Of a stretch of DNA of 64,000 bases, positions 1-64,000 are shown piece after piece. Every line of letters starts with the position of its first letter. Positions within the stretch are counted from its first letter, which is position 1. Source of the stretch: TPA_inf: Saccharomyces (taxonomy: Eukaryota). The notes under the pieces are model-generated. The model was given only the letters and a program-made list of their open reading frames with translations, did no database searches and had not been told where the DNA came from. Where the stretch lies: contig BK006941.2 in NCBI GenBank assembly GCA_000146045.2, forward strand, positions 1 through 64,000, given 5' to 3'. Made by a program: the position numbers and the translations under genes.

Positions 1-62
1 CCACACCCACACACACCACACCCACACCCACACACTACCCTAACACTACCCTAACCCTATTC
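1..62. repeat. Terminal telomeric repeat tract (C1-3A on the given strand, equivalent to TG1-3), left chromosome end
   Basis: The sequence opens with ccacacccacacacaccacacccacacccacaca, the irregular C1-3A pattern of S. cerevisiae telomeres. It sits at the window edge with the C-rich strand written 5'->3', as expected for a left telomere. Confidence 0.9.
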
Positions 63-340
63 TAACCCAGATCAACCTTCTCACAACTTACCCTCCATTA
101 CCCTACCTCCCCACTCGTTACCCTGTTCCATTCCATTCTACAACTCCAACCACCATCCATCTCTCTACTTACTACTACCATCCACCGCCCATCATAACCG
201 TTACCCTCCAATTACCATATCCAACTCCACTACCATTACCCTACTATTACCCTACCATCCACCATGTCCTACTCACTGTACTGTTGTTCTACCCTCCATA
301 TTGAAACGTTAACAAATAATCGTAAATAATACACATACAC
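63..340. repeat. Subtelomeric X-element combinatorial repeat region with CCCTAA (Tbf1-type TTAGGG) sites
   Basis: CCCTAA hexamers (ccctaacactaccctaaccctattctaaccc) and degenerate ACCCT-rich repeats lie immediately inside the telomeric tract. The boundaries are approximate. Confidence 0.5.
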
Positions 341-781
341 TTACCCTACCACTCTAATCCCACTACCACATGCCATAGCCATCCTCACTTGTATTCTGAT
401 CGGTCATACGCACACGGATGCTACAGTATATACCACTCTCAAACTTACCCTACTCTCACACTCCAATCCATGGCCCATCTCTCTCACTAAATCAGTACTA
501 AATGCACCCACATCATTATTCACGGCACTTGCCTCAGCGGTCTATACCCTGTGCCATTTACCCATAAAGCCCATCATTATCCACATTTTAATATTTATAT
601 CTTATTCGGCGGCCCCAAATATTGTATAACTGCTCTTAATGCATACGTTATACCACTTTTACGCCATATACTTACCACTTAATTTATATACACTTATGTC
701 AATATTACAGAAAAATCACCACTAAAATCACCTAAACATAAAAATATTTTACCTTTCAACTTTACGAAATAAACACTTTGA
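341..781. repeat. X-element core (core X) of TEL07L, boundaries approximate
   Basis: The segment ending ...aaaatcacctaaacataaaaatatttt... matches my recollection of the conserved distal end of core X, which carries the X ACS. No Y' element is present. The inner boundary near 781 is taken from memory of the TEL07L annotation. Confidence 0.5.
734..744 (-). promoter_or_regulatory. ARS consensus sequence, 11/11 match (TTTTATGTTTA on the minus strand), the presumed core-X origin
   Basis: The plus strand reads taaacataaaa. Its reverse complement, ttttatgttta, fits WTTTAYRTTTW exactly. Confidence 0.55.
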
Positions 782-2789
782 CTTGAAGTATGAGCACTAC
801 CATGACGTCATTAATGTAAAAGTTCCTTAATATTGCTATTTTCTTGAACGGATGACATTTCATGTTGAATGTGGTAACCCAATAGCATGATATGAGTAAT
901 GTTTAGACAAAGAAAACATATAGTAGTAAACGTTTAATCCGGTAGTACTTAAGAAACCATAGTTTCTATGTGCAAAAACAGTACCTAGGTAATTATTACA
1001 TTTACATAACATATAGAAAGGTCCAATAAACTTACTACATTATGATATATAAACTAGATCGTAATTCATAACGTCAACACCCAAAAGCATGATACGAGTA
1101 ATGTTTAGTATTTTTTCAGTATTGTTTCAATAATGCGGTACAGAGGAATAGCATACAGTAACAAAATCTTCAATCAACTTGCAACCAAAAAACCCTCAGT
1201 TTATATGTACAAAATAGTAATTCCATGTATCTTCCTTTTTGGTGAGATCAAAGTTTTCAATAGTTGAACCTAAAACAAAATTCCACGATATGAGGAGACT
1301 ATCACCCTTCCTAGAGATAAAATTTTAATTAGCCCGTCTACTTTCTCAAAAATTACAGAGGAATTTTCTGAAGCTATTAATAGAAGTAAGCAGCTAAAGG
1401 CTTAATATGAAAAAACATACAGCCCGAGCCTGTACTAAATGTAACGTAAAATTTTGCCTACGATCTTGTTATATGCCATGAAAAGTTTCTTTTGATGATG
1501 ACAATTGTTTTAAGCTAGCTTTTTTCGGTAATACTACGAAAATTCTAAAATGATCAGTGTGGATACCGAACTATAAATAGGGATGAATGGAGTGAACTTC
1601 AAGTACTGATGCATTTGCTAATAACTAGTTGCTCACATTTAAAGTTCTTTGTCGTTTACAGGCAACTGTTTACCAACGCTGGACAGATAAACATCTAGAA
1701 GTCAATGTTTGGCCAGTAATGCTTTTCTAGTTTTTTTTCCAGTAATTATGATGGCATTACGTATAAACGGAGAGTGATGACGTTTTAAAAGTCATTTGAT
1801 CATACGCAGTTTTTCACTTCGAAATTTATAGCGCTAATTCTCTCCTATAGGGGCATATATGAAGACAGTTAGACTGAACAAAAGAATTTAAATCTTGCGT
1901 ATGTAGGTCTTTAGAGTTTCACAGTTGATGTTTATCGCTGCAAATTTATATAAATCATCATACTGATACTGCTATAATATTTCCTTGTTCAATATTAAGT
2001 GATGGCTTTAAGATAGTCGTTTTTTACAGAGCTTTAGGCAAGAATCTGAGTTTGAGCGTTACAAAGGTGGTTGCTTCAGGCATGTGCCTGGGAAATGAAC
2101 CTAATTGTATCTTTATATTTTTAAATAGTTATGAGGAGTGAGATGCATTATTATATTTATTATAGAGTGAATATTGAGGACTGCCTCGGATTTAACGCAC
2201 CGCAAGCGTATATTCTACTATTTAATTATACCCACTTTTGTAATATAATTATTAATACAATATGTTTTTATTAAAGAGAGTGCAGAGAATCGAAAACCTA
2301 AAGAGTAGATTTGAAATCTAATAGTTTCACCTTAAAACACATCTCCTTTTAAAACTTATTGTAATTATTCATTAGAATTTTTATATTTAATTAATCTATC
2401 CTTTTTACTAATGAAAAATTCTTTAAATAAAAAAATCTATACATCCACTAGAAAGTATATATAAATTTGGGGTACCTGCAATCTTTATTTATTTTATTTG
2501 AAGTAATAGGAATTATTTATATTATTGTGATAAGAAGTAGTATTCTATTATTATAACTATATTAATAAAAAATTTTATTTTCTATTGAAAACCAATTTTT
2601 TACACCAAATATCAGACACGCTTTGTCTATTTCTATCATATAGCGACTGTGATATAATGCGCGCGTGTTTTGAACGGCATTTTTTTAGCCTGCGAATATG
2701 GATAGATGATGGTTTTAGGAAACATATGAACGAACTACCAGGACGTAATAACTGCAAAATAATGTCTCCTGAACTACATCGCCATAGGC

Positions 2790-3932
2790 ATGGATGGAGC
2801 CAAATTTGAAAATACTGTAGCTTTTTTACCATCTGAAATATTTGATTGCTACAATTCCACGCTACCCAAGAATGTATTCCGAAGTTTTGTTACCTGGTCC
2901 TGCTATGAGAAATTCAATTCCTTAGAATTCCGCACTTGGCTATTAATGTGGTTACCACTCATTATTGCGTGGAAAATACGTGGTAAAAGACACTATCTCG
3001 TTATCGTTACTGCTCTTATGTTTGAAGTGCTGTATTTCTTATGGACATATTCGTACATATTCCGAGAACGCACCTTAGGAAAGCAAGTTTCTCAATTTGC
3101 TAAAGAGATCATTACAAATACTCCGGGTATAGACACTGAAGACTGGGAACGTGTTGCAGTAAATTTCAATTCTTATTTATATGAAAATAAACTTTGGAAT
3201 ACTGAGTACTTTTTTTTTGATGGTTCCAGCTGCCAAGAAGCGTTCAGAAAGATGCTTCTTGAGCCATTTTCCTTGAAAAAAAATGACTTTGCTAATGCCA
3301 AGGTACCTGACGGATCTGTTTGTTACACTGAAAAAGCTTTGCAGGTTTATTTTACACAGATAGAGAGAAAATGGCACTGGATTAATTCTGAAGGATTTTT
3401 ACACAATAAAACCACACAGAGTGTTCAATTTTCGAAACATGGTTACGGTTCCAAACTTCTCTGGGCTTTCAAGGAAGTGACAATAATGAATTCACGCTTT
3501 GCGTTCTTCAGTATTGCTTACTTAAACGGTCTCCTTACTATACCAAGACTAAGAAATTCACTGCATATCCTCTATGTATGTGCAGTTCTTTCATCTATGA
3601 TAATTGAATATTTAATAGGGATCGACAAATTCAGGTTCAAATCAATGAATCTGATACATAAACTACAGTTCTTGTCATATATTACATGTGGACACGAGAA
3701 GTCTGATGCAACTAATTGGTCTCAAATTGCGAAGAGGACGAATACTTACATGTTTGAGCAGAAAATTTGGAATTCGCCAATACTGTTCTCAGATGGTATT
3801 GATTGTGAAAAGTTTTTTAAATGGTATTTCAGTACCCCTGTATCTTCGCAAGCGTCTTTGTCAGTTGGTTCCACTGATTTTGAACTCTGGCCATATATAA
3901 AAGAAGCACAATCAGCTTGCAATGATGTGTAA
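2790..3932 (+). CDS. COS12: COS family subtelomeric membrane protein (380 aa)
   Basis: ATG-initiated 380-aa ORF with multiple hydrophobic segments, typical of the COS (DUP380) family. It is the first gene inside TEL07L. Confidence 0.85.
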   Translation: MDGAKFENTVAFLPSEIFDCYNSTLPKNVFRSFVTWSCYEKFNSLEFRTWLLMWLPLIIAWKIRGKRHYLVIVTALMFEVLYFLWTYSYIFRERTLGKQVSQFAKEIITNTPGIDTEDWERVAVNFNSYLYENKLWNTEYFFFDGSSCQEAFRKMLLEPFSLKKNDFANAKVPDGSVCYTEKALQVYFTQIERKWHWINSEGFLHNKTTQSVQFSKHGYGSKLLWAFKEVTIMNSRFAFFSIAYLNGLLTIPRLRNSLHILYVCAVLSSMIIEYLIGIDKFRFKSMNLIHKLQFLSYITCGHEKSDATNWSQIAKRTNTYMFEQKIWNSPILFSDGIDCEKFFKWYFSTPVSSQASLSVGSTDFELWPYIKEAQSACNDV

Positions 3933-5311
3933 TTGGTAAAGATATTGATATACTATTCTTAAAGACCAAAAAAAAGCTGTTAATAACCCAAGTTTAAACA
4001 TTAGTAGATAATGCAATATTTGATGAAGTCTGTAGAGTGCCACTATACATCGTAATAAAATTACACAGTACGTGCTTGTACGGTCGCCATATCATGAGAT
4101 TACTTGAAGCTTCCTTGAAGCTCATACCGTAACCAGTTTTATACGTTTTTCTTTCCTCATACCAACATCCTTTAACGTTTGTTGAGAGAAAATGCGGTAG
4201 TTTTTGTAAAACACCTTACGTGAAAGATATTATTACTATTTCAAGACCAAACGCGTAACGAATGTATATTCTAGTACTGCGTTAAGGTATGAGTTACCCA
4301 TAATAAATTTTATTACTATTAACATTTTCTTGGAGTACTTCGTTTTCTTACTTGATGTACGTTGCTATACAGTACGCATTAAAGAAATTGCAGCTATCGT
4401 CGTGTTTGGTTCATACGGTTGAGTTAATATTTCAAAATAATGTCCGTAATAATTATTACCGACATCTGTCTGCCTTTTATTAACATATCTCGCGTTCAAC
4501 CTGTGCGTTGCTTATCGCTTGAGTAGGGGCGAAACACCTGTTGAAATCTTACGGTGAACTTTCACTATTTAAAGGACTGCTTTTCTCCAAGAGTTTTTAT
4601 TATACAGAAATATCGTAGCAGTATCCCAGCGGGAGATAGATCCTTTTCAGAAATTAACGTTCATGACTGGTCAAGAGAAAATAGGCGCTAAGCGTTTTCA
4701 GATCTGCTGGAGAGTTTGGAGACGCAATATACTGCTATTCATCTTTGTATTTGCTGTTTCCTTTTATTATTTTCGTTCAAGAGATGCAGAAGCTATAGTT
4801 AATACTACGGTAATTGCCTCACCTGTGGTGACTAGTTATCTAATGAAAGGCAAAACTACTATTGGGCGTTAGCAGGTGGTGCCAGTGGATTTTCAATTAC
4901 GCTAGCAGGACTCTCCGGTGCATACGCCGCTAACAAATGTACAGCAGATTCAGGTAGTACTCATGCTGGACTGGAGCTGTAGTTACATTGGTAGCAGATG
5001 CTTTAGATGGAGTTGCTACCACTGCTGATACGATTGCTGGGGCAGCGGCTTTGACGGCAGCAGCGGCAAAAAAGATCTACTGGATATATTGCTACTATTG
5101 CTGGATTAGACTTCCATTCTTCAAGTCCTCGTAATTTCACTGCAATCAACACCACCATGCAAACAGTTGGTCTTGTATTATCAGGAGCATTTGACTATAT
5201 GAACACATAGAAGGCTAATGGCTTAGAAAAGAGAGAACAAAATAACACAGTTACAGAAATGCAGCATGTTTGATATTTTAGTAGTCAGTTGGGTCTTCAT
5301 GTGCCACTCAC

Positions 5312-5839
5312 ATGCGTAATAATGTGACTGAATTGGTCAACAGTATAATAGGTGTTCAAACACCTGGATCGCTACCAGATACTCTTTCTGGGGCACATTC
5401 ATTGCAGAGACGCATAAGCTATTTTGACGTCAATTGGATATCATGGAATTGGGACAATGTAAATGTTGATCTTAATAAAGAGGTAAAAAAAAGTAGGCCC
5501 CTCCTTGGGGAGGAGGACGATCAATGCATGTTCGGTTGGTTCGCAAATAATCCAGGGTGGAAATATTACTGGTCGGTAACTGATAATCCTGATCCAGGAT
5601 ATAAAGAGAATTACTCTGACATTGGAGATGAAAATGCTGTCCACGGTGAATTATATTTTAACACATATGGGGGGTTGATGGCTTCTGTAATGACAACAAA
5701 GATGGTGCTCAATGCGAAGAGACAGCTTGTGGTTATTGATACAATTGTGGTAAAGGCCATCTGCGATTATGTTATGAAATATTGGAAAAAAAAGGTTAAC
5801 CTTACTACGATATCATTATATTTGATGTTAAAGTTATAA
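5312..5839 (+). CDS. Subtelomeric hypothetical protein (175 aa), YGL262W-like
   Basis: 175-aa ORF. Its size and position (second gene in from the telomere) match YGL262W. No domain is recognisable. Confidence 0.55.
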   Translation: MRNNVTELVNSIIGVQTPGSLPDTLSGAHSLQRRISYFDVNWISWNWDNVNVDLNKEVKKSRPLLGEEDDQCMFGWFANNPGWKYYWSVTDNPDPGYKENYSDIGDENAVHGELYFNTYGGLMASVMTTKMVLNAKRQLVVIDTIVVKAICDYVMKYWKKKVNLTTISLYLMLKL

Positions 5840-6289
5840 AGCCAGACATTTTCAATCTTTCTTTAAATCAATGAAAGAAGATGCGCAAATATTGAAAGCA
5901 TTGACTACTAAGACTTAGGAAAAAGCTTCTGTTGACGATTTATAATGTTATATCAAATAATTAAATTTATTTCCTAGATTTTTGAATTGTGAGAGACATC
6001 CCTAGCATGATTTTTTTTCACATATACTTTCAATTTTAATAGAAATGGAGCCGTCAAATTTAACTTATTTTCTATTTTTATAATTGAAAATTTTATTTAT
6101 TCATCTATTCTACATTTTATTTTGGTGTTGGGATTTTTTTCCGGCTTAAATATATGGTCAGATCTTTTATTTATATTACACTTATCTACAATTTGTATTT
6201 ATATCATCAAAAAGAGCTTTTTATTTCTATATTTTATTTTTCGTTACTTACCAATGTCTATAGAATTTCGTTCGTAAAGGCGTTTGTCT

Positions 6290-6652
6290 CTAGTTTGCGA
6301 TAGTGTAGATACCGTCCTTGGATAGAGCACTGGAGATGGCTGGCTTTAATCTGCTGGAGTACCATGGAACACCGGTGATCATTCTGGTCACTTGGTCTGG
6401 GGCAATACCAGTCAACATGGTGGTGAAGTCACCGTAGTTGAAAACGGCTTCAGCAACTTCAACTGGGTAGGTTTCCGTTGGGTGGGCGGCTTGGAACATG
6501 TAGTATTGAGCCAAGTGAGCTCTGATATCAGAGACGTAGACACCTAATTCAACCAAATTGACTCTTTCGTCAGACTGAGCTAGAGTGGTGGTTGCGGAAG
6601 CAGTAGCAGCGATGGCAGCGACACCAGCGGCGATTGAAGTTAATTTGACCAT
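6290..6652 (-). CDS. PAU11: Seripauperin (PAU family, 120 aa)
   Basis: [54 protein letters not shown]... is a canonical PAU/seripauperin sequence with a signal peptide. ATG confirmed as cat at 6650-6652. Confidence 0.9.
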
Positions 6653-6859
6653 TGTATTTGTTTTGTTTTTTAGTGCTGGTATAAGCTTAACAGGAAAGAA
6701 AGAAATAAAGATATATTCTCAAAAGCATACAGTTGAAGCAGCTCTATTTATACCCGTTCCTCTATCAGTCATCACTACTTAAACGATTCGTTAACAGATG
6801 CTCATTTAGCACCTCACATATCCTCCATATCTCATCTTTCACACAATCTCATTATCACT

Positions 6860-7090
6860 ATGGAGATGCTCTTGTTTCTGAACGAATCATACATCTTTCA
6901 TAGACTTCGTATGTGGAGTATTGTATTATGGCACTCATGTGTATTCGTATGCGCAGAATGTGGGAATGCCAATTATAGGGTGCCGAGGTGCCTTATAAAA
7001 CCCTTTTCTGTGCCTGTGACATTTCCTTTTTCGGTCAAAAAGAATATCCGAATTTTAGATTTGGACCCTCGTACAGAAGCTTATTGTTAA
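6860..7090 (+). CDS. Small subtelomeric ORF (76 aa), YGL260W-like, weak coding evidence
   Basis: ATG-initiated 76-aa ORF at the position expected for YGL260W. No recognisable domain. Confidence 0.35.
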   Translation: MEMLLFLNESYIFHRLRMWSIVLWHSCVFVCAECGNANYRVPRCLIKPFSVPVTFPFSVKKNIRILDLDPRTEAYC

Positions 7091-8469
7091 AGCCCATACT
7101 CAGTCTGTTCTAAACGGCTTCCATGCAAGAAATATTTCTATCTCTTGAATTCGTACAACATTAAACGTGTGTTGGGAGTCGTATACTGTTGGCGTCTGCA
7201 AATTTGTGAATTCTCCGCGAATGCCTTGGTGCAATTACGTAATTGTAGCCGCTGAAGGCGGATGGTTTTGAGAGAAGTTGATGTTCAAAGAATCGTGTAT
7301 GATAAAAAAAAAAAATTGTAACCAATTCGTAAATACTGAAACTCTTTGCAGTAAGAAATCTTTCATTCCCAGAGAGAACGCGGAAATATTCAGCCTAAGT
7401 CTCTCCAAATTGATTTCTTTCATTTTGGTAGCGAAAGACTTAGTATCAACCTCAAAAAGCTGAAATTTTTGTAGATATATGTGCAGATGACATGAAGTAT
7501 CCAGCTCTTTTGTGAATATGGAAGCAAGTTTCTTTCAAATTATTATCGACTTTTCCTCTGCCCCTTTTACCTTATAACTTTAGGAAACACTACCCTATTC
7601 ATACTCAACTAAAAAAGTAGTACGTTTTCTTCTTTGAGAGGTATGGTGCAAACCAGTGCAATCTGATTCCAGATTGCCCTCACGTGAGGCTTCAGTAAAT
7701 CTCGATCCCTCTACATATTATATTATCTCCTACTTGGCAAAATAGATGTGGCTTTAGTTGATGAAAATTTACCACGTCAACTATTTATGTCCTTTCTACA
7801 ATAAACCCCGACCTACTATCCTCTATGTTGTTTTTAACATACCATACGAGCGTCATATGTCTTTTGGTTCACTGGGGAAGACCATCACTGTTGAACGTTT
7901 GTTGAAAAGTTCGAGATGATGAAGATTGCATAACAAAATGTAAAGTTATATTTAGAAACTATAACGGTTCAAGACATTCAACACTATAACATAGCTTGGC
8001 TGGCTTGAACAAAAAGAGGAAGAAGCAAAAGCAAGAGTAAAAAGCTTCTCATATATTTCTGGCATTGTTGATCACCCAGTGCAAGCCCAATTTCGCCTGT
8101 GCTTTTCTTAAATTGTTTCTGACAACACCGAGGTTTTCGCTGCAGAAAAGGACATATGGTGGTAATTTGTATAAGGGGTTAAGGGTCCAAAAATTTGCTA
8201 CCCTATCGCTCACTATAGCAAAATATCTCGAGAGATATCCGAGGAGTTAAAACTGACTAGACCTGTTGCGTAAACCTCATGCAAGCAGTACTCTTCGAGG
8301 ATTTAAGCTTTGGAACTGCTTTCAAAGTTGAGAGTATATAAGGTGTTATGATCTTGGAATAAGGTTTTTCATCGTTCTTCCTTGTTCTCTATTTTCATTG
8401 GTTGATCAGTTGTTAAATTTTGTCTCTTTCGAAAATAAGGATATTTGAAGACAACGCAACGCTATCAAT

Positions 8470-8967
8470 ATGCAATTGTTTTCCATCCTCTCTTTGTTGT
8501 CATCATTGATGTGTTCATTGACCGTTTTAGGGTCTTCCGCAAGTTCCTATGTTAAGTTTCCTGTTCAAAAGTTTGCTGATATTATAAATATAGGCACACA
8601 GGATGTTTCTACCGTCTTCAAAAGAAATGAGGTTCTTAACACCACAGTGATAAATGGAATAGGAGTGTATGTTGTCAAGATGGAAATCGGAACGCCTCCA
8701 CAAACGGTGTACCTACAGTTAGATACTGGCTCTTCAGATATGATTGTGAATAATGCTGACATTGCCTATTGCAAATCGATGTCTGACGGATCTGACTACG
8801 CTTCAACTGATAATTACGAACTCACGGCAACATTCACTGGGCCTCGTTCTACTACCACCTCACCAGAGCTTATAACACTGTCCGCTCTTATAGGGGTAAA
8901 TTCAATGCAAGAAACTCATCTACTTTTAAGAATAACGCGACTTTCTTCAATGACATATACGTATTAG
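8470..8967 (+). CDS. YPS5: Truncated yapsin-family (GPI-anchored aspartic protease) N-terminal fragment, 165 aa, a likely gene relic
   Basis: Signal peptide [21 protein letters not shown] is followed by the pepsin-type catalytic motif [10 protein letters not shown]. The ORF terminates after 165 aa, where a full yapsin is about 570 aa. Downstream homology continues in other frames (see findings). Confidence 0.75.
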
Positions 8968-9149
8968 AAGGAACCTATGGTACGGACGTTGTCTCTTTAA
9001 AGAATTTTTCACCTTAAATAATATCATTGTTGGCCTATTAAATTATAAAATGGGCAATCCAAGTGGCATTTTAGGCATATCCCTTCCCCTTGCAGAATTT
9101 ACAGATAATGTTGAAAATGCATTTGCTTTGAACAGAAAACTCTTCGTAT

Positions 9150-9395
9150 ATGAGAATTCTAATGGCATTTGAAAGACAAGGAAAGATCGAAAAGAAGATA
9201 TCGTATTCCTTATTTTTGAATGGACCTAATGTACACTTTGGGAGCATCTTATTCGGTGCAGTCGATAAAAGTAAGTACGCAGAAGAGCTCTGCACACATC
9301 CTATGCGTCAAGCTTATAATACCCTTGATTCAAACTCAAGAATAATTATCACAGTACAGAGTGTTGCAATTTTGGACGGCAAACTTGTATGGTAA
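9150..9395 (+). CDS. Small ORF encoding an internal yapsin-like fragment (81 aa from the first ATG at 9150; 77 aa from the second ATG at 9162), YGL258W-A-like
   Basis: The translation contains [27 protein letters not shown], which resembles the conserved yapsin/pepsin segment (compare LYLNSPDA..IIFGGVDNAKYSG). It belongs to the same decayed gene as YPS5. Confidence 0.45.
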
Positions 9396-11109
9396 AAGTG
9401 TTGTAGATATTCAGTTTCCAGTGCCATTAAATTCCGGTACATATTCTGTTTACCTACAAAATTTGTAAATTGGATTATTAAGAGTTTTAATGAGAAATAT
9501 AACTCTGATGATCAAGGCTACACTTTTGACTGCTCAAAAGTCAGGATACTTTACTGTGTGTCGACTTTGAATGACTTAATATATTGAGTTTATCTCCGAT
9601 AGTGTCCCAGCGCCACCCCTTGCTCCAGGATACTCCAGTATGTCGGTATATAAGTCTGATAGCTCCATCGGGACAGGAGATTTTATTAATGTCAGCTGAA
9701 CCTCGTATTTAGAATTTTCACAGTACACATCATTGCTTGTCACTGGAATGCAAGGCGATGGTGTTAGTTCTTTCCCAAGTGGGGGCAGTTCTAGCAAAAT
9801 GGCCCCTAAAAAAAAAAAGGTTGCATATATCGTTCTTCTTTTTCCTATTCATTGCTGTGCTTCACATCTTATTTTCTTTCATAATTAAAGAAGAGCCATA
9901 TAGTTTCGCATTGTACTACTGTGTAAGACAGCAAGTTTTTTGATAGACAACAAGAGGAGCTATAGTGGTAATACGAGTTATACTCATAGGTCCTATCTCC
10001 TATTCGTATTTATTACATTGTACTCTGCGGCTTCATATACAAATAATAAACTTATAAGGAAGGATTATACATTTTTGGAAATATTATCGCTACGATAGAT
10101 AATGTGATGAGTTTTACAAGTGTAAAATTCTTCCGTAGAGTTTGAGGGCAATCGCAAAATTTCCGGAGAGTCCTTGATAAATTATTACAGTGAAAACGTA
10201 TATGAAATGTTCCAATTGAGATATCTCGCTTATATTAATACTTCTTCTTTCTTTTACCATATATTTTCTAATTGGCCGCTCAGCTATAGCGATCTTTACA
10301 TGTATACTTTGAAGTTTTTTTAAACAGTGCACCCGTGCATCATACCTCATGCAAGGTACCTTTTTTTCTCAAAGGTATTGTCTTCTATTGAAGTGGCACT
10401 ATGGCATGATGAACCCTGAGCATTTCCGAATTCAACAGAACCAAATTGTCCAGAATTAAATCTGTCCGTCATGAAATAAGCAACTTTTTTTCAATCAAGT
10501 GAAGTGAGTTTTGCAGTATCTTACCATTATTTTGACCTATTGGCCGCATGTTTGTGCTTTGACTTCGAGAACCATGTTAAAGCTTACTTGTACGACAACC
10601 AATGAAGTACATTACGGCAGTTTTTTGGACTGGGTCAAAAAAAGTGTTGCATAATCAAATCAGGAACACATTAAAATGTTATAAAATTTGTCTTAGTATG
10701 ACCTGAGTGGTTATTCATTACGTACTACTGTCAAAATATTCGGATCTTTCCTAAACGGGCTTTTGAATTAGTGTTGCTTCTATTCCTGGAATGGAAGGTA
10801 GTAATTTCATGCATTCTCGCTTTTCGGACTTTTAACAATAAATTAAAAACAATGATACTTTCATCAACTACCTATACACCCTGCGGGTCAATTATTTTTT
10901 TTTTCGAATAACCGCTGAGGTTGGAAATATAGAAACATATTCCAGATCTGTATTTTCAGTTGCTAGAAAAAGGTTAATATTATCATTAAGGTTTTCAGCA
11001 TATAACAGGTATAATTGATATATAAGCATCGTAATTTTCATTCAAAATGGAGAGCTACTGCTTCTGATAGATTGTACAATCTCAAGAAATCAAGAACAAC
11101 AACCATACC

Positions 11110-11730
11110 ATGAGTTTCCTAAGCATTTTTACTTTTTTCAGCGTCCTTATTTCTGTTGCAACAACCGTCAGATTTGATTTGACTAACGTTACCTGTAAGG
11201 GCCTACATGGACCTCATTGTGGTACCTACGTTATGGAAGTCGTTGGTCAAAACGGTACATTTTTGGGTCAATCTACGTTTGTTGGCGCCGACGTCTTGAC
11301 TGAAAGCGCTGGTGATGCTTGGGCAAGATATTTGGGCCAGGAAACAAGATTCCTCCCAAAGTTGACTACTATTGCTAGTAACGAGACAAAGAACTTTTCT
11401 CCACTCATCTTCACCACCAATATCAACACTTGTAACCCTCAATCCATTGGTGACGCTATGGTTCCTTTTGCTAACACTGTTACTGGTGAAATTGAATATA
11501 ACTCTTGGGCAGACACTGCTGATAACGCTTCCTTCATAACCGGTTTAGCTAACCAATTGTTCAACTCTACCGATTATGGCGTTCAAGTTGCTTCCTGTTA
11601 CCCAAATTTTGCTTCTGTTATCTTAAGCACCCCAGCTGTGAATATTTTCGGTAAGGATGACACATTACCAGATTATTGTACCGCCATTCAGCTAAAGGCC
11701 GTTTGTCCACCAGAAGCTGGTTTTGATTAA
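11110..11730 (+). CDS. VEL1: Secreted zinc-regulated protein of unknown function (206 aa) with signal peptide, VEL1/YGL258W
   Basis: 206-aa ORF with the N-terminal signal peptide MSFLSIFTFFSVLISVATT. Position and length match VEL1, a Zap1 target and paralogue of YOR387C. Confidence 0.7.
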   Translation: MSFLSIFTFFSVLISVATTVRFDLTNVTCKGLHGPHCGTYVMEVVGQNGTFLGQSTFVGADVLTESAGDAWARYLGQETRFLPKLTTIASNETKNFSPLIFTTNINTCNPQSIGDAMVPFANTVTGEIEYNSWADTADNASFITGLANQLFNSTDYGVQVASCYPNFASVILSTPAVNIFGKDDTLPDYCTAIQLKAVCPPEAGFD

Positions 11731-12480
11731 TCTTTTCTCACATCCTCACTTATAGATATGTTTTGATTATTTTCGTTATAGACAAAAATCTTTTGAGAAA
11801 GCCATGCGGAAGTTATTTTTAACTGTAAAGTACAATCGATTTCCTTTAGGCATTTCTACTTTCTTCTGACCCTGATTTAAAATTTTCGAGTTCTTTTTGT
11901 TACGATGCGTTATTTATTGTCGATTTATTACATATAATTCTTTATAATATAAAAGTGCAATACAGTGCATCTAGATATGGATTTTCAAAATTTTGCAGAA
12001 TATGATCGGTTTGCCTACAAGATAAAAGTAAATTATTCACAATTTCCAACATTTAAAAGTGGCGATCGCATAGTAAAAGCGTTAAGAATGATGCTACATC
12101 CCACATGAGAGTGGTTCGATTATGCTGAATTTCAACACCAATTCAATATACTTTAATTTAAACAGACATTTATGATGCCAGAGACATAAAGGATCCGAAA
12201 GGTTTTAGGAACACCTTAGTGGAAAATCATTTTAGCGTGGCCGGGAGTACCAGATTTTTCATAGTTCCCTATTGCAATCAATTTGGATTTTTGCTGGCGT
12301 TGCATCATGGCTATGTTATCCAATGCATGCCAAGAGTGATTTACTTAAAGAGTAACTTCGTTACAAAACATTACGTTATACTTCAGTGCGATAATTTTTC
12401 AGATATCAAAAATTATACTACATTATACAACAAAAGCGTGTAGGTTTACCTATTGCTTATAAGACTAGAACAACTCTTGG

Positions 12481-14157
12481 TCAAATATCTTTATTCCATA
12501 TGTCGACTATTTGTGAAAGCCGGAGCTTTTCGTCTTCTTTAAATTTGATCAACTTTCCAAACTCACCTTCCTTGAATAATGTGCAATAATTGAACAAAAA
12601 ACACTCTCCTGAGTTAATCCATCCTGATATACTAGTATCTGGTATTATAATCCCTTCAAGTTTTACTGGTGATGCATAATATTCACGTAATTCATCTGCA
12701 TTTTGGAACATATCATTTAGTCTCTGTCTATGCTCATAATCGTATTCCCATGAAGTTTTTTTACAAATATTAAGGCCCCCGTTTAGCCATAGCAAGGACC
12801 CGTCCCTGTCTGTATGAGATAGTTGCACAGAACAAATCTGGTAAAACTCACCGGTACTCTCTTTTGAAACTACATTGCCCAACTGACCAATGTTTGATGC
12901 ATCCACAGGATGGAACGTAAAGCGATTGTTCGAAAGTAATTCGCCCAGCCAAAAAAAGTCCTTATCACCATGAAAATATTCTGCAATTGGAGAAAATTGT
13001 AAAGCTATTGAAGTAAGCATACTGAAGAGATGCTTTCCTTTATGCAATATTACCAGGCCGCTTTCCAAATGATGTTTATATTTCTTTATAAACATGTTTT
13101 CCAGAACCTGTGCAACCACTGGATCCTCTACTTGCTCATGTATCTTGGATTCATCCTCTAAATCAAGCCCAATACACCCATAGACAATTTCCCTTAGAAT
13201 TTTTAATTCAGAGGATTCAAATAGATCATCTGATATTACCCGATCTTTAAAGAATAGAACTCCAGTCTTTTGAAATTCCTCTAATTCATAAAATTTTTCT
13301 ATTGAAACAAAGGGCACTGTATCTGAGTCCATTAGAATAGGAATTTCAAAGGATGAGAAGGTCAATGCTAACCACTTGTTGGAATAGGTGGTAAATTTTT
13401 TCGAATATTTCGGGTTTAGCAGACTATGTACATTTAAAAACCATAATTCTTGAGCAGGATATTCAGCGGTGTCTAGACTTCTCGCATATTTGATAATAGA
13501 TTTCATGGAATCTTGACTCAGATCTGCATTATGAACAATCTGTATAGGATAATCATTTTTGATGAACCTCAACACTTTCAATAAGCGTATGGTTTCATTC
13601 AACTGCACGTCAGAAGCACTAATAACTATGCCTTTCGAACCACTTTGAGTCACAGTGTGCAACCAATTCTCCCAAAAAGATAGCCCTGTATCGAAATTGA
13701 TGGGCTTAGAACGAAGGAATTGATGGTTTTTGGGGTCAAATTCCAACATAGACGCATGGTAAACCTCGCCATTCCATCTCGTAGTTGTGTGCCAGAAGGC
13801 ACTTTCATCAGTTTCTAATTTTTCAAAGTTAATATACGGAAAGAGCTTCTTTTCAATATCCCTCAAACGCTGAATATTATGCCCATCAACCTGCTGCAAG
13901 CAATTAAAAAAAATCTTAATCCTCGTAACCAGTTCAATCACATCTTTTGCAGGATTCGGGGTTATTTGATTTACGTCGTAGAAGTCATTCAACCACCCAG
14001 GCGTAAGACCTTCATAGTAACTCCAGCAGCCACCATTGCCACTGCTGCTACTTTGAACTGGTTCTACCAAATCTAACGAATTCAACTGAGAGTAATATAC
14101 TACTAACACAATTCCCAGTAGTACAACTAATATAAACAGTCGATTTTTTCTTCTCAT
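12481..14157 (-). CDS. MNT2: Golgi alpha-1,3-mannosyltransferase (MNN1 family), type II membrane protein, 558 aa
   Basis: Short cytosolic N-terminus followed by a transmembrane anchor, MRRKNRLFILVVLLGIVLVVYY. The length of 558 aa and the position match MNT2. ATG confirmed as cat at 14155-14157. Confidence 0.8.
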   Translation of the reverse strand: MRRKNRLFILVVLLGIVLVVYYSQLNSLDLVEPVQSSSSGNGGCWSYYEGLTPGWLNDFYDVNQITPNPAKDVIELVTRIKIFFNCLQQVDGHNIQRLRDIEKKLFPYINFEKLETDESAFWHTTTRWNGEVYHASMLEFDPKNHQFLRSKPINFDTGLSFWENWLHTVTQSGSKGIVISASDVQLNETIRLLKVLRFIKNDYPIQIVHNADLSQDSMKSIIKYARSLDTAEYPAQELWFLNVHSLLNPKYSKKFTTYSNKWLALTFSSFEIPILMDSDTVPFVSIEKFYELEEFQKTGVLFFKDRVISDDLFESSELKILREIVYGCIGLDLEDESKIHEQVEDPVVAQVLENMFIKKYKHHLESGLVILHKGKHLFSMLTSIALQFSPIAEYFHGDKDFFWLGELLSNNRFTFHPVDASNIGQLGNVVSKESTGEFYQICSVQLSHTDRDGSLLWLNGGLNICKKTSWEYDYEHRQRLNDMFQNADELREYYASPVKLEGIIIPDTSISGWINSGECFLFNYCTLFKEGEFGKLIKFKEDEKLRLSQIVDIWNKDI

Positions 14158-15158
14158 ATTCGATAAATACTATTGGGGCTACTTTTGTCCTGTCACTGCG
14201 GATTTGCAAACACTCATGCGAATATTTTACTCAATTGAGAGATTTGCTGTCTCCCCCCACTTCGATGGTCCCCACCCCTAAAGTAAAGGAAAGAAGAATT
14301 AGCACTGTTTTAGTTCCAGGTACTTCTTTCTTTCTTTACCGGTATTGTGTGGCTCATCAAAACTTCGTCTCGGGAAAATGAAAAATGTAAACAAGAATTT
14401 CCGTTTCAAAGAGTTGCCTAAGGCCCACTAATAATGTACTTATTATTTACAATTCGGAGAACGCTGCTGATAGAAATCAATCAAGAAGTCCCTTAGTCTT
14501 TGTGTGTTTACGCCATATTGCTTAGTTTCGTAGTGCGTTACAGTTCTATCGTGTGAAAATTTTTTTCTAATGCATCAGCTGTTATGCGCACTACTTGAAA
14601 GGTTATCGAGCGTTTGTAAAAAGTAGAAGTACTTAAATGAACCTTCACGGTTAAGCAACCAGTATAATTGAGGCTGCTGATTTGAAATTGCGTTTTGTGT
14701 TCAGAAGGATCCCCGGAGGCCTTCAATGAGCTTCCATTTTATTTTCTCCAAGGAGGCCATTTTTTGTAGTGTGATGTTGACATGGTTATAACTGTTAGCA
14801 GTGTTTGTGATGATGGCTGTAGTATCACCGCAGTGGATTAGCTATGAAAAAAAAAAAAAAGAACTAGTTTTTAGTTCGCGCATCACGAGGTACGTGTTTA
14901 ATATGTCAGATGCTTGGGATCACGTATGCCGTTAACTCTACAAAGCAATTGATATTTTGCTGCCTCAAATATCTCACACTACTAGGATATATTCTTTTAT
15001 CAAACAGGAAAAAAGGGCAGCGTACCAACATGTATAAAAGGGTTATTAGCATTTCTGGTTTATTAAAGACTGGAGTCAAACGTTTTTCTTCTGTCTATTG
15101 CAAAACAACCATCAACAACAAGTTTACATTTGCAACAACTAATAGTCAAATAAGAAAA

Positions 15159-16307
15159 ATGTCTTCCGTTACTGGGTTTTACATTCCACCAATCTCTTTC
15201 TTTGGTGAAGGTGCTTTAGAAGAAACCGCTGATTACATCAAAAACAAGGATTACAAAAAGGCTTTGATCGTTACTGATCCTGGTATTGCAGCTATTGGTC
15301 TCTCCGGTAGAGTCCAAAAGATGTTGGAAGAACGTGACTTAAACGTTGCTATCTATGACAAAACTCAACCAAACCCAAATATTGCCAATGTCACAGCTGG
15401 TTTGAAGGTTTTGAAGGAACAAAACTCTGAAATTGTTGTTTCCATTGGTGGTGGTTCTGCTCACGACAATGCTAAGGCCATTGCTTTATTGGCTACTAAC
15501 GGTGGGGAAATCGGAGACTATGAAGGTGTCAATCAATCTAAGAAGGCTGCTTTACCACTATTTGCCATCAACACTACTGCTGGTACTGCTTCCGAAATGA
15601 CCAGATTCACTATTATCTCTAATGAAGAAAAGAAAATCAAGATGGCTATCATTGACAACAACGTCACTCCAGCTGTTGCTGTCAACGATCCATCTACCAT
15701 GTTTGGTTTGCCACCTGCTTTGACTGCTGCTACTGGTCTAGATGCTTTGACTCACTGTATCGAAGCTTATGTTTCCACCGCCTCTAACCCAATCACCGAT
15801 GCCTGTGCTTTGAAGGGTATTGATTTGATCAATGAAAGCTTAGTCGCTGCATACAAAGACGGTAAAGACAAGAAGGCCAGAACTGACATGTGTTACGCTG
15901 AATACTTGGCAGGTATGGCTTTCAACAATGCTTCTCTAGGTTATGTTCATGCCCTTGCTCATCAACTTGGTGGTTTCTACCACTTGCCTCATGGTGTTTG
16001 TAACGCTGTCTTGTTGCCTCATGTTCAAGAGGCCAACATGCAATGTCCAAAGGCCAAGAAGAGATTAGGTGAAATTGCTTTGCATTTCGGTGCTTCTCAA
16101 GAAGATCCAGAAGAAACCATCAAGGCTTTGCACGTTTTAAACAGAACCATGAACATTCCAAGAAACTTGAAAGAATTAGGTGTTAAAACCGAAGATTTTG
16201 AAATTTTGGCTGAACACGCCATGCATGATGCCTGCCATTTGACTAACCCAGTTCAATTCACCAAAGAACAAGTGGTTGCCATTATCAAGAAAGCCTATGA
16301 ATATTAA
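15159..16307 (+). CDS. ADH4: Alcohol dehydrogenase IV, iron-type (group III) ADH, 382 aa
   Basis: MSSVTGFYIPPISFFGEGALEETADYIK...GGGSAHDNAKA... is the Fe-ADH family signature. The ORF track shows a 465-aa open frame from 14910, but family homology begins at the ATG at 15159. Confidence 0.92.
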   Translation: MSSVTGFYIPPISFFGEGALEETADYIKNKDYKKALIVTDPGIAAIGLSGRVQKMLEERDLNVAIYDKTQPNPNIANVTAGLKVLKEQNSEIVVSIGGGSAHDNAKAIALLATNGGEIGDYEGVNQSKKAALPLFAINTTAGTASEMTRFTIISNEEKKIKMAIIDNNVTPAVAVNDPSTMFGLPPALTAATGLDALTHCIEAYVSTASNPITDACALKGIDLINESLVAAYKDGKDKKARTDMCYAEYLAGMAFNNASLGYVHALAHQLGGFYHLPHGVCNAVLLPHVQEANMQCPKAKKRLGEIALHFGASQEDPEETIKALHVLNRTMNIPRNLKELGVKTEDFEILAEHAMHDACHLTNPVQFTKEQVVAIIKKAYEY

Positions 16308-19300
16308 AAAAATCGAACGAACTCATAAACGTCAATTATGCGTGTGCCTTATTTATTTAGTTGTGCGTACAGTATAATGCACTTATTTATTTACCAATCA
16401 AATGATTTTTTTAACTTTTCACGATCTATATAATTACGTTAATTTCGAGTATATAACAATGAAAATATATATCTACGTTGTTTTAAATTGAAAAAAGAAG
16501 AACGGAAGTTCTATTAATGAGCCGAGACCGGTACGTTTGTTGAAAATAGTTTGGACTTAATTACTGACATACTGTTGGCTTTGAAGCATTTAAGACTGAA
16601 AAATAGTCATGCAAAAGTCATGCTTTAATATGGTGGGTTTCAGTTGGATGCAAGAAATAAAATGAAATTCGAAGGCCTTTTGCAATTAAACAAGGCATCG
16701 TCAACCAGACAATGTCGAAAATTTTGAGTCAATCTAAATCAATCCACCGCCACACTGAATTCTGTCAATGATATTGTCTTCCTTTTTTTGGTTTGATATC
16801 TCTAATTTTCAACCTGTTATAAGCAACGTCAATCCGATTACTTTCGTGTGTCATTCACATGCGCATATTTTTTTATTCGTTTTATGATATAGCTGTCTTT
16901 ATTATAACCTCGAAACACAACGGCAATGTAACCTTACCAGCCGCATTATTACAAGGAGCCCACTTTATTTTCAATTGCTATCGCTACATCGCAAATGCTA
17001 CAGCACCCCCATCAGACCTTGAAGTATATATATATTTAATAATAAATACATTATTGGAATGGCTAGTAAATTTTGACATAAACATGATTTCCGAACGAAT
17101 TAAAATACAGTTGATTTAGGAGAAAGTATCAGTACATTGCTAAAAATTTTAAGCAAATGTTAAGTGAAAAAGGCTTATCATTCAGATGAGCTTAAGAATA
17201 TACTTTTTGCGTTATTCAAGAGCGATGATTATTACTGAACTACTGTGACGATATCAGCAGCATGCCTGATAAATAAATCTGTACATTCGTGGAAAGTAGT
17301 ATGTACTTTTCAAATATTTCTAAGAGCTAATGATATTTATTTGATATTTATATCGACAAATGAATCTTTTTCATAGAAGCCGTTATGAAGACTCCAAATA
17401 GCAATACTCAAAATATACTATAAGATCTCCGACCAGGTACATAATACATGACACAGCACAAATAACCGACCAACTGACAATAGTAGAAAGTAGCGGACGG
17501 TGTCACACGGTTTTCTCGTCCACATCACTGGAAGTAAGCAATCTCTTGGCCAGCTTTCGGTGATCCAAATATTATATCAGACCAGTTTCATTATTCTCGG
17601 AAGTAGAGTCGAATATTTCCTATTGTATAGTGCTAATGCTATCAATGTTTATTATATACAACGTACAATAGTATTATTCTCTAAGATCGTTGAGTTGCTC
17701 ATAGAGAAATCCAAAATATTGTGCACAATAAATTATATTATCTTTTTGAGACGATGAAATCTTAAAAATTGTCAGCAAATAAATGTTTATTTATCGAATA
17801 CTAGGTCGAAACATTTTTTTTGTTTATTCAAAATGATCATGTACCTTCTTCTCGCGAAAGTTTTAATTAAAATTTACTGATAGTTTTTTAATGATGAACT
17901 TCTATAACTAAACCATAATAATGAAAATTACAGGTAATATTTATATCACAAGAAACGGCCCCTCTTTTCTGTTTTTATATAGTAACCATTAAGAATAGTT
18001 GGCTAATCTACTATGAAAGTTCCTAATTAAAAAAAATTCATGAAGAGTTAATCAACGTTCCAGTACCAAATTTATTCTATGTTCTCCTTGGAAGATGAAC
18101 TTGCCGCAGTAGATCATAGAACCTCATTTTCAACGTTTTCCAAAGAAATACTTTTTTTATTTAACTGACAAATATTAATACAGTCTTTATATCATCGATA
18201 TGACTAAAGTACATCGGAATTGCCCAGCAGTAGAGCTCGTGATCGAATAGAAAAACGAGGGCCTTCAGTAGCTCGTAGACATAGGTTAAGATCATGGATC
18301 CTGCATTAAAAAATTCACATAGCGCTAGAATTTTGTTAGCGCATCCGCCTGTTTTTCTTTCAAATGTAAAATTTTAAATACGATCATTCCTTTGGATACT
18401 CAGCAATAGTGCGCACCAGTTAAGAACTGTTTTTATGGTTAAACATGTCTTAATATAATGTGCATACTTCAATGCACCCAAAATGTATATGTTCAGACAG
18501 TTTGTCAATAGAGTAATAATCATTCAAACAAAACCGTAAATTTGAATGTTAGATGTAGCTGTAAAGAAACTTGCTAGATCTAAATATTAATAGAAAAACT
18601 CTAACTATCAATTAAACGACATCTTACATTTCAATTTCATAAAAATTATTCTTTTGGCTAGTTTATATCATATAGCTTTCCGTAAAACCAGTAACAAGCA
18701 ATACACTAAATTGTCCATGTTTTAACTACCATTTCCTTCTAATTTTTTTCCTTTCTTAGCTGATTTAATTCATTTATTTGCTGTCGTTTGCATTTACTGA
18801 CTAAAAAAAGTGTAAAATATGGGAAGCGCAAATTGAAAAGTCGGGTTGCGAAATTACCTGCCAAAAATCCACCTCGTTAATATCTAACAAGATTCAACGC
18901 CTGTTGACAAAAGAAACTCGTCAGTCTCTCAGTTTACTTCTATGTTTAACATATTTGCTATGATCCACTCTAGATTCTGCCCAGCCCTCAACTTCACGCC
19001 CACGTTGAGAGTACATTCAGTACGTTGAAAATACATTCAGTCACACCCGCAGCACAGCAAGTCGTTTCATCTAAGCTATTTTGATCGTTAGAATATCCAC
19101 ACCTCACAAGTATCGACAATTTAGATGTGTATTGGGTTTTGTCTACGCAAATACCATTAGTTTCACACAAGATGCCATCAGCGCTACTGTAAATAGATTG
19201 TTCCTCTGTTATCGTGCGAATGGAACTAGAAAACCAATAATCATTGAATAATATATGTGACAGTGACAGGCCACCAGAATAAAGCTAATATCTAGAGGGG

Positions 19301-20658
19301 TATTTCTTCTTGAGTGAAGAAGAAATATGCTACTTCCAAATTTTAGGACGACAAATCCTCATAATATGAATTAGGCAAATTACAGAATGAAGGGGGTTGA
19401 GAAGTCCCACAGCACATCGCTCCTTCGCTAAGAGCTCCACTGCTAAAACAGAAAAAAAAAGTATTAATCAATTGTACTACCATGTTCTTTGTTACTAAAC
19501 GCGCCTATTTTTTTCGAGAGCCTTTACGAGAGTCAATCAAGCATTCTCCCGCATACTTCGCTAAGAAAAAAGTGATCTTTAATTGGGCCCTTCATCTATC
19601 ATTTTTGCTTAAGTGGCGTAACTTATTTTATCATTTCCTCTCCCTGCCATCCTCTTTATTTTTGTTCTGTATCACAGCAGTTAATTCAGTTTCCATTCAA
19701 AGTATGCCACGGATAACTTGATGCTTCAAGAAGAAAAATTATTTGGCCTAAAACTTGCTGTTTCTTCACAATTTTTCTAAATGCTCTCCGATTCCCGGAT
19801 TGCAGATGTTTCACTGCTCCACATTATATCCTTTGTGTCCACCTTGATAATCGATACTTTAAAGATTATTTTGTGGGAGGAGAGCCTTAGAAAGAATACG
19901 CTTGTTTTAAGAAGGAAAACAAGCGGCACCAATCTTCAATTGGTATTTTAAAATCTATTAGACGTCAAATCCCGGTTAGACTTGAGATAGATGTACCTGG
20001 AGAGAAAATCTATAATAAAAAAAAAAATACTTTCAGGTCAGATATTTCTTTTTTTGTCCCTAATAAAAAGAAATGGTATTCTGCCAAACACCAAAGTGCC
20101 AAATAAGCATTATTTTACATAGTACGAAATGGAAATTACGTCAATTATCGACATTATGACATAAAATTGGATTTAACAAGATCTCTGAATCTGATATGCT
20201 TCTTTCATTAGGGTGGAAATAACAGCATTTGAGAGAAGCAATTGCCAAGCTTCTATGAAAATTTTCTAGAAGGCAAGAGTATTTCAGACTTTCCTAATAT
20301 GAAAGGACAAATTGACACTAATGTCTGATTATGGCCAATTCCTGCGGTAAATTACACGGCGATTACGGCGACATGAGCTCACATTCATCACTCTATGGGA
20401 CAAATGTTTCCAAACTGGGCGCAACAAACACCTGATGTGACTCCTACCCTTTGGACAATGCAGATCCACGCTACGGCAAATTAGTCAAATGCACTAGAAC
20501 ATGGCGCAAGTACTTATTGTGACCTTTGGGGTACCGTTACCGTCAGTTTTCTTCAGCTAAGGCGCGCGCGCCAGATAACTAAAAAAAAATATAGTTGCTG
20601 CTTAAAAAACAATACACCCGTACTCTCTTGCCTGTAAAAACCTCGAAGGACCAAAGAT

Positions 20659-20669
20659 ACCCTCAAGGT
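20659..20669. promoter_or_regulatory. Zap1 zinc-responsive element, ACCCTCAAGGT (fits ACCYYNAAGGT), about -319 from the ZRT1 ATG
   Basis: Read directly from the sequence: ...gataccctcaaggttctc.... Confidence 0.65.
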
Positions 20670-20774
20670 TCTCATCTGTGCGGTATTCTTCAAATTACAA
20701 TGACATTTCCCAAAATTATCAGATGTGCTCAGGTATCTTCTCTCCAATGAGATGAGACAGATGAACATATTTGA

Positions 20775-20785
20775 CCTTGAAGGTC
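20775..20785. promoter_or_regulatory. Zap1 zinc-responsive element, perfect palindromic ACCTTGAAGGT, about -200 from the ZRT1 ATG
   Basis: Read directly from the sequence: ...atttgaccttgaaggtcatgg.... It matches the ZRE consensus ACCTTNAAGGT at 11 of 11 positions. Confidence 0.75.
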
Positions 20786-20977
20786 ATGGAAAGTAGGTTG
20801 AGAGCAAATGTGTAGAACGAAATTAAGAAAAAAAGAAATTACGCACGGCATTAGCTCGATGACTTAGTTATAAATAGAGGCCTGGTATCGGCTGTCATGA
20901 TCTCATCTCTTCCCTATTTACAAAAAAACTGCAAGTATAGACAATAAAACAACAGCACAAATATCAAAAAAGGAATT

Positions 20978-22108
20978 ATGAGCAACGTTACTACGCCGTG
21001 GTGGAAACAATGGGACCCTTCTGAAGTTACACTTGCCGATAAAACCCCTGATGATGTGTGGAAGACCTGTGTTTTGCAAGGTGTTTACTTTGGTGGAAAC
21101 GAGTACAATGGTAACTTAGGTGCCAGAATATCTTCCGTCTTTGTTATTCTTTTCGTGAGTACTTTTTTCACCATGTTCCCATTAATCTCAACAAAAGTGA
21201 AAAGATTGAGAATTCCTCTATATGTTTACCTTTTCGCAAAGTATTTTGGTTCCGGTGTTATTGTTGCAACCGCATTTATCCACTTAATGGACCCTGCTTA
21301 TGGTGCGATTGGTGGTACCACTTGTGTAGGACAAACCGGTAACTGGGGTCTTTATTCATGGTGTCCTGCCATTATGCTAACGAGTTTGACCTTCACTTTC
21401 CTTACTGATCTATTCAGTAGCGTCTGGGTTGAAAGAAAGTATGGTCTTTCCCATGACCATACCCACGATGAAATTAAAGACACTGTTGTGAGAAACACTG
21501 CAGCTGTTTCAAGTGAGAATGACAATGAGAATGGTACTGCAAATGGATCTCATGACACCAAGAACGGAGTAGAGTATTATGAAGATTCAGACGCTACATC
21601 CATGGATGTTGTTCAATCATTTCAAGCACAATTTTATGCCTTTTTAATTTTAGAATTCGGTGTGATTTTCCACTCCGTTATGATCGGTCTAAACCTGGGA
21701 AGTGTTGGTGATGAGTTCTCCTCCCTATACCCTGTCTTAGTGTTCCATCAATCATTTGAAGGTTTAGGTATTGGTGCAAGATTGTCAGCCATTGAATTCC
21801 CTAGATCAAAGAGATGGTGGCCATGGGCCCTATGTGTTGCGTATGGGTTAACCACACCAATCTGTGTGGCCATCGGTTTGGGTGTTCGTACCAGATACGT
21901 CAGCGGTTCTTACACTGCGCTTGTTATCTCTGGTGTTTTGGATGCCATTTCTGCTGGTATCTTATTGTACACTGGTTTGGTTGAACTACTAGCAAGAGAC
22001 TTTATATTCAATCCTCAAAGAACAAAGGATCTAAGAGAATTGTCCTTCAACGTTATATGCACTCTTTTCGGTGCTGGTATCATGGCTTTGATCGGTAAGT
22101 GGGCTTAA
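20978..22108 (+). CDS. ZRT1: High-affinity zinc transporter, ZIP family, 376 aa
   Basis: Multi-transmembrane ZIP protein with the His-rich loop HDHTHDE and a C-terminal segment ...AGIMALIGKWA. The length matches ZRT1. Confidence 0.9.
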   Translation: MSNVTTPWWKQWDPSEVTLADKTPDDVWKTCVLQGVYFGGNEYNGNLGARISSVFVILFVSTFFTMFPLISTKVKRLRIPLYVYLFAKYFGSGVIVATAFIHLMDPAYGAIGGTTCVGQTGNWGLYSWCPAIMLTSLTFTFLTDLFSSVWVERKYGLSHDHTHDEIKDTVVRNTAAVSSENDNENGTANGSHDTKNGVEYYEDSDATSMDVVQSFQAQFYAFLILEFGVIFHSVMIGLNLGSVGDEFSSLYPVLVFHQSFEGLGIGARLSAIEFPRSKRWWPWALCVAYGLTTPICVAIGLGVRTRYVSGSYTALVISGVLDAISAGILLYTGLVELLARDFIFNPQRTKDLRELSFNVICTLFGAGIMALIGKWA

Positions 22109-22249
22109 ACCAAAGCGAAATTCTGCATGTTCCATATAGATTCTATTTCATATTTTATAGTTATTTATTCTTTAGTAATAGCAAAAAAACAGTAATAATT
22201 TTTCTTTAACAGTCTCGGACAATAAATACGCTAAAGAAGATGAAAATGA

Positions 22250-23203
<954 letters not shown>

Positions 23204-23934
23204 ACGCCATAGAAGAGCAATTTCCGTCCTCTACTCATGTGATTCGAACTATGAAACAAAGAAAAGGCAAGAGTAAATAGCGTGATACCTATTACGTATT
23301 ACGTATACATCCTATTATTCTTGAAAAAAAGTGCGGGGCTCCAGAGCTCCACATTGGTGACCCCAGAGTATACTGCTCTTTCTAATGCCTTTTCCATCAT
23401 GTTACTACGAGTTTTCTGAACCTCCTCGCACATTGGTACCTAGAAATGGCTATCATGCCGGACGGCACCGGGCAATAAACCGGACGGCACAAAAAAATCG
23501 AAGAAAAGAGATTTCTTTTTCTCGCGGGCAGTTTTTCCGGTCGATCGACATTCGTACGGTACTTTCTCTGTTTCAGGGACATCATGTTGTAAAAGAAAAA
23601 GACAGTTTAGGTAATCGTTCTTTTCTTTCTGAAAAATTTTCCACGACGACGACGACGACCACGAAACACCTTTGATTGCGAGATCCACGAAATTACCTCC
23701 TGCTGAGGCGAGCTTGCAAATATCGTGTCCAATTCCGTGATGTCTCTTTGTTGCACCTTCGCCACTGTCTTATCTACAAAACTATAAAAAAGAGTAATCC
23801 TACCCCATATCTAAAAAAAATTCCTTAACTTTTATAACTTAACTTCAAAGTTTCTTAATATTTTTTCGCTTTTTCTTTGAAAAGGTTGTAGGAATATAAT
23901 TCTCCACACATAATAAGTACGCTAATTAAATAAA

Positions 23935-25395
23935 ATGGTTCATTTAGGTCCAAAAAAACCACAAGCCAGAAAGGGTTCCATGGCCGATGTGCCAAAGGAA
24001 TTGATGCAACAAATTGAGAATTTTGAAAAAATTTTCACTGTTCCAACTGAAACTTTACAAGCCGTTACCAAGCACTTCATTTCCGAATTGGAAAAGGGTT
24101 TGTCCAAGAAGGGTGGTAACATTCCAATGATTCCAGGTTGGGTTATGGATTTCCCAACTGGTAAGGAATCCGGTGATTTCTTGGCCATTGATTTGGGTGG
24201 TACCAACTTGAGAGTTGTCTTAGTCAAGTTGGGCGGTGACCGTACCTTTGACACCACTCAATCTAAGTACAGATTACCAGATGCTATGAGAACTACTCAA
24301 AATCCAGACGAATTGTGGGAATTTATTGCCGACTCTTTGAAAGCTTTTATTGATGAGCAATTCCCACAAGGTATCTCTGAGCCAATTCCATTGGGTTTCA
24401 CCTTTTCTTTCCCAGCTTCTCAAAACAAAATCAATGAAGGTATCTTGCAAAGATGGACTAAAGGTTTTGATATTCCAAACATTGAAAACCACGATGTTGT
24501 TCCAATGTTGCAAAAGCAAATCACTAAGAGGAATATCCCAATTGAAGTTGTTGCTTTGATAAACGACACTACCGGTACTTTGGTTGCTTCTTACTACACT
24601 GACCCAGAAACTAAGATGGGTGTTATCTTCGGTACTGGTGTCAATGGTGCTTACTACGATGTTTGTTCCGATATCGAAAAGCTACAAGGAAAACTATCTG
24701 ATGACATTCCACCATCTGCTCCAATGGCCATCAACTGTGAATACGGTTCCTTCGATAATGAACATGTCGTTTTGCCAAGAACTAAATACGATATCACCAT
24801 TGATGAAGAATCTCCAAGACCAGGCCAACAAACCTTTGAAAAAATGTCTTCTGGTTACTACTTAGGTGAAATTTTGCGTTTGGCCTTGATGGACATGTAC
24901 AAACAAGGTTTCATCTTCAAGAACCAAGACTTGTCTAAGTTCGACAAGCCTTTCGTCATGGACACTTCTTACCCAGCCAGAATCGAGGAAGATCCATTCG
25001 AGAACCTAGAAGATACCGATGACTTGTTCCAAAATGAGTTCGGTATCAACACTACTGTTCAAGAACGTAAATTGATCAGACGTTTATCTGAATTGATTGG
25101 TGCTAGAGCTGCTAGATTGTCCGTTTGTGGTATTGCTGCTATCTGTCAAAAGAGAGGTTACAAGACCGGTCACATCGCTGCAGACGGTTCCGTTTACAAC
25201 AGATACCCAGGTTTCAAAGAAAAGGCTGCCAATGCTTTGAAGGACATTTACGGCTGGACTCAAACCTCACTAGACGACTACCCAATCAAGATTGTTCCTG
25301 CTGAAGATGGTTCCGGTGCTGGTGCCGCTGTTATTGCTGCTTTGGCCCAAAAAAGAATTGCTGAAGGTAAGTCCGTTGGTATCATCGGTGCTTAA
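23935..25395 (+). CDS. HXK2: Hexokinase 2, 486 aa
   Basis: MVHLGPKKPQARKGSMADVPKELMQQIENFEKIF... with hexokinase motifs LAIDLGGTNLRVVLV and the C-terminus ...GIIGA. Confidence 0.95.
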   Translation: MVHLGPKKPQARKGSMADVPKELMQQIENFEKIFTVPTETLQAVTKHFISELEKGLSKKGGNIPMIPGWVMDFPTGKESGDFLAIDLGGTNLRVVLVKLGGDRTFDTTQSKYRLPDAMRTTQNPDELWEFIADSLKAFIDEQFPQGISEPIPLGFTFSFPASQNKINEGILQRWTKGFDIPNIENHDVVPMLQKQITKRNIPIEVVALINDTTGTLVASYYTDPETKMGVIFGTGVNGAYYDVCSDIEKLQGKLSDDIPPSAPMAINCEYGSFDNEHVVLPRTKYDITIDEESPRPGQQTFEKMSSGYYLGEILRLALMDMYKQGFIFKNQDLSKFDKPFVMDTSYPARIEEDPFENLEDTDDLFQNEFGINTTVQERKLIRRLSELIGARAARLSVCGIAAICQKRGYKTGHIAADGSVYNRYPGFKEKAANALKDIYGWTQTSLDDYPIKIVPAEDGSGAGAAVIAALAQKRIAEGKSVGIIGA

Positions 25396-25717
25396 ACTTA
25401 ATTTGTAAATTAAGTTTGAACAACAAGAAGGTGCCCTTTTTCTACTTATGTGAACATGTTTTCTATGATCTTTTTTTTTCTTACTTTTACAACTGTGATA
25501 TTGTATAAACTTTGTTAGAAATTCACGGGATTTATTCGTGACGATAAATATTTATATAGACAAAGAATATGACGATTTATGAAATCTACATGATTTTAGT
25601 TTCTTTTAACAATTGCTCGTTTTTTTCTCTTGCTTAATTTTAAATTTTTTTGGTAGTAAAAGATGCTTATATAAGGATTTCGTATTTATTGTTCAAGTAT
25701 TTAAAGACTAGATGTCT

Positions 25718-27484
25718 TTATTCTTCATAAAATTGCACGCCAATTTTAACCCTCTCTACACTTCCTCTAGATAGCTTGCGTACTTTCTTTTGTAGCGTGA
25801 TAATTCTGGAACGAACGGAAGCACTTGTTTTAAGATCGTCCTTACTAATTCTCACAACCACTTCATACCCGCGATTTTTACGCGTGGATTCTTCTTTTAC
25901 CTTTGTAGTGTTTGCATCATCAATGATTAATTCTTTTAAACTGGTCTCCACCTCACTACGCTTAGAAACATGGAAATCAAATACGTTATCTCTGATATTA
26001 CCACCTGGATGAACACCGCAAATCACATACATAATCGTACCAATATACTTCGTCCACCATACAATTCTCAATGCTTCAGCTTTATCACCTTCGCGTAGAA
26101 CTACTTGTTCTAATTCTTGGGAGTATTTTTCTTCAGATTCCGGAATGTTGCCGCCCCATCTACTACATAGAGCAATTCCTATCAGCGCTCTAGCTCTGTG
26201 AGATAATCCATGACAGCCGGCTATTATCCCTCTTGTAGCAACATGTAATGCAGCTGTTGGTTGTAACTCCTTTGGATAAGAGGCATGAACAAATGCTAAG
26301 TTACATAAAGCAGGAGCAATCCTTTCGTTTACTATTTCTGGTATATCTTCTTGTGGGATTGATGTTCTCAATAGATATAGATATTTTTCAGTAAGTAATG
26401 GAGCATAAGGACGGGACGCAATTAGCAATGGATCTTGTGCACGAATTTCTTTTGGAAGAAGAGAATAAAGTGAACCCTCTCGAACACCACCCTCACTAAA
26501 ATGTACAGCTTTGATCTGGGGAATCGCTTCAAAAACAGCACTCATGAACAAACCAACGGCAGGAAGTTGTAAAGCCCTTCTATCAGAAACCTTAAATATT
26601 TTATGCTCTTTTGAAGAACCTGGTATTTTTTGTTTTAGGAATAGATAATCTGACATAGACGAGAATTCTTCATAAGTGCAAGCATATCCGTTAATTATTG
26701 TTTGGATGGGATAACCTTCCGACTGGTAAAGAAGCAGATGTCCCATACCTCTTAAACCACCCCCACGGGTCCAAAGGTCAAATCCACCTTCTTTCTTGGC
26801 GTCATCAATCATTTCTTGAGGTATACCAATTTTTTCAATCGCATCTTTGTACGCTTCTTTAATCTCATAAAAAAGTGCCCTATTATCATCTGTTCTCATT
26901 CTTCTCAAAAGAGTTCCAGCTCCATATGGCAAAGATACAGGTTTGCTGGATTGCTTGACTTCTCCGTGCGAGCTTATTACCCATGATAACTGAGTACTAC
27001 CACCTGCCACATCTAGATATAGACCTCTTACTGTATTAAATGAGGAAACAACACCATATATGCCGACCCTAGTTTCATCTTCCTGGCCTAATATTTCTAC
27101 TTTCCAGCCAGTGCTACCGTAAACAGCATTAACAAATTCATCCGCGTTAATAGCATCTCGCGTGGCTTCTGTTGCAATTACTCTGACACTAGTTTCAGGT
27201 ACACCAAAATCATCGCAAATTAATTTGAATCTCTTCATGGCAGAACAAACCTCTTTTATAATATCTCTGGGAATAGGGCATTTTGCGTTCGTATGTGTAT
27301 TATATTGAACTTCGTATAGAGAAAGACCAACCCTATCTTTAAAAACACAAGGCATAATTCTTGCATGATGTGCAGCCTTGGAAGATATACTAAAACGAAT
27401 ACCATTAGAACCTATGTCGACGATTCCACACAAGTTTCTCGACACGACCTCAGTCTCGGTATCACTATCGCTAAGTGTTGACAT
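25718..27484 (-). CDS. RTG2: Retrograde signalling regulator with an N-terminal Ppx/GppA-type ATP-binding domain, 588 aa
   Basis: MSTLSDSDTETEVVSRNLCGIVDIGSNGIRFSIS.... The track starts 3 codons upstream at a GTG; the first ATG is the cat at 27482-27484. Confidence 0.8.
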   Translation of the reverse strand: MSTLSDSDTETEVVSRNLCGIVDIGSNGIRFSISSKAAHHARIMPCVFKDRVGLSLYEVQYNTHTNAKCPIPRDIIKEVCSAMKRFKLICDDFGVPETSVRVIATEATRDAINADEFVNAVYGSTGWKVEILGQEDETRVGIYGVVSSFNTVRGLYLDVAGGSTQLSWVISSHGEVKQSSKPVSLPYGAGTLLRRMRTDDNRALFYEIKEAYKDAIEKIGIPQEMIDDAKKEGGFDLWTRGGGLRGMGHLLLYQSEGYPIQTIINGYACTYEEFSSMSDYLFLKQKIPGSSKEHKIFKVSDRRALQLPAVGLFMSAVFEAIPQIKAVHFSEGGVREGSLYSLLPKEIRAQDPLLIASRPYAPLLTEKYLYLLRTSIPQEDIPEIVNERIAPALCNLAFVHASYPKELQPTAALHVATRGIIAGCHGLSHRARALIGIALCSRWGGNIPESEEKYSQELEQVVLREGDKAEALRIVWWTKYIGTIMYVICGVHPGGNIRDNVFDFHVSKRSEVETSLKELIIDDANTTKVKEESTRKNRGYEVVVRISKDDLKTSASVRSRIITLQKKVRKLSRGSVERVKIGVQFYEE

Positions 27485-27920
27485 TTGTGGCACGCCTACA
27501 CTTTTCGTTCAAAACAATCCTTAGTAAAGGACACTTCCAAGAGTGAGTTTCTTTTTTAAAAGGTACATATGAATGAATTACTAATCTCACTTCGATTCTT
27601 TCAATTGATCTAGGAACTCCGCCGGCAAAGTTATCCTATCTCGGCATTCTGACCCGGATCGCTTATCGCGGTCATGTGACTAATAATTGAAATGATAAAT
27701 AGCACGATATGTAACAATAGTAATATATCAATTGACAATGTCATCTTGTTCCCTAATAAATAGTAAAGGTTCCAATTGTTTCACCACTGGCTGCATTTTA
27801 AAAACAAAGCATTATAAGTAAACTCTCACACATGCTAACTTCTGTTGGGAAGCAATACAAATAACAGAAAGGATTGGGGTAATGAATATCAGTAATGTCT
27901 ATTGTTCCCGGCCATGCCGC

Positions 27921-30900
27921 TCATTCAAACTCTATATCGGAACCCAAGAAATCCAGATCACCATTCGGATCACTTATTGAGCTCGCCGCTGTATTACTAG
28001 AATAACTATCGGATGATTCAAGATCAATAGGAATTATTTCAGGGCAGTTTTCGGGGCCTGATTTTAGGACTTGTTCACCCGCTTCCATAGACGACATCTG
28101 TTGCGATAGATTATAAATTTTTGAAGGAAGTGTATGAACTGTCGCAATATCTGTATTTTCTTCTTGCCACTGCTTTGGTTTACTATTCAGTCTTTTTTCC
28201 AGGTGAGGGGTTGTGTTGATATTTTTTGCAAGCAGTGGCTGGCGTATTTGATCAGGTTTTGATACTGGCTTGATTGAGGAGGGTCCTTTTTCTTTTATAT
28301 ACTTTACTGGAATACCCTCTTTACAACATAAATGTCTGCATTGCGTTTTGTCTTTGCAGCTATGAAAACACTCGTAATTGCCATTAGATCTTACTTGGCG
28401 GCCATTACTAAAATGTGAAGAAGAGTGTGCCTCCGGGTGAATAACTGCTGCAGATTCAACCGCCTTTGATGATTTCTTCCTTTCATTCAAATAATCTAGT
28501 ATACTATCATCTGAGGATAGCGATTCTTCTAATCCATCTTTATGGGAAACCCTAGACGTTTTCCCCACTTCTCCGTCACTACTGCTTTCATAGAAGAGGC
28601 ATTTTTCTAAACTATTTAGATCTTTCCTTATATTTGGTGTCTTCGCAGAGAACTGTGATGCCAAATGATCAGTGGAATATACGATTGTTTTGCCGAGTCC
28701 GGCGATTTCTTGGCAATGAATTGAGAATTCTATTTTTTCTAGTTTTGGTGATATTTTTGCTGAAATTCTAAAGCCCCTTGGTGACTGTAGTTTGTTAACT
28801 TGCAATCTTCTAAAGTCGATTAACTCTCCTGAGCTTTTCTCGGTTTCGATATCTAATGAGAGGTGCTGACCATGCCAAATGCTAGACTTGAATGTTGCAC
28901 TAATCTCAACTTTAAATGTCAACCACAACTCTTCATTTTCTATTTTGCAATTTTCTAGTTTTGTTCTAATATTCAGACAAGGCAACAAAGAAATGTCGTT
29001 TTTAATTTTTATGCCGTTTCCAATCTTGAGGTTAAGATAGTATTCAATCTGAGTATCTGACAAATGCCCCATTTCTTCTAGATTGGTAATTCCATGTCGT
29101 ATTAGCCTTCTTACTGAAACTAGTCCAATTGTTTTCAATTGCCTAAGAACCATTGGCGTGTTTTCCCAGCAGTGACCATTCAGGCTTCGCAGTAAGAACA
29201 AAGTATTTTTCAGTGATGTTCCATCACTTTTTTCAATAAATGTGTCTACCATGCATTTTAGTAATCTAAAACAATGTCTAAAAACGAGGAATTTATCCTG
29301 AACAAGAGTTTGATGTAGTTTAGAAGCGCCTTCGTATGATGGAAATTCTAACCCACCTAACTCATATTGAATCAAAAGAGAAACCTTTTGACTAACCCTG
29401 TCAATTATTTGGCTCTGTTTCTTCTCGGTTAAAAATGGATATTTCAAAAGTGGCGATAAATTGATTTCTTTGAACAATTTTTTTTCATTGTGCCTCACCC
29501 TCATAACTGAAAACTCTTCAGAAGTGGCCAGTAAATTTAGTATCCCTTGTAATGATAGAAATTTTTTTGCGTTAATGAATTGTTTCATCGACTCAAAGGA
29601 TATATAATGTCGCGTCATTGCATTTCCGTACGCTGTAGATTTGTACTCCCCATTGCTGATATCGATTATTTTCACTTTTACTAAGGTGTCAAGCAAATAC
29701 TGACAGAATTGATTTATCTGAGAGTCTTCAACGGAATGAAAACTAACGTATCTGTTCACCTCTTGATATGCAGCTGGATTCTTCCCAAATCTAACGTAAA
29801 AGAATGTGTTTCGTAGCCAATTTACTGCAGTTTCAATTGAATATACAGTTTCCAAAGAGGTTTCTGCTGCTAAATGCTCGATCAAATTCAAATGTAATGA
29901 ACTTTCCAAAACGTCAGTTCCATGAATTAAGTTTTCATATGTTTGCTTCATTTTAGAGTCTGTCATGATTACTGCGCACCCGTGAGTTTCAAATTGAGGT
30001 CTTCCTGCCCGCCCAATCATTTGCAGTACATCTAGGTCTGAATACTCTTGGATTTCAGAAGAGTTCCAACTTTTGGTGCCTTTGATAATGACCAAATATG
30101 CGGGAAGGTTCACACCAACAGCTAACGTTGAAGTTGAACACAATATATTAATTGAACCTGCAAGAAATTCTTTCTCAACGGCAGTACGGTCTTCTAAAGA
30201 AATTCCAGCATGATGGAAAGCGATACCTTGTTGCATACATTCATTTAATATTTTATCGGAGGGATTATGATTACATCTTTTCTTACTTTTTGAAAAAATA
30301 TGATTATTTAATAAAAATTTTGCTGTTGATATAGTTGAAGCCCTAGTCGGACAAAATATTAGTACGGGACGATTATCGGCATGCTTTTCAATTATTTCAA
30401 TCAATTTGGAATTATATATAGCATCTTTTTGGAAGTCATTTTTGCAATTGAAGGAGTACCCATAAACAAACTTCGTTAACTGAACTTGCCTGTACGATTC
30501 GTCAAAAGAAAGAATATTTGCAGGAAGCTCGTTGTTAGTTTTGAGCCACAATGCTAGGTCTTCTATATTTGGAACTGTTGCACTTAAAGCAACAAACCGA
30601 ATGTTTTGACACATTGTATTCATCCTTGTCAGAATTACTTCCAAAGATGCTCCTCTTTTCTCCTTTATGGTATGAATCTCATCAACTAGGACAAGTTTGA
30701 CCAATTCGAATAATCGGCTGTAATCGGACCATCTTCTTGTTAACAAATCCCATTTTTCTGGTGTCGTAATTATTATGTTACATTTTTTAGCCTTTTCAGT
30801 TTCCAGAAAAGAGGTATCACTAGTAAGCATACCAACAGAAAGATTCACAAAGGAAGGAAACCAGTTCTTGTACATCTCGTAACATAGAGATTTGGTTGGC

Positions 30901-31636
30901 GCGATGTATATAATTTTGGTGTTATTGGTATCACTATTTGTTTCCTTTATAAGACGTAATATTGCCAATTCAAATAATACAGTCTTGCCTGATCCGGTTG
31001 GTGAAGAAATTATGCAGTTCTCGTTACTCTCATAAATACTAGGAAAAGCCTCTGATTGCATTTTATTAAATTCTGTAAATTTAAAAACCCCTCTGAATGA
31101 ATCTGGTAATATGGTCGTGCTCAAACATTTCTTCGCTGATTTCCTTATCGTGACCTTCTTAGGTTTCTTCGCCTCTTCATCAGGTGTCTGCTCTAAATCG
31201 TGATCAAATAATTTACTAGTTACTTGTGTATCATCTGCTGTTATTGAAAAATTATCGTCTTTGTCGAAGAATTGCAGACCACGGCCCTCAAATATTTCCT
31301 CTGTTTCATTTTCATCATCACAATCATCCAGTAAACTGTTATAAGACAAACCTACTTTAAAACTTGGTTGGCGGCTATTTTTCTTATTTCTTTTAAATGT
31401 AGCAGACTGGTCGTTAAAGTCAATATCTATAAGTCCTCTGAAATTCTAGTCCAGAAAAACCACTTTTGGTTGCATTTCCGCTAGATAATAAAAGAAAGAG
31501 GTAACAATGTTAGTCAAAATACTGTTGTTGTCCGATATGGTGTAAACTGATAAGGGTGTTGCTAAGCTTCGTTACTACTATTTGGAGAGGGTCTACTTCT
31601 TTTTCCTGTACCGAGGCGATCAAACTTTGTTTTCAT
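27921..31636 (-). CDS. HFM1: Meiosis-specific DExH-box DNA helicase (ZMM crossover protein), 1187 aa, two exons: complement(join(27921..31426,31579..31636))
   Basis: Exon 2 carries the helicase motifs SSPTGSGKTVLFELAILRL and DEIH plus a Sec63-like C-terminus. Exon 1 is ATGAAAACAAAGTTTGATCGCCTCGGTACAGGAAAAAGAAGTAGACCCTCTCCAAATA (58 nt, MKTKFDRLGTGKRSRPSPN). The two join in frame across a 152-nt intron to give ...SPNNIDFNDQSATFKRNKK.... The total of 3564 nt equals 1187 aa plus a stop codon. Confidence 0.8.
31427..31578 (-). other. HFM1/MER3 intron (152 nt) with a non-canonical 5' splice site GTAGTA, a Mer1-type enhancer ACACCCTT, a GACTAAC branch-like site and a TTATAG 3' splice site
   Basis: The minus-strand intron reads gtagtaacgaagcttagcaacacccttatcag...ttttgactaacattg...ggacttatag. 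Without splicing, exon 1 runs into a TAG after 24 codons. The spliced frame is continuous. Confidence 0.7.
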
Positions 31637-31897
31637 CCTTACGACGCCTCTTAAGTTGTCAAATCCACCTTGAGGTATCAATCATTTTCAATGAAAGGAT
31701 TTCTTGATAGATGATACTAATAGTCCCGTTTTGTTTATAATCCGGGGCAAAGTCTAAATACCCGCCGAGCCTGCATCCATTCGTGGTACATGATATGTTA
31801 AAACTACAACAAGGCATAAAAAAGGGAAGTATATATGATTAATTATATATACGTAAAGGAAAAGATACGTAGTTAAAGATTGTTTTTGTTGGTATCA

Positions 31898-32635
31898 ATG
31901 GAATCAAAGATGAGTGAAGAAGAAGCGCATAAAACAGTGGAGGTGGATGACGTCGGGGTTCAATTGGATGAGGGCGATGAAGAAGACCTTTTGGAGTATG
32001 ATGATGAACTCGTGGAGGAACAACCATCGGACGCCCGTATACGCAACGTGGCAGAGACTTTAATGAAAAGCGAATTGCCCAAAGTCACCGTGGAATATAA
32101 AGATACTACATTTCTGTTGTTCACGTCGGATGATAAGAACGAAAGTAACAACCCCATAATATGTGAAAACGCTGCTCTTTATCAGCGACCCATGGGGGAA
32201 TTCATGGAATCCATTCGTAAATTTATGGGAAATCGTTTTGGCAGGTTGGCTTTTGCTACGAAGGAGTTGGTTTTACAACTGAAAAGCCTCGATTTGACCT
32301 TGTTCGAAGATAATGTCTACAACAACCATATTTCATTCAGCGATGTTTATACTATATTTAAAATCCTGAAGGAAAGATCGGAGTCTAATTTTGAAACTGA
32401 TATACCGACGCACTTGGCTATTGAATTAAGTACAAGGCCAAGATTTGTCTCTCGGTACAACGCCTTGGTTGAATTAACTGAAAGCTCAGCTACGTTGAAA
32501 AACATAAAGCCATTTTCTAACGATGAAACGCATCCCTTAATTGTGGATGACAATGACCAATATACACACCAGAATACTTCAGAAGTCATTGTAATGGACA
32601 TAGATGATGACGTAGGTGAGGATTCTGAAGACTAA
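31898..32635 (+). CDS. RMR1: Meiotic recombination protein of unknown biochemical function, YGL250W/RMR1; the start may instead be the second ATG at 31910
   Basis: Acidic ORF (MESKMSEEEAHKTVEVDD...). The track ORF begins at a TTG at 31880. In-frame ATGs occur at 31898 and 31910. Confidence 0.55.
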   Translation: MESKMSEEEAHKTVEVDDVGVQLDEGDEEDLLEYDDELVEEQPSDARIRNVAETLMKSELPKVTVEYKDTTFLLFTSDDKNESNNPIICENAALYQRPMGEFMESIRKFMGNRFGRLAFATKELVLQLKSLDLTLFEDNVYNNHISFSDVYTIFKILKERSESNFETDIPTHLAIELSTRPRFVSRYNALVELTESSATLKNIKPFSNDETHPLIVDDNDQYTHQNTSEVIVMDIDDDVGEDSED

Positions 32636-33097
32636 AGTAGCCATGTTTAATCAGCACTGATCGTGGGAAATCCTGATGTCCAACGGTGAGTTTCTGATTT
32701 CCCAGTCACGGATTCCTTTTGAGAATCTTCTCCCGCGAATAAATTATTGGCTCTGTGTAATATTTAAGGTCGCCTTCTTTTTCGTTTGTATAGTCAGCAG
32801 TTAAGTATTCATTAATTTTGGATGATGCAAAGGTCCATATTCGATTTCTGATAGCCCTTCCCCCTTTTTTGTAGCGAATTGTATTATTGTTTTGTATTGT
32901 TTTTTCGTCATTTTCTTCAATTTTTTTCAAGTTTTACTTTCGGAAGAATTGCTGAAAGTATTTTCTGTTAGGATATGTAAAATACAAGCATAAAATATGT
33001 TTCAGGAGAAGAAAATCACTCAATAGTGCCACACCATTGTTAACGAGCTCGAGTAATTGAATCAATTTAGAGAAATAGATCATATTACAAAAATACT

Positions 33098-35212
33098 ATG
33101 ATTATTGAACGTTGGGAAGTAAAGTTATCTAAATGTAACCAAAATGTGGGCGGCTATTCTGTTCTGTCAGGAAACTTAAAAGAAAACATCAAACTGGGAA
33201 GACGAGCACAAAAATATTTGAAAGAGCTAAGAAATTTGCAACTTAAACCACTGAAAATCGGAGGGTATGAAAACTGCGGCACGATCAATGGTGAAGAGTA
33301 TTTTTTGGAGGTAATTCACATCACCTCTGGAAGACAAAAAATAGATGTAGCCGTTGGCAAAACATGGAATGTGACTAACATTGAGAATGACAACAAAGAA
33401 GAACTACAGTATGAGTTATTCAAGGAAAAGTTAAAAGTCGGGAAACAGGACATGTTATTTTTTAGCTGGATGAAAAGTCTTTCAGTTCAATTAAATGCTC
33501 CTCTTCACCAAAAAATGACGGAACACGGTTTGGCAGACGATAACACGAGGTTAGAGTGGTTCAACATCCCACTTCTCAGAAGAAGTCAATACAGGAAAAA
33601 GGTACCATATCCGAGTTTAAGACAAATGTCCTCTGTACTGGAAGTGCAATGCAGCACACTAACGGAGGAAAAGTTGAACTTCTGCGTTGGATTTTCTGAT
33701 AAACCTTTGTCAGAATGGAAGCCCCAAATTTTTGAGCAAACCTACAATAGATACCGTTTACAACGGATCTCACCTGAGAAATCTTTCAAATATAAGAGTA
33801 GGTGCAGTAAGTACAATTTCAAGACCAGTTCGCAAAGCTGGGTTGTGAAAGTCCCAGAACATGATCAACAGCTTAATACGTTTGAAAAACGTTATGATGA
33901 ACTCTTTGATGCTCAATTTAATAAACTAGAATTTTTTAAAATAAGAATGAAAAAATTGAAAAAGAATAAGCCAATTGAGAAAAAGAACTATAAAATATGG
34001 TGTCTAGAAAAAGAAGACCTAAAGGATTTGGTATGGGATCCTCTGAAAAGAATTTGCAATCATTCTAGGTATGCAATATTTGAGCATGTTACCATAAATA
34101 GGGAGGCCTATTCGATCAAACCATTAAGGTTAACTTTTCAAAAATTAGATTCCGGCTCCCTTGACCTGATCGATAATCAAAAAAAGACGTTTGGTAGTAT
34201 AAAGCTTGCAATGAGTATGCCAGATGTAAAAAAAACTGAAAATCAGTCAATTGAAGAAAGTGAAAGACACGATGAAACTGCTATTGAAACCCAAGAATTT
34301 GATGAAAATGATTGTCTTTCATCTAAGGCGGATATTAATACATCATTAGCTCCTCAAAAGAGATCTTTCATCGATAATGAACTAATGTCCATGTTAGTCA
34401 CCAAAAAAAAAATAAAGAAGGACAAGGATGTTAGTGACACCGGTATATCTTCCACTTCATACTTGATAAATTCTGGGACATATGCAAATTCTCATATTGA
34501 AATTCCTACCTCTAATTCAGTTTACAATGGAAAGGAAGATTGCTCATTTAATAACTACTCAGTAAAGCATTCAATATTGGAAGAAGATATTGAGAATAAA
34601 TGCATAGCCGTAAATGAAAACAAGGTGATTGAGAACCAAAAGGTAATTCAGTCATTATGTAAAAATTCCCATCTAGACCTTATCGAACAATCTTACTTTG
34701 GCGAATGCGATTTCATTATAAACCATTCAACATGTGTATATAAAATTCAGGCGAGCCGATTTATGCAACTCAGAAATAACGGCTCATTGCATTACGATAA
34801 AGCGGTAAACGATCTTTTAACTGAATTTCAGAGAGTCATTATAATTGTGGAGTTTTCTGAAATAATACAAGACGTTGATCCTGATCTTTTCTGGAAAATC
34901 AAACTTTATTTATTGAATTCACGTGTTGATGTTTTTTTCATTCATGAGACTACTGACTTTTTTATTGATTGGATGAAATATTTCATTGCAAGATGGGCCT
35001 TTTCATATAACGATGAGAAAGAAAAAAATATTGCAAATGCCGATATTCTTCTAGATTTGGGATTTAACATCCTCTTAGTACGGAAAATTTTCCAGACATA
35101 TAGTCTCGAAGAATTTTTTATGGCAATAATAAAGGAAGAAAGCAAAGCTGTTAAAATGCTTACGGTTTCACAAATGACTCGCCTGAAGAAGTTATTAACC
35201 TTAGAATGGTAA
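33098..35212 (+). CDS. ZIP2: Synaptonemal-complex initiation / ZMM crossover protein, 704 aa
   Basis: 704-aa ORF matching ZIP2 in length and position, with an XPF-like C-terminal region. ATG confirmed at 33098. Confidence 0.7.
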   Translation: MIIERWEVKLSKCNQNVGGYSVLSGNLKENIKLGRRAQKYLKELRNLQLKPLKIGGYENCGTINGEEYFLEVIHITSGRQKIDVAVGKTWNVTNIENDNKEELQYELFKEKLKVGKQDMLFFSWMKSLSVQLNAPLHQKMTEHGLADDNTRLEWFNIPLLRRSQYRKKVPYPSLRQMSSVLEVQCSTLTEEKLNFCVGFSDKPLSEWKPQIFEQTYNRYRLQRISPEKSFKYKSRCSKYNFKTSSQSWVVKVPEHDQQLNTFEKRYDELFDAQFNKLEFFKIRMKKLKKNKPIEKKNYKIWCLEKEDLKDLVWDPLKRICNHSRYAIFEHVTINREAYSIKPLRLTFQKLDSGSLDLIDNQKKTFGSIKLAMSMPDVKKTENQSIEESERHDETAIETQEFDENDCLSSKADINTSLAPQKRSFIDNELMSMLVTKKKIKKDKDVSDTGISSTSYLINSGTYANSHIEIPTSNSVYNGKEDCSFNNYSVKHSILEEDIENKCIAVNENKVIENQKVIQSLCKNSHLDLIEQSYFGECDFIINHSTCVYKIQASRFMQLRNNGSLHYDKAVNDLLTEFQRVIIIVEFSEIIQDVDPDLFWKIKLYLLNSRVDVFFIHETTDFFIDWMKYFIARWAFSYNDEKEKNIANADILLDLGFNILLVRKIFQTYSLEEFFMAIIKEESKAVKMLTVSQMTRLKKLLTLEW

Positions 35213-35652
35213 ATCCAGCAAGGATCGTTACCCGGTAAACTATTTATACTACGCCTGCCTCTTTCGTTCTTCGACTACATGCTACAGTTAGTAAATTCAA
35301 CCAAGGAAAATGTATTTATTAACATGAACTAGCCACCTAATTAACCCTTACCTTATTTTTTATACCCTTGGATCATCGGAGTATCTGTAGATCATATGTT
35401 AACGTATGTATAATATTACATCTGTCACAATAAACAACCCGAAAAAAATACCGCACGGAAAATGAGTTACTGATTAAGATGCACTTTTTGGTGAGGGTGC
35501 GTGACTTGAAACTAAAAATTACCAATAGTCAAACCCTTTCCATTTTCGAGGGAAGCAATATCTGAAATTTATATTTTTAGAAATTTCCAAGAGAAAGTGG
35601 CTTTTAACGAGGTTCTTCTTCTTCATCCCCTTTTTTACCAATATTCCTTTTT

Positions 35653-36762
35653 ATGGTTGTATTCGAAATAACTATACTTGGGGCCAATGGAGGACCCACC
35701 GAATACGGAACACAGTGTTTTATACTTAAGCCTGCTAGAACAGAGGATCCAGAATTAATAGCTGTAGACGGTGGTGCAGGAATGTACCAGCTACGGGAGA
35801 TGTTGGTCCAAGGGCGAAATGAAAATGAAGGTGATGATGAGCTTGTTCCAAGCTTTTATGAACATGATCGAGAGCCAATAGAGTTTTTTATTGATTCCAA
35901 ACTGAACATACAAAAGGGATTATCCAAGTCCTTGCTACAATCATTAAAGAGGCAGGGAGAGCATTTTGAAAGCGCCAATACAATGAAGAAAACTTACGAG
36001 GTTTTCCAAGGAATTACCGACTACTACATTACCCATCCCCATCTGGACCATATTAGTGGGCTGGTAGTAAACTCCCCCTCAATATATGAGCAGGAAAACA
36101 GTAAAAAGAAAACTATTTGGGGATTACCGCATACTATTGACGTTTTGCAAAAGCATGTCTTTAATGACTTAATATGGCCAGATTTAACGGCAGAACGTTC
36201 AAGAAAATTGAAGCTAAAATGCTTGAATCCGAAGGAAGTTCAAAAGTGCACTATCTTTCCTTGGGATGTAATACCGTTCAAAGTTCATCATGGGATAGGC
36301 GTCAAGACTGGCGCGCCGGTATACAGCACCTTCTATATCTTCAGAGACAGGAAAAGCAAAGACTGTATAATAGTTTGCGGAGATGTTGAGCAGGACCGCA
36401 GAGAATCTGAAGAATCTCTACTTGAAGAATTTTGGTCTTACGTTGCTGAAAATATACCGCTTGTGCATCTCAAGGGTATATTAGTCGAATGTTCATGCCC
36501 ATTATCTTCCAAGCCCGAGCAATTGTATGGTCATCTATCTCCAATATATTTAATCAACGAATTATCCAATTTGAACACTTTATACAACAGTAGTAAGGGA
36601 TTAAGCGGTTTGAATGTTATCGTTACTCACGTTAAGTCAACACCTGCTAAAAGAGACCCAAGACTAACCATACTCGAAGAGTTACGATTTTTAGCTGAGG
36701 AGAGGAACTTAGGAGACTTGAGAATATCTATTGCGCTAGAAGGCCACACTTTGTTTCTATAA
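35653..36762 (+). CDS. PDE1: Low-affinity cAMP phosphodiesterase (class II PDE), 369 aa
   Basis: Contains the class II PDE signature HxHLDHxxG as THPHLDHISGLV. The length of 369 aa matches PDE1. Confidence 0.8.
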   Translation: MVVFEITILGANGGPTEYGTQCFILKPARTEDPELIAVDGGAGMYQLREMLVQGRNENEGDDELVPSFYEHDREPIEFFIDSKLNIQKGLSKSLLQSLKRQGEHFESANTMKKTYEVFQGITDYYITHPHLDHISGLVVNSPSIYEQENSKKKTIWGLPHTIDVLQKHVFNDLIWPDLTAERSRKLKLKCLNPKEVQKCTIFPWDVIPFKVHHGIGVKTGAPVYSTFYIFRDRKSKDCIIVCGDVEQDRRESEESLLEEFWSYVAENIPLVHLKGILVECSCPLSSKPEQLYGHLSPIYLINELSNLNTLYNSSKGLSGLNVIVTHVKSTPAKRDPRLTILEELRFLAEERNLGDLRISIALEGHTLFL

Positions 36763-36932
36763 TGTACACAACGTCAATAACATAATACTACGTAGATGAA
36801 AAGCGGAAAAATTCATTACCCGGGAGCAAGCAAAATACTAGTAGTAACTAATGAAACTTCTTTCCATTATTATTGATGAGTTAACTTATGTAGACTCATC
36901 TTTGAATCCCCTATCCCAACATAAGTCCCGGA

Positions 36933-37526
36933 ATGGAACTCCGTAGTTTTTCTAGACAGCCTGATGGCATACTTGCTAACCCAAGATTGGGAAGGGAGGA
37001 AGTATTGGAAGGTGAACATCCGCAAGATGCTAGATTAGCCCGACAAAGCATTTGGTTGAGCCCAAGTTTAATTGCGGAGTATATACAGCTTTTTTTCAAT
37101 TTTATTATAGGAACTATAGGACTGTCTCTTGCTATTAAATTCATTTTGATGATAAGAAACGATGTTAACTTAAAACTGGAGCATAACGTGAGGGAAGAAT
37201 TAGATAAAATTGCAACTTGCAAATCAAGGTATTTTGAAAACCAGTGCGAACCTCATATGAGGGTTCCAGCATTGGAGGTACGTTGCAATGAATGGTCAAA
37301 ATGTATGAACAAGGAAATAGTGTCTGGCTCCGATTACCAATGGGCTAAAGCATGGGCTCGTACTCTGGCGGAGGTAATAAATGCTTTTTTTGAAGCGTTC
37401 AGTATACGATCTTTCCTTTTCATTTTAATTAGCATAATAGGTATAATATTTGTTACCAATACGAGTTTCGGATCATACAGGGTTTATCTCAATAATAAAG
37501 ATACAAAATCGGTTCGCCATGCATAG
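36933..37526 (+). CDS. BRR6: Nuclear-envelope integral membrane protein (Brr6/Brl1 family), 197 aa
   Basis: 197-aa protein with transmembrane segments and the conserved cysteines CKSRYFENQCEPHMRVPALEVRCNEWSKC. Confidence 0.65.
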   Translation: MELRSFSRQPDGILANPRLGREEVLEGEHPQDARLARQSIWLSPSLIAEYIQLFFNFIIGTIGLSLAIKFILMIRNDVNLKLEHNVREELDKIATCKSRYFENQCEPHMRVPALEVRCNEWSKCMNKEIVSGSDYQWAKAWARTLAEVINAFFEAFSIRSFLFILISIIGIIFVTNTSFGSYRVYLNNKDTKSVRHA

Positions 37527-37616
37527 TGTATATAACTTAATCTAATCTGCACATTTATATTATTTAGATCCATACGTCGATGAGGATATGCGCAGGAAAG
37601 ACATAAAGGAATATTG

Positions 37617-38780
37617 TTATTTCAAAGATTTTCTCCACTCCTTAAACCCGTTCGATAATATATGTTCTCCATCAATCAAACCTGAATATTCCTCATCACT
37701 TTCTTCAATTTCGGATAATCTTAGGTGATTATTTTCGAAAACCAACTTAAATGCTCTTATTTGAGAATGAGGATCCTCATCTCTTGGTATCATTTTCAAA
37801 AGCCACTCAGTAAGGAGACCATACCATTTAATGGCTTCTAAACATGCACTTCCAACTTGTGGATTATTGTTCTTTAATAAAACAGGTACTTCCTCCGTTG
37901 AAAACTCTTCCACAGTTTTTAATACATAATGGTCGTCTTTAAAACCATATATGATCCTTGGGATCCCAACTAAGAAGCATTGCAGCCAGGTCCGGAACAG
38001 TTTACGCTCAAACTTATGCGTATCCGATATGTTCGCAACTTGCTGCGTACATTTCAATTCGGCATAATGTTTTAAATTGTCTCTACCGTTTTCTTTAAAG
38101 TCAAATATACAATCCACCTCAGCACCAAGAATTAACTTGCAGTTACCTACACCAGTTCTCACAACACTAATGTATTCATCTCCATGCGATACAATCCTTT
38201 TAGTTCTTTTTTCTATCACTTCACGGGGTGTATACTGCAACGGATTGGAAAGAGTAGCCAAAGTTTCAAACTTGTACCCTGTAAATACATTCAGATCTTG
38301 ATTTATATTACGCCCTGCTTCAGTTGCAGAGGAAGCCTTAGCTGCATTGACAGCTTCAGGCACTTCCTTGATAAAAAGTTGGCCGTTGAATGAAACGATA
38401 CGAAGATCAACTGTATTAAAAGATGGAGAGTCAAATGCACATGAAATTAATTTCCGTGCTATTCCTCTAAAAGTAATTATATCAGCATTAATTTTTTTTC
38501 CTTTATGTCTTTCAGAGCTTTCTATGGTTTCTAATAGCCCACGCAGGGAACACCTGTCTTCAAAATCTTTGTAATAATCCTTAAATTTCTGAAATCCTGA
38601 TGAAAGATCCAACTTCCTGTCCAATTCAGCGTCTGGAAGATAGTAGTAATTCAAATTCGTATCATCGCTAATTAAATATTCTTCATCCTTAGTTCTTGAA
38701 TAGAATCCTATTTCCTTTGGCTGCTTCAGAGCTGTTGTCGACCCTCTTTGCTTTACGAACAAATTTGCACTAACACCCAT
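37617..38780 (-). CDS. RAI1: Rai1/Dom3Z-family decapping and pyrophosphohydrolase, Rat1 partner, 387 aa
   Basis: 387-aa ORF on the minus strand at the expected position. ATG confirmed as cat at 38778-38780. Confidence 0.7.
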
Positions 38781-39022
38781 TGGGATACACTATGTTGGTC
38801 TAATATTTCGCTATTCTTTCACCATATTACAGAAGTATTAGTAACATTACCAGACCTCATCTGTTCCTAATATTCTCGAAGTAAATTTTTCAATTTACCC
38901 GAATGCTTACTCTTTTTTTCTTCTTCGTTAAAAGCAAGATAAAGTGAAAAAAATGGAAGATAACTTCCATAAGAATGACGAAACTATTTTCAAAGGTTAA
39001 GGAAAGCATAGAAGGGATCAAG

Positions 39023-41149
39023 ATGCCATCTACCTTGACTATTAATGGAAAAGCCCCAATTGTGGCTTATGCTGAACTAATTGCTGCTCGTATTGTGAAT
39101 GCGTTAGCTCCTAACTCCATAGCTATTAAGTTGGTGGACGATAAGAAAGCACCTGCTGCCAAGCTCGATGATGCTACTGAAGATGTCTTCAACAAGATAA
39201 CTAGCAAATTCGCCGCCATCTTCGATAATGGTGATAAAGAGCAAGTTGCTAAATGGGTTAATCTGGCCCAAAAGGAATTAGTTATCAAGAACTTTGCTAA
39301 ATTATCACAATCATTGGAAACACTAGATTCTCAATTGAACCTAAGAACCTTTATTCTTGGCGGCTTGAAGTATTCTGCCGCTGATGTAGCATGTTGGGGT
39401 GCTTTAAGATCCAATGGTATGTGCGGTTCCATCATCAAGAACAAGGTTGATGTTAACGTTTCTCGTTGGTACACTTTGTTAGAAATGGATCCCATCTTCG
39501 GCGAAGCTCACGATTTCTTGAGCAAATCTTTACTAGAATTAAAGAAAAGTGCTAATGTGGGTAAGAAGAAGGAAACTCACAAGGCTAACTTTGAAATTGA
39601 TTTGCCAGATGCCAAAATGGGTGAAGTCGTCACTCGTTTCCCACCTGAACCTTCTGGATACTTACATATTGGACATGCCAAAGCTGCCTTGTTGAACCAA
39701 TATTTTGCTCAAGCTTACAAGGGTAAGTTGATTATTAGATTCGATGACACCAACCCATCGAAGGAAAAGGAAGAATTCCAAGACTCTATTTTGGAAGATT
39801 TGGATTTATTAGGAATCAAGGGTGATAGAATAACCTACTCATCTGACTACTTCCAAGAAATGTACGACTACTGTGTTCAAATGATCAAGGATGGTAAAGC
39901 TTACTGTGACGACACTCCAACTGAAAAGATGAGAGAAGAACGTATGGATGGTGTTGCTTCTGCCAGAAGAGATCGTTCTGTTGAAGAGAACTTAAGAATT
40001 TTTACCGAAGAAATGAAAAACGGTACTGAAGAAGGTTTGAAGAACTGTGTTCGTGCCAAGATCGATTACAAGGCTTTGAACAAGACTCTAAGAGATCCTG
40101 TCATTTACAGATGTAATCTAACCCCTCACCACAGAACCGGATCAACTTGGAAGATCTACCCAACTTATGATTTCTGTGTCCCAATTGTTGATGCTATTGA
40201 AGGTGTTACCCACGCTTTACGTACCATTGAATATAGAGACCGTAACGCTCAATATGATTGGATGTTACAAGCTTTGCGTTTGAGAAAAGTCCATATTTGG
40301 GATTTCGCTCGTATCAATTTCGTTAGAACCTTGTTGTCTAAGAGAAAGTTACAATGGATGGTTGACAAGGACTTGGTCGGAAATTGGGACGATCCAAGGT
40401 TCCCAACTGTCAGGGGTGTGAGAAGAAGAGGTATGACTGTCGAAGGTTTGAGGAACTTCGTCTTATCCCAAGGTCCATCCAGAAATGTCATTAACTTGGA
40501 ATGGAACTTGATCTGGGCTTTCAACAAGAAGGTCATTGATCCAATTGCTCCAAGACACACTGCTATCGTCAACCCAGTTAAAATCCACTTGGAAGGCTCC
40601 GAAGCTCCACAAGAACCAAAGATTGAAATGAAACCAAAACACAAGAAAAACCCAGCTGTGGGCGAAAAGAAAGTCATTTACTACAAAGACATTGTTGTCG
40701 ACAAAGATGATGCTGACGTCATCAATGTTGATGAAGAAGTCACTTTAATGGACTGGGGTAATGTCATTATTACTAAAAAGAATGACGATGGTTCTATGGT
40801 TGCCAAATTGAATTTGGAAGGTGATTTCAAAAAGACCAAGCACAAGTTGACTTGGTTAGCTGATACTAAAGATGTCGTCCCTGTTGATTTAGTTGACTTC
40901 GACCATTTGATTACCAAGGACAGATTGGAAGAAGACGAAAGTTTCGAAGATTTCTTGACTCCTCAAACAGAATTCCACACGGATGCCATTGCTGACTTGA
41001 ATGTTAAGGATATGAAGATTGGTGATATCATCCAATTCGAAAGAAAGGGCTACTACAGATTGGATGCTTTACCCAAGGATGGTAAGCCATATGTCTTTTT
41101 TACCATCCCAGATGGTAAATCTGTCAACAAGTATGGTGCAAAGAAATAA
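39023..41149 (+). CDS. GUS1: Cytoplasmic glutamyl-tRNA synthetase, 708 aa
   Basis: N-terminal GST-like domain followed by a class I core with the HIGH motif (PSGYLHIGHAKAA). The annotated-style start is MPSTLTING at 39023. The track ORF begins 16 codons upstream at another in-frame ATG (38975). Confidence 0.9.
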   Translation: MPSTLTINGKAPIVAYAELIAARIVNALAPNSIAIKLVDDKKAPAAKLDDATEDVFNKITSKFAAIFDNGDKEQVAKWVNLAQKELVIKNFAKLSQSLETLDSQLNLRTFILGGLKYSAADVACWGALRSNGMCGSIIKNKVDVNVSRWYTLLEMDPIFGEAHDFLSKSLLELKKSANVGKKKETHKANFEIDLPDAKMGEVVTRFPPEPSGYLHIGHAKAALLNQYFAQAYKGKLIIRFDDTNPSKEKEEFQDSILEDLDLLGIKGDRITYSSDYFQEMYDYCVQMIKDGKAYCDDTPTEKMREERMDGVASARRDRSVEENLRIFTEEMKNGTEEGLKNCVRAKIDYKALNKTLRDPVIYRCNLTPHHRTGSTWKIYPTYDFCVPIVDAIEGVTHALRTIEYRDRNAQYDWMLQALRLRKVHIWDFARINFVRTLLSKRKLQWMVDKDLVGNWDDPRFPTVRGVRRRGMTVEGLRNFVLSQGPSRNVINLEWNLIWAFNKKVIDPIAPRHTAIVNPVKIHLEGSEAPQEPKIEMKPKHKKNPAVGEKKVIYYKDIVVDKDDADVINVDEEVTLMDWGNVIITKKNDDGSMVAKLNLEGDFKKTKHKLTWLADTKDVVPVDLVDFDHLITKDRLEEDESFEDFLTPQTEFHTDAIADLNVKDMKIGDIIQFERKGYYRLDALPKDGKPYVFFTIPDGKSVNKYGAKK

Positions 41150-41497
41150 GCATCACATAAGTAATGTATATACATATTTATGTTATTTCTCAACCAGTAC
41201 CTTTTGAACAATATCTTTTATAAGTGAATGGTTTGCTTTCTGAACCAGTCCTGTGTTCGCTGCCTTGAATCATGTAAGGATAGCAGCTTATGACATGTAT
41301 GTCTACCTATAGAACTTTGACTGTAAAAGTTTATCATCCATTACCCGGTTTTGTAATTTTGACAATTTATATTTTATTGAAATTGGTTCAAATAGTGACT
41401 ACGAGCTGGAAGGAAAATATTCAAAGTTACAAAAGGTACTTGAAGGATACCAAAGTTTGTAATTGTATTGCACTAATTTGTTGAGAGCACTATAGAA

Positions 41498-43174
41498 ATG
41501 TCTGATTTAGATGAGGATTTATTAGCCTTGGCTGGTGCCGATGAATCCGAAGAAGAAGATCAAGTTTTGACAACTACATCTGCCAAAAGGGCAAAAAACA
41601 ACGACCAATCTCTTTCCAAGAAAAGGAGAATTGAAGTCGGCAGTGTAGAGGATGATGATGAGGAGGACGATTATAACCCTTACTCTGTAGGAAATGCAGA
41701 CTACGGTTCCGAAGAAGAAGAAGAAGCTAATCCTTTTCCCTTGGAAGGAAAGTACAAGGATGAGAGCGACAGAGAGCACCTGGAATCCTTACCTGAAATG
41801 GAACGTGAGACTCTATTATTTGAAAGATCTCAAATCATGCAGAAGTACCAGGAGAGGAAACTTTTTAGAGCACGTGGAAGAGATATGAAGGAACAACAAC
41901 AGAGAGCCAAGAACGACGAAGATTCCAGAAAGACCAGAGCTTCCACTAGATCAACCCATGCTACTGGGCATTCTGATATCAAGGCTTCAAAACTTTCGCA
42001 ATTAAAGAAACAAAGAGCGAGGAAAAACCGTCACTACAGCGATAATGAAGACGAAGACGATGAGGAAGATTACAGGGAAGAAGACTACAAGGACGATGAA
42101 GGGAGTGAATACGGGGATGATGAAGAATACAATCCTTTTGATAGAAGGGATACATACGACAAAAGAGAAGAAGTGGAGTGGGCTGAAGAGGAGGACGAGC
42201 AAGACAGAGAGCCTGAGATTTCTGATTTCAACAAACTAAGGATCGGTCGTTCATTTGTCGCAAAATTTTGTTTTTATCCCGGGTTTGAAGATGCAGTCAA
42301 AGGTTGTTATGGGAGAGTCAATGTTGGCACAGATAAACGTACCGGCAAAACTTCTTACCGTATGGTGAGAATTGAGAGAGTTTTCTTGCAAAAACCTTAC
42401 AATATGGGTAAGTTCTATACTAACCAGTATTTCGGTGTTACCCAAGGTAAAGACAGAAAGGTTTTTCAAATGAATTATTTTAGTGATGGTTTGTTTGCCG
42501 AAGACGAATACCAAAGGTATCTCAGGGCATTGGATAATTCGCAAATGATTAAACCTTCTTTACATTCTTTGAGTAACAAAACGAAAGAGGTTATGGATTT
42601 TGTCAATACACCATTGACTGATAAAACTACAGATGAGGTTGTTCGCCATAGGATGCAATTCAATAAAAAACTATCTGGTACGAATGCAGTCTTGGAGAAA
42701 ACTGTATTGAGAGAAAAATTGCAATATGCCAAGGAGACTAATAATGAAAAGGACATTGCAAAATACTCTGCTCAGTTAAGAAACTTTGAGAAACGAATGT
42801 CTGTATACGAGAAGCATCATGAAAATGACCAATCTGACATTAAAAAACTAGGCGAGTTGACCTCTAAGAATAGAAAATTGAATATGAGTAACATCAGAAA
42901 TGCAGAGCATGTGAAAAAAGAAGACAGTAATAACTTTGATTCAAAGAGCGATCCTTTCAGCAGGCTAAAAACCAGGACCAAAGTTTACTATCAGGAGATA
43001 CAAAAGGAAGAAAACGCAAAAGCTAAAGAAATTGCACAACAAGAGAAGCTACAAGAAGATAAAGATGCTAAAGATAAGCGTGAGAAAGAGCTACTTGTGG
43101 CACAATTCAGGCGCCTTGGTGGGTTGGAGCGCATGGTTGGTGAATTGGATATCAAATTTGACCTTAAGTTTTAG
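41498..43174 (+). CDS. RTF1: Paf1-complex subunit (Plus3 domain), 558 aa
   Basis: 558-aa protein, highly acidic and basic, with the Plus3-like core region [28 protein letters not shown]. Confidence 0.75.
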
Positions 43175-43306
43175 TAGGCAGGACAATTTCAGTGTTTGTA
43201 AAAATATATTTATATTTATATATTTAAATATACTAAATAAAAATAATACTATCATCGTTGTGATGCAAAAAAAAAAAAAAATGAACAGAAAATAATAGTG
43301 ATGTGA

Positions 43307-44509
43307 ATGGTTTCGTGCCAAGGAACAAGGCCATGCATAGTAAACCTTCTCACTATGCCAAGTGAGGATAAATTGGGTGAAGAGATATCAACGAGGGTGA
43401 TTAATGAGTATTCAAAACTAAAATCTGCCTGCAGACCAATAATTAGGCCTTCAGGTATCAGAGAGTGGACAATATTGGCAGGTGTTGCAGCTATTAACAG
43501 AGATGGCGGTGCGAATAAGATAGAGATACTTTCCATAGCTACTGGTGTGAAGGCTTTGCCAGATTCAGAACTACAAAGAAGTGAGGGGAAGATTCTGCAT
43601 GACTGTCATGCAGAAATACTGGCATTACGAGGTGCTAATACAGTTTTATTAAACCGTATTCAAAACTATAATCCATCAAGTGGTGATAAATTCATTCAAC
43701 ATAATGACGAGATACCTGCCAGATTCAATTTAAAGGAAAACTGGGAGTTGGCATTGTACATCTCGAGATTGCCCTGTGGTGATGCCAGCATGAGTTTCCT
43801 GAATGATAATTGCAAAAATGATGATTTCATCAAAATAGAAGATAGCGACGAATTTCAATACGTCGACCGTAGTGTGAAAACAATATTGAGGGGACGCTTG
43901 AATTTCAATAGAAGAAATGTCGTTAGGACTAAACCAGGAAGATATGATTCCAATATCACTTTATCTAAATCCTGTTCTGATAAATTATTAATGAAACAAC
44001 GGTCGTCGGTACTGAATTGTTTAAATTATGAACTCTTTGAAAAACCTGTATTTTTAAAGTACATTGTGATTCCTAATTTAGAAGATGAAACGAAACATCA
44101 TCTAGAGCAATCATTTCACACTCGTCTACCGAATCTAGATAATGAAATTAAATTCCTGAATTGCCTCAAACCATTTTATGATGATAAATTGGATGAGGAG
44201 GATGTTCCTGGTCTAATGTGTAGTGTCAAGCTCTTTATGGATGACTTTAGCACCGAAGAAGCGATTCTTAATGGCGTGAGGAATGGATTTTATACCAAAT
44301 CATCGAAACCACTGAGGAAACACTGTCAATCGCAAGTAAGCCGGTTTGCACAATGGGAACTATTCAAAAAAATAAGACCAGAGTATGAAGGAATAAGCTA
44401 TTTGGAATTTAAATCTCGTCAAAAAAAGAGAAGCCAGTTAATTATCGCAATAAAGAACATTTTATCTCCCGATGGTTGGATACCCACCAGAACGGATGAT
44501 GTGAAGTAA
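43307..44509 (+). CDS. TAD1: tRNA-specific adenosine deaminase (A37 of tRNA-Ala), ADAR-like, 400 aa
   Basis: Deaminase zinc-ligand motifs HDCHAEILALRG and PCGDAS. The length of 400 aa matches TAD1. Confidence 0.75.
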   Translation: MVSCQGTRPCIVNLLTMPSEDKLGEEISTRVINEYSKLKSACRPIIRPSGIREWTILAGVAAINRDGGANKIEILSIATGVKALPDSELQRSEGKILHDCHAEILALRGANTVLLNRIQNYNPSSGDKFIQHNDEIPARFNLKENWELALYISRLPCGDASMSFLNDNCKNDDFIKIEDSDEFQYVDRSVKTILRGRLNFNRRNVVRTKPGRYDSNITLSKSCSDKLLMKQRSSVLNCLNYELFEKPVFLKYIVIPNLEDETKHHLEQSFHTRLPNLDNEIKFLNCLKPFYDDKLDEEDVPGLMCSVKLFMDDFSTEEAILNGVRNGFYTKSSKPLRKHCQSQVSRFAQWELFKKIRPEYEGISYLEFKSRQKKRSQLIIAIKNILSPDGWIPTRTDDVK

Positions 44510-44651
44510 TATATATATATATTGTTGAATATGCGTATATGCACACTTTTTTGTTAGTGCACCTTAAAGAAATATATACACAGTAGAAATATCTATATAT
44601 CCAGAGTTCATCTATCTTTCCCTCTCTGTGGTATTATCATCACATATTTTA

Positions 44652-45197
44652 TCATTTTTTATCATCTTCTTCGTCATCGTCAGATGGACCATCATCTATC
44701 ATTTCCCCATCCTCATTGTTATCACCTGATCCATTGGTACTATCAATCGCTAACTCGGCACCCTGCAAAAGGTCAATTAATTCATCCAGTTCATCACCAT
44801 GAACCAAATCAACTGGCTTTTGATTGTTATAGTTTCTCACCCTAGGATCCGCACCCACTTCAATTAAGTTTCTAGCAATAAAAGTTCCATGCTCAGGCTC
44901 CTCTTGACTGTATCTGACAGTAACATGTAACGGAGTGTCGCCATCAACGTCGTTTTGTGGGTCTATTTCGATTTCACCGTCTTGATCGAGAATCTTGTCG
45001 AGAACTTCCCAGGATCCATACTTACAACATAAATGTAACGCTGTATTCCCCAGTGGTTCTTTGGATTCGTTAATTAGCTTTGCAATCTTCTCAGGATCAT
45101 TATCTAAGCTATCAAATACGGTCTCCAAAAGATCCAGATTGTTTCTTCTAGCTGCATCCAGCAATTGTTCACTTAAAGAAGCACCTTCAGTATTCAT
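44652..45197 (-). CDS. Ankyrin-repeat protein of unknown function, 181 aa (YGL242C)
   Basis: Two ankyrin repeats (GNTALHLCCKYGSWEVLDKIL and GDTPLHVTVRY) and an acidic C-terminus. The first ATG is the third codon of the track ORF. Confidence 0.6.
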   Translation of the reverse strand: MNTEGASLSEQLLDAARRNNLDLLETVFDSLDNDPEKIAKLINESKEPLGNTALHLCCKYGSWEVLDKILDQDGEIEIDPQNDVDGDTPLHVTVRYSQEEPEHGTFIARNLIEVGADPRVRNYNNQKPVDLVHGDELDELIDLLQGAELAIDSTNGSGDNNEDGEMIDDGPSDDDEEDDKK

Positions 45198-45444
45198 GAT
45201 CAAAAAAAGAAACTAATTTATTTTGTGAAAAACTTCGACTTCTTTCACTTATGACTTTTTTCACTGGGATTCAGAAACTACCTCACAGGACCCCTATATA
45301 ATGAATTTATTGTCAACCTTTCTATCAACGCGTTATACCTTGGGTATACTAGGAAAAAAAAAAAAAGATACATATGGATGTATATGACCTGCATACACGA
45401 TCCGAAAATCTTGAACGTAATTGTAACACTATCAACACATTAAA

Positions 45445-48400
45445 ATGGATATTAATGAATTGATAATAGGTGCTCAATCAGCTGATAAACACACTAGAGA
45501 AGTTGCGGAAACGCAATTGTTACAGTGGTGTGATTCCGATGCATCTCAAGTGTTTAAAGCGCTGGCAAACGTTGCCTTACAGCACGAAGCTTCTCTAGAA
45601 TCGAGACAGTTTGCTTTATTGTCGTTAAGAAAATTGATCACCATGTATTGGAGTCCAGGATTTGAATCATACCGTTCTACATCGAACGTCGAAATAGATG
45701 TTAAAGATTTTATCCGAGAAGTGCTACTGAAATTATGCTTAAATGACAATGAAAATACCAAAATAAAAAATGGTGCATCTTACTGTATTGTTCAGATATC
45801 TGCGGTTGATTTTCCTGATCAATGGCCGCAGCTTTTAACAGTTATTTATGATGCTATCTCTCATCAGCATTCATTAAATGCGATGTCTTTATTGAATGAA
45901 ATTTACGATGATGTCGTATCTGAAGAAATGTTCTTTGAAGGCGGAATTGGCTTGGCGACAATGGAGATCGTTTTCAAAGTACTCAATACAGAAACTTCTA
46001 CTTTGATAGCCAAAATTGCTGCTTTGAAGCTACTTAAAGCATGTCTTCTACAAATGAGCTCCCATAATGAGTATGATGAGGCGTCACGAAAAAGTTTTGT
46101 CTCCCAATGTTTAGCTACTTCTTTACAGATATTGGGACAATTGTTGACTTTGAATTTTGGAAACGTAGATGTTATTTCTCAGTTGAAATTTAAATCCATT
46201 ATATACGAGAATTTGGTTTTTATTAAAAATGATTTCTCTAGAAAGCATTTCTCAAGTGAATTACAAAAACAGTTCAAAATAATGGCAATCCAAGATCTGG
46301 AAAACGTTACCCATATAAATGCAAATGTCGAAACTACTGAAAGTGAACCCCTTTTAGAAACAGTTCATGATTGTTCTATTTATATTGTAGAATTTTTGAC
46401 TAGTGTTTGCACTTTGCAATTTAGTGTTGAAGAGATGAACAAAATTATAACATCTTTAACCATTCTTTGTCAGCTAAGTTCTGAGACAAGAGAGATATGG
46501 ACAAGCGATTTCAATACATTTGTATCGAAGGAAACAGGCCTAGCAGCATCATATAATGTTAGAGATCAAGCCAATGAATTTTTTACTTCATTACCCAATC
46601 CTCAACTTTCCCTAATTTTCAAAGTTGTTTCCAACGATATAGAACACAGCACGTGTAATTATTCAACTTTAGAATCTTTACTATATCTCTTACAGTGTAT
46701 TTTGCTTAATGATGATGAGATAACTGGTGAAAATATCGATCAATCTTTGCAAATTTTAATAAAAACGTTAGAAAATATCTTAGTATCACAAGAAATACCA
46801 GAATTAATATTGGCGCGTGCAATTTTGACTATTCCCAGAGTACTAGACAAATTTATAGATGCATTACCTGATATCAAACCCTTGACATCTGCATTCTTGG
46901 CAAAAAGTCTTAATTTGGCGCTAAAATCTGATAAAGAGCTCATTAAATCCGCAACATTAATAGCATTTACGTACTATTGTTATTTTGCCGAACTAGATTC
47001 AGTCCTTGGACCAGAGGTCTGCTCAGAAACCCAGGAAAAAGTAATTCGAATAATCAACCAGGTTAGTAGTGATGCCGAAGAGGACACTAATGGGGCTTTA
47101 ATGGAAGTATTAAGTCAAGTCATTAGCTACAATCCGAAAGAACCTCATTCAAGAAAGGAAATTTTACAGGCTGAATTTCATCTTGTGTTCACGATCTCAT
47201 CCGAGGATCCAGCAAATGTACAGGTCGTTGTACAAAGTCAAGAATGCTTGGAGAAACTATTGGATAATATCAATATGGATAATTACAAAAATTACATTGA
47301 ATTATGTCTCCCATCATTTATTAATGTGCTAGATTCCAACAATGCAAACAATTATAGATACTCACCCCTGCTATCATTAGTCTTGGAATTCATCACAGTT
47401 TTTTTGAAGAAAAAACCCAACGATGGATTTTTACCAGATGAAATAAATCAATACCTATTTGAACCATTAGCAAAAGTATTAGCGTTCTCTACTGAAGATG
47501 AGACCCTACAGTTAGCCACGGAGGCATTCAGCTACCTGATTTTCAACACAGATACACGAGCCATGGAGCCAAGGTTAATGGATATCATGAAGGTTCTAGA
47601 AAGGCTGCTGTCTTTGGAGGTATCGGATTCAGCCGCTATGAACGTCGGTCCATTGGTAGTTGCCATATTCACAAGGTTTTCAAAGGAAATCCAACCGTTA
47701 ATAGGAAGAATTTTGGAAGCCGTTGTGGTAAGGTTAATTAAGACACAAAACATTTCTACTGAGCAAAACCTTCTTTCTGTATTATGCTTCTTAACGTGTA
47801 ATGATCCTAAACAAACGGTGGATTTTTTGTCTAGTTTCCAAATTGACAATACTGATGCTTTGACATTGGTGATGCGAAAATGGATAGAAGCCTTTGAAGT
47901 CATTAGAGGTGAAAAAAGAATCAAAGAAAATATCGTTGCTTTGAGCAACCTTTTCTTCCTGAACGACAAAAGGCTACAGAAAGTGGTTGTCAATGGTAAC
48001 TTGATACCATACGAAGGGGACCTGATCATTACAAGATCAATGGCTAAGAAAATGCCAGACAGGTATGTACAAGTTCCACTTTATACCAAGATCATTAAAT
48101 TGTTTGTTTCTGAGTTAAGCTTCCAAAGTAAACAACCGAATCCAGAACAATTGATCACAAGCGATATTAAGCAAGAAGTGGTAAATGCTAATAAAGATGA
48201 CGACAATGATGATTGGGAAGATGTAGATGATGTACTCGATTACGATAAGTTGAAAGAATATATTGATGATGATGTCGATGAAGAAGCAGACGACGATTCA
48301 GACGATATAACGGGACTCATGGACGTGAAGGAATCTGTTGTTCAGCTACTGGTAAGATTCTTTAAAGAGGTTGCAAGCAAAGATGTGAGTGGCTTCCATT

Positions 48401-48459
48401 GTATTTACGAGACTCTATCCGACAGTGAACGTAAAGTTCTTTCAGAAGCCCTTTTGTAG
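45445..48459 (+). CDS. KAP114: Importin-beta family karyopherin, 1004 aa
   Basis: 1004-aa HEAT/ARM-rich protein with an importin-beta N-terminal domain and an acidic C-terminal region. Length and position match KAP114. Confidence 0.75.
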   Translation: MDINELIIGAQSADKHTREVAETQLLQWCDSDASQVFKALANVALQHEASLESRQFALLSLRKLITMYWSPGFESYRSTSNVEIDVKDFIREVLLKLCLNDNENTKIKNGASYCIVQISAVDFPDQWPQLLTVIYDAISHQHSLNAMSLLNEIYDDVVSEEMFFEGGIGLATMEIVFKVLNTETSTLIAKIAALKLLKACLLQMSSHNEYDEASRKSFVSQCLATSLQILGQLLTLNFGNVDVISQLKFKSIIYENLVFIKNDFSRKHFSSELQKQFKIMAIQDLENVTHINANVETTESEPLLETVHDCSIYIVEFLTSVCTLQFSVEEMNKIITSLTILCQLSSETREIWTSDFNTFVSKETGLAASYNVRDQANEFFTSLPNPQLSLIFKVVSNDIEHSTCNYSTLESLLYLLQCILLNDDEITGENIDQSLQILIKTLENILVSQEIPELILARAILTIPRVLDKFIDALPDIKPLTSAFLAKSLNLALKSDKELIKSATLIAFTYYCYFAELDSVLGPEVCSETQEKVIRIINQVSSDAEEDTNGALMEVLSQVISYNPKEPHSRKEILQAEFHLVFTISSEDPANVQVVVQSQECLEKLLDNINMDNYKNYIELCLPSFINVLDSNNANNYRYSPLLSLVLEFITVFLKKKPNDGFLPDEINQYLFEPLAKVLAFSTEDETLQLATEAFSYLIFNTDTRAMEPRLMDIMKVLERLLSLEVSDSAAMNVGPLVVAIFTRFSKEIQPLIGRILEAVVVRLIKTQNISTEQNLLSVLCFLTCNDPKQTVDFLSSFQIDNTDALTLVMRKWIEAFEVIRGEKRIKENIVALSNLFFLNDKRLQKVVVNGNLIPYEGDLIITRSMAKKMPDRYVQVPLYTKIIKLFVSELSFQSKQPNPEQLITSDIKQEVVNANKDDDNDDWEDVDDVLDYDKLKEYIDDDVDEEADDDSDDITGLMDVKESVVQLLVRFFKEVASKDVSGFHCIYETLSDSERKVLSEALL

Positions 48460-48612
48460 CTTATATACATAAGCCGTGGAGATATCAGATGTAAAGTAGT
48501 TAGAGTAGAAAAAATGCGGCAAAATAAGCGCCGTCTATATAAAAGAAAGAAAGTGTTAAATAAACTGACCACAGAAGGTGGCAAAAATAATACGAGATTT
48601 AGAAGTCAGATA

Positions 48613-49365
48613 ATGGACCCGATTGGAATAAACAAAGTCTTGGACCATTTAGCACCCTCAGAGCTTATCAAACCTGTTAAGAGTTGCCATAATAAACCTT
48701 CAGTGTTGGTGTTGGATGACAGGATTGTGGATGCGGCAACCAAAGATCTCTACGTGAATGGGTTCCAAGAAGAGATTCAGTATCAGAATCCTACACCGGA
48801 GAACTTGCAACATATGTTCCACCAAGGTATTGAAATATTGGATTCGGCAAGGATGATCAACGTGACACATTTAGCGCTTTGGAAGCCTTCTTCTTTTAAG
48901 TTGGGGAATCCTGTGGACTTTGCTCTAGATGATAACTACGATACGTTTTGGCAGAGCGATGGAGGGCAACCACACCAATTGGACATTATGTTTAGTAAGA
49001 GAATGGACATCTGTGTCATGGCAATATTCTTTTCGATGATTGCGGACGAGTCCTATGCTCCAAGCTTAGTGAAAGTTTACGCGGGGCATAGTCCTTCTGA
49101 TGCGAGGTTTTATAAGATGCTTGAAGTGAGAAATGTGAATGGCTGGGTGGCACTAAGGTTTCTAGATAATAGGGAGGACGACCAGCTGCTGAAATGTCAA
49201 TTCATCAGGCTTTTGTTTCCAGTCAACCATGAAAACGGAAAAGATACACATCTGAGAGGCATAAGGCTATATGTTCCATCTAATGAGCCACATCAAGATA
49301 CCCATGAGTGGGCACAGACCCTCCCAGAAACTAACAATGTCTTCCAGGATGCTATATTACGTTAA
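48613..49365 (+). CDS. DOC1: APC/C subunit with DOC domain (Apc10), 250 aa
   Basis: The DOC-domain protein starts MDPIGINKV. The track ORF begins 33 codons upstream at another in-frame ATG (48514). Confidence 0.7.
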   Translation: MDPIGINKVLDHLAPSELIKPVKSCHNKPSVLVLDDRIVDAATKDLYVNGFQEEIQYQNPTPENLQHMFHQGIEILDSARMINVTHLALWKPSSFKLGNPVDFALDDNYDTFWQSDGGQPHQLDIMFSKRMDICVMAIFFSMIADESYAPSLVKVYAGHSPSDARFYKMLEVRNVNGWVALRFLDNREDDQLLKCQFIRLLFPVNHENGKDTHLRGIRLYVPSNEPHQDTHEWAQTLPETNNVFQDAILR

Positions 49366-49551
49366 TAATATGCCGTTTATGATATTTTCTTCCTTGCTAT
49401 TACCCTGCCTTTTGCTTTTTTTTTTTCACTTCAATTGCAGGGATTATGGAATAAAAAAAAAGTTGAAAGTAGTATAAACACAAGATCAAAAAGTGGCAAA
49501 GAGGACCCGCTCTGTTTATTGCTACTCAATTGTAGAAGAGAAAATAGTAGG

Positions 49552-52434
49552 ATGTCCGATTTGGAAACCGTAGCTAAATTTCTGGCCGAATCAGTTATTG
49601 CTTCTACCGCTAAAACTTCGGAAAGAAATTTGAGGCAGTTGGAGACGCAAGATGGATTCGGTTTAACTTTATTGCACGTTATTGCTTCCACAAACCTGCC
49701 GTTATCCACCAGATTAGCAGGTGCTTTGTTCTTCAAAAATTTCATCAAGCGCAAGTGGGTAGATGAAAATGGTAATCATTTGCTGCCGGCTAACAACGTA
49801 GAACTGATCAAAAAGGAAATCGTTCCTTTAATGATCAGTCTACCAAATAATTTGCAGGTCCAAATAGGAGAGGCAATTTCCAGTATTGCTGACTCTGATT
49901 TTCCTGATAGGTGGCCTACACTTTTGAGTGATTTAGCTTCCAGATTGAGTAATGATGATATGGTGACGAATAAAGGTGTCCTTACAGTGGCACATTCTAT
50001 TTTTAAAAGATGGAGACCTTTATTTAGATCAGATGAACTTTTTTTGGAGATTAAATTGGTTCTTGACGTGTTTACTGCTCCATTTTTGAACTTATTGAAA
50101 ACGGTCGATGAACAGATAACAGCGAATGAAAATAACAAGGCATCGCTAAATATTTTATTTGATGTATTGCTAGTATTAATTAAACTATACTACGATTTTA
50201 ATTGTCAAGATATACCAGAGTTTTTTGAGGATAACATTCAAGTGGGTATGGGTATCTTCCATAAGTATTTGTCATATTCTAATCCTTTATTGGAAGACCC
50301 TGACGAAACTGAACATGCGTCTGTCCTAATAAAAGTAAAGTCCTCTATCCAGGAGCTGGTTCAATTGTACACAACAAGATATGAAGATGTCTTTGGACCT
50401 ATGATCAATGAATTCATACAAATAACTTGGAATCTTCTGACCTCAATTTCAAACCAACCTAAATACGACATCTTAGTATCCAAGTCCTTGTCATTTTTGA
50501 CTGCAGTAACACGTATTCCAAAATACTTTGAAATATTCAACAACGAATCTGCCATGAATAATATCACAGAACAAATCATTCTGCCAAATGTTACACTACG
50601 TGAGGAAGATGTTGAACTTTTTGAAGACGATCCAATTGAATATATCCGTAGAGATCTGGAAGGTTCAGATACCGACACTAGAAGAAGGGCATGTACTGAT
50701 TTCTTGAAGGAATTGAAGGAAAAAAATGAAGTGTTAGTCACAAATATTTTTTTGGCGCATATGAAAGGGTTCGTTGACCAGTACATGAGTGATCCATCCA
50801 AAAATTGGAAATTTAAAGATCTTTATATTTATCTATTCACTGCATTGGCCATTAATGGGAATATTACCAATGCCGGTGTTTCATCCACAAACAACTTACT
50901 AAATGTTGTAGATTTTTTCACCAAGGAAATTGCCCCGGACCTTACTTCCAACAATATTCCTCATATTATTTTGAGAGTGGATGCCATAAAATATATCTAC
51001 ACTTTCAGAAATCAGTTGACCAAAGCTCAGTTGATTGAACTAATGCCCATTTTGGCCACCTTCTTACAAACAGATGAATATGTTGTCTACACGTATGCTG
51101 CCATTACTATTGAAAAAATTTTGACTATTAGAGAATCAAATACGTCTCCTGCTTTTATTTTTCATAAGGAAGATATTTCGAATAGTACAGAAATTCTTTT
51201 GAAAAATCTTATTGCATTAATCTTGAAGCATGGCAGCTCCCCTGAAAAACTAGCTGAAAACGAATTTTTAATGAGATCAATCTTTAGAGTTTTGCAGACG
51301 TCAGAAGATTCCATTCAACCTTTATTTCCTCAGTTGTTGGCACAATTTATTGAAATTGTAACGATAATGGCAAAGAACCCATCAAATCCAAGATTTACTC
51401 ATTACACTTTTGAATCTATTGGTGCCATCTTGAATTACACTCAAAGACAAAACTTACCACTACTTGTAGATTCTATGATGCCAACATTTTTAACGGTTTT
51501 CTCCGAGGATATTCAAGAATTCATTCCATATGTGTTCCAAATCATCGCATTTGTTGTTGAGCAGTCTGCAACAATTCCAGAAAGTATCAAGCCGTTGGCA
51601 CAACCTTTATTAGCACCAAATGTATGGGAATTGAAAGGTAATATTCCTGCCGTGACAAGGCTACTAAAGAGTTTTATAAAGACAGATTCATCGATCTTCC
51701 CCGATCTAGTCCCTGTTTTAGGTATTTTTCAAAGATTGATCGCATCAAAGGCTTATGAAGTTCATGGGTTTGACTTATTAGAGCACATCATGCTTCTAAT
51801 CGACATGAACCGCTTGAGACCATATATTAAACAAATCGCAGTTTTATTATTACAAAGATTACAGAACTCTAAAACAGAAAGGTATGTTAAAAAATTAACG
51901 GTATTTTTTGGTTTGATATCTAATAAATTAGGCTCTGATTTTTTGATCCACTTTATTGACGAAGTGCAAGATGGGCTTTTTCAACAAATATGGGGTAATT
52001 TTATTATTACCACATTACCTACTATTGGTAACCTGCTAGATCGTAAAATTGCATTAATTGGTGTTTTGAACATGGTTATAAACGGCCAATTTTTCCAAAG
52101 CAAATATCCAACTTTGATTTCAAGCACAATGAATTCCATTATAGAGACAGCATCATCACAAAGTATTGCAAACTTGAAAAACGATTATGTTGATTTAGAT
52201 AACTTGGAGGAAATCTCCACGTTTGGTTCTCATTTCAGTAAGTTGGTTAGTATTAGCGAAAAACCATTCGATCCTTTGCCTGAAATCGATGTCAATAATG
52301 GTGTGAGATTATATGTTGCTGAAGCACTAAACAAATATAATGCTATCTCTGGGAATACATTTTTAAATACCATTTTGCCTCAATTGACCCAAGAAAATCA
52401 AGTAAAATTAAATCAATTATTAGTTGGTAATTAA
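49552..52434 (+). CDS. CSE1: Importin-alpha export receptor (CAS/exportin-2), 960 aa
   Basis: MSDLETVAKFLAESVIASTAKTSERNLRQLETQDGFGLTLLHVIAS... is the CSE1/CAS importin-beta-type N-terminus. The track ORF starts at a TTG; the first ATG is at 49552. Confidence 0.85.
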   Translation: MSDLETVAKFLAESVIASTAKTSERNLRQLETQDGFGLTLLHVIASTNLPLSTRLAGALFFKNFIKRKWVDENGNHLLPANNVELIKKEIVPLMISLPNNLQVQIGEAISSIADSDFPDRWPTLLSDLASRLSNDDMVTNKGVLTVAHSIFKRWRPLFRSDELFLEIKLVLDVFTAPFLNLLKTVDEQITANENNKASLNILFDVLLVLIKLYYDFNCQDIPEFFEDNIQVGMGIFHKYLSYSNPLLEDPDETEHASVLIKVKSSIQELVQLYTTRYEDVFGPMINEFIQITWNLLTSISNQPKYDILVSKSLSFLTAVTRIPKYFEIFNNESAMNNITEQIILPNVTLREEDVELFEDDPIEYIRRDLEGSDTDTRRRACTDFLKELKEKNEVLVTNIFLAHMKGFVDQYMSDPSKNWKFKDLYIYLFTALAINGNITNAGVSSTNNLLNVVDFFTKEIAPDLTSNNIPHIILRVDAIKYIYTFRNQLTKAQLIELMPILATFLQTDEYVVYTYAAITIEKILTIRESNTSPAFIFHKEDISNSTEILLKNLIALILKHGSSPEKLAENEFLMRSIFRVLQTSEDSIQPLFPQLLAQFIEIVTIMAKNPSNPRFTHYTFESIGAILNYTQRQNLPLLVDSMMPTFLTVFSEDIQEFIPYVFQIIAFVVEQSATIPESIKPLAQPLLAPNVWELKGNIPAVTRLLKSFIKTDSSIFPDLVPVLGIFQRLIASKAYEVHGFDLLEHIMLLIDMNRLRPYIKQIAVLLLQRLQNSKTERYVKKLTVFFGLISNKLGSDFLIHFIDEVQDGLFQQIWGNFIITTLPTIGNLLDRKIALIGVLNMVINGQFFQSKYPTLISSTMNSIIETASSQSIANLKNDYVDLDNLEEISTFGSHFSKLVSISEKPFDPLPEIDVNNGVRLYVAEALNKYNAISGNTFLNTILPQLTQENQVKLNQLLVGN

Positions 52435-52730
52435 CATGGTGTAGAGAATTATATATAGATGAAAATGGAGCTCTTTTGAATAGCTGTTTATATGTAGATA
52501 GAGTAAGCAAAAATGAAAAAAGAAAAGCACGTAAATACGATCGCAATATGGTTTCTTTTCCAGCGGAGTACATAGGTCTGTTAGAAATGAAACGAAACGA
52601 AACGAAACGAGATTGGTAAAAGTACATATACATATTGATTCAGATTAAATAGGCCATATGGATACCATGTGGTATAAGAGGGCACTTTTAGTTCTTTTAG
52701 GAATGATATTAACATTGGAATATTACAAAA

Positions 52731-53528
52731 TTATGTTTTTTTGTCTGCTGCAGCTGCGGTGGAAGTAGCATGCGGCTGTTCTTGTATTATTTTAGTAGTG
52801 ATTTTTTTATCCTCATGACTATCGTCAGGATCATCGCTAGCCCCACTTTTCTTCGATTTCATGGCTTTGATCTCAGCGGCTGTCAAGAACCTCCCACCTT
52901 CACCACGAGGTCTTCGCATCGCATGTTTATGTCGAGATTCGTGTAAGTATGGCTTTCGTTCTCTTGATATTCGTAGCTTTTCCTCTAGTTTAGCTCTTGC
53001 ATATCGCCTTTTCAAAATTCGGTAGTACTGCTTGGCATTAACATAAAATGGTTGCTCTGCTATAGCGGTTCCTAAAACATCGCTTTGCAAGTTTGGTTGA
53101 TTTTGGGTGTACTGGGCTTGAACCACCAATTGCTGCTGCTGCTGCTGCTGCTGTTGTTGCTGTTGTTGTTGATGAGGAGGAGGCGGTAAAGTAGTCACTG
53201 CAGAGAAACTAGTAAAGTCGGCAGATGGTTCCATCGTACTGACACTGGAAGATGTATACTGTGACTGTTGTTGTGGTTCCAAGGAGTCCATAACTCTATT
53301 CTGTGATGCCCGCAATCTGTTAAACAAAAACAAATCTTCTTCATTTGTAACCCGTTGATCTTCGCCTCTTGGAGAAGGCGCTTTTCCCATATCCAAGGGC
53401 ATCTCTATGGGCTTCTCTTGAAGAGAGGGACTGCGTGAAGCTGCTGCCGTTGATGTTGCAGCCGCTGTATCAGATTGCAGATCTGTTTCTAATGGATGAA
53501 ATTTCGCATCCGTTTCGTCTGCTGACAT
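52731..53528 (-). CDS. HAP2: CCAAT-binding complex subunit (NF-YA homologue), 265 aa
   Basis: Conserved NF-YA core [58 protein letters not shown], plus a polyglutamine tract. Confidence 0.92.
53129..53172 (-). repeat. Imperfect CAG/CAA trinucleotide repeat encoding Q14 in HAP2
   Basis: The plus strand reads caattgctgctgctgctgctgctgctgttgttgctgttgttgttg. This is (CTG)7 interspersed with TTG, giving [16 protein letters not shown] on the coding strand. Confidence 0.85.
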
Positions 53529-53786
53529 GGCGTTCTTGTTCCTCTTCCAAAAAGAAATGCTTTTCCAAATACAGATGCGATTAGTAAATCAAATTATAAA
53601 CGACAGTGAGTTGCCCTTTTGCAAGTACCTTCAACACAAACACTTTATTTATTCATCGAGGTCCCCTTGTAAGGGAGAATTAATGTTACGATACAAGAAG
53701 TTTTCCGGGTAAGATTGCTAAATAACGAATTTGATGGTTACATACAATGAATTATTTACATATACAAGCTAACGATTAAAGGATAT

Positions 53787-55796
53787 TTACATGACTGGTT
53801 GGCTTGGCTTCCGTGCCACACGGTAGAGTTCAAATAGGGCTGCCGCAGTGATACCTTGAATCCGTCTTGCTTGGCCTATGGTCAATGGCTGTACGCGGTT
53901 CAAGAGTAGTTTGCATTCAGTGGAAAGCGTGGGTAACTGACGGTAATCGTAATCTTGCGGCAACAGCATATTTTCGTCTGCCTGAAATGCCTTCACAAAC
54001 TGGTTCTGTTTGACAATGTAAGGTTCGTATTTACCTTGAATGTTAATTTTGGTGACAACATGCATTGGGATGTCCAGCAAATTAATGGGTAAATCGGGAA
54101 TGCACTCGTAGAGTTTATGTAGATCCATATCTTTGAATCTGAATATTTCCCAAGCAGATCTGTTTTCAGCCTGTGGCGCGATATTAGCCTGTAGTAAGCT
54201 AGACCATTTTTGAGAGCTTAGCTTGAAATTTTGAAGCGCCCGTATTGTTTCATCATATAGGTGCTTGTCTCTTGAATATTGACTTAAACGGACAGGAGAT
54301 ATAATCCCTAGTTGAGCACCAATGGGCGTCAGTCTGAAGTCTGCGTTATCGGCTCTTACGCTGATTCTGAATTCTGATCTGGAAGTAAACATTCTATATG
54401 GTTCTATGACGCCATTATTGATTAGATCGTCAATGAGCACACCAATGTACGCTTCGGACCTTTTCAAGACCAATTGCTCCCGTTCTTGGCGCGATAGTAA
54501 TCCTGCATTGATACCTGCAATGATCCCCTGTGCAGCGGCTTCCTCGTAGCCTGTAGTACCATTTATTTGTCCGGCCAAGAATAGTCCATCCACCAATTTT
54601 GTTTCCAAGCTAGGCTTTAATTGCCGTGGGTCTACGTAGTCGTATTCCACGCCGTATGCCGGCTGCAAGATCTCAACGTTTGCCATGCCCGGGATGAGCC
54701 TCATCATTTGTAACTGGACATCCTCAGGCATAGAATTGGATATCCCGTTCGGATAAATGACGTCGGAGTTGAAACCTTCTGGTTCCAACCATATCTTATG
54801 GGAAGATCTATCAGGAAACCTTAGAATCTTAGCTTCGATGGAGGGACAATAGCGGGGGCCTTTGATGGTCGTGTCCTGAATATGAATGGATTGATGCAAG
54901 TTATTGCGCAAAAAGTCGTGCATTTGAGGTGTGGTATGTGTGCCAAAGCAATCCAGTTGCTTCGTGGGTTCGACTGACACGGTTTCATTCAGAAAACTCA
55001 TAGGGACAGGCAACGCATCTCCCTTCTGGACCTCCAGAGCGCTGAAATCAATGGATTCCTTGGCCAGCCTAGCCGGAGTGCCTGTTTTCAAACGCCCTAA
55101 CTGAAAGCCCACCTCATTTTGTAGAGTATTGCTGATCCCATATGTTGGCTGCTCGCCAATTCTTCCTGCTGCAATACGCTTGTCGCCGATGTGAATTTCT
55201 GCACTGAGAAACGTACCTGTAGTGATTATGACCTGATCTGCCCCAACCTGGGTACCGTCATCCAGAACCACACCTTTGATGACCTTGTGGCCACATCCGG
55301 GGTCATACAAGATCAAGTCAGCAACTTTGTTCTGCAGCAGAGACAAGTTGGGGTGTGCTTTCTTGTCGGAAAGTTCCCTTTGCATGTATTTCTTATATAA
55401 CTCTCTGTCTATCTGGGCTCTGGGCCCCCACACAGCAGGACCCTTGCTTCTGTTCAGCATTTTGAATTGCACTCCAGCGAGATCAGTTACTTTGCCCATC
55501 AGCCCATCGAGAGCGTCGATTTCCTTTACAAGGATGCCCTTACCCACTCCACCAATAGAGGGGTTGCACGAACACTTACCAATATCTGTTAACGATGGTG
55601 TAATGAGAGTAGTATGCGCACCAGTCCTAGATGACGCAGCTGCAGCTTCGCAGCCTGCATGTCCAGCACCGATGACCACGACCTGTGTCTTGGTTGTGGG
55701 TTGGAAGCTTGTCAAAGAAGATATGGTCAACCGCCTCCTGAGGACCTGTAAGGGAAATGAAGTACACGAAGACGCCAAGGTTGTTACACGCAGCAT
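53787..55796 (-). CDS. MTO1: Mitochondrial tRNA U34 modification enzyme (GidA/MnmG family, FAD-binding), 669 aa
   Basis: N-terminal mitochondrial presequence followed by the FAD-binding motif [22 protein letters not shown]. This is GidA-family homology. Confidence 0.8.
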
Positions 55797-56264
55797 CGTT
55801 CTTTGGGGCGTTTAGCTGGTATTCTGCAGAAACTATTGGATGCCCTCAAGATTTAAGTGAAGAATTAAACCGCACTTATCCGTCTGTGAAAGATGCCACC
55901 ATACGTTACCAACCATAAAGAAAGTGGCCGCACACAGGTACCTTAGAGAAGCCACAAGGGCTCGATTACACGGTGGCGATCAAGAGCCATACAAAAGTAG
56001 AAGACCCCCGGATGAAGAAGCACCTCTTTGTACGTTCCTTCTGCAACGCCATATCTAAGTAACAAGAAAGAAGCCACAGCATTACTACAACCCCACACAG
56101 GGACAGACAGATATCATAAACTTGAATCTACTATATCATACTCTAATAACTACCTAAGCGTTAAGAAATCGTCTAATCTTCAACTGCCGTTGTTCATACC
56201 GTGACTAATAGTGGCAGTAAGCAGCTTTTTTTTTTTTTCAAAATTTTTCATTTTTTTTTTCAGT

Positions 56265-56302
56265 TGACTCGCCCCGTCGGTAGTGACAAGTGCCGACTGA
56301 CT
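56265..56302. promoter_or_regulatory. Two TGACTC (Bas1/Gcn4-type) boxes, about 32 bp apart, in the ADE5,7 promoter, just downstream of a long poly(dT) tract
   Basis: The sequence reads cagTTGACTCgccccgtcggtagtgacaagtgccgacTGACTCgtg, at about -215 and -185 from the ATG. It is preceded by t13...t10 (56227-56260). Confidence 0.5.
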
Positions 56303-56481
56303 CGTGTCCTGGTAATAACAGCAATAATGAATATGCGATGGGCTTGAACTTGGTATTTAAACTATGTTCAGAGGCAAGTGCAACCGCTGTTAACCGTCCC
56401 AGGAGCTACCACTAGTAGCGCAGTTATTTCTTATTACTTTCTTAATCATAGCTTAAGAGAACCATTCTCCCTCCCCTCACA

Positions 56482-58890
56482 ATGCTCAACATTCTCGTTT
56501 TAGGAAACGGTGCAAGAGAACACGTTCTTGTCACCAAGCTGGCTCAGTCACCCACCGTGGGTAAGATCTATGTCGCTCCAGGTAATGGAGGGACCGCAAC
56601 CATGGATCCTTCGCGTGTGATAAACTGGGATATTACGCCAGATGTCGCCAATTTTGCTCGTTTGCAGTCGATGGCTGTGGAACATAAGATCAACTTGGTC
56701 GTTCCTGGTCCAGAATTACCTCTAGTCAACGGCATCACCTCCGTGTTCCATAGCGTTGGTATTCCCGTTTTTGGACCTTCCGTCAAAGCCGCTCAGTTGG
56801 AAGCTTCCAAGGCTTTCTCCAAGAGATTTATGTCAAAACACAATATTCCAACCGCGTCTTATGATGTCTTCACTAATCCAGAAGAAGCCATTTCATTCTT
56901 GCAAGCTCATACTGACAAAGCTTTTGTCATCAAGGCCGACGGGATCGCTGCTGGGAAAGGTGTTATTATCCCATCTAGCATCGACGAGTCCGTCCAAGCT
57001 ATCAAGGACATAATGGTCACCAAGCAATTCGGTGAAGAAGCGGGCAAGCAGGTTGTGATAGAACAATTCTTGGAAGGTGATGAAATCTCTCTACTCACCA
57101 TTGTTGACGGGTACTCTCACTTCAATCTCCCCGTCGCACAAGATCACAAGAGGATCTTTGATGGCGACAAGGGCTTGAACACCGGTGGGATGGGTGCCTA
57201 TGCCCCCGCTCCTGTGGCCACACCATCTTTGTTGAAGACCATAGATTCACAGATTGTGAAGCCTACGATTGATGGGATGAGACGTGATGGTATGCCCTTT
57301 GTTGGTGTGCTGTTCACCGGGATGATTTTGGTGAAGGATTCTAAGACAAATCAACTTGTTCCCGAAGTGTTAGAATATAATGTCAGATTCGGTGACCCAG
57401 AGACACAGGCTGTTTTGAGTTTACTTGATGATCAAACCGATTTGGCGCAAGTGTTTTTGGCTGCTGCTGAACATCGTTTGGATTCCGTAAACATAGGAAT
57501 CGATGACACAAGATCTGCCGTTACTGTCGTAGTGGCTGCAGGTGGTTATCCTGAATCATACGCCAAAGGTGACAAAATTACCTTGGATACCGATAAATTA
57601 CCTCCACATACACAAATCTTCCAAGCAGGTACCAAATACGATTCCGCCACCGATTCTTTATTGACCAATGGTGGTAGAGTTCTTTCTGTGACCTCCACTG
57701 CTCAGGACTTGAGAACAGCAGTAGATACAGTATATGAAGCCGTCAAATGCGTCCATTTCCAAAATTCTTACTACAGAAAGGACATCGCATACCGTGCGTT
57801 CCAAAACTCAGAATCATCAAAAGTTGCCATCACATACGCAGACTCAGGTGTCTCTGTTGATAATGGTAACAATCTCGTACAAACTATCAAAGAAATGGTC
57901 AGATCCACAAGAAGGCCAGGTGCAGACTCTGATATTGGTGGTTTTGGTGGTTTATTCGATTTGGCTCAAGCAGGTTTCCGTCAAAACGAAGATACCTTAC
58001 TAGTAGGTGCTACAGATGGTGTCGGTACTAAATTAATCATTGCCCAAGAGACCGGGATTCATAATACTGTCGGTATTGACCTGGTGGCCATGAATGTTAA
58101 CGATTTGGTGGTACAAGGTGCTGAGCCTCTATTCTTTTTGGACTACTTTGCCACTGGTGCTCTTGACATTCAAGTTGCCTCTGATTTTGTGTCCGGTGTT
58201 GCTAATGGTTGTATTCAAAGTGGTTGTGCTCTTGTGGGTGGTGAAACTTCGGAAATGCCCGGTATGTATCCACCCGGCCACTACGATACTAATGGTACCG
58301 CTGTTGGTGCTGTATTAAGACAAGATATCTTGCCCAAGATAAATGAAATGGCCGCAGGAGATGTTCTTCTGGGTCTCGCCTCTAGCGGTGTTCATTCTAA
58401 TGGTTTCTCTTTGGTTAGAAAAATTATTCAACATGTAGCATTACCATGGGACGCTCCATGTCCATGGGATGAATCTAAGACGTTAGGTGAAGGTATTCTT
58501 GAACCAACAAAAATTTACGTCAAGCAATTATTGCCATCAATTAGACAAAGACTACTACTAGGTTTAGCTCATATAACAGGTGGTGGTTTAGTAGAGAATA
58601 TCCCAAGAGCTATTCCAGACCACCTACAGGCCCGCGTTGATATGTCAACCTGGGAAGTACCCCGTGTCTTCAAATGGTTTGGTCAAGCAGGTAATGTTCC
58701 ACACGATGACATTTTAAGAACCTTCAACATGGGTGTTGGTATGGTTTTGATTGTCAAGAGAGAAAACGTCAAGGCTGTTTGTGATTCATTGACTGAAGAA
58801 GGTGAAATTATTTGGGAGCTTGGTTCTTTGCAAGAAAGACCAAAGGATGCTCCCGGTTGTGTGATTGAAAACGGAACTAAGCTTTACTAA
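56482..58890 (+). CDS. ADE5,7: Bifunctional GAR synthetase / AIR synthetase (purine biosynthesis), 802 aa
   Basis: The N-terminal ATP-grasp GARS domain (MLNILVLGNGAREHVL...) is fused to the PurM-type AIRS domain (...GGLVENIPRAIP...). Confidence 0.92.
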   Translation: MLNILVLGNGAREHVLVTKLAQSPTVGKIYVAPGNGGTATMDPSRVINWDITPDVANFARLQSMAVEHKINLVVPGPELPLVNGITSVFHSVGIPVFGPSVKAAQLEASKAFSKRFMSKHNIPTASYDVFTNPEEAISFLQAHTDKAFVIKADGIAAGKGVIIPSSIDESVQAIKDIMVTKQFGEEAGKQVVIEQFLEGDEISLLTIVDGYSHFNLPVAQDHKRIFDGDKGLNTGGMGAYAPAPVATPSLLKTIDSQIVKPTIDGMRRDGMPFVGVLFTGMILVKDSKTNQLVPEVLEYNVRFGDPETQAVLSLLDDQTDLAQVFLAAAEHRLDSVNIGIDDTRSAVTVVVAAGGYPESYAKGDKITLDTDKLPPHTQIFQAGTKYDSATDSLLTNGGRVLSVTSTAQDLRTAVDTVYEAVKCVHFQNSYYRKDIAYRAFQNSESSKVAITYADSGVSVDNGNNLVQTIKEMVRSTRRPGADSDIGGFGGLFDLAQAGFRQNEDTLLVGATDGVGTKLIIAQETGIHNTVGIDLVAMNVNDLVVQGAEPLFFLDYFATGALDIQVASDFVSGVANGCIQSGCALVGGETSEMPGMYPPGHYDTNGTAVGAVLRQDILPKINEMAAGDVLLGLASSGVHSNGFSLVRKIIQHVALPWDAPCPWDESKTLGEGILEPTKIYVKQLLPSIRQRLLLGLAHITGGGLVENIPRAIPDHLQARVDMSTWEVPRVFKWFGQAGNVPHDDILRTFNMGVGMVLIVKRENVKAVCDSLTEEGEIIWELGSLQERPKDAPGCVIENGTKLY

Positions 58891-59121
58891 TCAACAATAT
58901 TAACTTTATAATAGATTCATATATGCGCGTACATATATTATATACAATTTTTCTACACAAGAATGCTTAATAAAGATACGATAATTTTTTGTTCGCTTTT
59001 ACTTTTCCGCATAATTCTTCCAGAAAAATACAATAATAAAAGGACAATTAATACCTTTAACGAGCGTAAAATAGTAGCAAGAGAATACTGTTGAGGAGTT
59101 GTAGCGAATTAGCTGTCAATA

Positions 59122-61854
59122 ATGGACCAAGAAGGCCAGCCATTGCTTTCAAAAGATTTTCAGCAGGTTTTACTGGCTACTGCATCCGGAAACAATTCAT
59201 CGTGGACAGAAAGGGCTGTTCTCAACAATGAAAGTACAGATGCAGTGAAACACGAACCTGCGCTGGGCCAAAATGATGTGTTTGATTTAGATCCTTTATC
59301 CTTTGATAAGTGGGTACCTTTTTTAAGAAGGGCTCTTGATAAAAATCAATTGGACCCCGTAATTGATGAATTGGAAAATTCAATTGAGGATAACTTTCAA
59401 GGTCTGGAATTGCAATTATTACAAGATTCCCAAATGAATGATAAGCTGGAAACATCTATAGACGAAATTGCAAACATCCAAGGTATGGTGCAAGACACTT
59501 TATCCAGTGAAATTTCCAAATTTCAAATAAGATTGAGTGAATCAGCTAATGAACTAATTGTCAAGAAACAAATGTATGTTAATAACAAAAAAATTTCACT
59601 AAAAATTTCAGAAGCAACAATTTTAATCACTAAGGTTGTTAGAATCTTGGAATTATCCAGCAAATGTCAAGAATTGATCACCGAAAGAAAGTTTTTCAAA
59701 GTTTTACAAAACTTGGATAGTCTGGAGAAATTGTATCTACAAGAATTTAAGAATTATAATTTCCAATTTTTAATTGAAATTTACAATTCTATACCATTTT
59801 TACAGAAAGTCACCAAGGATGAGTGTATAAATTTGATAAGGAATTCTCTAAATTTAAATTTAGGGAAGAACTTGATAAAAGTGGGGCAAGAATTCGTGGC
59901 AATTTATGAGAATGAATTACTTCCGCAATGGCTCGAAACGAGATCTAAAATGAAGTTGACAAATTTCAAATTTAATTCGCCTATAGAGATCTCCATGAGA
60001 GATGAATCCTTTCTAGCAAAGCTAAACTTGGGTGAATTTTTCCAGTTAGATGACTTTCACGATTCTATAATGATTTTTCAAAACTTAAATGAGTTGAGCG
60101 TCCTCTCTGGAGAGTTTAACAAAGAATATGAACTGAGAAAGACAAAACTAATGTATCCATTGATATGGAAGAAGAATAAAACAGCTGCATATCAAATGGA
60201 TTCGTTATTACGGGGTACAGGTACTACTCCTGGATCAACCGCGCATGACGTTTCCACAGATGATCCTTTCACACAAAGTCTAAGTTTACACTTTTTGCAG
60301 GATTACTTTTTGAAAATTCTCGGCTTCTTATTATATGATATTAATTTGAATAAAGCTACAGAATTTATCCTCGTTGATAATAACTATAATTCTACAAATG
60401 AATTTTGGGATGGACTCATGGACAGGTTGTCACCATATTTGAGTTATTTCATAGATGAGAAGCTGAAAACAGAAGAAGACATGATTAAATTGAAAGATTT
60501 TCTTTGTATTTATGTTGCCATTTTAGAAAATTTCAAACTGAACATCGAACCTTTATATAAAATTTTGGTTTCAATTTTCGAGAAATTCTGCTCTGTTTCC
60601 TTGAGAGCTTTTGACGATGAATTTCAAATCTTGTTAAACGATGATGATTTTATGCCTTTATCCATTAATGACAAGACATTATATGAGAAAGTTTTGAAGA
60701 TTTGCTGGATGAAGGAGGGCGAACACCTTTCCCTGCCAGATCCAACCAACGGAGAGCCATTTGCTGTGACTTTGCCTTTTTCTCCATTATACCCAATGAC
60801 GTGTACACTTGCTAAGAAAACATATTCTAAAATAACCGCATTTCTTTCCATATTTTATCGTCATGAGCTACACACTTTGAATAATATTTTGGTCAAAACA
60901 ATGGACGATATATTTAATGATATCGTCAATAAAAAAATTCGTTCTAAACTTGAAAGTACGTCGAGAGAAGAAATTGCACAAATCTTAGTCAATTTAGATT
61001 ATTTTATCATAGCAGCAAAAGAATTTAGTAACTTCATGACAAGAGAGAATATTTTACAAAACCCGGATATGGAAATACGGTTATCCTCGATAAAATATCT
61101 TGCGGAAAGCAGAAAATTGGCAGAAACAAAGTTAATTGAATTAATCGATTCTAAGATATCAGATATTCTTGAAACTATTGAAATTGACTGGCAAATAACG
61201 GAGGTAAGGCAAGACCCGGATATCTCCATCATTGATCTGGCACAATTTTTAGAAATGATGTTTGCCAGCACGCTACAAAATTTACCATACAGCGTCCAAA
61301 CATTATTGATTTTCCGTGAATTTGACTCCTTGACGAGACAATTCATGGGTCTATTATTGCATGACACACCAAGTACAATTACACATGAAAGCATAATGAA
61401 TTTTGAAGTTGATGTCAATTATTTAGAGAGCATTATTCCCAGAATTTTCCCCTCTACACCAGGTACTATAGATAGTAATGGATACCAGTCGCCAATGACC
61501 CCTTCGACGCCTACATTTCCAAATGCCAACGGTGTTGACGCACCAACATTATTTGAAAATAATATCAAATCGCTAGAAGCTACATTTATGGAGTTGAAGC
61601 AGTGTATAGAGTTATTAAAGACTCAGGGAAAAGATTATAATGAACCAGAAATAAGATTAAGAAAATATTCAAGAATTAGACAGGAAGATGCGGCTCTTTT
61701 GTTGAGCAAGATTCAGCACTTCGTCTCATCTGTAGAAGGAGCTAACGGCGATGACACTAGCGTAATGGATAGTAGCAGCATATTCAACTCTGAATCAGCG
61801 AGTGTCATTGACTCTAATACGAGTAGGATAGCCAAATTTTTTAATAGACGTTAA
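59122..61854 (+). CDS. SEC15: Exocyst complex subunit, 910 aa
   Basis: 910-aa ORF at the expected position. Length and composition match SEC15. ATG confirmed at 59122. Confidence 0.75.
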   Translation: MDQEGQPLLSKDFQQVLLATASGNNSSWTERAVLNNESTDAVKHEPALGQNDVFDLDPLSFDKWVPFLRRALDKNQLDPVIDELENSIEDNFQGLELQLLQDSQMNDKLETSIDEIANIQGMVQDTLSSEISKFQIRLSESANELIVKKQMYVNNKKISLKISEATILITKVVRILELSSKCQELITERKFFKVLQNLDSLEKLYLQEFKNYNFQFLIEIYNSIPFLQKVTKDECINLIRNSLNLNLGKNLIKVGQEFVAIYENELLPQWLETRSKMKLTNFKFNSPIEISMRDESFLAKLNLGEFFQLDDFHDSIMIFQNLNELSVLSGEFNKEYELRKTKLMYPLIWKKNKTAAYQMDSLLRGTGTTPGSTAHDVSTDDPFTQSLSLHFLQDYFLKILGFLLYDINLNKATEFILVDNNYNSTNEFWDGLMDRLSPYLSYFIDEKLKTEEDMIKLKDFLCIYVAILENFKLNIEPLYKILVSIFEKFCSVSLRAFDDEFQILLNDDDFMPLSINDKTLYEKVLKICWMKEGEHLSLPDPTNGEPFAVTLPFSPLYPMTCTLAKKTYSKITAFLSIFYRHELHTLNNILVKTMDDIFNDIVNKKIRSKLESTSREEIAQILVNLDYFIIAAKEFSNFMTRENILQNPDMEIRLSSIKYLAESRKLAETKLIELIDSKISDILETIEIDWQITEVRQDPDISIIDLAQFLEMMFASTLQNLPYSVQTLLIFREFDSLTRQFMGLLLHDTPSTITHESIMNFEVDVNYLESIIPRIFPSTPGTIDSNGYQSPMTPSTPTFPNANGVDAPTLFENNIKSLEATFMELKQCIELLKTQGKDYNEPEIRLRKYSRIRQEDAALLLSKIQHFVSSVEGANGDDTSVMDSSSIFNSESASVIDSNTSRIAKFFNRR

Positions 61855-62074
61855 AAAATTAGATATTATCTCAGTATAATCATTTGTACGTTCATAAGAA
61901 AGAATTTCGGACAGTCTTGAGTTTTTTGGTTTTAGCATCGAAAAAGTTCACTTCAAATAAATTTTTTTTTTATCATTGAATAACTCTTTATTTTTCACGT
62001 CAACCAAATACATCTCAAAAGTCTACTATATATTGAAAAGTATCATACAATTAGTGTAAATAAGTATCTTAATT

Positions 62075-63002
62075 ATGGGTGAAAAACGTAACCGTAATGG
62101 TAAGGATGCAAATTCCCAAAACAGGAAGAAAGTATGTCTGTCTGCACACGAATTAGAGTTCTTTAAGTACTAACGATCAAAAGTAATAGTTTAAAGTATC
62201 TTCCGGATTCTTAGACCCTGGTACGTCTGGAATATATGCCACATGTTCTAGAAGACATGAACGTCAAGCAGCCCAAGAGTTGCAGCTTTTATTCGAAGAA
62301 AAATTTCAAGAACTCTATGGGGATATCAAAGAAGGAGAAGATGAAAGTGAAAATGACGAAAAGAAAGATCTATCAATTGAAGACCAGATAAAAAAGGAAT
62401 TACAAGAATTGAAAGGTGAAGAAACAGGCAAAGATTTATCTTCAGGGGAGACAAAGAAGAAAGACCCCTTAGCCTTCATCGACTTGAACTGTGAGTGCGT
62501 GACATTTTGTAAAACAAGAAAGCCAATTGTTCCCGAAGAATTTGTGCTAAGTATCATGAAAGACTTAGCGGATCCCAAAAATATGGTTAAACGTACTAGA
62601 TATGTTCAGAAATTAACACCTATTACGTACTCTTGTAATGCAAAAATGGAGCAATTAATCAAGTTGGCCAATTTGGTTATTGGGCCACACTTTCATGACC
62701 CTTCGAATGTTAAAAAAAATTATAAATTTGCTGTAGAAGTGACAAGAAGAAATTTCAATACGATTGAAAGAATGGACATCATTAATCAAGTTGTGAAGCT
62801 GGTCAATAAAGAGGGTTCTGAGTTTAATCATACTGTGGACTTGAAGAACTATGATAAATTGATTCTAGTGGAATGTTTTAAGAGCAATATCGGAATGTGT
62901 GTAGTCGATGGGGATTATAAAACCAAATATCGTAAATACAACGTTCAACAGCTTTATGAATCGAAATTCCGAAAGGATGAAGATAAGAGTGTAAAACAAT
63001 AA
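62075..63002 (+). CDS. TAN1: tRNA ac4C-formation protein (THUMP domain), 289 aa, two exons: join(62075..62131,62190..63002)
   Basis: Exon 1 is ATGGGTGAAAAACGTAACCGTAATGGTAAGGATGCAAATTCCCAAAACAGGAAGAAA (MGEKRNRNGKDANSQNRKK). It is followed by a canonical GTATGT, a TACTAAC branch point about 15 nt before the AG at 62188-62189, and exon 2 starting FKVSSGFLDPGTSGIYATCSRRHERQAAQELQLLFEEKF... in the frame of the track ORF. That ORF begins at a TTG at 62280. Confidence 0.75.
62132..62189 (+). other. TAN1 intron (58 nt; GTATGT...TACTAAC...AG)
   Basis: The 5' splice site gtatgt is at 62132. The branch point tactaac is at about 62168-62174. The 3' splice site aatag lies immediately upstream of tttaaagtatc. 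Confidence 0.75.
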
Positions 63003-63047
63003 TCATATATGAAACAGAATAGATATTTTATATAAGTATATACGCTC

Positions 63048-63620
63048 TCAATCGGAAAACCATTGTAATCCATTATTATAATGAGCAATTCGTTCCCAGG
63101 GTAGCCAATCACCCTTAGCGTTAGGAATGAGACCCATTGAATTTAGTTTCCTGTATCCAATGTACATTAAGACGCCTTGGAATACGATATACATGAACAT
63201 AGCAGTTTGCACTTGACTTTGTGTTGCTTTATTACCCAACACTGGTTTGAATGCACTCCTTGTTGAAAATATTGCTTTAATGGGTCCAGAGAGTAGCATG
63301 AGGGCAGTCATTATAGGAATGATTTGTAAGGATGTACCGGACATATACGACATAAAAATATTCATCGGAATAGATTTGGCTGGTTGTAACGCAATTTGCC
63401 ATGCCTTCTGTACTTGTAATACTGTTATTTGGTTTTTTTGTGCCAAAGAAGTAGTTTGAGATGTAGCATCTTGTTGTTTTCTTGTAACATTTCCTTTAGA
63501 GGAATTACCTTCAAATCCTGGTGGTGAAGGTAATGTGTTTGAGTTCTGAATGTTGTATTTTTCGATATACTTGGTGTCCAATAGGTGTTTAGCCCATTCG
63601 TAAGGCTCCTGTTCACTCAT
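63048..63620 (-). CDS. EMC4: ER membrane protein complex subunit 4, 190 aa
   Basis: 190-aa ORF with C-terminal transmembrane segments at the position expected for YGL231C. ATG confirmed as cat at 63618-63620. Confidence 0.65.
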   Translation of the reverse strand: MSEQEPYEWAKHLLDTKYIEKYNIQNSNTLPSPPGFEGNSSKGNVTRKQQDATSQTTSLAQKNQITVLQVQKAWQIALQPAKSIPMNIFMSYMSGTSLQIIPIMTALMLLSGPIKAIFSTRSAFKPVLGNKATQSQVQTAMFMYIVFQGVLMYIGYRKLNSMGLIPNAKGDWLPWERIAHYNNGLQWFSD

Positions 63621-63771
63621 TTCTGTTGCTTATATCGTTTGGCTTTATTTTAACCTTAACTGATATTATGTTCAACTTTTTTTCATTCTATTTATATAGA
63701 AAAGAATACGCTTTTTTTATTATTTATGAAAGGAACATGAAAAAACTACGAATGTACAAAAGCAGAGATTG

Positions 63772-64000
63772 CTAGAGAATACATTGGTCAAGAATTTTCG
63801 CATATGGAACGCATTGCTCTTTTAGATGGGCTGTTAAATAATCGTAATTTAGGTTAGTTATTGCCCTTTGCGTCTTCCGTGGAACAATGTTGGTCCAATA
63901 AATTATAAAGAAAAGAAATTGGATAGCACAAATAAAAGAGCAAGCGATAATGCAAAACATTAAAAGTCTGTTTTCCATTAGTTTGTAATATTCTGAGGTC
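63772..64000 (-). CDS. 3' portion of a minus-strand ORF that continues past the window edge (likely YGL230C, a hypothetical membrane protein)
   Basis: The stop codon is at 63772. The frame stays open upstream of the internal ATG at 63978 (...DLRILQTMENRLL...) all the way to position 64000, so the gene is truncated by the window. Confidence 0.4.
   Translation of the reverse strand, partial: TSEYYKLMENRLLMFCIIACSFICAIQFLFFIIYWTNIVPRKTQRAITNLNYDYLTAHLKEQCVPYAKILDQCIL

Follow-up and report, generated by a model that had tools for sequence, protein, structure and literature searches.

Organization of the YPS5 locus

The left end of chromosome VII of Saccharomyces cerevisiae carries two small annotated open reading frames (ORFs), YPS5 and YGL258W-A, both with similarity to yapsins. 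Functional yapsins cleave at basic residues and have a role in cell-wall integrity. The window analysed here is the whole stretch of 64,000 nucleotides at this chromosome end (contig BK006941.2, positions 1 to 64,000, forward strand). Its yapsin-like segment was aligned in a codon-aware manner with the coding sequence of YPS6 (YIR039C, 537 aa; positions 10001-11614 of L014). The alignment is colinear from start codon to stop codon and allows every frameshift and stop to be placed. This agrees with the original prediction, made from the sequence alone, that both ORFs are pieces of one pseudogenised yapsin with further yapsin-like peptides downstream in shifted frames; all of the quoted peptides are present (frame 3, frame 2 and the ORF at 9150-9395). 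The proposed strategy of placing the lesions by alignment also worked, with Yps6 instead of the suggested Yps1 or Yps3 as the proper template. YPS5 is indeed truncated, as had been stated, but relative to the 537-aa Yps6 rather than a yapsin of about 570 aa (Yps1 has 569 aa).

The similarity extends well beyond YPS5 itself and far exceeds chance, so that the outcome named in the original prediction as its refutation, no yapsin similarity outside the YPS5 ORF, did not occur. The frame-corrected translation matches the Pfam aspartic protease family PF00026 (Asp) over profile positions 2-244 of 315 (E=2.4e-28). YPS5 alone covers positions 2-45 (E=2e-6) and YGL258W-A gives a separate match at positions 131-176 (E=6e-6), so that the order of the two ORFs is the order within the domain. 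Scans of the isolated short out-of-frame pieces gave no Pfam matches because each is too short, and the frame-corrected whole was needed. At the nucleotide level, blastn matches the YPS6 locus to the window over 6194-9929, reaching 2.3 kb upstream of the ATG and 45 bp past the stop. Homology thus ends at the aligned stop codon, or at 9929 with the 3' flank, and not at 10200 as originally proposed; 9929 is the proximal limit of the old duplication. Homology over the full length and both flanks, free of any poly-A or intron-loss signature, is the pattern of a duplicated pseudogene. The coordinates of all features are collected in Table 1.

Table 1. Coordinates of the YPS6-derived pseudogene and related features in the window
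Feature	Position	Strand	Basis or remark
YPS6-derived pseudogene, whole	8470-9884	+	codon-aware colinear alignment, start codon to aligned stop TAA 9882-9884
YPS5 ORF, annotated, 165 aa	8470-8967	+	
YGL258W-A ORF	9162-9395	+	77 aa from ATG 9162; 81 aa from ATG 9150
First catalytic motif LDTGSSD	8719-8739	+	intact, identical to YPS6; DTG at 8722-8730
Second catalytic motif, decayed LNSGT (FPVPLNSGT, frame 1)	9427-9441	+	Asp to Asn, AAT at 9430-9432
Recently homogenised tract shared with YPS6 locus (chrIX-R)	6657-8819	.	93-100% identity to S288C-type YPS6 loci
Contents of homogenised tract			PAU11 promoter, YGL260W (6860-7090), YPS5 promoter, YPS5 codons 1-117
Old decayed part	8820-9884	+	alignment; about 79% nucleotide identity to YPS6
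First disabling lesion, 1-bp deletion	8865-8867	+	alignment; YPS6 GAAGC to GAGC, YPS6 codon 133
Indels in old part, first half	-12 at 8963; +2 at 9009; -2 at 9156; +3 at 9189	+	
Indels in old part, remainder	+1 at 9388; -4 at 9441; -1 at 9544; -181 at 9580; -4 at 9817	+	
Nonsense codons	TGA at 9572; TGA at 9697	+	
Junction of 181-bp deletion	9580-9581	+	YPS6 codons ~376-435 gone (end of protease C-lobe)
YPS6 3'-flank homology, last 45 bp	9885-9929	+	blastn alignment end at 9929

Disabling lesions and loss of constraint

Relative to YPS6, the locus has accumulated eight frameshifting indels (-1, +2, -2, +1, -4, -1, -181 and -4), two in-frame indels (-12 and +3) and two nonsense codons, i.e., ten indels and two stops as multiple independent disabling mutations. 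The deletion at codon 133 (8866) leads to the stop at 8965-8967 that closes YPS5. The largest lesion removes 181 bp of the domain, as also evidenced by the Pfam match ending at position 244 of 315. No uninterrupted ORF spans the approximately 315 positions of PF00026, and the Ser-rich stalk and GPI signal lie out of frame with everything upstream. The C-terminal tail is still recognisable, reading …YRSSFSYSLLCFTSYFLS in the window copy versus …YRSSFSFSLLSFISYFLL in Yps6. Rescue by programmed frameshifting or splicing was considered and excluded, since the lesions are too many and 181 bp of the domain are absent; moreover, the lack of a slippery sequence at the first frameshift site makes programmed frameshifting an unlikely source of rescue.

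Of the two D[TS]G motifs of an active yapsin, only the first is intact. The second was originally held to be unrecoverable; it can in fact be found, reading NSG at 9430-9438 in a different frame from the first. In the other eight strains compared, position 9430 is G (GAT) and the motif is LDSGT. Four frameshifts separate the two motifs, and the strains that retain DSG carry the same frameshifts. Based on the reading frames, no protease product should be possible from 8470-9884.

The substitution pattern points in the same direction. Polarisation against three outgroup paralogues assigned 70 nonsynonymous and 16 synonymous changes to the YPS5 branch and 15 and 14, respectively, to that of YPS6; the synonymous counts are about equal, and constraint is relaxed on the branch of YPS5 itself. 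The old part thus evolved neutrally, free of constraint.

The two annotated ORFs

YPS5 consists of 117 fresh YPS6-type codons, 15 old in-frame codons and a 33-aa out-of-frame tail. As originally described, it has a signal peptide and the LDTGSSD motif: its leader is hydrophobic (mean Kyte-Doolittle value 1.8), and the signal peptide and pro-segment are preserved, with 96.6-100% amino-acid identity to Yps6 over codons 1-117 and 66% thereafter. It could be argued that YPS5 is functional and encodes a short protein, secreted or located in the ER, made of a signal peptide, the yapsin pro-segment and about 50 N-lobe residues and acting, for example, as a pro-segment-type modulator of Yps6, with YGL258W-A encoding a separate small protein. 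None of the nine alleles compared shows a break or a difference in the YPS5 ORF, and an exact match to its product is found in 96 blocks of the assembly collection. Furthermore, YPS5 mRNA has been measured by qRT-PCR and is regulated, and papers published as late as 2021 count Yps5 among the family and report its deletion and measurement.

The invariance of the 165-aa ORF can be read as constraint, but it is not specific to the ORF, as the whole segment 6500-9150, including non-coding DNA, is equally invariant among the compared strains. The four coding differences that separate YPS5 from S288C YPS6 each change the amino acid, the 33 residues at the C-terminus result from out-of-frame read-through, and the fragment has neither the second catalytic Asp nor the GPI signal and lacks the greater part of the pepsin fold. 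YGL258W-A, which covers YPS6 codons ~236-310, fares no better as an independent gene. In four other strains (L002, L004, L006 and L007), a T in place of G at 9285 creates a stop that shortens it to 41 aa, and its exact 77-aa product occurs on only 3 blocks with contigs longer than 1 Mb, compared with 44 for YPS5. A working gene is therefore considered very unlikely, and YGL258W-A is an accidental open stretch in the old part and a spurious gene.

A related possibility is that the 5' module, refreshed repeatedly, is more than a by-product: that the 165-aa product is made and acts on Yps6 as a pro-segment-like inhibitor or chaperone, and/or that the pseudogene serves as a sequence reservoir feeding the variants I4F, L35F, C42G and L80V into YPS6 by gene conversion. 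The YPS6 allele of strain BDH_1b, described below, may be taken as a hint of such a reservoir, and the proposal as a whole is highly speculative.

Distribution among strains and species

The reference and eight other S. cerevisiae assemblies gave nine alleles at the locus. All eight were aligned, and the codon-aware lesion analysis was performed on two of them (L002 and L006). The -1 at codon 133, the -12, +2, +3, -4 and -1 indels, the 181-bp deletion and both nonsense codons are common to the eight other strains. Each haplotype adds private lesions to this shared core. The other assemblies carry an extra stop at codon 276 and further indels, while S288C has D changed to N at 9430, one additional A at 9381 and, at 9156, a deletion of 2 bp instead of 1 bp. 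The comparison with other strains suggested in the original prediction yielded no intact copy at the locus among the nine alleles, one S. cerevisiae haplotype that lacks the locus and the full-length homologues returned by the protein search.

Another explanation would be that only the reference strain has the breaks, through sequencing errors or laboratory mutations, and that wild strains have an intact YPS5. The private lesions of S288C at 9430, 9381 and 9156 fit such a scenario, as does the precedent that many S288C pseudogenes are intact elsewhere (Table 2 of PMC2876123). It is, however, already largely refuted, and retains hardly any credibility, as the core lesions are common to eight independent assemblies and none of the full-length S. 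cerevisiae homologues returned by the protein search adjoins VEL1.

Two candidate intact relatives were rejected. The 538-aa protein P0005 of S. cerevisiae CQS_1a is not an intact allele of the left end of chromosome VII, its neighbour genes being different. The S. eubayanus 'Yps5p' (P0013) is not syntenic and only 57-59% identical, and its label reflects best-hit naming rather than orthology; its neighbours, at the end of a contig, are aldose-epimerase, Pyr_redox_2 (pyridine nucleotide-disulphide oxidoreductase) and ABC-transporter genes. In S. kudriavzevii chr7-L and the divergent S. cerevisiae haplotype ALI_HP2, no yapsin sequence was found upstream of VEL1. Homology to the window starts only at about 10750 in both, and they therefore lack the orthologous locus.

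Mosaic structure and 5' exchange

The fresh YPS6-type 5' third of the pseudogene, which makes it a mosaic, had escaped the original prediction. Mismatches to YPS6 number 4 in 350 positions at 8470-8819 versus 220 in 1059 from 8820 to about 9885 (Fisher p=1e-24). The step is sharp, with a mismatch-free stretch at 8708-8819, dense mismatches from 8820 and an identity of about 79% thereafter. Neutral sites on the high-identity side are equally affected: four-fold degenerate sites are identical at 52 of 52 positions on the 5' side (distance 0.00) versus 75% on the 3' side (d=0.30), and non-coding DNA at 7340-8469 is 95-100% identical to the YPS6 locus per 100-bp bin, mostly 98-100%. These are the hallmarks of gene conversion. 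In a scaffolded YJM assembly, the homogenised segment forms an isolated contig between N-gaps.

In the working YPS6 of BDH_1b, about 35 sites between 7191 and 8707 show YPS5-type alleles and YPS6-type alleles return from 8820, and the BDH_1b locus is about 100% identical to the window over roughly 6780-8830. Judging from this haplotype, exchange between the two loci continues. The exchange may have run from YPS6 to YPS5, from YPS5 to YPS6, or both ways, as the BDH_1b haplotype shows exchange without polarising it.

A single duplication of 6200-9930, with the step at 8820 reflecting different mutation or selection regimes instead of recombination, would account for the gene order common to both loci, namely a PAU gene, a YGL260W/YIR040C-type small ORF and a yapsin, but it is scarcely tenable given non-coding DNA mostly 98-100% identical next to dead coding DNA at about 79%, a four-fold distance of 0.00 on one side and 0.30 on the other of a boundary narrower than 110 bp, and a conversion tract in a second strain that ends at the same boundary.

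Taken together, the segment 8470-9884 on the forward strand is, with a probability of roughly 90%, a non-processed duplicated pseudogene of YPS6 with a two-layer history including a later ectopic 5' exchange. First, an old paralogue of YPS6, located at the left end of chromosome VII, lost its function and drifted neutrally, gaining eight frameshifts, two nonsense codons and the 181-bp deletion and, in the reference strain, also the change of the second Asp to Asn. A stretch of about 2.2 kb (6657-8819) may then, at a much later date, have been replaced through ectopic recombination with the subtelomere of chrIX-R, by gene conversion or by break-induced replication and subsequent distal change. 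It would comprise the promoter and codons 1-117 and end 46 bp before the first surviving frameshift. Such a 5' patch would explain how YPS5 comes to have an uninterrupted ORF of 165 aa, complete with signal peptide and DTG, and probably also the transcription of the locus and its YPS6-like response to cell-wall stress.

Implications for annotation and expression studies

YPS5 and YGL258W-A are remnants of a single dead YPS6 copy and not a sixth yapsin, so the potentially working yapsins of S. cerevisiae number five, not six. Olsen et al. 1999, Krysan et al. 2005 and Gagnon-Arsenault et al. 2006 reportedly counted five yapsins and dismissed YPS5 as a pseudogene. Likewise, counts of independent or 'young novel' genes should leave out YGL258W-A. 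No statement that the two ORFs form one pseudogene was found in the open-access literature.

The chief value of these findings is a warning for annotation and interpretation. YPS5 and YPS6 share 98-100% identity over their initial 350 bp and over a promoter stretch exceeding 1 kb; array probes and some primers are therefore unable to separate the two. For instance, one published forward primer matches both loci. In a published array of a ccw12 deletion, YPS5 and YPS6 were both up 4.4-fold; given cross-detection, such 'co-regulation' is expected and uninformative. Additionally, the locus offers a teaching example of how subtelomeric gene conversion can give a long-dead pseudogene a fresh, gene-like 5' end.

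Comparison with known systems

The closest known relative is YPS6 in the chrIX-R subtelomere, which is colinear with the window copy over the full coding sequence and represents its parent or sister. In a neighbour-joining tree, YPS6 is the sister branch to both parts of the window copy. At its native locus it adjoins GTT1, HYR1 and LYS1. Unlike the window copy, YPS6 is intact, with both motifs, a Pfam Asp match over positions 2-315 (202 bits) and a GPI-signal tail. The window copy shares with Yps1, Yps3 and Mkc7 the Pfam family and the series of signal peptide, pro-segment, bilobal A1 domain, Ser-rich stalk and GPI signal. Amino-acid identity is only 27-29% to the Yps1-type P0042 ('aspartyl protease', S. 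kudriavzevii), compared with 66-100% to Yps6.

The locus also resembles the gene relics catalogued by Lafontaine & Dujon 2010 (PMC2876123), being a species-specific duplicate of a cell-surface gene less than 10 kb from a chromosome end, with multiple frameshifts and stops conserved among strains. That catalogue holds a second YIR039C-like relic on chrXVI-L and omits the chrVII-L locus, its only two chrVII entries lying at 531 kb and 1083 kb; the omission is probably due to the pieces being annotated as ORFs. The locus is an ordinary subtelomeric pseudogene with a probable ectopic gene-conversion patch, and it differs from the catalogued relics in that this recent patch restores an ORF-like 5' end.

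Parent gene and lesions

Gene order and exact-match look-ups place the window at the chromosome VII left end of S. cerevisiae. SGD coordinates would assign it to the reference strain S288C, which fits assembly L020, a match at 99.9% identity over the first 19.4 kb. Translation of 8470-10200 in all three forward frames recovered every peptide on which the original prediction of a broken yapsin gene was built, each in the frame stated, together with two stretches that had been missed in frame 1, namely FPVPLNSGTYSVYL and, further along, a second of 20 residues. The eukaryotic aspartyl protease profile (Pfam PF00026) independently matches the YPS5 ORF (profile 2-45, E=2e-6) and ORF 9150-9395 (profile 131-176, E=6e-6), which thus match successive parts of one domain. 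A template search of the protein collection with the frame-stitched translation gave as its top match a 537-aa S. cerevisiae protein (72% identity overall) whose cluster includes NP_012305, Yps6p of S288C; Yps1-type proteins reached only 27-29%. Therefore, the parent is Yps6, with 537 aa instead of the approximately 570 aa proposed for a full-length yapsin. Its gene maps to the chromosome IX right end, with neighbours carrying GST, glutathione-peroxidase, short-chain dehydrogenase and AlaDh domains, which we take to be GTT1, HYR1, IRC24 and LYS1.

Codon-aware alignment of 8470-9900 with the S288C-type YPS6 CDS is colinear from ATG through stop, the aligned TAA lying at 9882-9884, which bears out that YPS5 and the small ORF are pieces of one pseudogenised yapsin. 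The second catalytic motif, previously considered unrecoverable, persists as LNSGT at 9427-9441 (LDSGT in YPS6), and the Ser-rich stalk and hydrophobic GPI-signal tail are recognisable yet out of frame. After frame correction, the Pfam match (E=2.4e-28) covers profile positions 2-244 of 315, compared with 2-315 for intact Yps6, the missing end corresponding to the 181-bp deletion. DNA homology to the YPS6 locus ends at 9929, 45 bp beyond the stop codon. The original prediction was hence sound in observation and interpretation, and had to be corrected in parent length, second motif and 3' limit: the interval 8470-10200 does hold yapsin homology, which ends at 9884 or, with the 3' flank, at 9929, about 270 bp short of 10200.

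The sole long ORF comprises a signal peptide, a pro-segment, about 50 N-lobe residues that include the first DTG, and, out of frame, a tail of 33 residues. For such a product the bilobal pepsin fold of family A1 is impossible, and there is no membrane anchor. The locus does not work as a protease gene.

Features of the window, lesions of the pseudogene relative to YPS6, and related intervals elsewhere
Feature	Position	Strand	Remark
DUP/COS gene			first in window gene order
DUF5341 ORF, 175 aa	5312-5839
PAU gene (PAU11)	6290-6652	minus
76-aa ORF	6860-7090
YPS5	8470-8967	plus
Small ORF	9150/9162-9395
VEL1	11110-11730
Mannosyltransferase gene			next after VEL1
Iron-dependent alcohol dehydrogenase gene			after mannosyltransferase gene
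Lesion -1	8866		YPS6 codon 133; gives rise to YPS5 stop 8965-8967
Lesion -12	8963		in frame
Lesion +2	9009
Lesion -2	9156
Lesion +3	9189		in frame
Lesion +1	9388
Lesion -4	9441
Lesion -1	9544
Nonsense TGA	9572		Gly373 of YPS6
Lesion -181	9580		codons ~376-435 lost
Nonsense TGA	9697		Trp475 of YPS6
Lesion -4	9817
100-N scaffold gaps in L007	5984-6083 and 8248-8347		flank the 6657-8819 contig; ends equal YPS5/YPS6 shared-tract limits
Relics (S288C)	chrXVI 19954-20441; chrXV 1082282-1082627; chrXVI 8516-8861		listed together in PMC2876123 supplement

Mosaic structure and exchange with YPS6

Sliding identity to three S288C-type YPS6 loci is 93-100% from ~6650 to 8819, with zero mismatches over 8708-8819; from 8820 onwards a mismatch occurs every few bases and identity falls to 63-87%. 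Within the CDS, 4/350 positions mismatch up to 8820, compared with 220/1059 in the remainder (Fisher p=1e-24). Four-fold degenerate sites are identical to YPS6 at 52/52 in codons 1-117 and at 75% in the rest (Jukes-Cantor 0.30), distances to other family members being 0.6-0.85; a value of 0.30 is on the scale of between-species divergence in Saccharomyces sensu stricto. Purifying selection is unable to explain this step because over 1 kb of the near-identical side is promoter DNA that codes for nothing. Judging from these alignments, recombination appears to be the only reasonable cause.

The tract extends from just past the PAU11 start codon (6652) to YPS5 codon 117, 46 bp upstream of the first surviving frameshift. 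Distal of ~6650, the PAU coding region shows 80-88% identity to the YPS6 locus, and beyond ~6200 DNA alignment detected no homology to it. In L007, a scaffolded short-read assembly, exactly 6657-8819 forms a lone contig between two gaps; it is a collapsed repeat, as assemblers produce, and incidentally confirms the tract. The patch is clear-cut. It would be the product of recent gene conversion, a well-known type of subtelomeric event, through which a pseudogene long out of function probably gained a new promoter and 5' ORF.

The working YPS6 of strain BDH_1b (L001) carries the YPS5-type allele at ~35 variable sites over 7191-8707 (promoter and first 117 codons), including four amino-acid differences (residues 4, 35, 42 and 80), and reverts to YPS6 type from 8820. 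Sequence thus passes between pseudogene and live gene; the exchange is still happening, and either locus may be the donor in both the tract and BDH_1b events. Strains CGH_1, BDN_1c, CQS_1a and BBF encode YPS6-family proteins of 447-503 aa that are chimeric or carry internal deletions (P0002, P0007, P0016 and P0017), P0007 joining a P0004-like N-terminal half to a YPS6-like C-terminal half. Recombination and decay of the YPS6 family are active in the population.

Codon changes over codons 118-537 were polarised with three intact family members (L010, L011, L012) as outgroups. On the YPS5 branch, 70 changes are nonsynonymous and 16 synonymous, compared with 15 and 14 on the YPS6 branch. The near-equal synonymous counts fit equal branch ages, and the 4.4:1 ratio on the YPS5 branch is about that expected of unconstrained sequence. 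Neighbour-joining places the old part, with its very long branch, as the sister of S. cerevisiae YPS6. The old part has decayed neutrally.

Variation among strains and species

The window was aligned with eight other S. cerevisiae assemblies, each of which carries the 165-aa ORF in identical form, and codon-aware lesion analysis covered L002 and L006 among them. All eight are identical to the window over 8400-9150 and differ from it at ~35 sites over 9151-9915, YPS6 agreeing with the other strains at 22, with the window at 10 and with neither at 3. Lesions -1, -12, +2, +3, -4, -1, -181 and both nonsense codons are common to L002 and L006, and the remaining six assemblies equal L002 at all variable sites except one (9341). 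The lesions are no reference-strain artefact. Private lesions occur in each haplotype as well. The other strains retain GAT (Asp) at 9430, and in codon 276 they have a further stop, with T in place of G at 9285, leaving a YGL258W-A ORF of 41 aa in L002, L004, L006 and L007; YGL258W-A is thus not conserved as an ORF even within the species. Its exact 77-aa product was found in 3 blocks with contigs >1 Mb, whereas YPS5 has 44 such blocks. Among the full-length S. cerevisiae homologues that the stitched-translation search gave, none adjoins VEL1, and no intact allele at the YPS5 locus was found in the eight assemblies or among those homologues.

Upstream of VEL1 in S. kudriavzevii chr7-L (L016/L017) and the divergent S. 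cerevisiae haplotype ALI_HP2 (L019), positions 1-10000 in each, a cluster of amino-acid permease, aminotransferase and fungal transcription factor genes takes the place of YPS5, PAU11 and COS12. Homology to the window begins at ~10750, ~360 bp before the VEL1 ATG, and no yapsin sequence is detectable upstream of VEL1 in either, which places the pseudogene in the variable subtelomere and not in the conserved core. An intact 528-aa S. eubayanus family member labelled 'Yps5p' (DI49_1721, L012 1-1587) lies at the end of a contig, where its neighbours are aldose-epimerase, Pyr_redox_2 and ABC-transporter genes. Since this locus is not syntenic with chrVII-L, the gene was rejected as a YPS5 orthologue and its name is a best-hit label.

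Over MNT2-ADH4, L019 and the window are only ~92% identical, a level suggestive of introgression. The window also differs from L002 and others by 3-10% per 500 bp over 9150-13477 and 15500-18900, and is near-identical to them over 6500-9150 and 13477-15000. The divergent blocks cover the pseudogene 3' part, VEL1 and the MNT2 3' end, and again ~15.5-18.9 kb; these are deep haplotype blocks, with one switch point (~9150) inside the pseudogene. They may represent an old balanced haplotype, or may stem from introgression or from exchange with the chrXV-R VEL1-paralogue block.

Expression, annotation and known subtelomeric relics

Early yapsin literature reportedly counted five yapsins and called YPS5 a pseudogene. 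Open papers until 2021 still list Yps5 as the sixth yapsin. According to published expression data, the locus is transcribed and regulated, YPS5 and YPS6 both being up 4.4-fold in a cell-wall mutant. The simplest reading is that YPS5 expression comes from the near-identical YPS6 promoter copy and that array probes placed within the first 350 bp detect both genes alike. In one published YPS5 qRT-PCR primer pair (PMC8527512), the forward primer (8755-8774) falls inside the shared tract and is an exact match to the YPS6 locus as well, so that specificity for YPS5 rests with the reverse primer (8842-8861). The practical use of these results lies in annotation and in interpreting YPS5/YPS6 expression data.

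A 2025 preprint reports YGL258W-A in 80/93 strains, at times on the chromosome XV right end, a distribution that fits a mobile subtelomeric block. The pseudogene catalogue of Lafontaine and Dujon (2010; PMC2876123) describes, on chrXVI-L, a different relic that resembles YIR039C (YPS6) and adjoins an FDH relic, and its supplement adds YGL260W-like relics on chrXV-R and chrXVI-L; pieces of the PAU/YGL260W/yapsin block are thus scattered over several subtelomeres. For chromosome VII it has two entries only, both unrelated to the YPS5 locus, which was presumably skipped because its pieces are annotated as ORFs. The YPS5 locus is a typical case of the subtelomeric duplicated pseudogenes described there.

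What the first reader, a model, noticed from the sequence alone, without database searches (positions are those of the whole stretch)
31427..31636. MER3 intron with non-canonical GTAGTA donor and an intronic Mer1 enhancer (ACACCCTT)
Exon 1 is only 58 nt. The intron begins gtagta rather than GTATGT and contains a match to the Mer1 enhancer consensus AYACCCUY, about 25 nt in, at plus-strand 31552-31559. It uses a non-consensus branch-like gactaac about 80 nt from the 3' splice site, and ends ttatag. Unspliced message terminates after 24 codons. This is the classic architecture of Mer1-dependent, meiosis-restricted splicing, so expression of the helicase is gated at the splicing level.
Basis: partly seen in the sequence, partly recalled or inferred. 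Interest (0 to 1): 0.55.

Follow-up and report, generated by a model that had tools for sequence, protein, structure and literature searches.

The report
Known Mer1-regulated MER3 meiotic intron

Summary
Exon 1 is 31636-31579 (58 nt). The intron is 31578-31427 (152 nt), with GTAGTA donor, ACACCCTT at intron nt 20-27, GACTAAC branch site 83 nt from the TATAG acceptor. Unspliced RNA stops after 24 codons. Splicing gives an 1187-aa protein that matches the S. cerevisiae S288C Mer3/Hfm1 entry at 100% identity.

Qiu, Schwer & Shuman 2011 (PMC3082912) list the same features and tested them:
- Splicing was 3% without Mer1 and 53% with it, and 2% in nam8-delta.
- GUAGUA to GUAUGU raised Mer1-independent splicing to 75%.
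- CCC to GGG in the enhancer abolished activation.

I added a comparison of five Saccharomyces alleles:
- Exon 1 is always 58 nt and GTAGTAACGAA is invariant.
- The enhancer is always at intron nt 20-27.
- The branch-to-acceptor distance is 81-84 nt.

Naumovozyma dairenensis has a different weak donor (GTATAA) but ATACCCTT at the same offset.

One unpublished-looking detail is a hairpin predicted in all five alleles between branch site and acceptor. It encloses all decoy AGs, but covariation support is lacking.

Verdict: observation confirmed, interpretation supported, already known, low interest.

The parts
31579..31636 (-). MER3/HFM1 exon 1 (58 nt; ATG at 31636-31634; 19 codons plus 1 nt, so the intron is phase 1)
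   Evidence: Exon 1 is exactly 58 nt in all five Saccharomyces alleles, with the peptide MKTKFD... conserved.
31427..31578 (-). The 152-nt spliceosomal intron
   Evidence: Removing it restores an 1187-aa ORF that matches S288C Mer3 at 100% identity. Described in PMC3082912.
31573..31578 (-). Non-consensus 5' splice site GTAGTA (consensus GTATGT)
   Evidence: GTAGTAACGAA is invariant in five Saccharomyces alleles. Published: found in no other yeast intron and the principal determinant of Mer1/Nam8 dependence.
31552..31559 (-). Mer1 intronic splicing enhancer ACACCCTT (consensus AYACCCUY), intron nt 20-27
   Evidence: Same offset in five Saccharomyces alleles (ACACCCTT x3, ATACCCTT, ACACCTTT) and in N. 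dairenensis (ATACCCTT). CCC to GGG abolishes Mer1-activated splicing.
31509..31515 (-). Non-consensus branch site GACTAAC (branch A at 31510)
   Evidence: GACTAAC in four alleles and TACTAAC in one. Repair to the consensus raises basal splicing only from 3% to 12%.
31490..31501 (-). 12-nt polypyrimidine tract CCTCTTTCTTTT just 3' of the branch site
   Evidence: Read from the sequence; noted in PMC3082912.
31435..31501 (-). Predicted structured domain between branch site and acceptor: outer stem CCUCU/AGAGG plus inner hairpin UCUAG.../...CUAGA (31445-31485). It encloses all five intervening AGs. This is an inference, not shown.
   Evidence: The same architecture appears in independent folds of all five alleles and in the RNAalifold consensus. 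Z-scores are -0.8 (this window), -2.9, -3.6, -2.6 and -4.1. The covariation test is not significant.
31427..31429 (-). 3' splice site TAG, 83 nt from the branch A
   Evidence: TAG in four alleles and AAG in one; the distance is 81-84 nt in all five.
27921..31426 (-). MER3/HFM1 exon 2, including the stop codon
31759..31768 (-). URS1-like element TCGGCGGGTA, 123-132 nt upstream of the ATG. Likely the early-meiotic transcriptional control site (inference).
   Evidence: 4 near-matches in the window against 0.79 expected. GGCGGGTA is invariant in four Saccharomyces sequences.

Best explanation
This is the single intron of Saccharomyces cerevisiae MER3/HFM1 (YGL251C by my recollection), a member of the Mer1 splicing regulon. 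The window looks like the left end of chromosome VII.

The donor GUAGUA pairs poorly with U1 snRNA, and the branch site GACUAAC is also off-consensus. In vegetative cells the pre-mRNA is therefore almost never spliced, and translation stops after 24 codons.

In meiosis the KH-domain protein Mer1 is made. It binds ACACCCUU at intron nt 20-27 and, together with the U1 snRNP subunit Nam8, stabilises U1 (and U2) on the weak sites. The intron is then removed and the 1187-aa helicase is made. Splicing is a second gate on top of meiotic transcriptional induction.

Shown by published experiments:
- dependence on Mer1 and on Nam8;
- the causal role of the donor;
- the need for the CCC core of the enhancer.

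Shown here:
- the anatomy;
- the gene's identity;
- conservation of each element.

Inferred: the exact way Mer1 contacts U1 and U2, which a 2024 review still calls unknown.
For: Anatomy and restoration of the ORF. Identity with S288C Mer3. Helicase domains.

Published tests (PMC3082912):
- 80% spliced in wild-type meiosis against 2% in nam8-delta.
- 3% against 53% in vegetative cells without and with Mer1.
- GUAUGU repair gives 75% Mer1-independent and 83% Nam8-independent splicing.
- Branch-site repair gives only 12%.
- Enhancer CCC to GGG abolishes activation.

The review PMC11585973 places the enhancer 18-25 nt from the 5' splice site in all four Mer1 targets.

Conservation among five Saccharomyces alleles, mean pairwise identity: donor 1.00, enhancer 0.90, branch site 0.94, against 0.56 for the rest of the intron. 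Exon 1 length and enhancer offset do not vary. N. dairenensis has a weak donor GTATAA with ATACCCTT at the same offset. A reporter carrying the GUAgua donor splices extremely inefficiently (bioRxiv 10.64898/2026.01.21.700889).
Against: Nothing found here contradicts it.

Caveats:
- The octamer alone is no rarer than chance in this window.
- One Saccharomyces allele has ACACCTTT, outside the strict consensus. The matching CCU change in the SPO22 enhancer had no apparent effect on Mer1-activated splicing.
- The branch point was inferred from sequence and from the effect of repairing it. No paper I could read maps it directly.
- I could not read the original papers (Nakagawa & Ogawa 1999; Spingola & Ares 2000).
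Confidence: 0.97

Rival explanations
1. The intron is real, but the ACACCCTT match is a chance occurrence. Gating would then come only from the weak donor and Nam8 or general spliceosome availability, not from Mer1 binding here.
For: AYACCCTY occurs 8 times in the window against 5.7 expected by chance, so the octamer alone carries no weight.
Against: The octamer sits at intron nt 20-27 in five Saccharomyces alleles and in N. dairenensis, while flanking intron sequence is only about 56% identical. CCC to GGG abolishes Mer1-activated MER3 splicing.
Confidence: 0.01
2. There is no intron. The helicase would start inside the long ORF (27921-31349), and the upstream ATG would be an unrelated short ORF.
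For: A purely mechanical ORF call gives a 1142-aa ORF without exon 1. Many automatic gene calls in public assemblies report exactly that (the 1142-aa entries).
Against: - The first ATG in the exon 2 frame falls at about residue 151, at the edge of the helicase domain.
- The exon 1 peptide MKTKFD..., its 58-nt length and all splice signals are conserved.
- Spliced and unspliced RT-PCR products have been measured directly.
Confidence: 0.01
3. The spliceosome mainly uses the first YAG after the branch site (intron nt 96-98, 29 nt downstream, next to the pyrimidine tract). Much of the splicing would then be non-productive, and acceptor choice would be a further gate.
For: Five AGs lie between the branch site and the annotated acceptor. 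Four of them lead to early stop codons. An 83-nt branch-to-acceptor distance is exceptional for yeast.
Against: The published product is the correctly spliced mRNA that uses the distal UAG. In every allele the proximal YAGs are predicted to be base-paired inside a hairpin (P unpaired 0.00-0.04 for the first YAG). Minor use of decoy sites cannot be excluded with these tools.
Confidence: 0.05

Closest known systems
The S. cerevisiae MER3/HFM1 intron as described by Nakagawa & Ogawa 1999, Spingola & Ares 2000 and Qiu, Schwer & Shuman 2011 (PMC3082912)
   Same: It is the same object. The paper lists GUAGUA, AYACCCUY near the 5' splice site, GACUAAC, the 83-nt branch-to-acceptor distance, the CCUCUUUCUUUU tract, the UAG acceptor and the 1187-aa product.
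   Different: Nothing differs. One small correction to the paper's wording: it calls use of the alternative acceptors 'out-of-frame'. The first YAG adds 54 nt and keeps the frame by length, as does the intervening AAG (+36 nt), but both bring in an in-frame stop.
The other Mer1-regulon introns: MER2/REC107, AMA1/SPO70, SPO22/ZIP4
   Same: [quoted passage not shown]
   Different: Only MER3 has GUAGUA, and it has an exceptionally long branch-to-acceptor distance. SPO22 has GUAUAU, AACUAAC and an AAG acceptor. Some Mer1 targets rely on a large 5' exon, whereas MER3 exon 1 is only 58 nt.
The PCH2 intron (Nam8-dependent, Mer1-independent)
   Same: Meiotic intron whose splicing needs the U1 subunit Nam8.
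   Different: PCH2 has no Mer1 enhancer and does not respond to Mer1.
Structure-guided 3' splice site choice in yeast introns with distant acceptors (Meyer et al. 2011, as cited in PMC11585973)
   Same: A stem-loop between branch site and acceptor can hide proximal AGs and shorten the effective distance (legend adapted from Meyer et al.). The predicted MER3 hairpin would work the same way.
   Different: For MER3 this rests only on my folding predictions. I found no paper that describes or tests it for this intron.

Membership tests
Mer1-dependent meiotic intron (Mer1 regulon) | Intronic enhancer matching AYACCCUY within about 18-25 nt of the 5' splice site | tested here: met
   ACACCCTT at intron nt 20-27. 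Conserved at the same offset in relatives.
Mer1-dependent meiotic intron (Mer1 regulon) | Suboptimal 5' splice site, sometimes with a suboptimal branch site | tested here: met
   GTAGTA against the consensus GTATGT, and GACTAAC against TACTAAC. The canonical intron at 62132-62189 in the same window has GTATGT and TACTAAC.
Mer1-dependent meiotic intron (Mer1 regulon) | Splicing in vivo requires Mer1 and Nam8, and the enhancer is needed for activation | not testable with these tools
   Published for this very intron: 3% against 53% without and with Mer1; 2% in nam8-delta; CCC to GGG abolishes activation (PMC3082912).
Mer1-dependent meiotic intron (Mer1 regulon) | Host gene is a meiosis-specific gene | tested here: met
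   The product matches S288C Mer3/Hfm1 at 100% identity. A conserved URS1-like element lies upstream. Meiotic induction is reported in PMC3082912.
Yeast spliceosomal intron | GU...branch site...AG whose removal restores a continuous reading frame | tested here: met
   Removing 152 nt gives an 1187-aa ORF with no internal stop; the unspliced RNA stops after 24 codons.
Mer3/HFM1 family helicase (Ski2-like, Sec63-domain) | DEAD/Helicase_C core followed by a winged-helix and a Sec63 domain | tested here: met
   Pfam: DEAD 6.4e-35, Helicase_C 5.2e-15, SNRNP200_wHTH 9e-08, Sec63 1.3e-28.

The most novel reading that the evidence does not exclude
The 83-nt branch-to-acceptor segment may not be passive spacer. 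It may be a conserved hairpin domain (outer stem CCUCU/AGAGG, inner stem UCUAG.../...CUAGA; window 31435-31501) that encloses all decoy AGs. That would bring the authentic UAG to an effective distance of about 20 nt from the branch site and add a so-far undescribed 3'-end layer to MER3 splicing control.

The same fold is predicted independently in five Saccharomyces alleles. Four of the five are significantly more stable than shuffled sequence. With only five sequences, covariation is not significant.
Probability: 0.35. Interest if true: 0.3.

Novelty: already known. Interest (0 to 1): 0.08.

Why it matters
MER3 is one of the four textbook examples of regulated splicing in budding yeast, so finding it confirms that the first-stage reader recognises real regulatory architecture. 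It adds no new biology.

Two things here go slightly beyond the papers I could read:
- The donor, the enhancer offset, the exon 1 length and the long branch-to-acceptor distance are all held fixed across Saccharomyces. The enhancer offset is also kept in Naumovozyma, even though the weak donor there is different.
- A hairpin predicted in all five alleles could explain why five upstream AGs are skipped.

Tried and rejected
Collecting orthologues. The searches were swamped by hundreds of near-identical S. cerevisiae strain entries. Only four non-reference Saccharomyces alleles could be recovered, and the sources do not name their species.

Introns in more distant species.
- T. phaffii (L008): no candidate intron was found.
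- Z. rouxii (L009): many candidates. The most plausible has a 70-nt exon 1, a GTAGAT donor and ATACCCCT at intron nt 32-39.
- An unnamed Vanderwaltozyma-like contig (L010): ambiguous.
- I drew no conclusion from any of these three.
- L007: my own intron model (GTAAGC donor, ATACTCTT at nt 45-52) is an inference only.

Papers not held. Nakagawa & Ogawa 1999 (PMC1171638) and Qiu et al. 2012 (PMC3479390) could not be read. Spingola & Ares 2000 is cited only through others.

Other negatives.
- No Rfam family and no tRNA in the window.
- The whole intron folds no better than shuffled sequence (z = 0.0).
- The covariation test on the hairpin was not significant.
- The hairpin is not mentioned for MER3 in the intron-structure or alternative-splice-site surveys I checked.

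Considered and rejected: a chance motif, no intron at all, and main use of a proximal acceptor (see the rival explanations).

Full report
OBSERVATION. On the minus strand the sequence reads ATG at 31636-31634, then 58 nt of coding sequence to 31579. The intron follows, GTAGTAACGAAGCTTAGCAACACCCTTATCAG...TTTTGACTAACATTG...GGACTTATAG, ending at 31427.
- The intron is 152 nt.
- ACACCCTT occupies intron nt 20-27 (31559-31552).
- GACTAAC occupies intron nt 64-70 (31515-31509).
- The branch A is 83 nt from the acceptor.
- Read-through translation gives MKTKFDRLGTGKRSRPSPNSSNEA and then a stop, 24 codons.
- Joining 31579 to 31426 gives a 3564-nt ORF of 1187 aa with no internal stop.

Every item in the finding is correct. 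The only looseness is 'about 25 nt in' for an element that starts at nt 20.

IS IT MORE THAN CHANCE? The octamer by itself is not. AYACCCTY occurs 8 times in the window against 5.7 expected. GTAGTA followed within 10-25 nt by the octamer occurs once against 0.03 expected, but that test is post hoc. The real evidence is identity, conservation and published experiments.

IDENTITY. The spliced product matches the S. cerevisiae S288C entry 'ATP-dependent DNA helicase MER3' at 100% identity. It has DEAD, Helicase_C, a winged-helix domain and a Sec63 domain. The window begins with C1-3A telomeric repeats. From my own memory, the ORF layout matches the left arm of chromosome VII, where MER3/HFM1 is YGL251C.

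WHAT IS PUBLISHED. Qiu, Schwer & Shuman 2011 (PMC3082912) describe this intron feature by feature:
- a rare branch site GACUAAC;
- an exceptionally long 83-nt branch-to-acceptor distance;
- a 12-nt pyrimidine tract CCUCUUUCUUUU;
- a UAG acceptor;
- three intervening YAGs;
- an 1187-aa product.

Their measurements:
- In meiosis MER3 is 80% spliced in wild type and 2% in nam8-delta.
- In vegetative cells it is 3% spliced without Mer1, 53% with Mer1, and 2% with Mer1 in nam8-delta.
- Repairing the donor to GUAUGU gives 75% splicing without Mer1 and 83% without Nam8.
- Repairing the branch site gives only 12%.
- Changing the enhancer CCC to GGG abolishes Mer1 activation.

A 2024 review (PMC11585973) lists MER3/HFM1 among the four Mer1 targets and places the enhancer 18-25 nt from the 5' splice site. 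It also notes that how Mer1 engages U1 and U2 is still unknown. A 2026 preprint reports that a reporter with the MER3 GUAgua donor splices extremely inefficiently.

MY OWN TEST: CONSERVATION. I recovered four other Saccharomyces-type MER3 loci. Their proteins are 79-89% identical to the reference. The sources do not name the species, and one allele (L005) comes from an assembly labelled S. cerevisiae. In all five alleles:
- exon 1 is exactly 58 nt;
- GTAGTAACGAA is invariant;
- the enhancer lies at intron nt 20-27 (ACACCCTT three times, ATACCCTT once, ACACCTTT once);
- the branch site is GACTAAC four times and TACTAAC once;
- the branch A is 81-84 nt from the acceptor (TAG four times, AAG once).

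Mean pairwise identity is 1.00 for the donor block, 0.90 for the enhancer and 0.94 for the branch site. It is 0.56-0.57 for the intervening intron sequence and 0.55 for the upstream region.

The ACACCTTT variant corresponds to the CCU change that had no apparent effect on Mer1-activated splicing in SPO22.

In Naumovozyma dairenensis the annotated intron has a 49-nt exon 1 and a different weak donor, GTATAA. ATACCCTT again sits at intron nt 20-27, with TACTAAC 45 nt from an AAG acceptor. For a random 108-nt intron the expected number of AYACCCTY matches is about 0.007, so the shared offset is unlikely to be chance.

This fits published reports that Mer1 is ancestral in budding yeasts, and that HFM1 has no detectable intron in Saccharomycodes ludwigii, which lacks MER1 (PMC8567612). 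Mer1 KH-domain homologues in other genera are shown in PMC3082912.

MECHANISM. The weak donor, helped a little by the off-consensus branch site, keeps basal splicing near zero. Unspliced RNA encodes only a 24-residue peptide. Mer1, made only in meiosis under Ime1 control, binds the enhancer. With Nam8 it stabilises early spliceosome assembly. Transcription is also meiotically induced, so expression of the helicase is gated twice. A URS1-like element, TCGGCGGGTA at 31759-31768, lies upstream of the ATG with its GGCGGGTA core invariant. Its role is my inference.

A SIDE OBSERVATION. Five AGs lie between the branch site and the authentic acceptor. I folded the branch-to-acceptor segment of each of the five alleles on its own.
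- Every allele gave the same architecture: an outer stem CCUCU/AGAGG and a long inner hairpin closed by the invariant arms UCUAG and CUAGA.
- It persists when the whole intron is folded and in the RNAalifold consensus.
- Z-scores against shuffles are -0.8 for this window and -2.9, -3.6, -2.6 and -4.1 for the others.
- The first decoy YAG, 28-29 nt from the branch A, has a predicted unpaired probability of 0.00-0.04 in all five alleles.
- All decoys lie inside the domain, and the authentic AG is the first one 3' of it.

This would explain acceptor choice by the known principle of structure-shortened effective distance (Meyer et al. 2011, as cited).

The support is limited. With five sequences, 85 of 500 shuffles reach the observed pairing and only one pair changes on both sides. 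The S. cerevisiae sequence itself is not unusually stable. I found no paper that mentions the structure for MER3, but the library is incomplete.

VERDICT. The feature is already known in detail. Interest is low.

Noticed in passing
window 31435-31501 (minus strand): The branch-to-acceptor segment of the MER3 intron is predicted to fold into one hairpin domain in five Saccharomyces alleles. The domain encloses all decoy AGs. Four of the five alleles are significantly more stable than shuffles, but covariation is not significant. I found no description of it for MER3 in the papers searched.
   Followed up: partly
window 31759-31768 (-) and 31368-31377 (+): Two URS1-like elements flank the MER3 start. 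One is upstream (TCGGCGGGTA). The other is inside exon 2 (TAGCCGCCAA on the coding strand, encoding NSRQ). Both cores are invariant across the Saccharomyces alignment. A third near-match lies at 33147-33156, just inside the neighbouring 704-aa ORF.
   Followed up: partly
window 62075-63002 (+): A second intron-containing gene with fully canonical signals. Exon 1 is 62075-62131. The intron is 62132-62189 (58 nt, GTATGT...TACTAAC...TAG). The product is 289 aa. It is a useful in-window contrast to the MER3 intron.
   Followed up: partly
window 31880-35212 and loci L001-L010: MER3 sits beside a DUF2420 gene (RMR1 by my recollection) and a 704-aa gene (ZIP2 by my recollection). The DUF2420 gene lies just upstream of MER3 wherever the recovered DNA reaches that far. 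RTG2 lies downstream in the Saccharomyces, N. dairenensis, Z. rouxii and L007 loci, but T. phaffii has a hexokinase gene there.
   Followed up: no
L005 2001-5712 (GCA_949123475.1, labelled S. cerevisiae): This assembly carries a MER3 allele only 82% identical in protein to the reference, so it is probably an introgressed or hybrid haplotype. Its intron keeps GTAGTA, ACACCCTT and GACTAAC but ends in AAG instead of TAG.
   Followed up: no
window 31436-31482 (minus strand): The intervening AGs at intron nt 97-98 and 115-116 would add 54 and 36 nt. They keep the frame by length but bring in stop codons. The GAG at nt 141-143 would give an in-frame product 3 residues longer. The published statement that alternative acceptors give 'out-of-frame' transcripts is therefore only loosely accurate.
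   Followed up: yes
window 1-60: The window starts with C1-3A telomeric repeats (CCACACCCACACAC...), so it is the end of a chromosome.
   Followed up: no
L009 1200-1376 (Zygosaccharomyces rouxii): The annotated Z. rouxii MER3 start looks truncated, because the reading frame stays open about 200 nt upstream of it. A tentative intron model has a 70-nt exon 1, a GTAGAT donor and ATACCCCT at intron nt 32-39. Other models cannot be excluded.
   Followed up: partly
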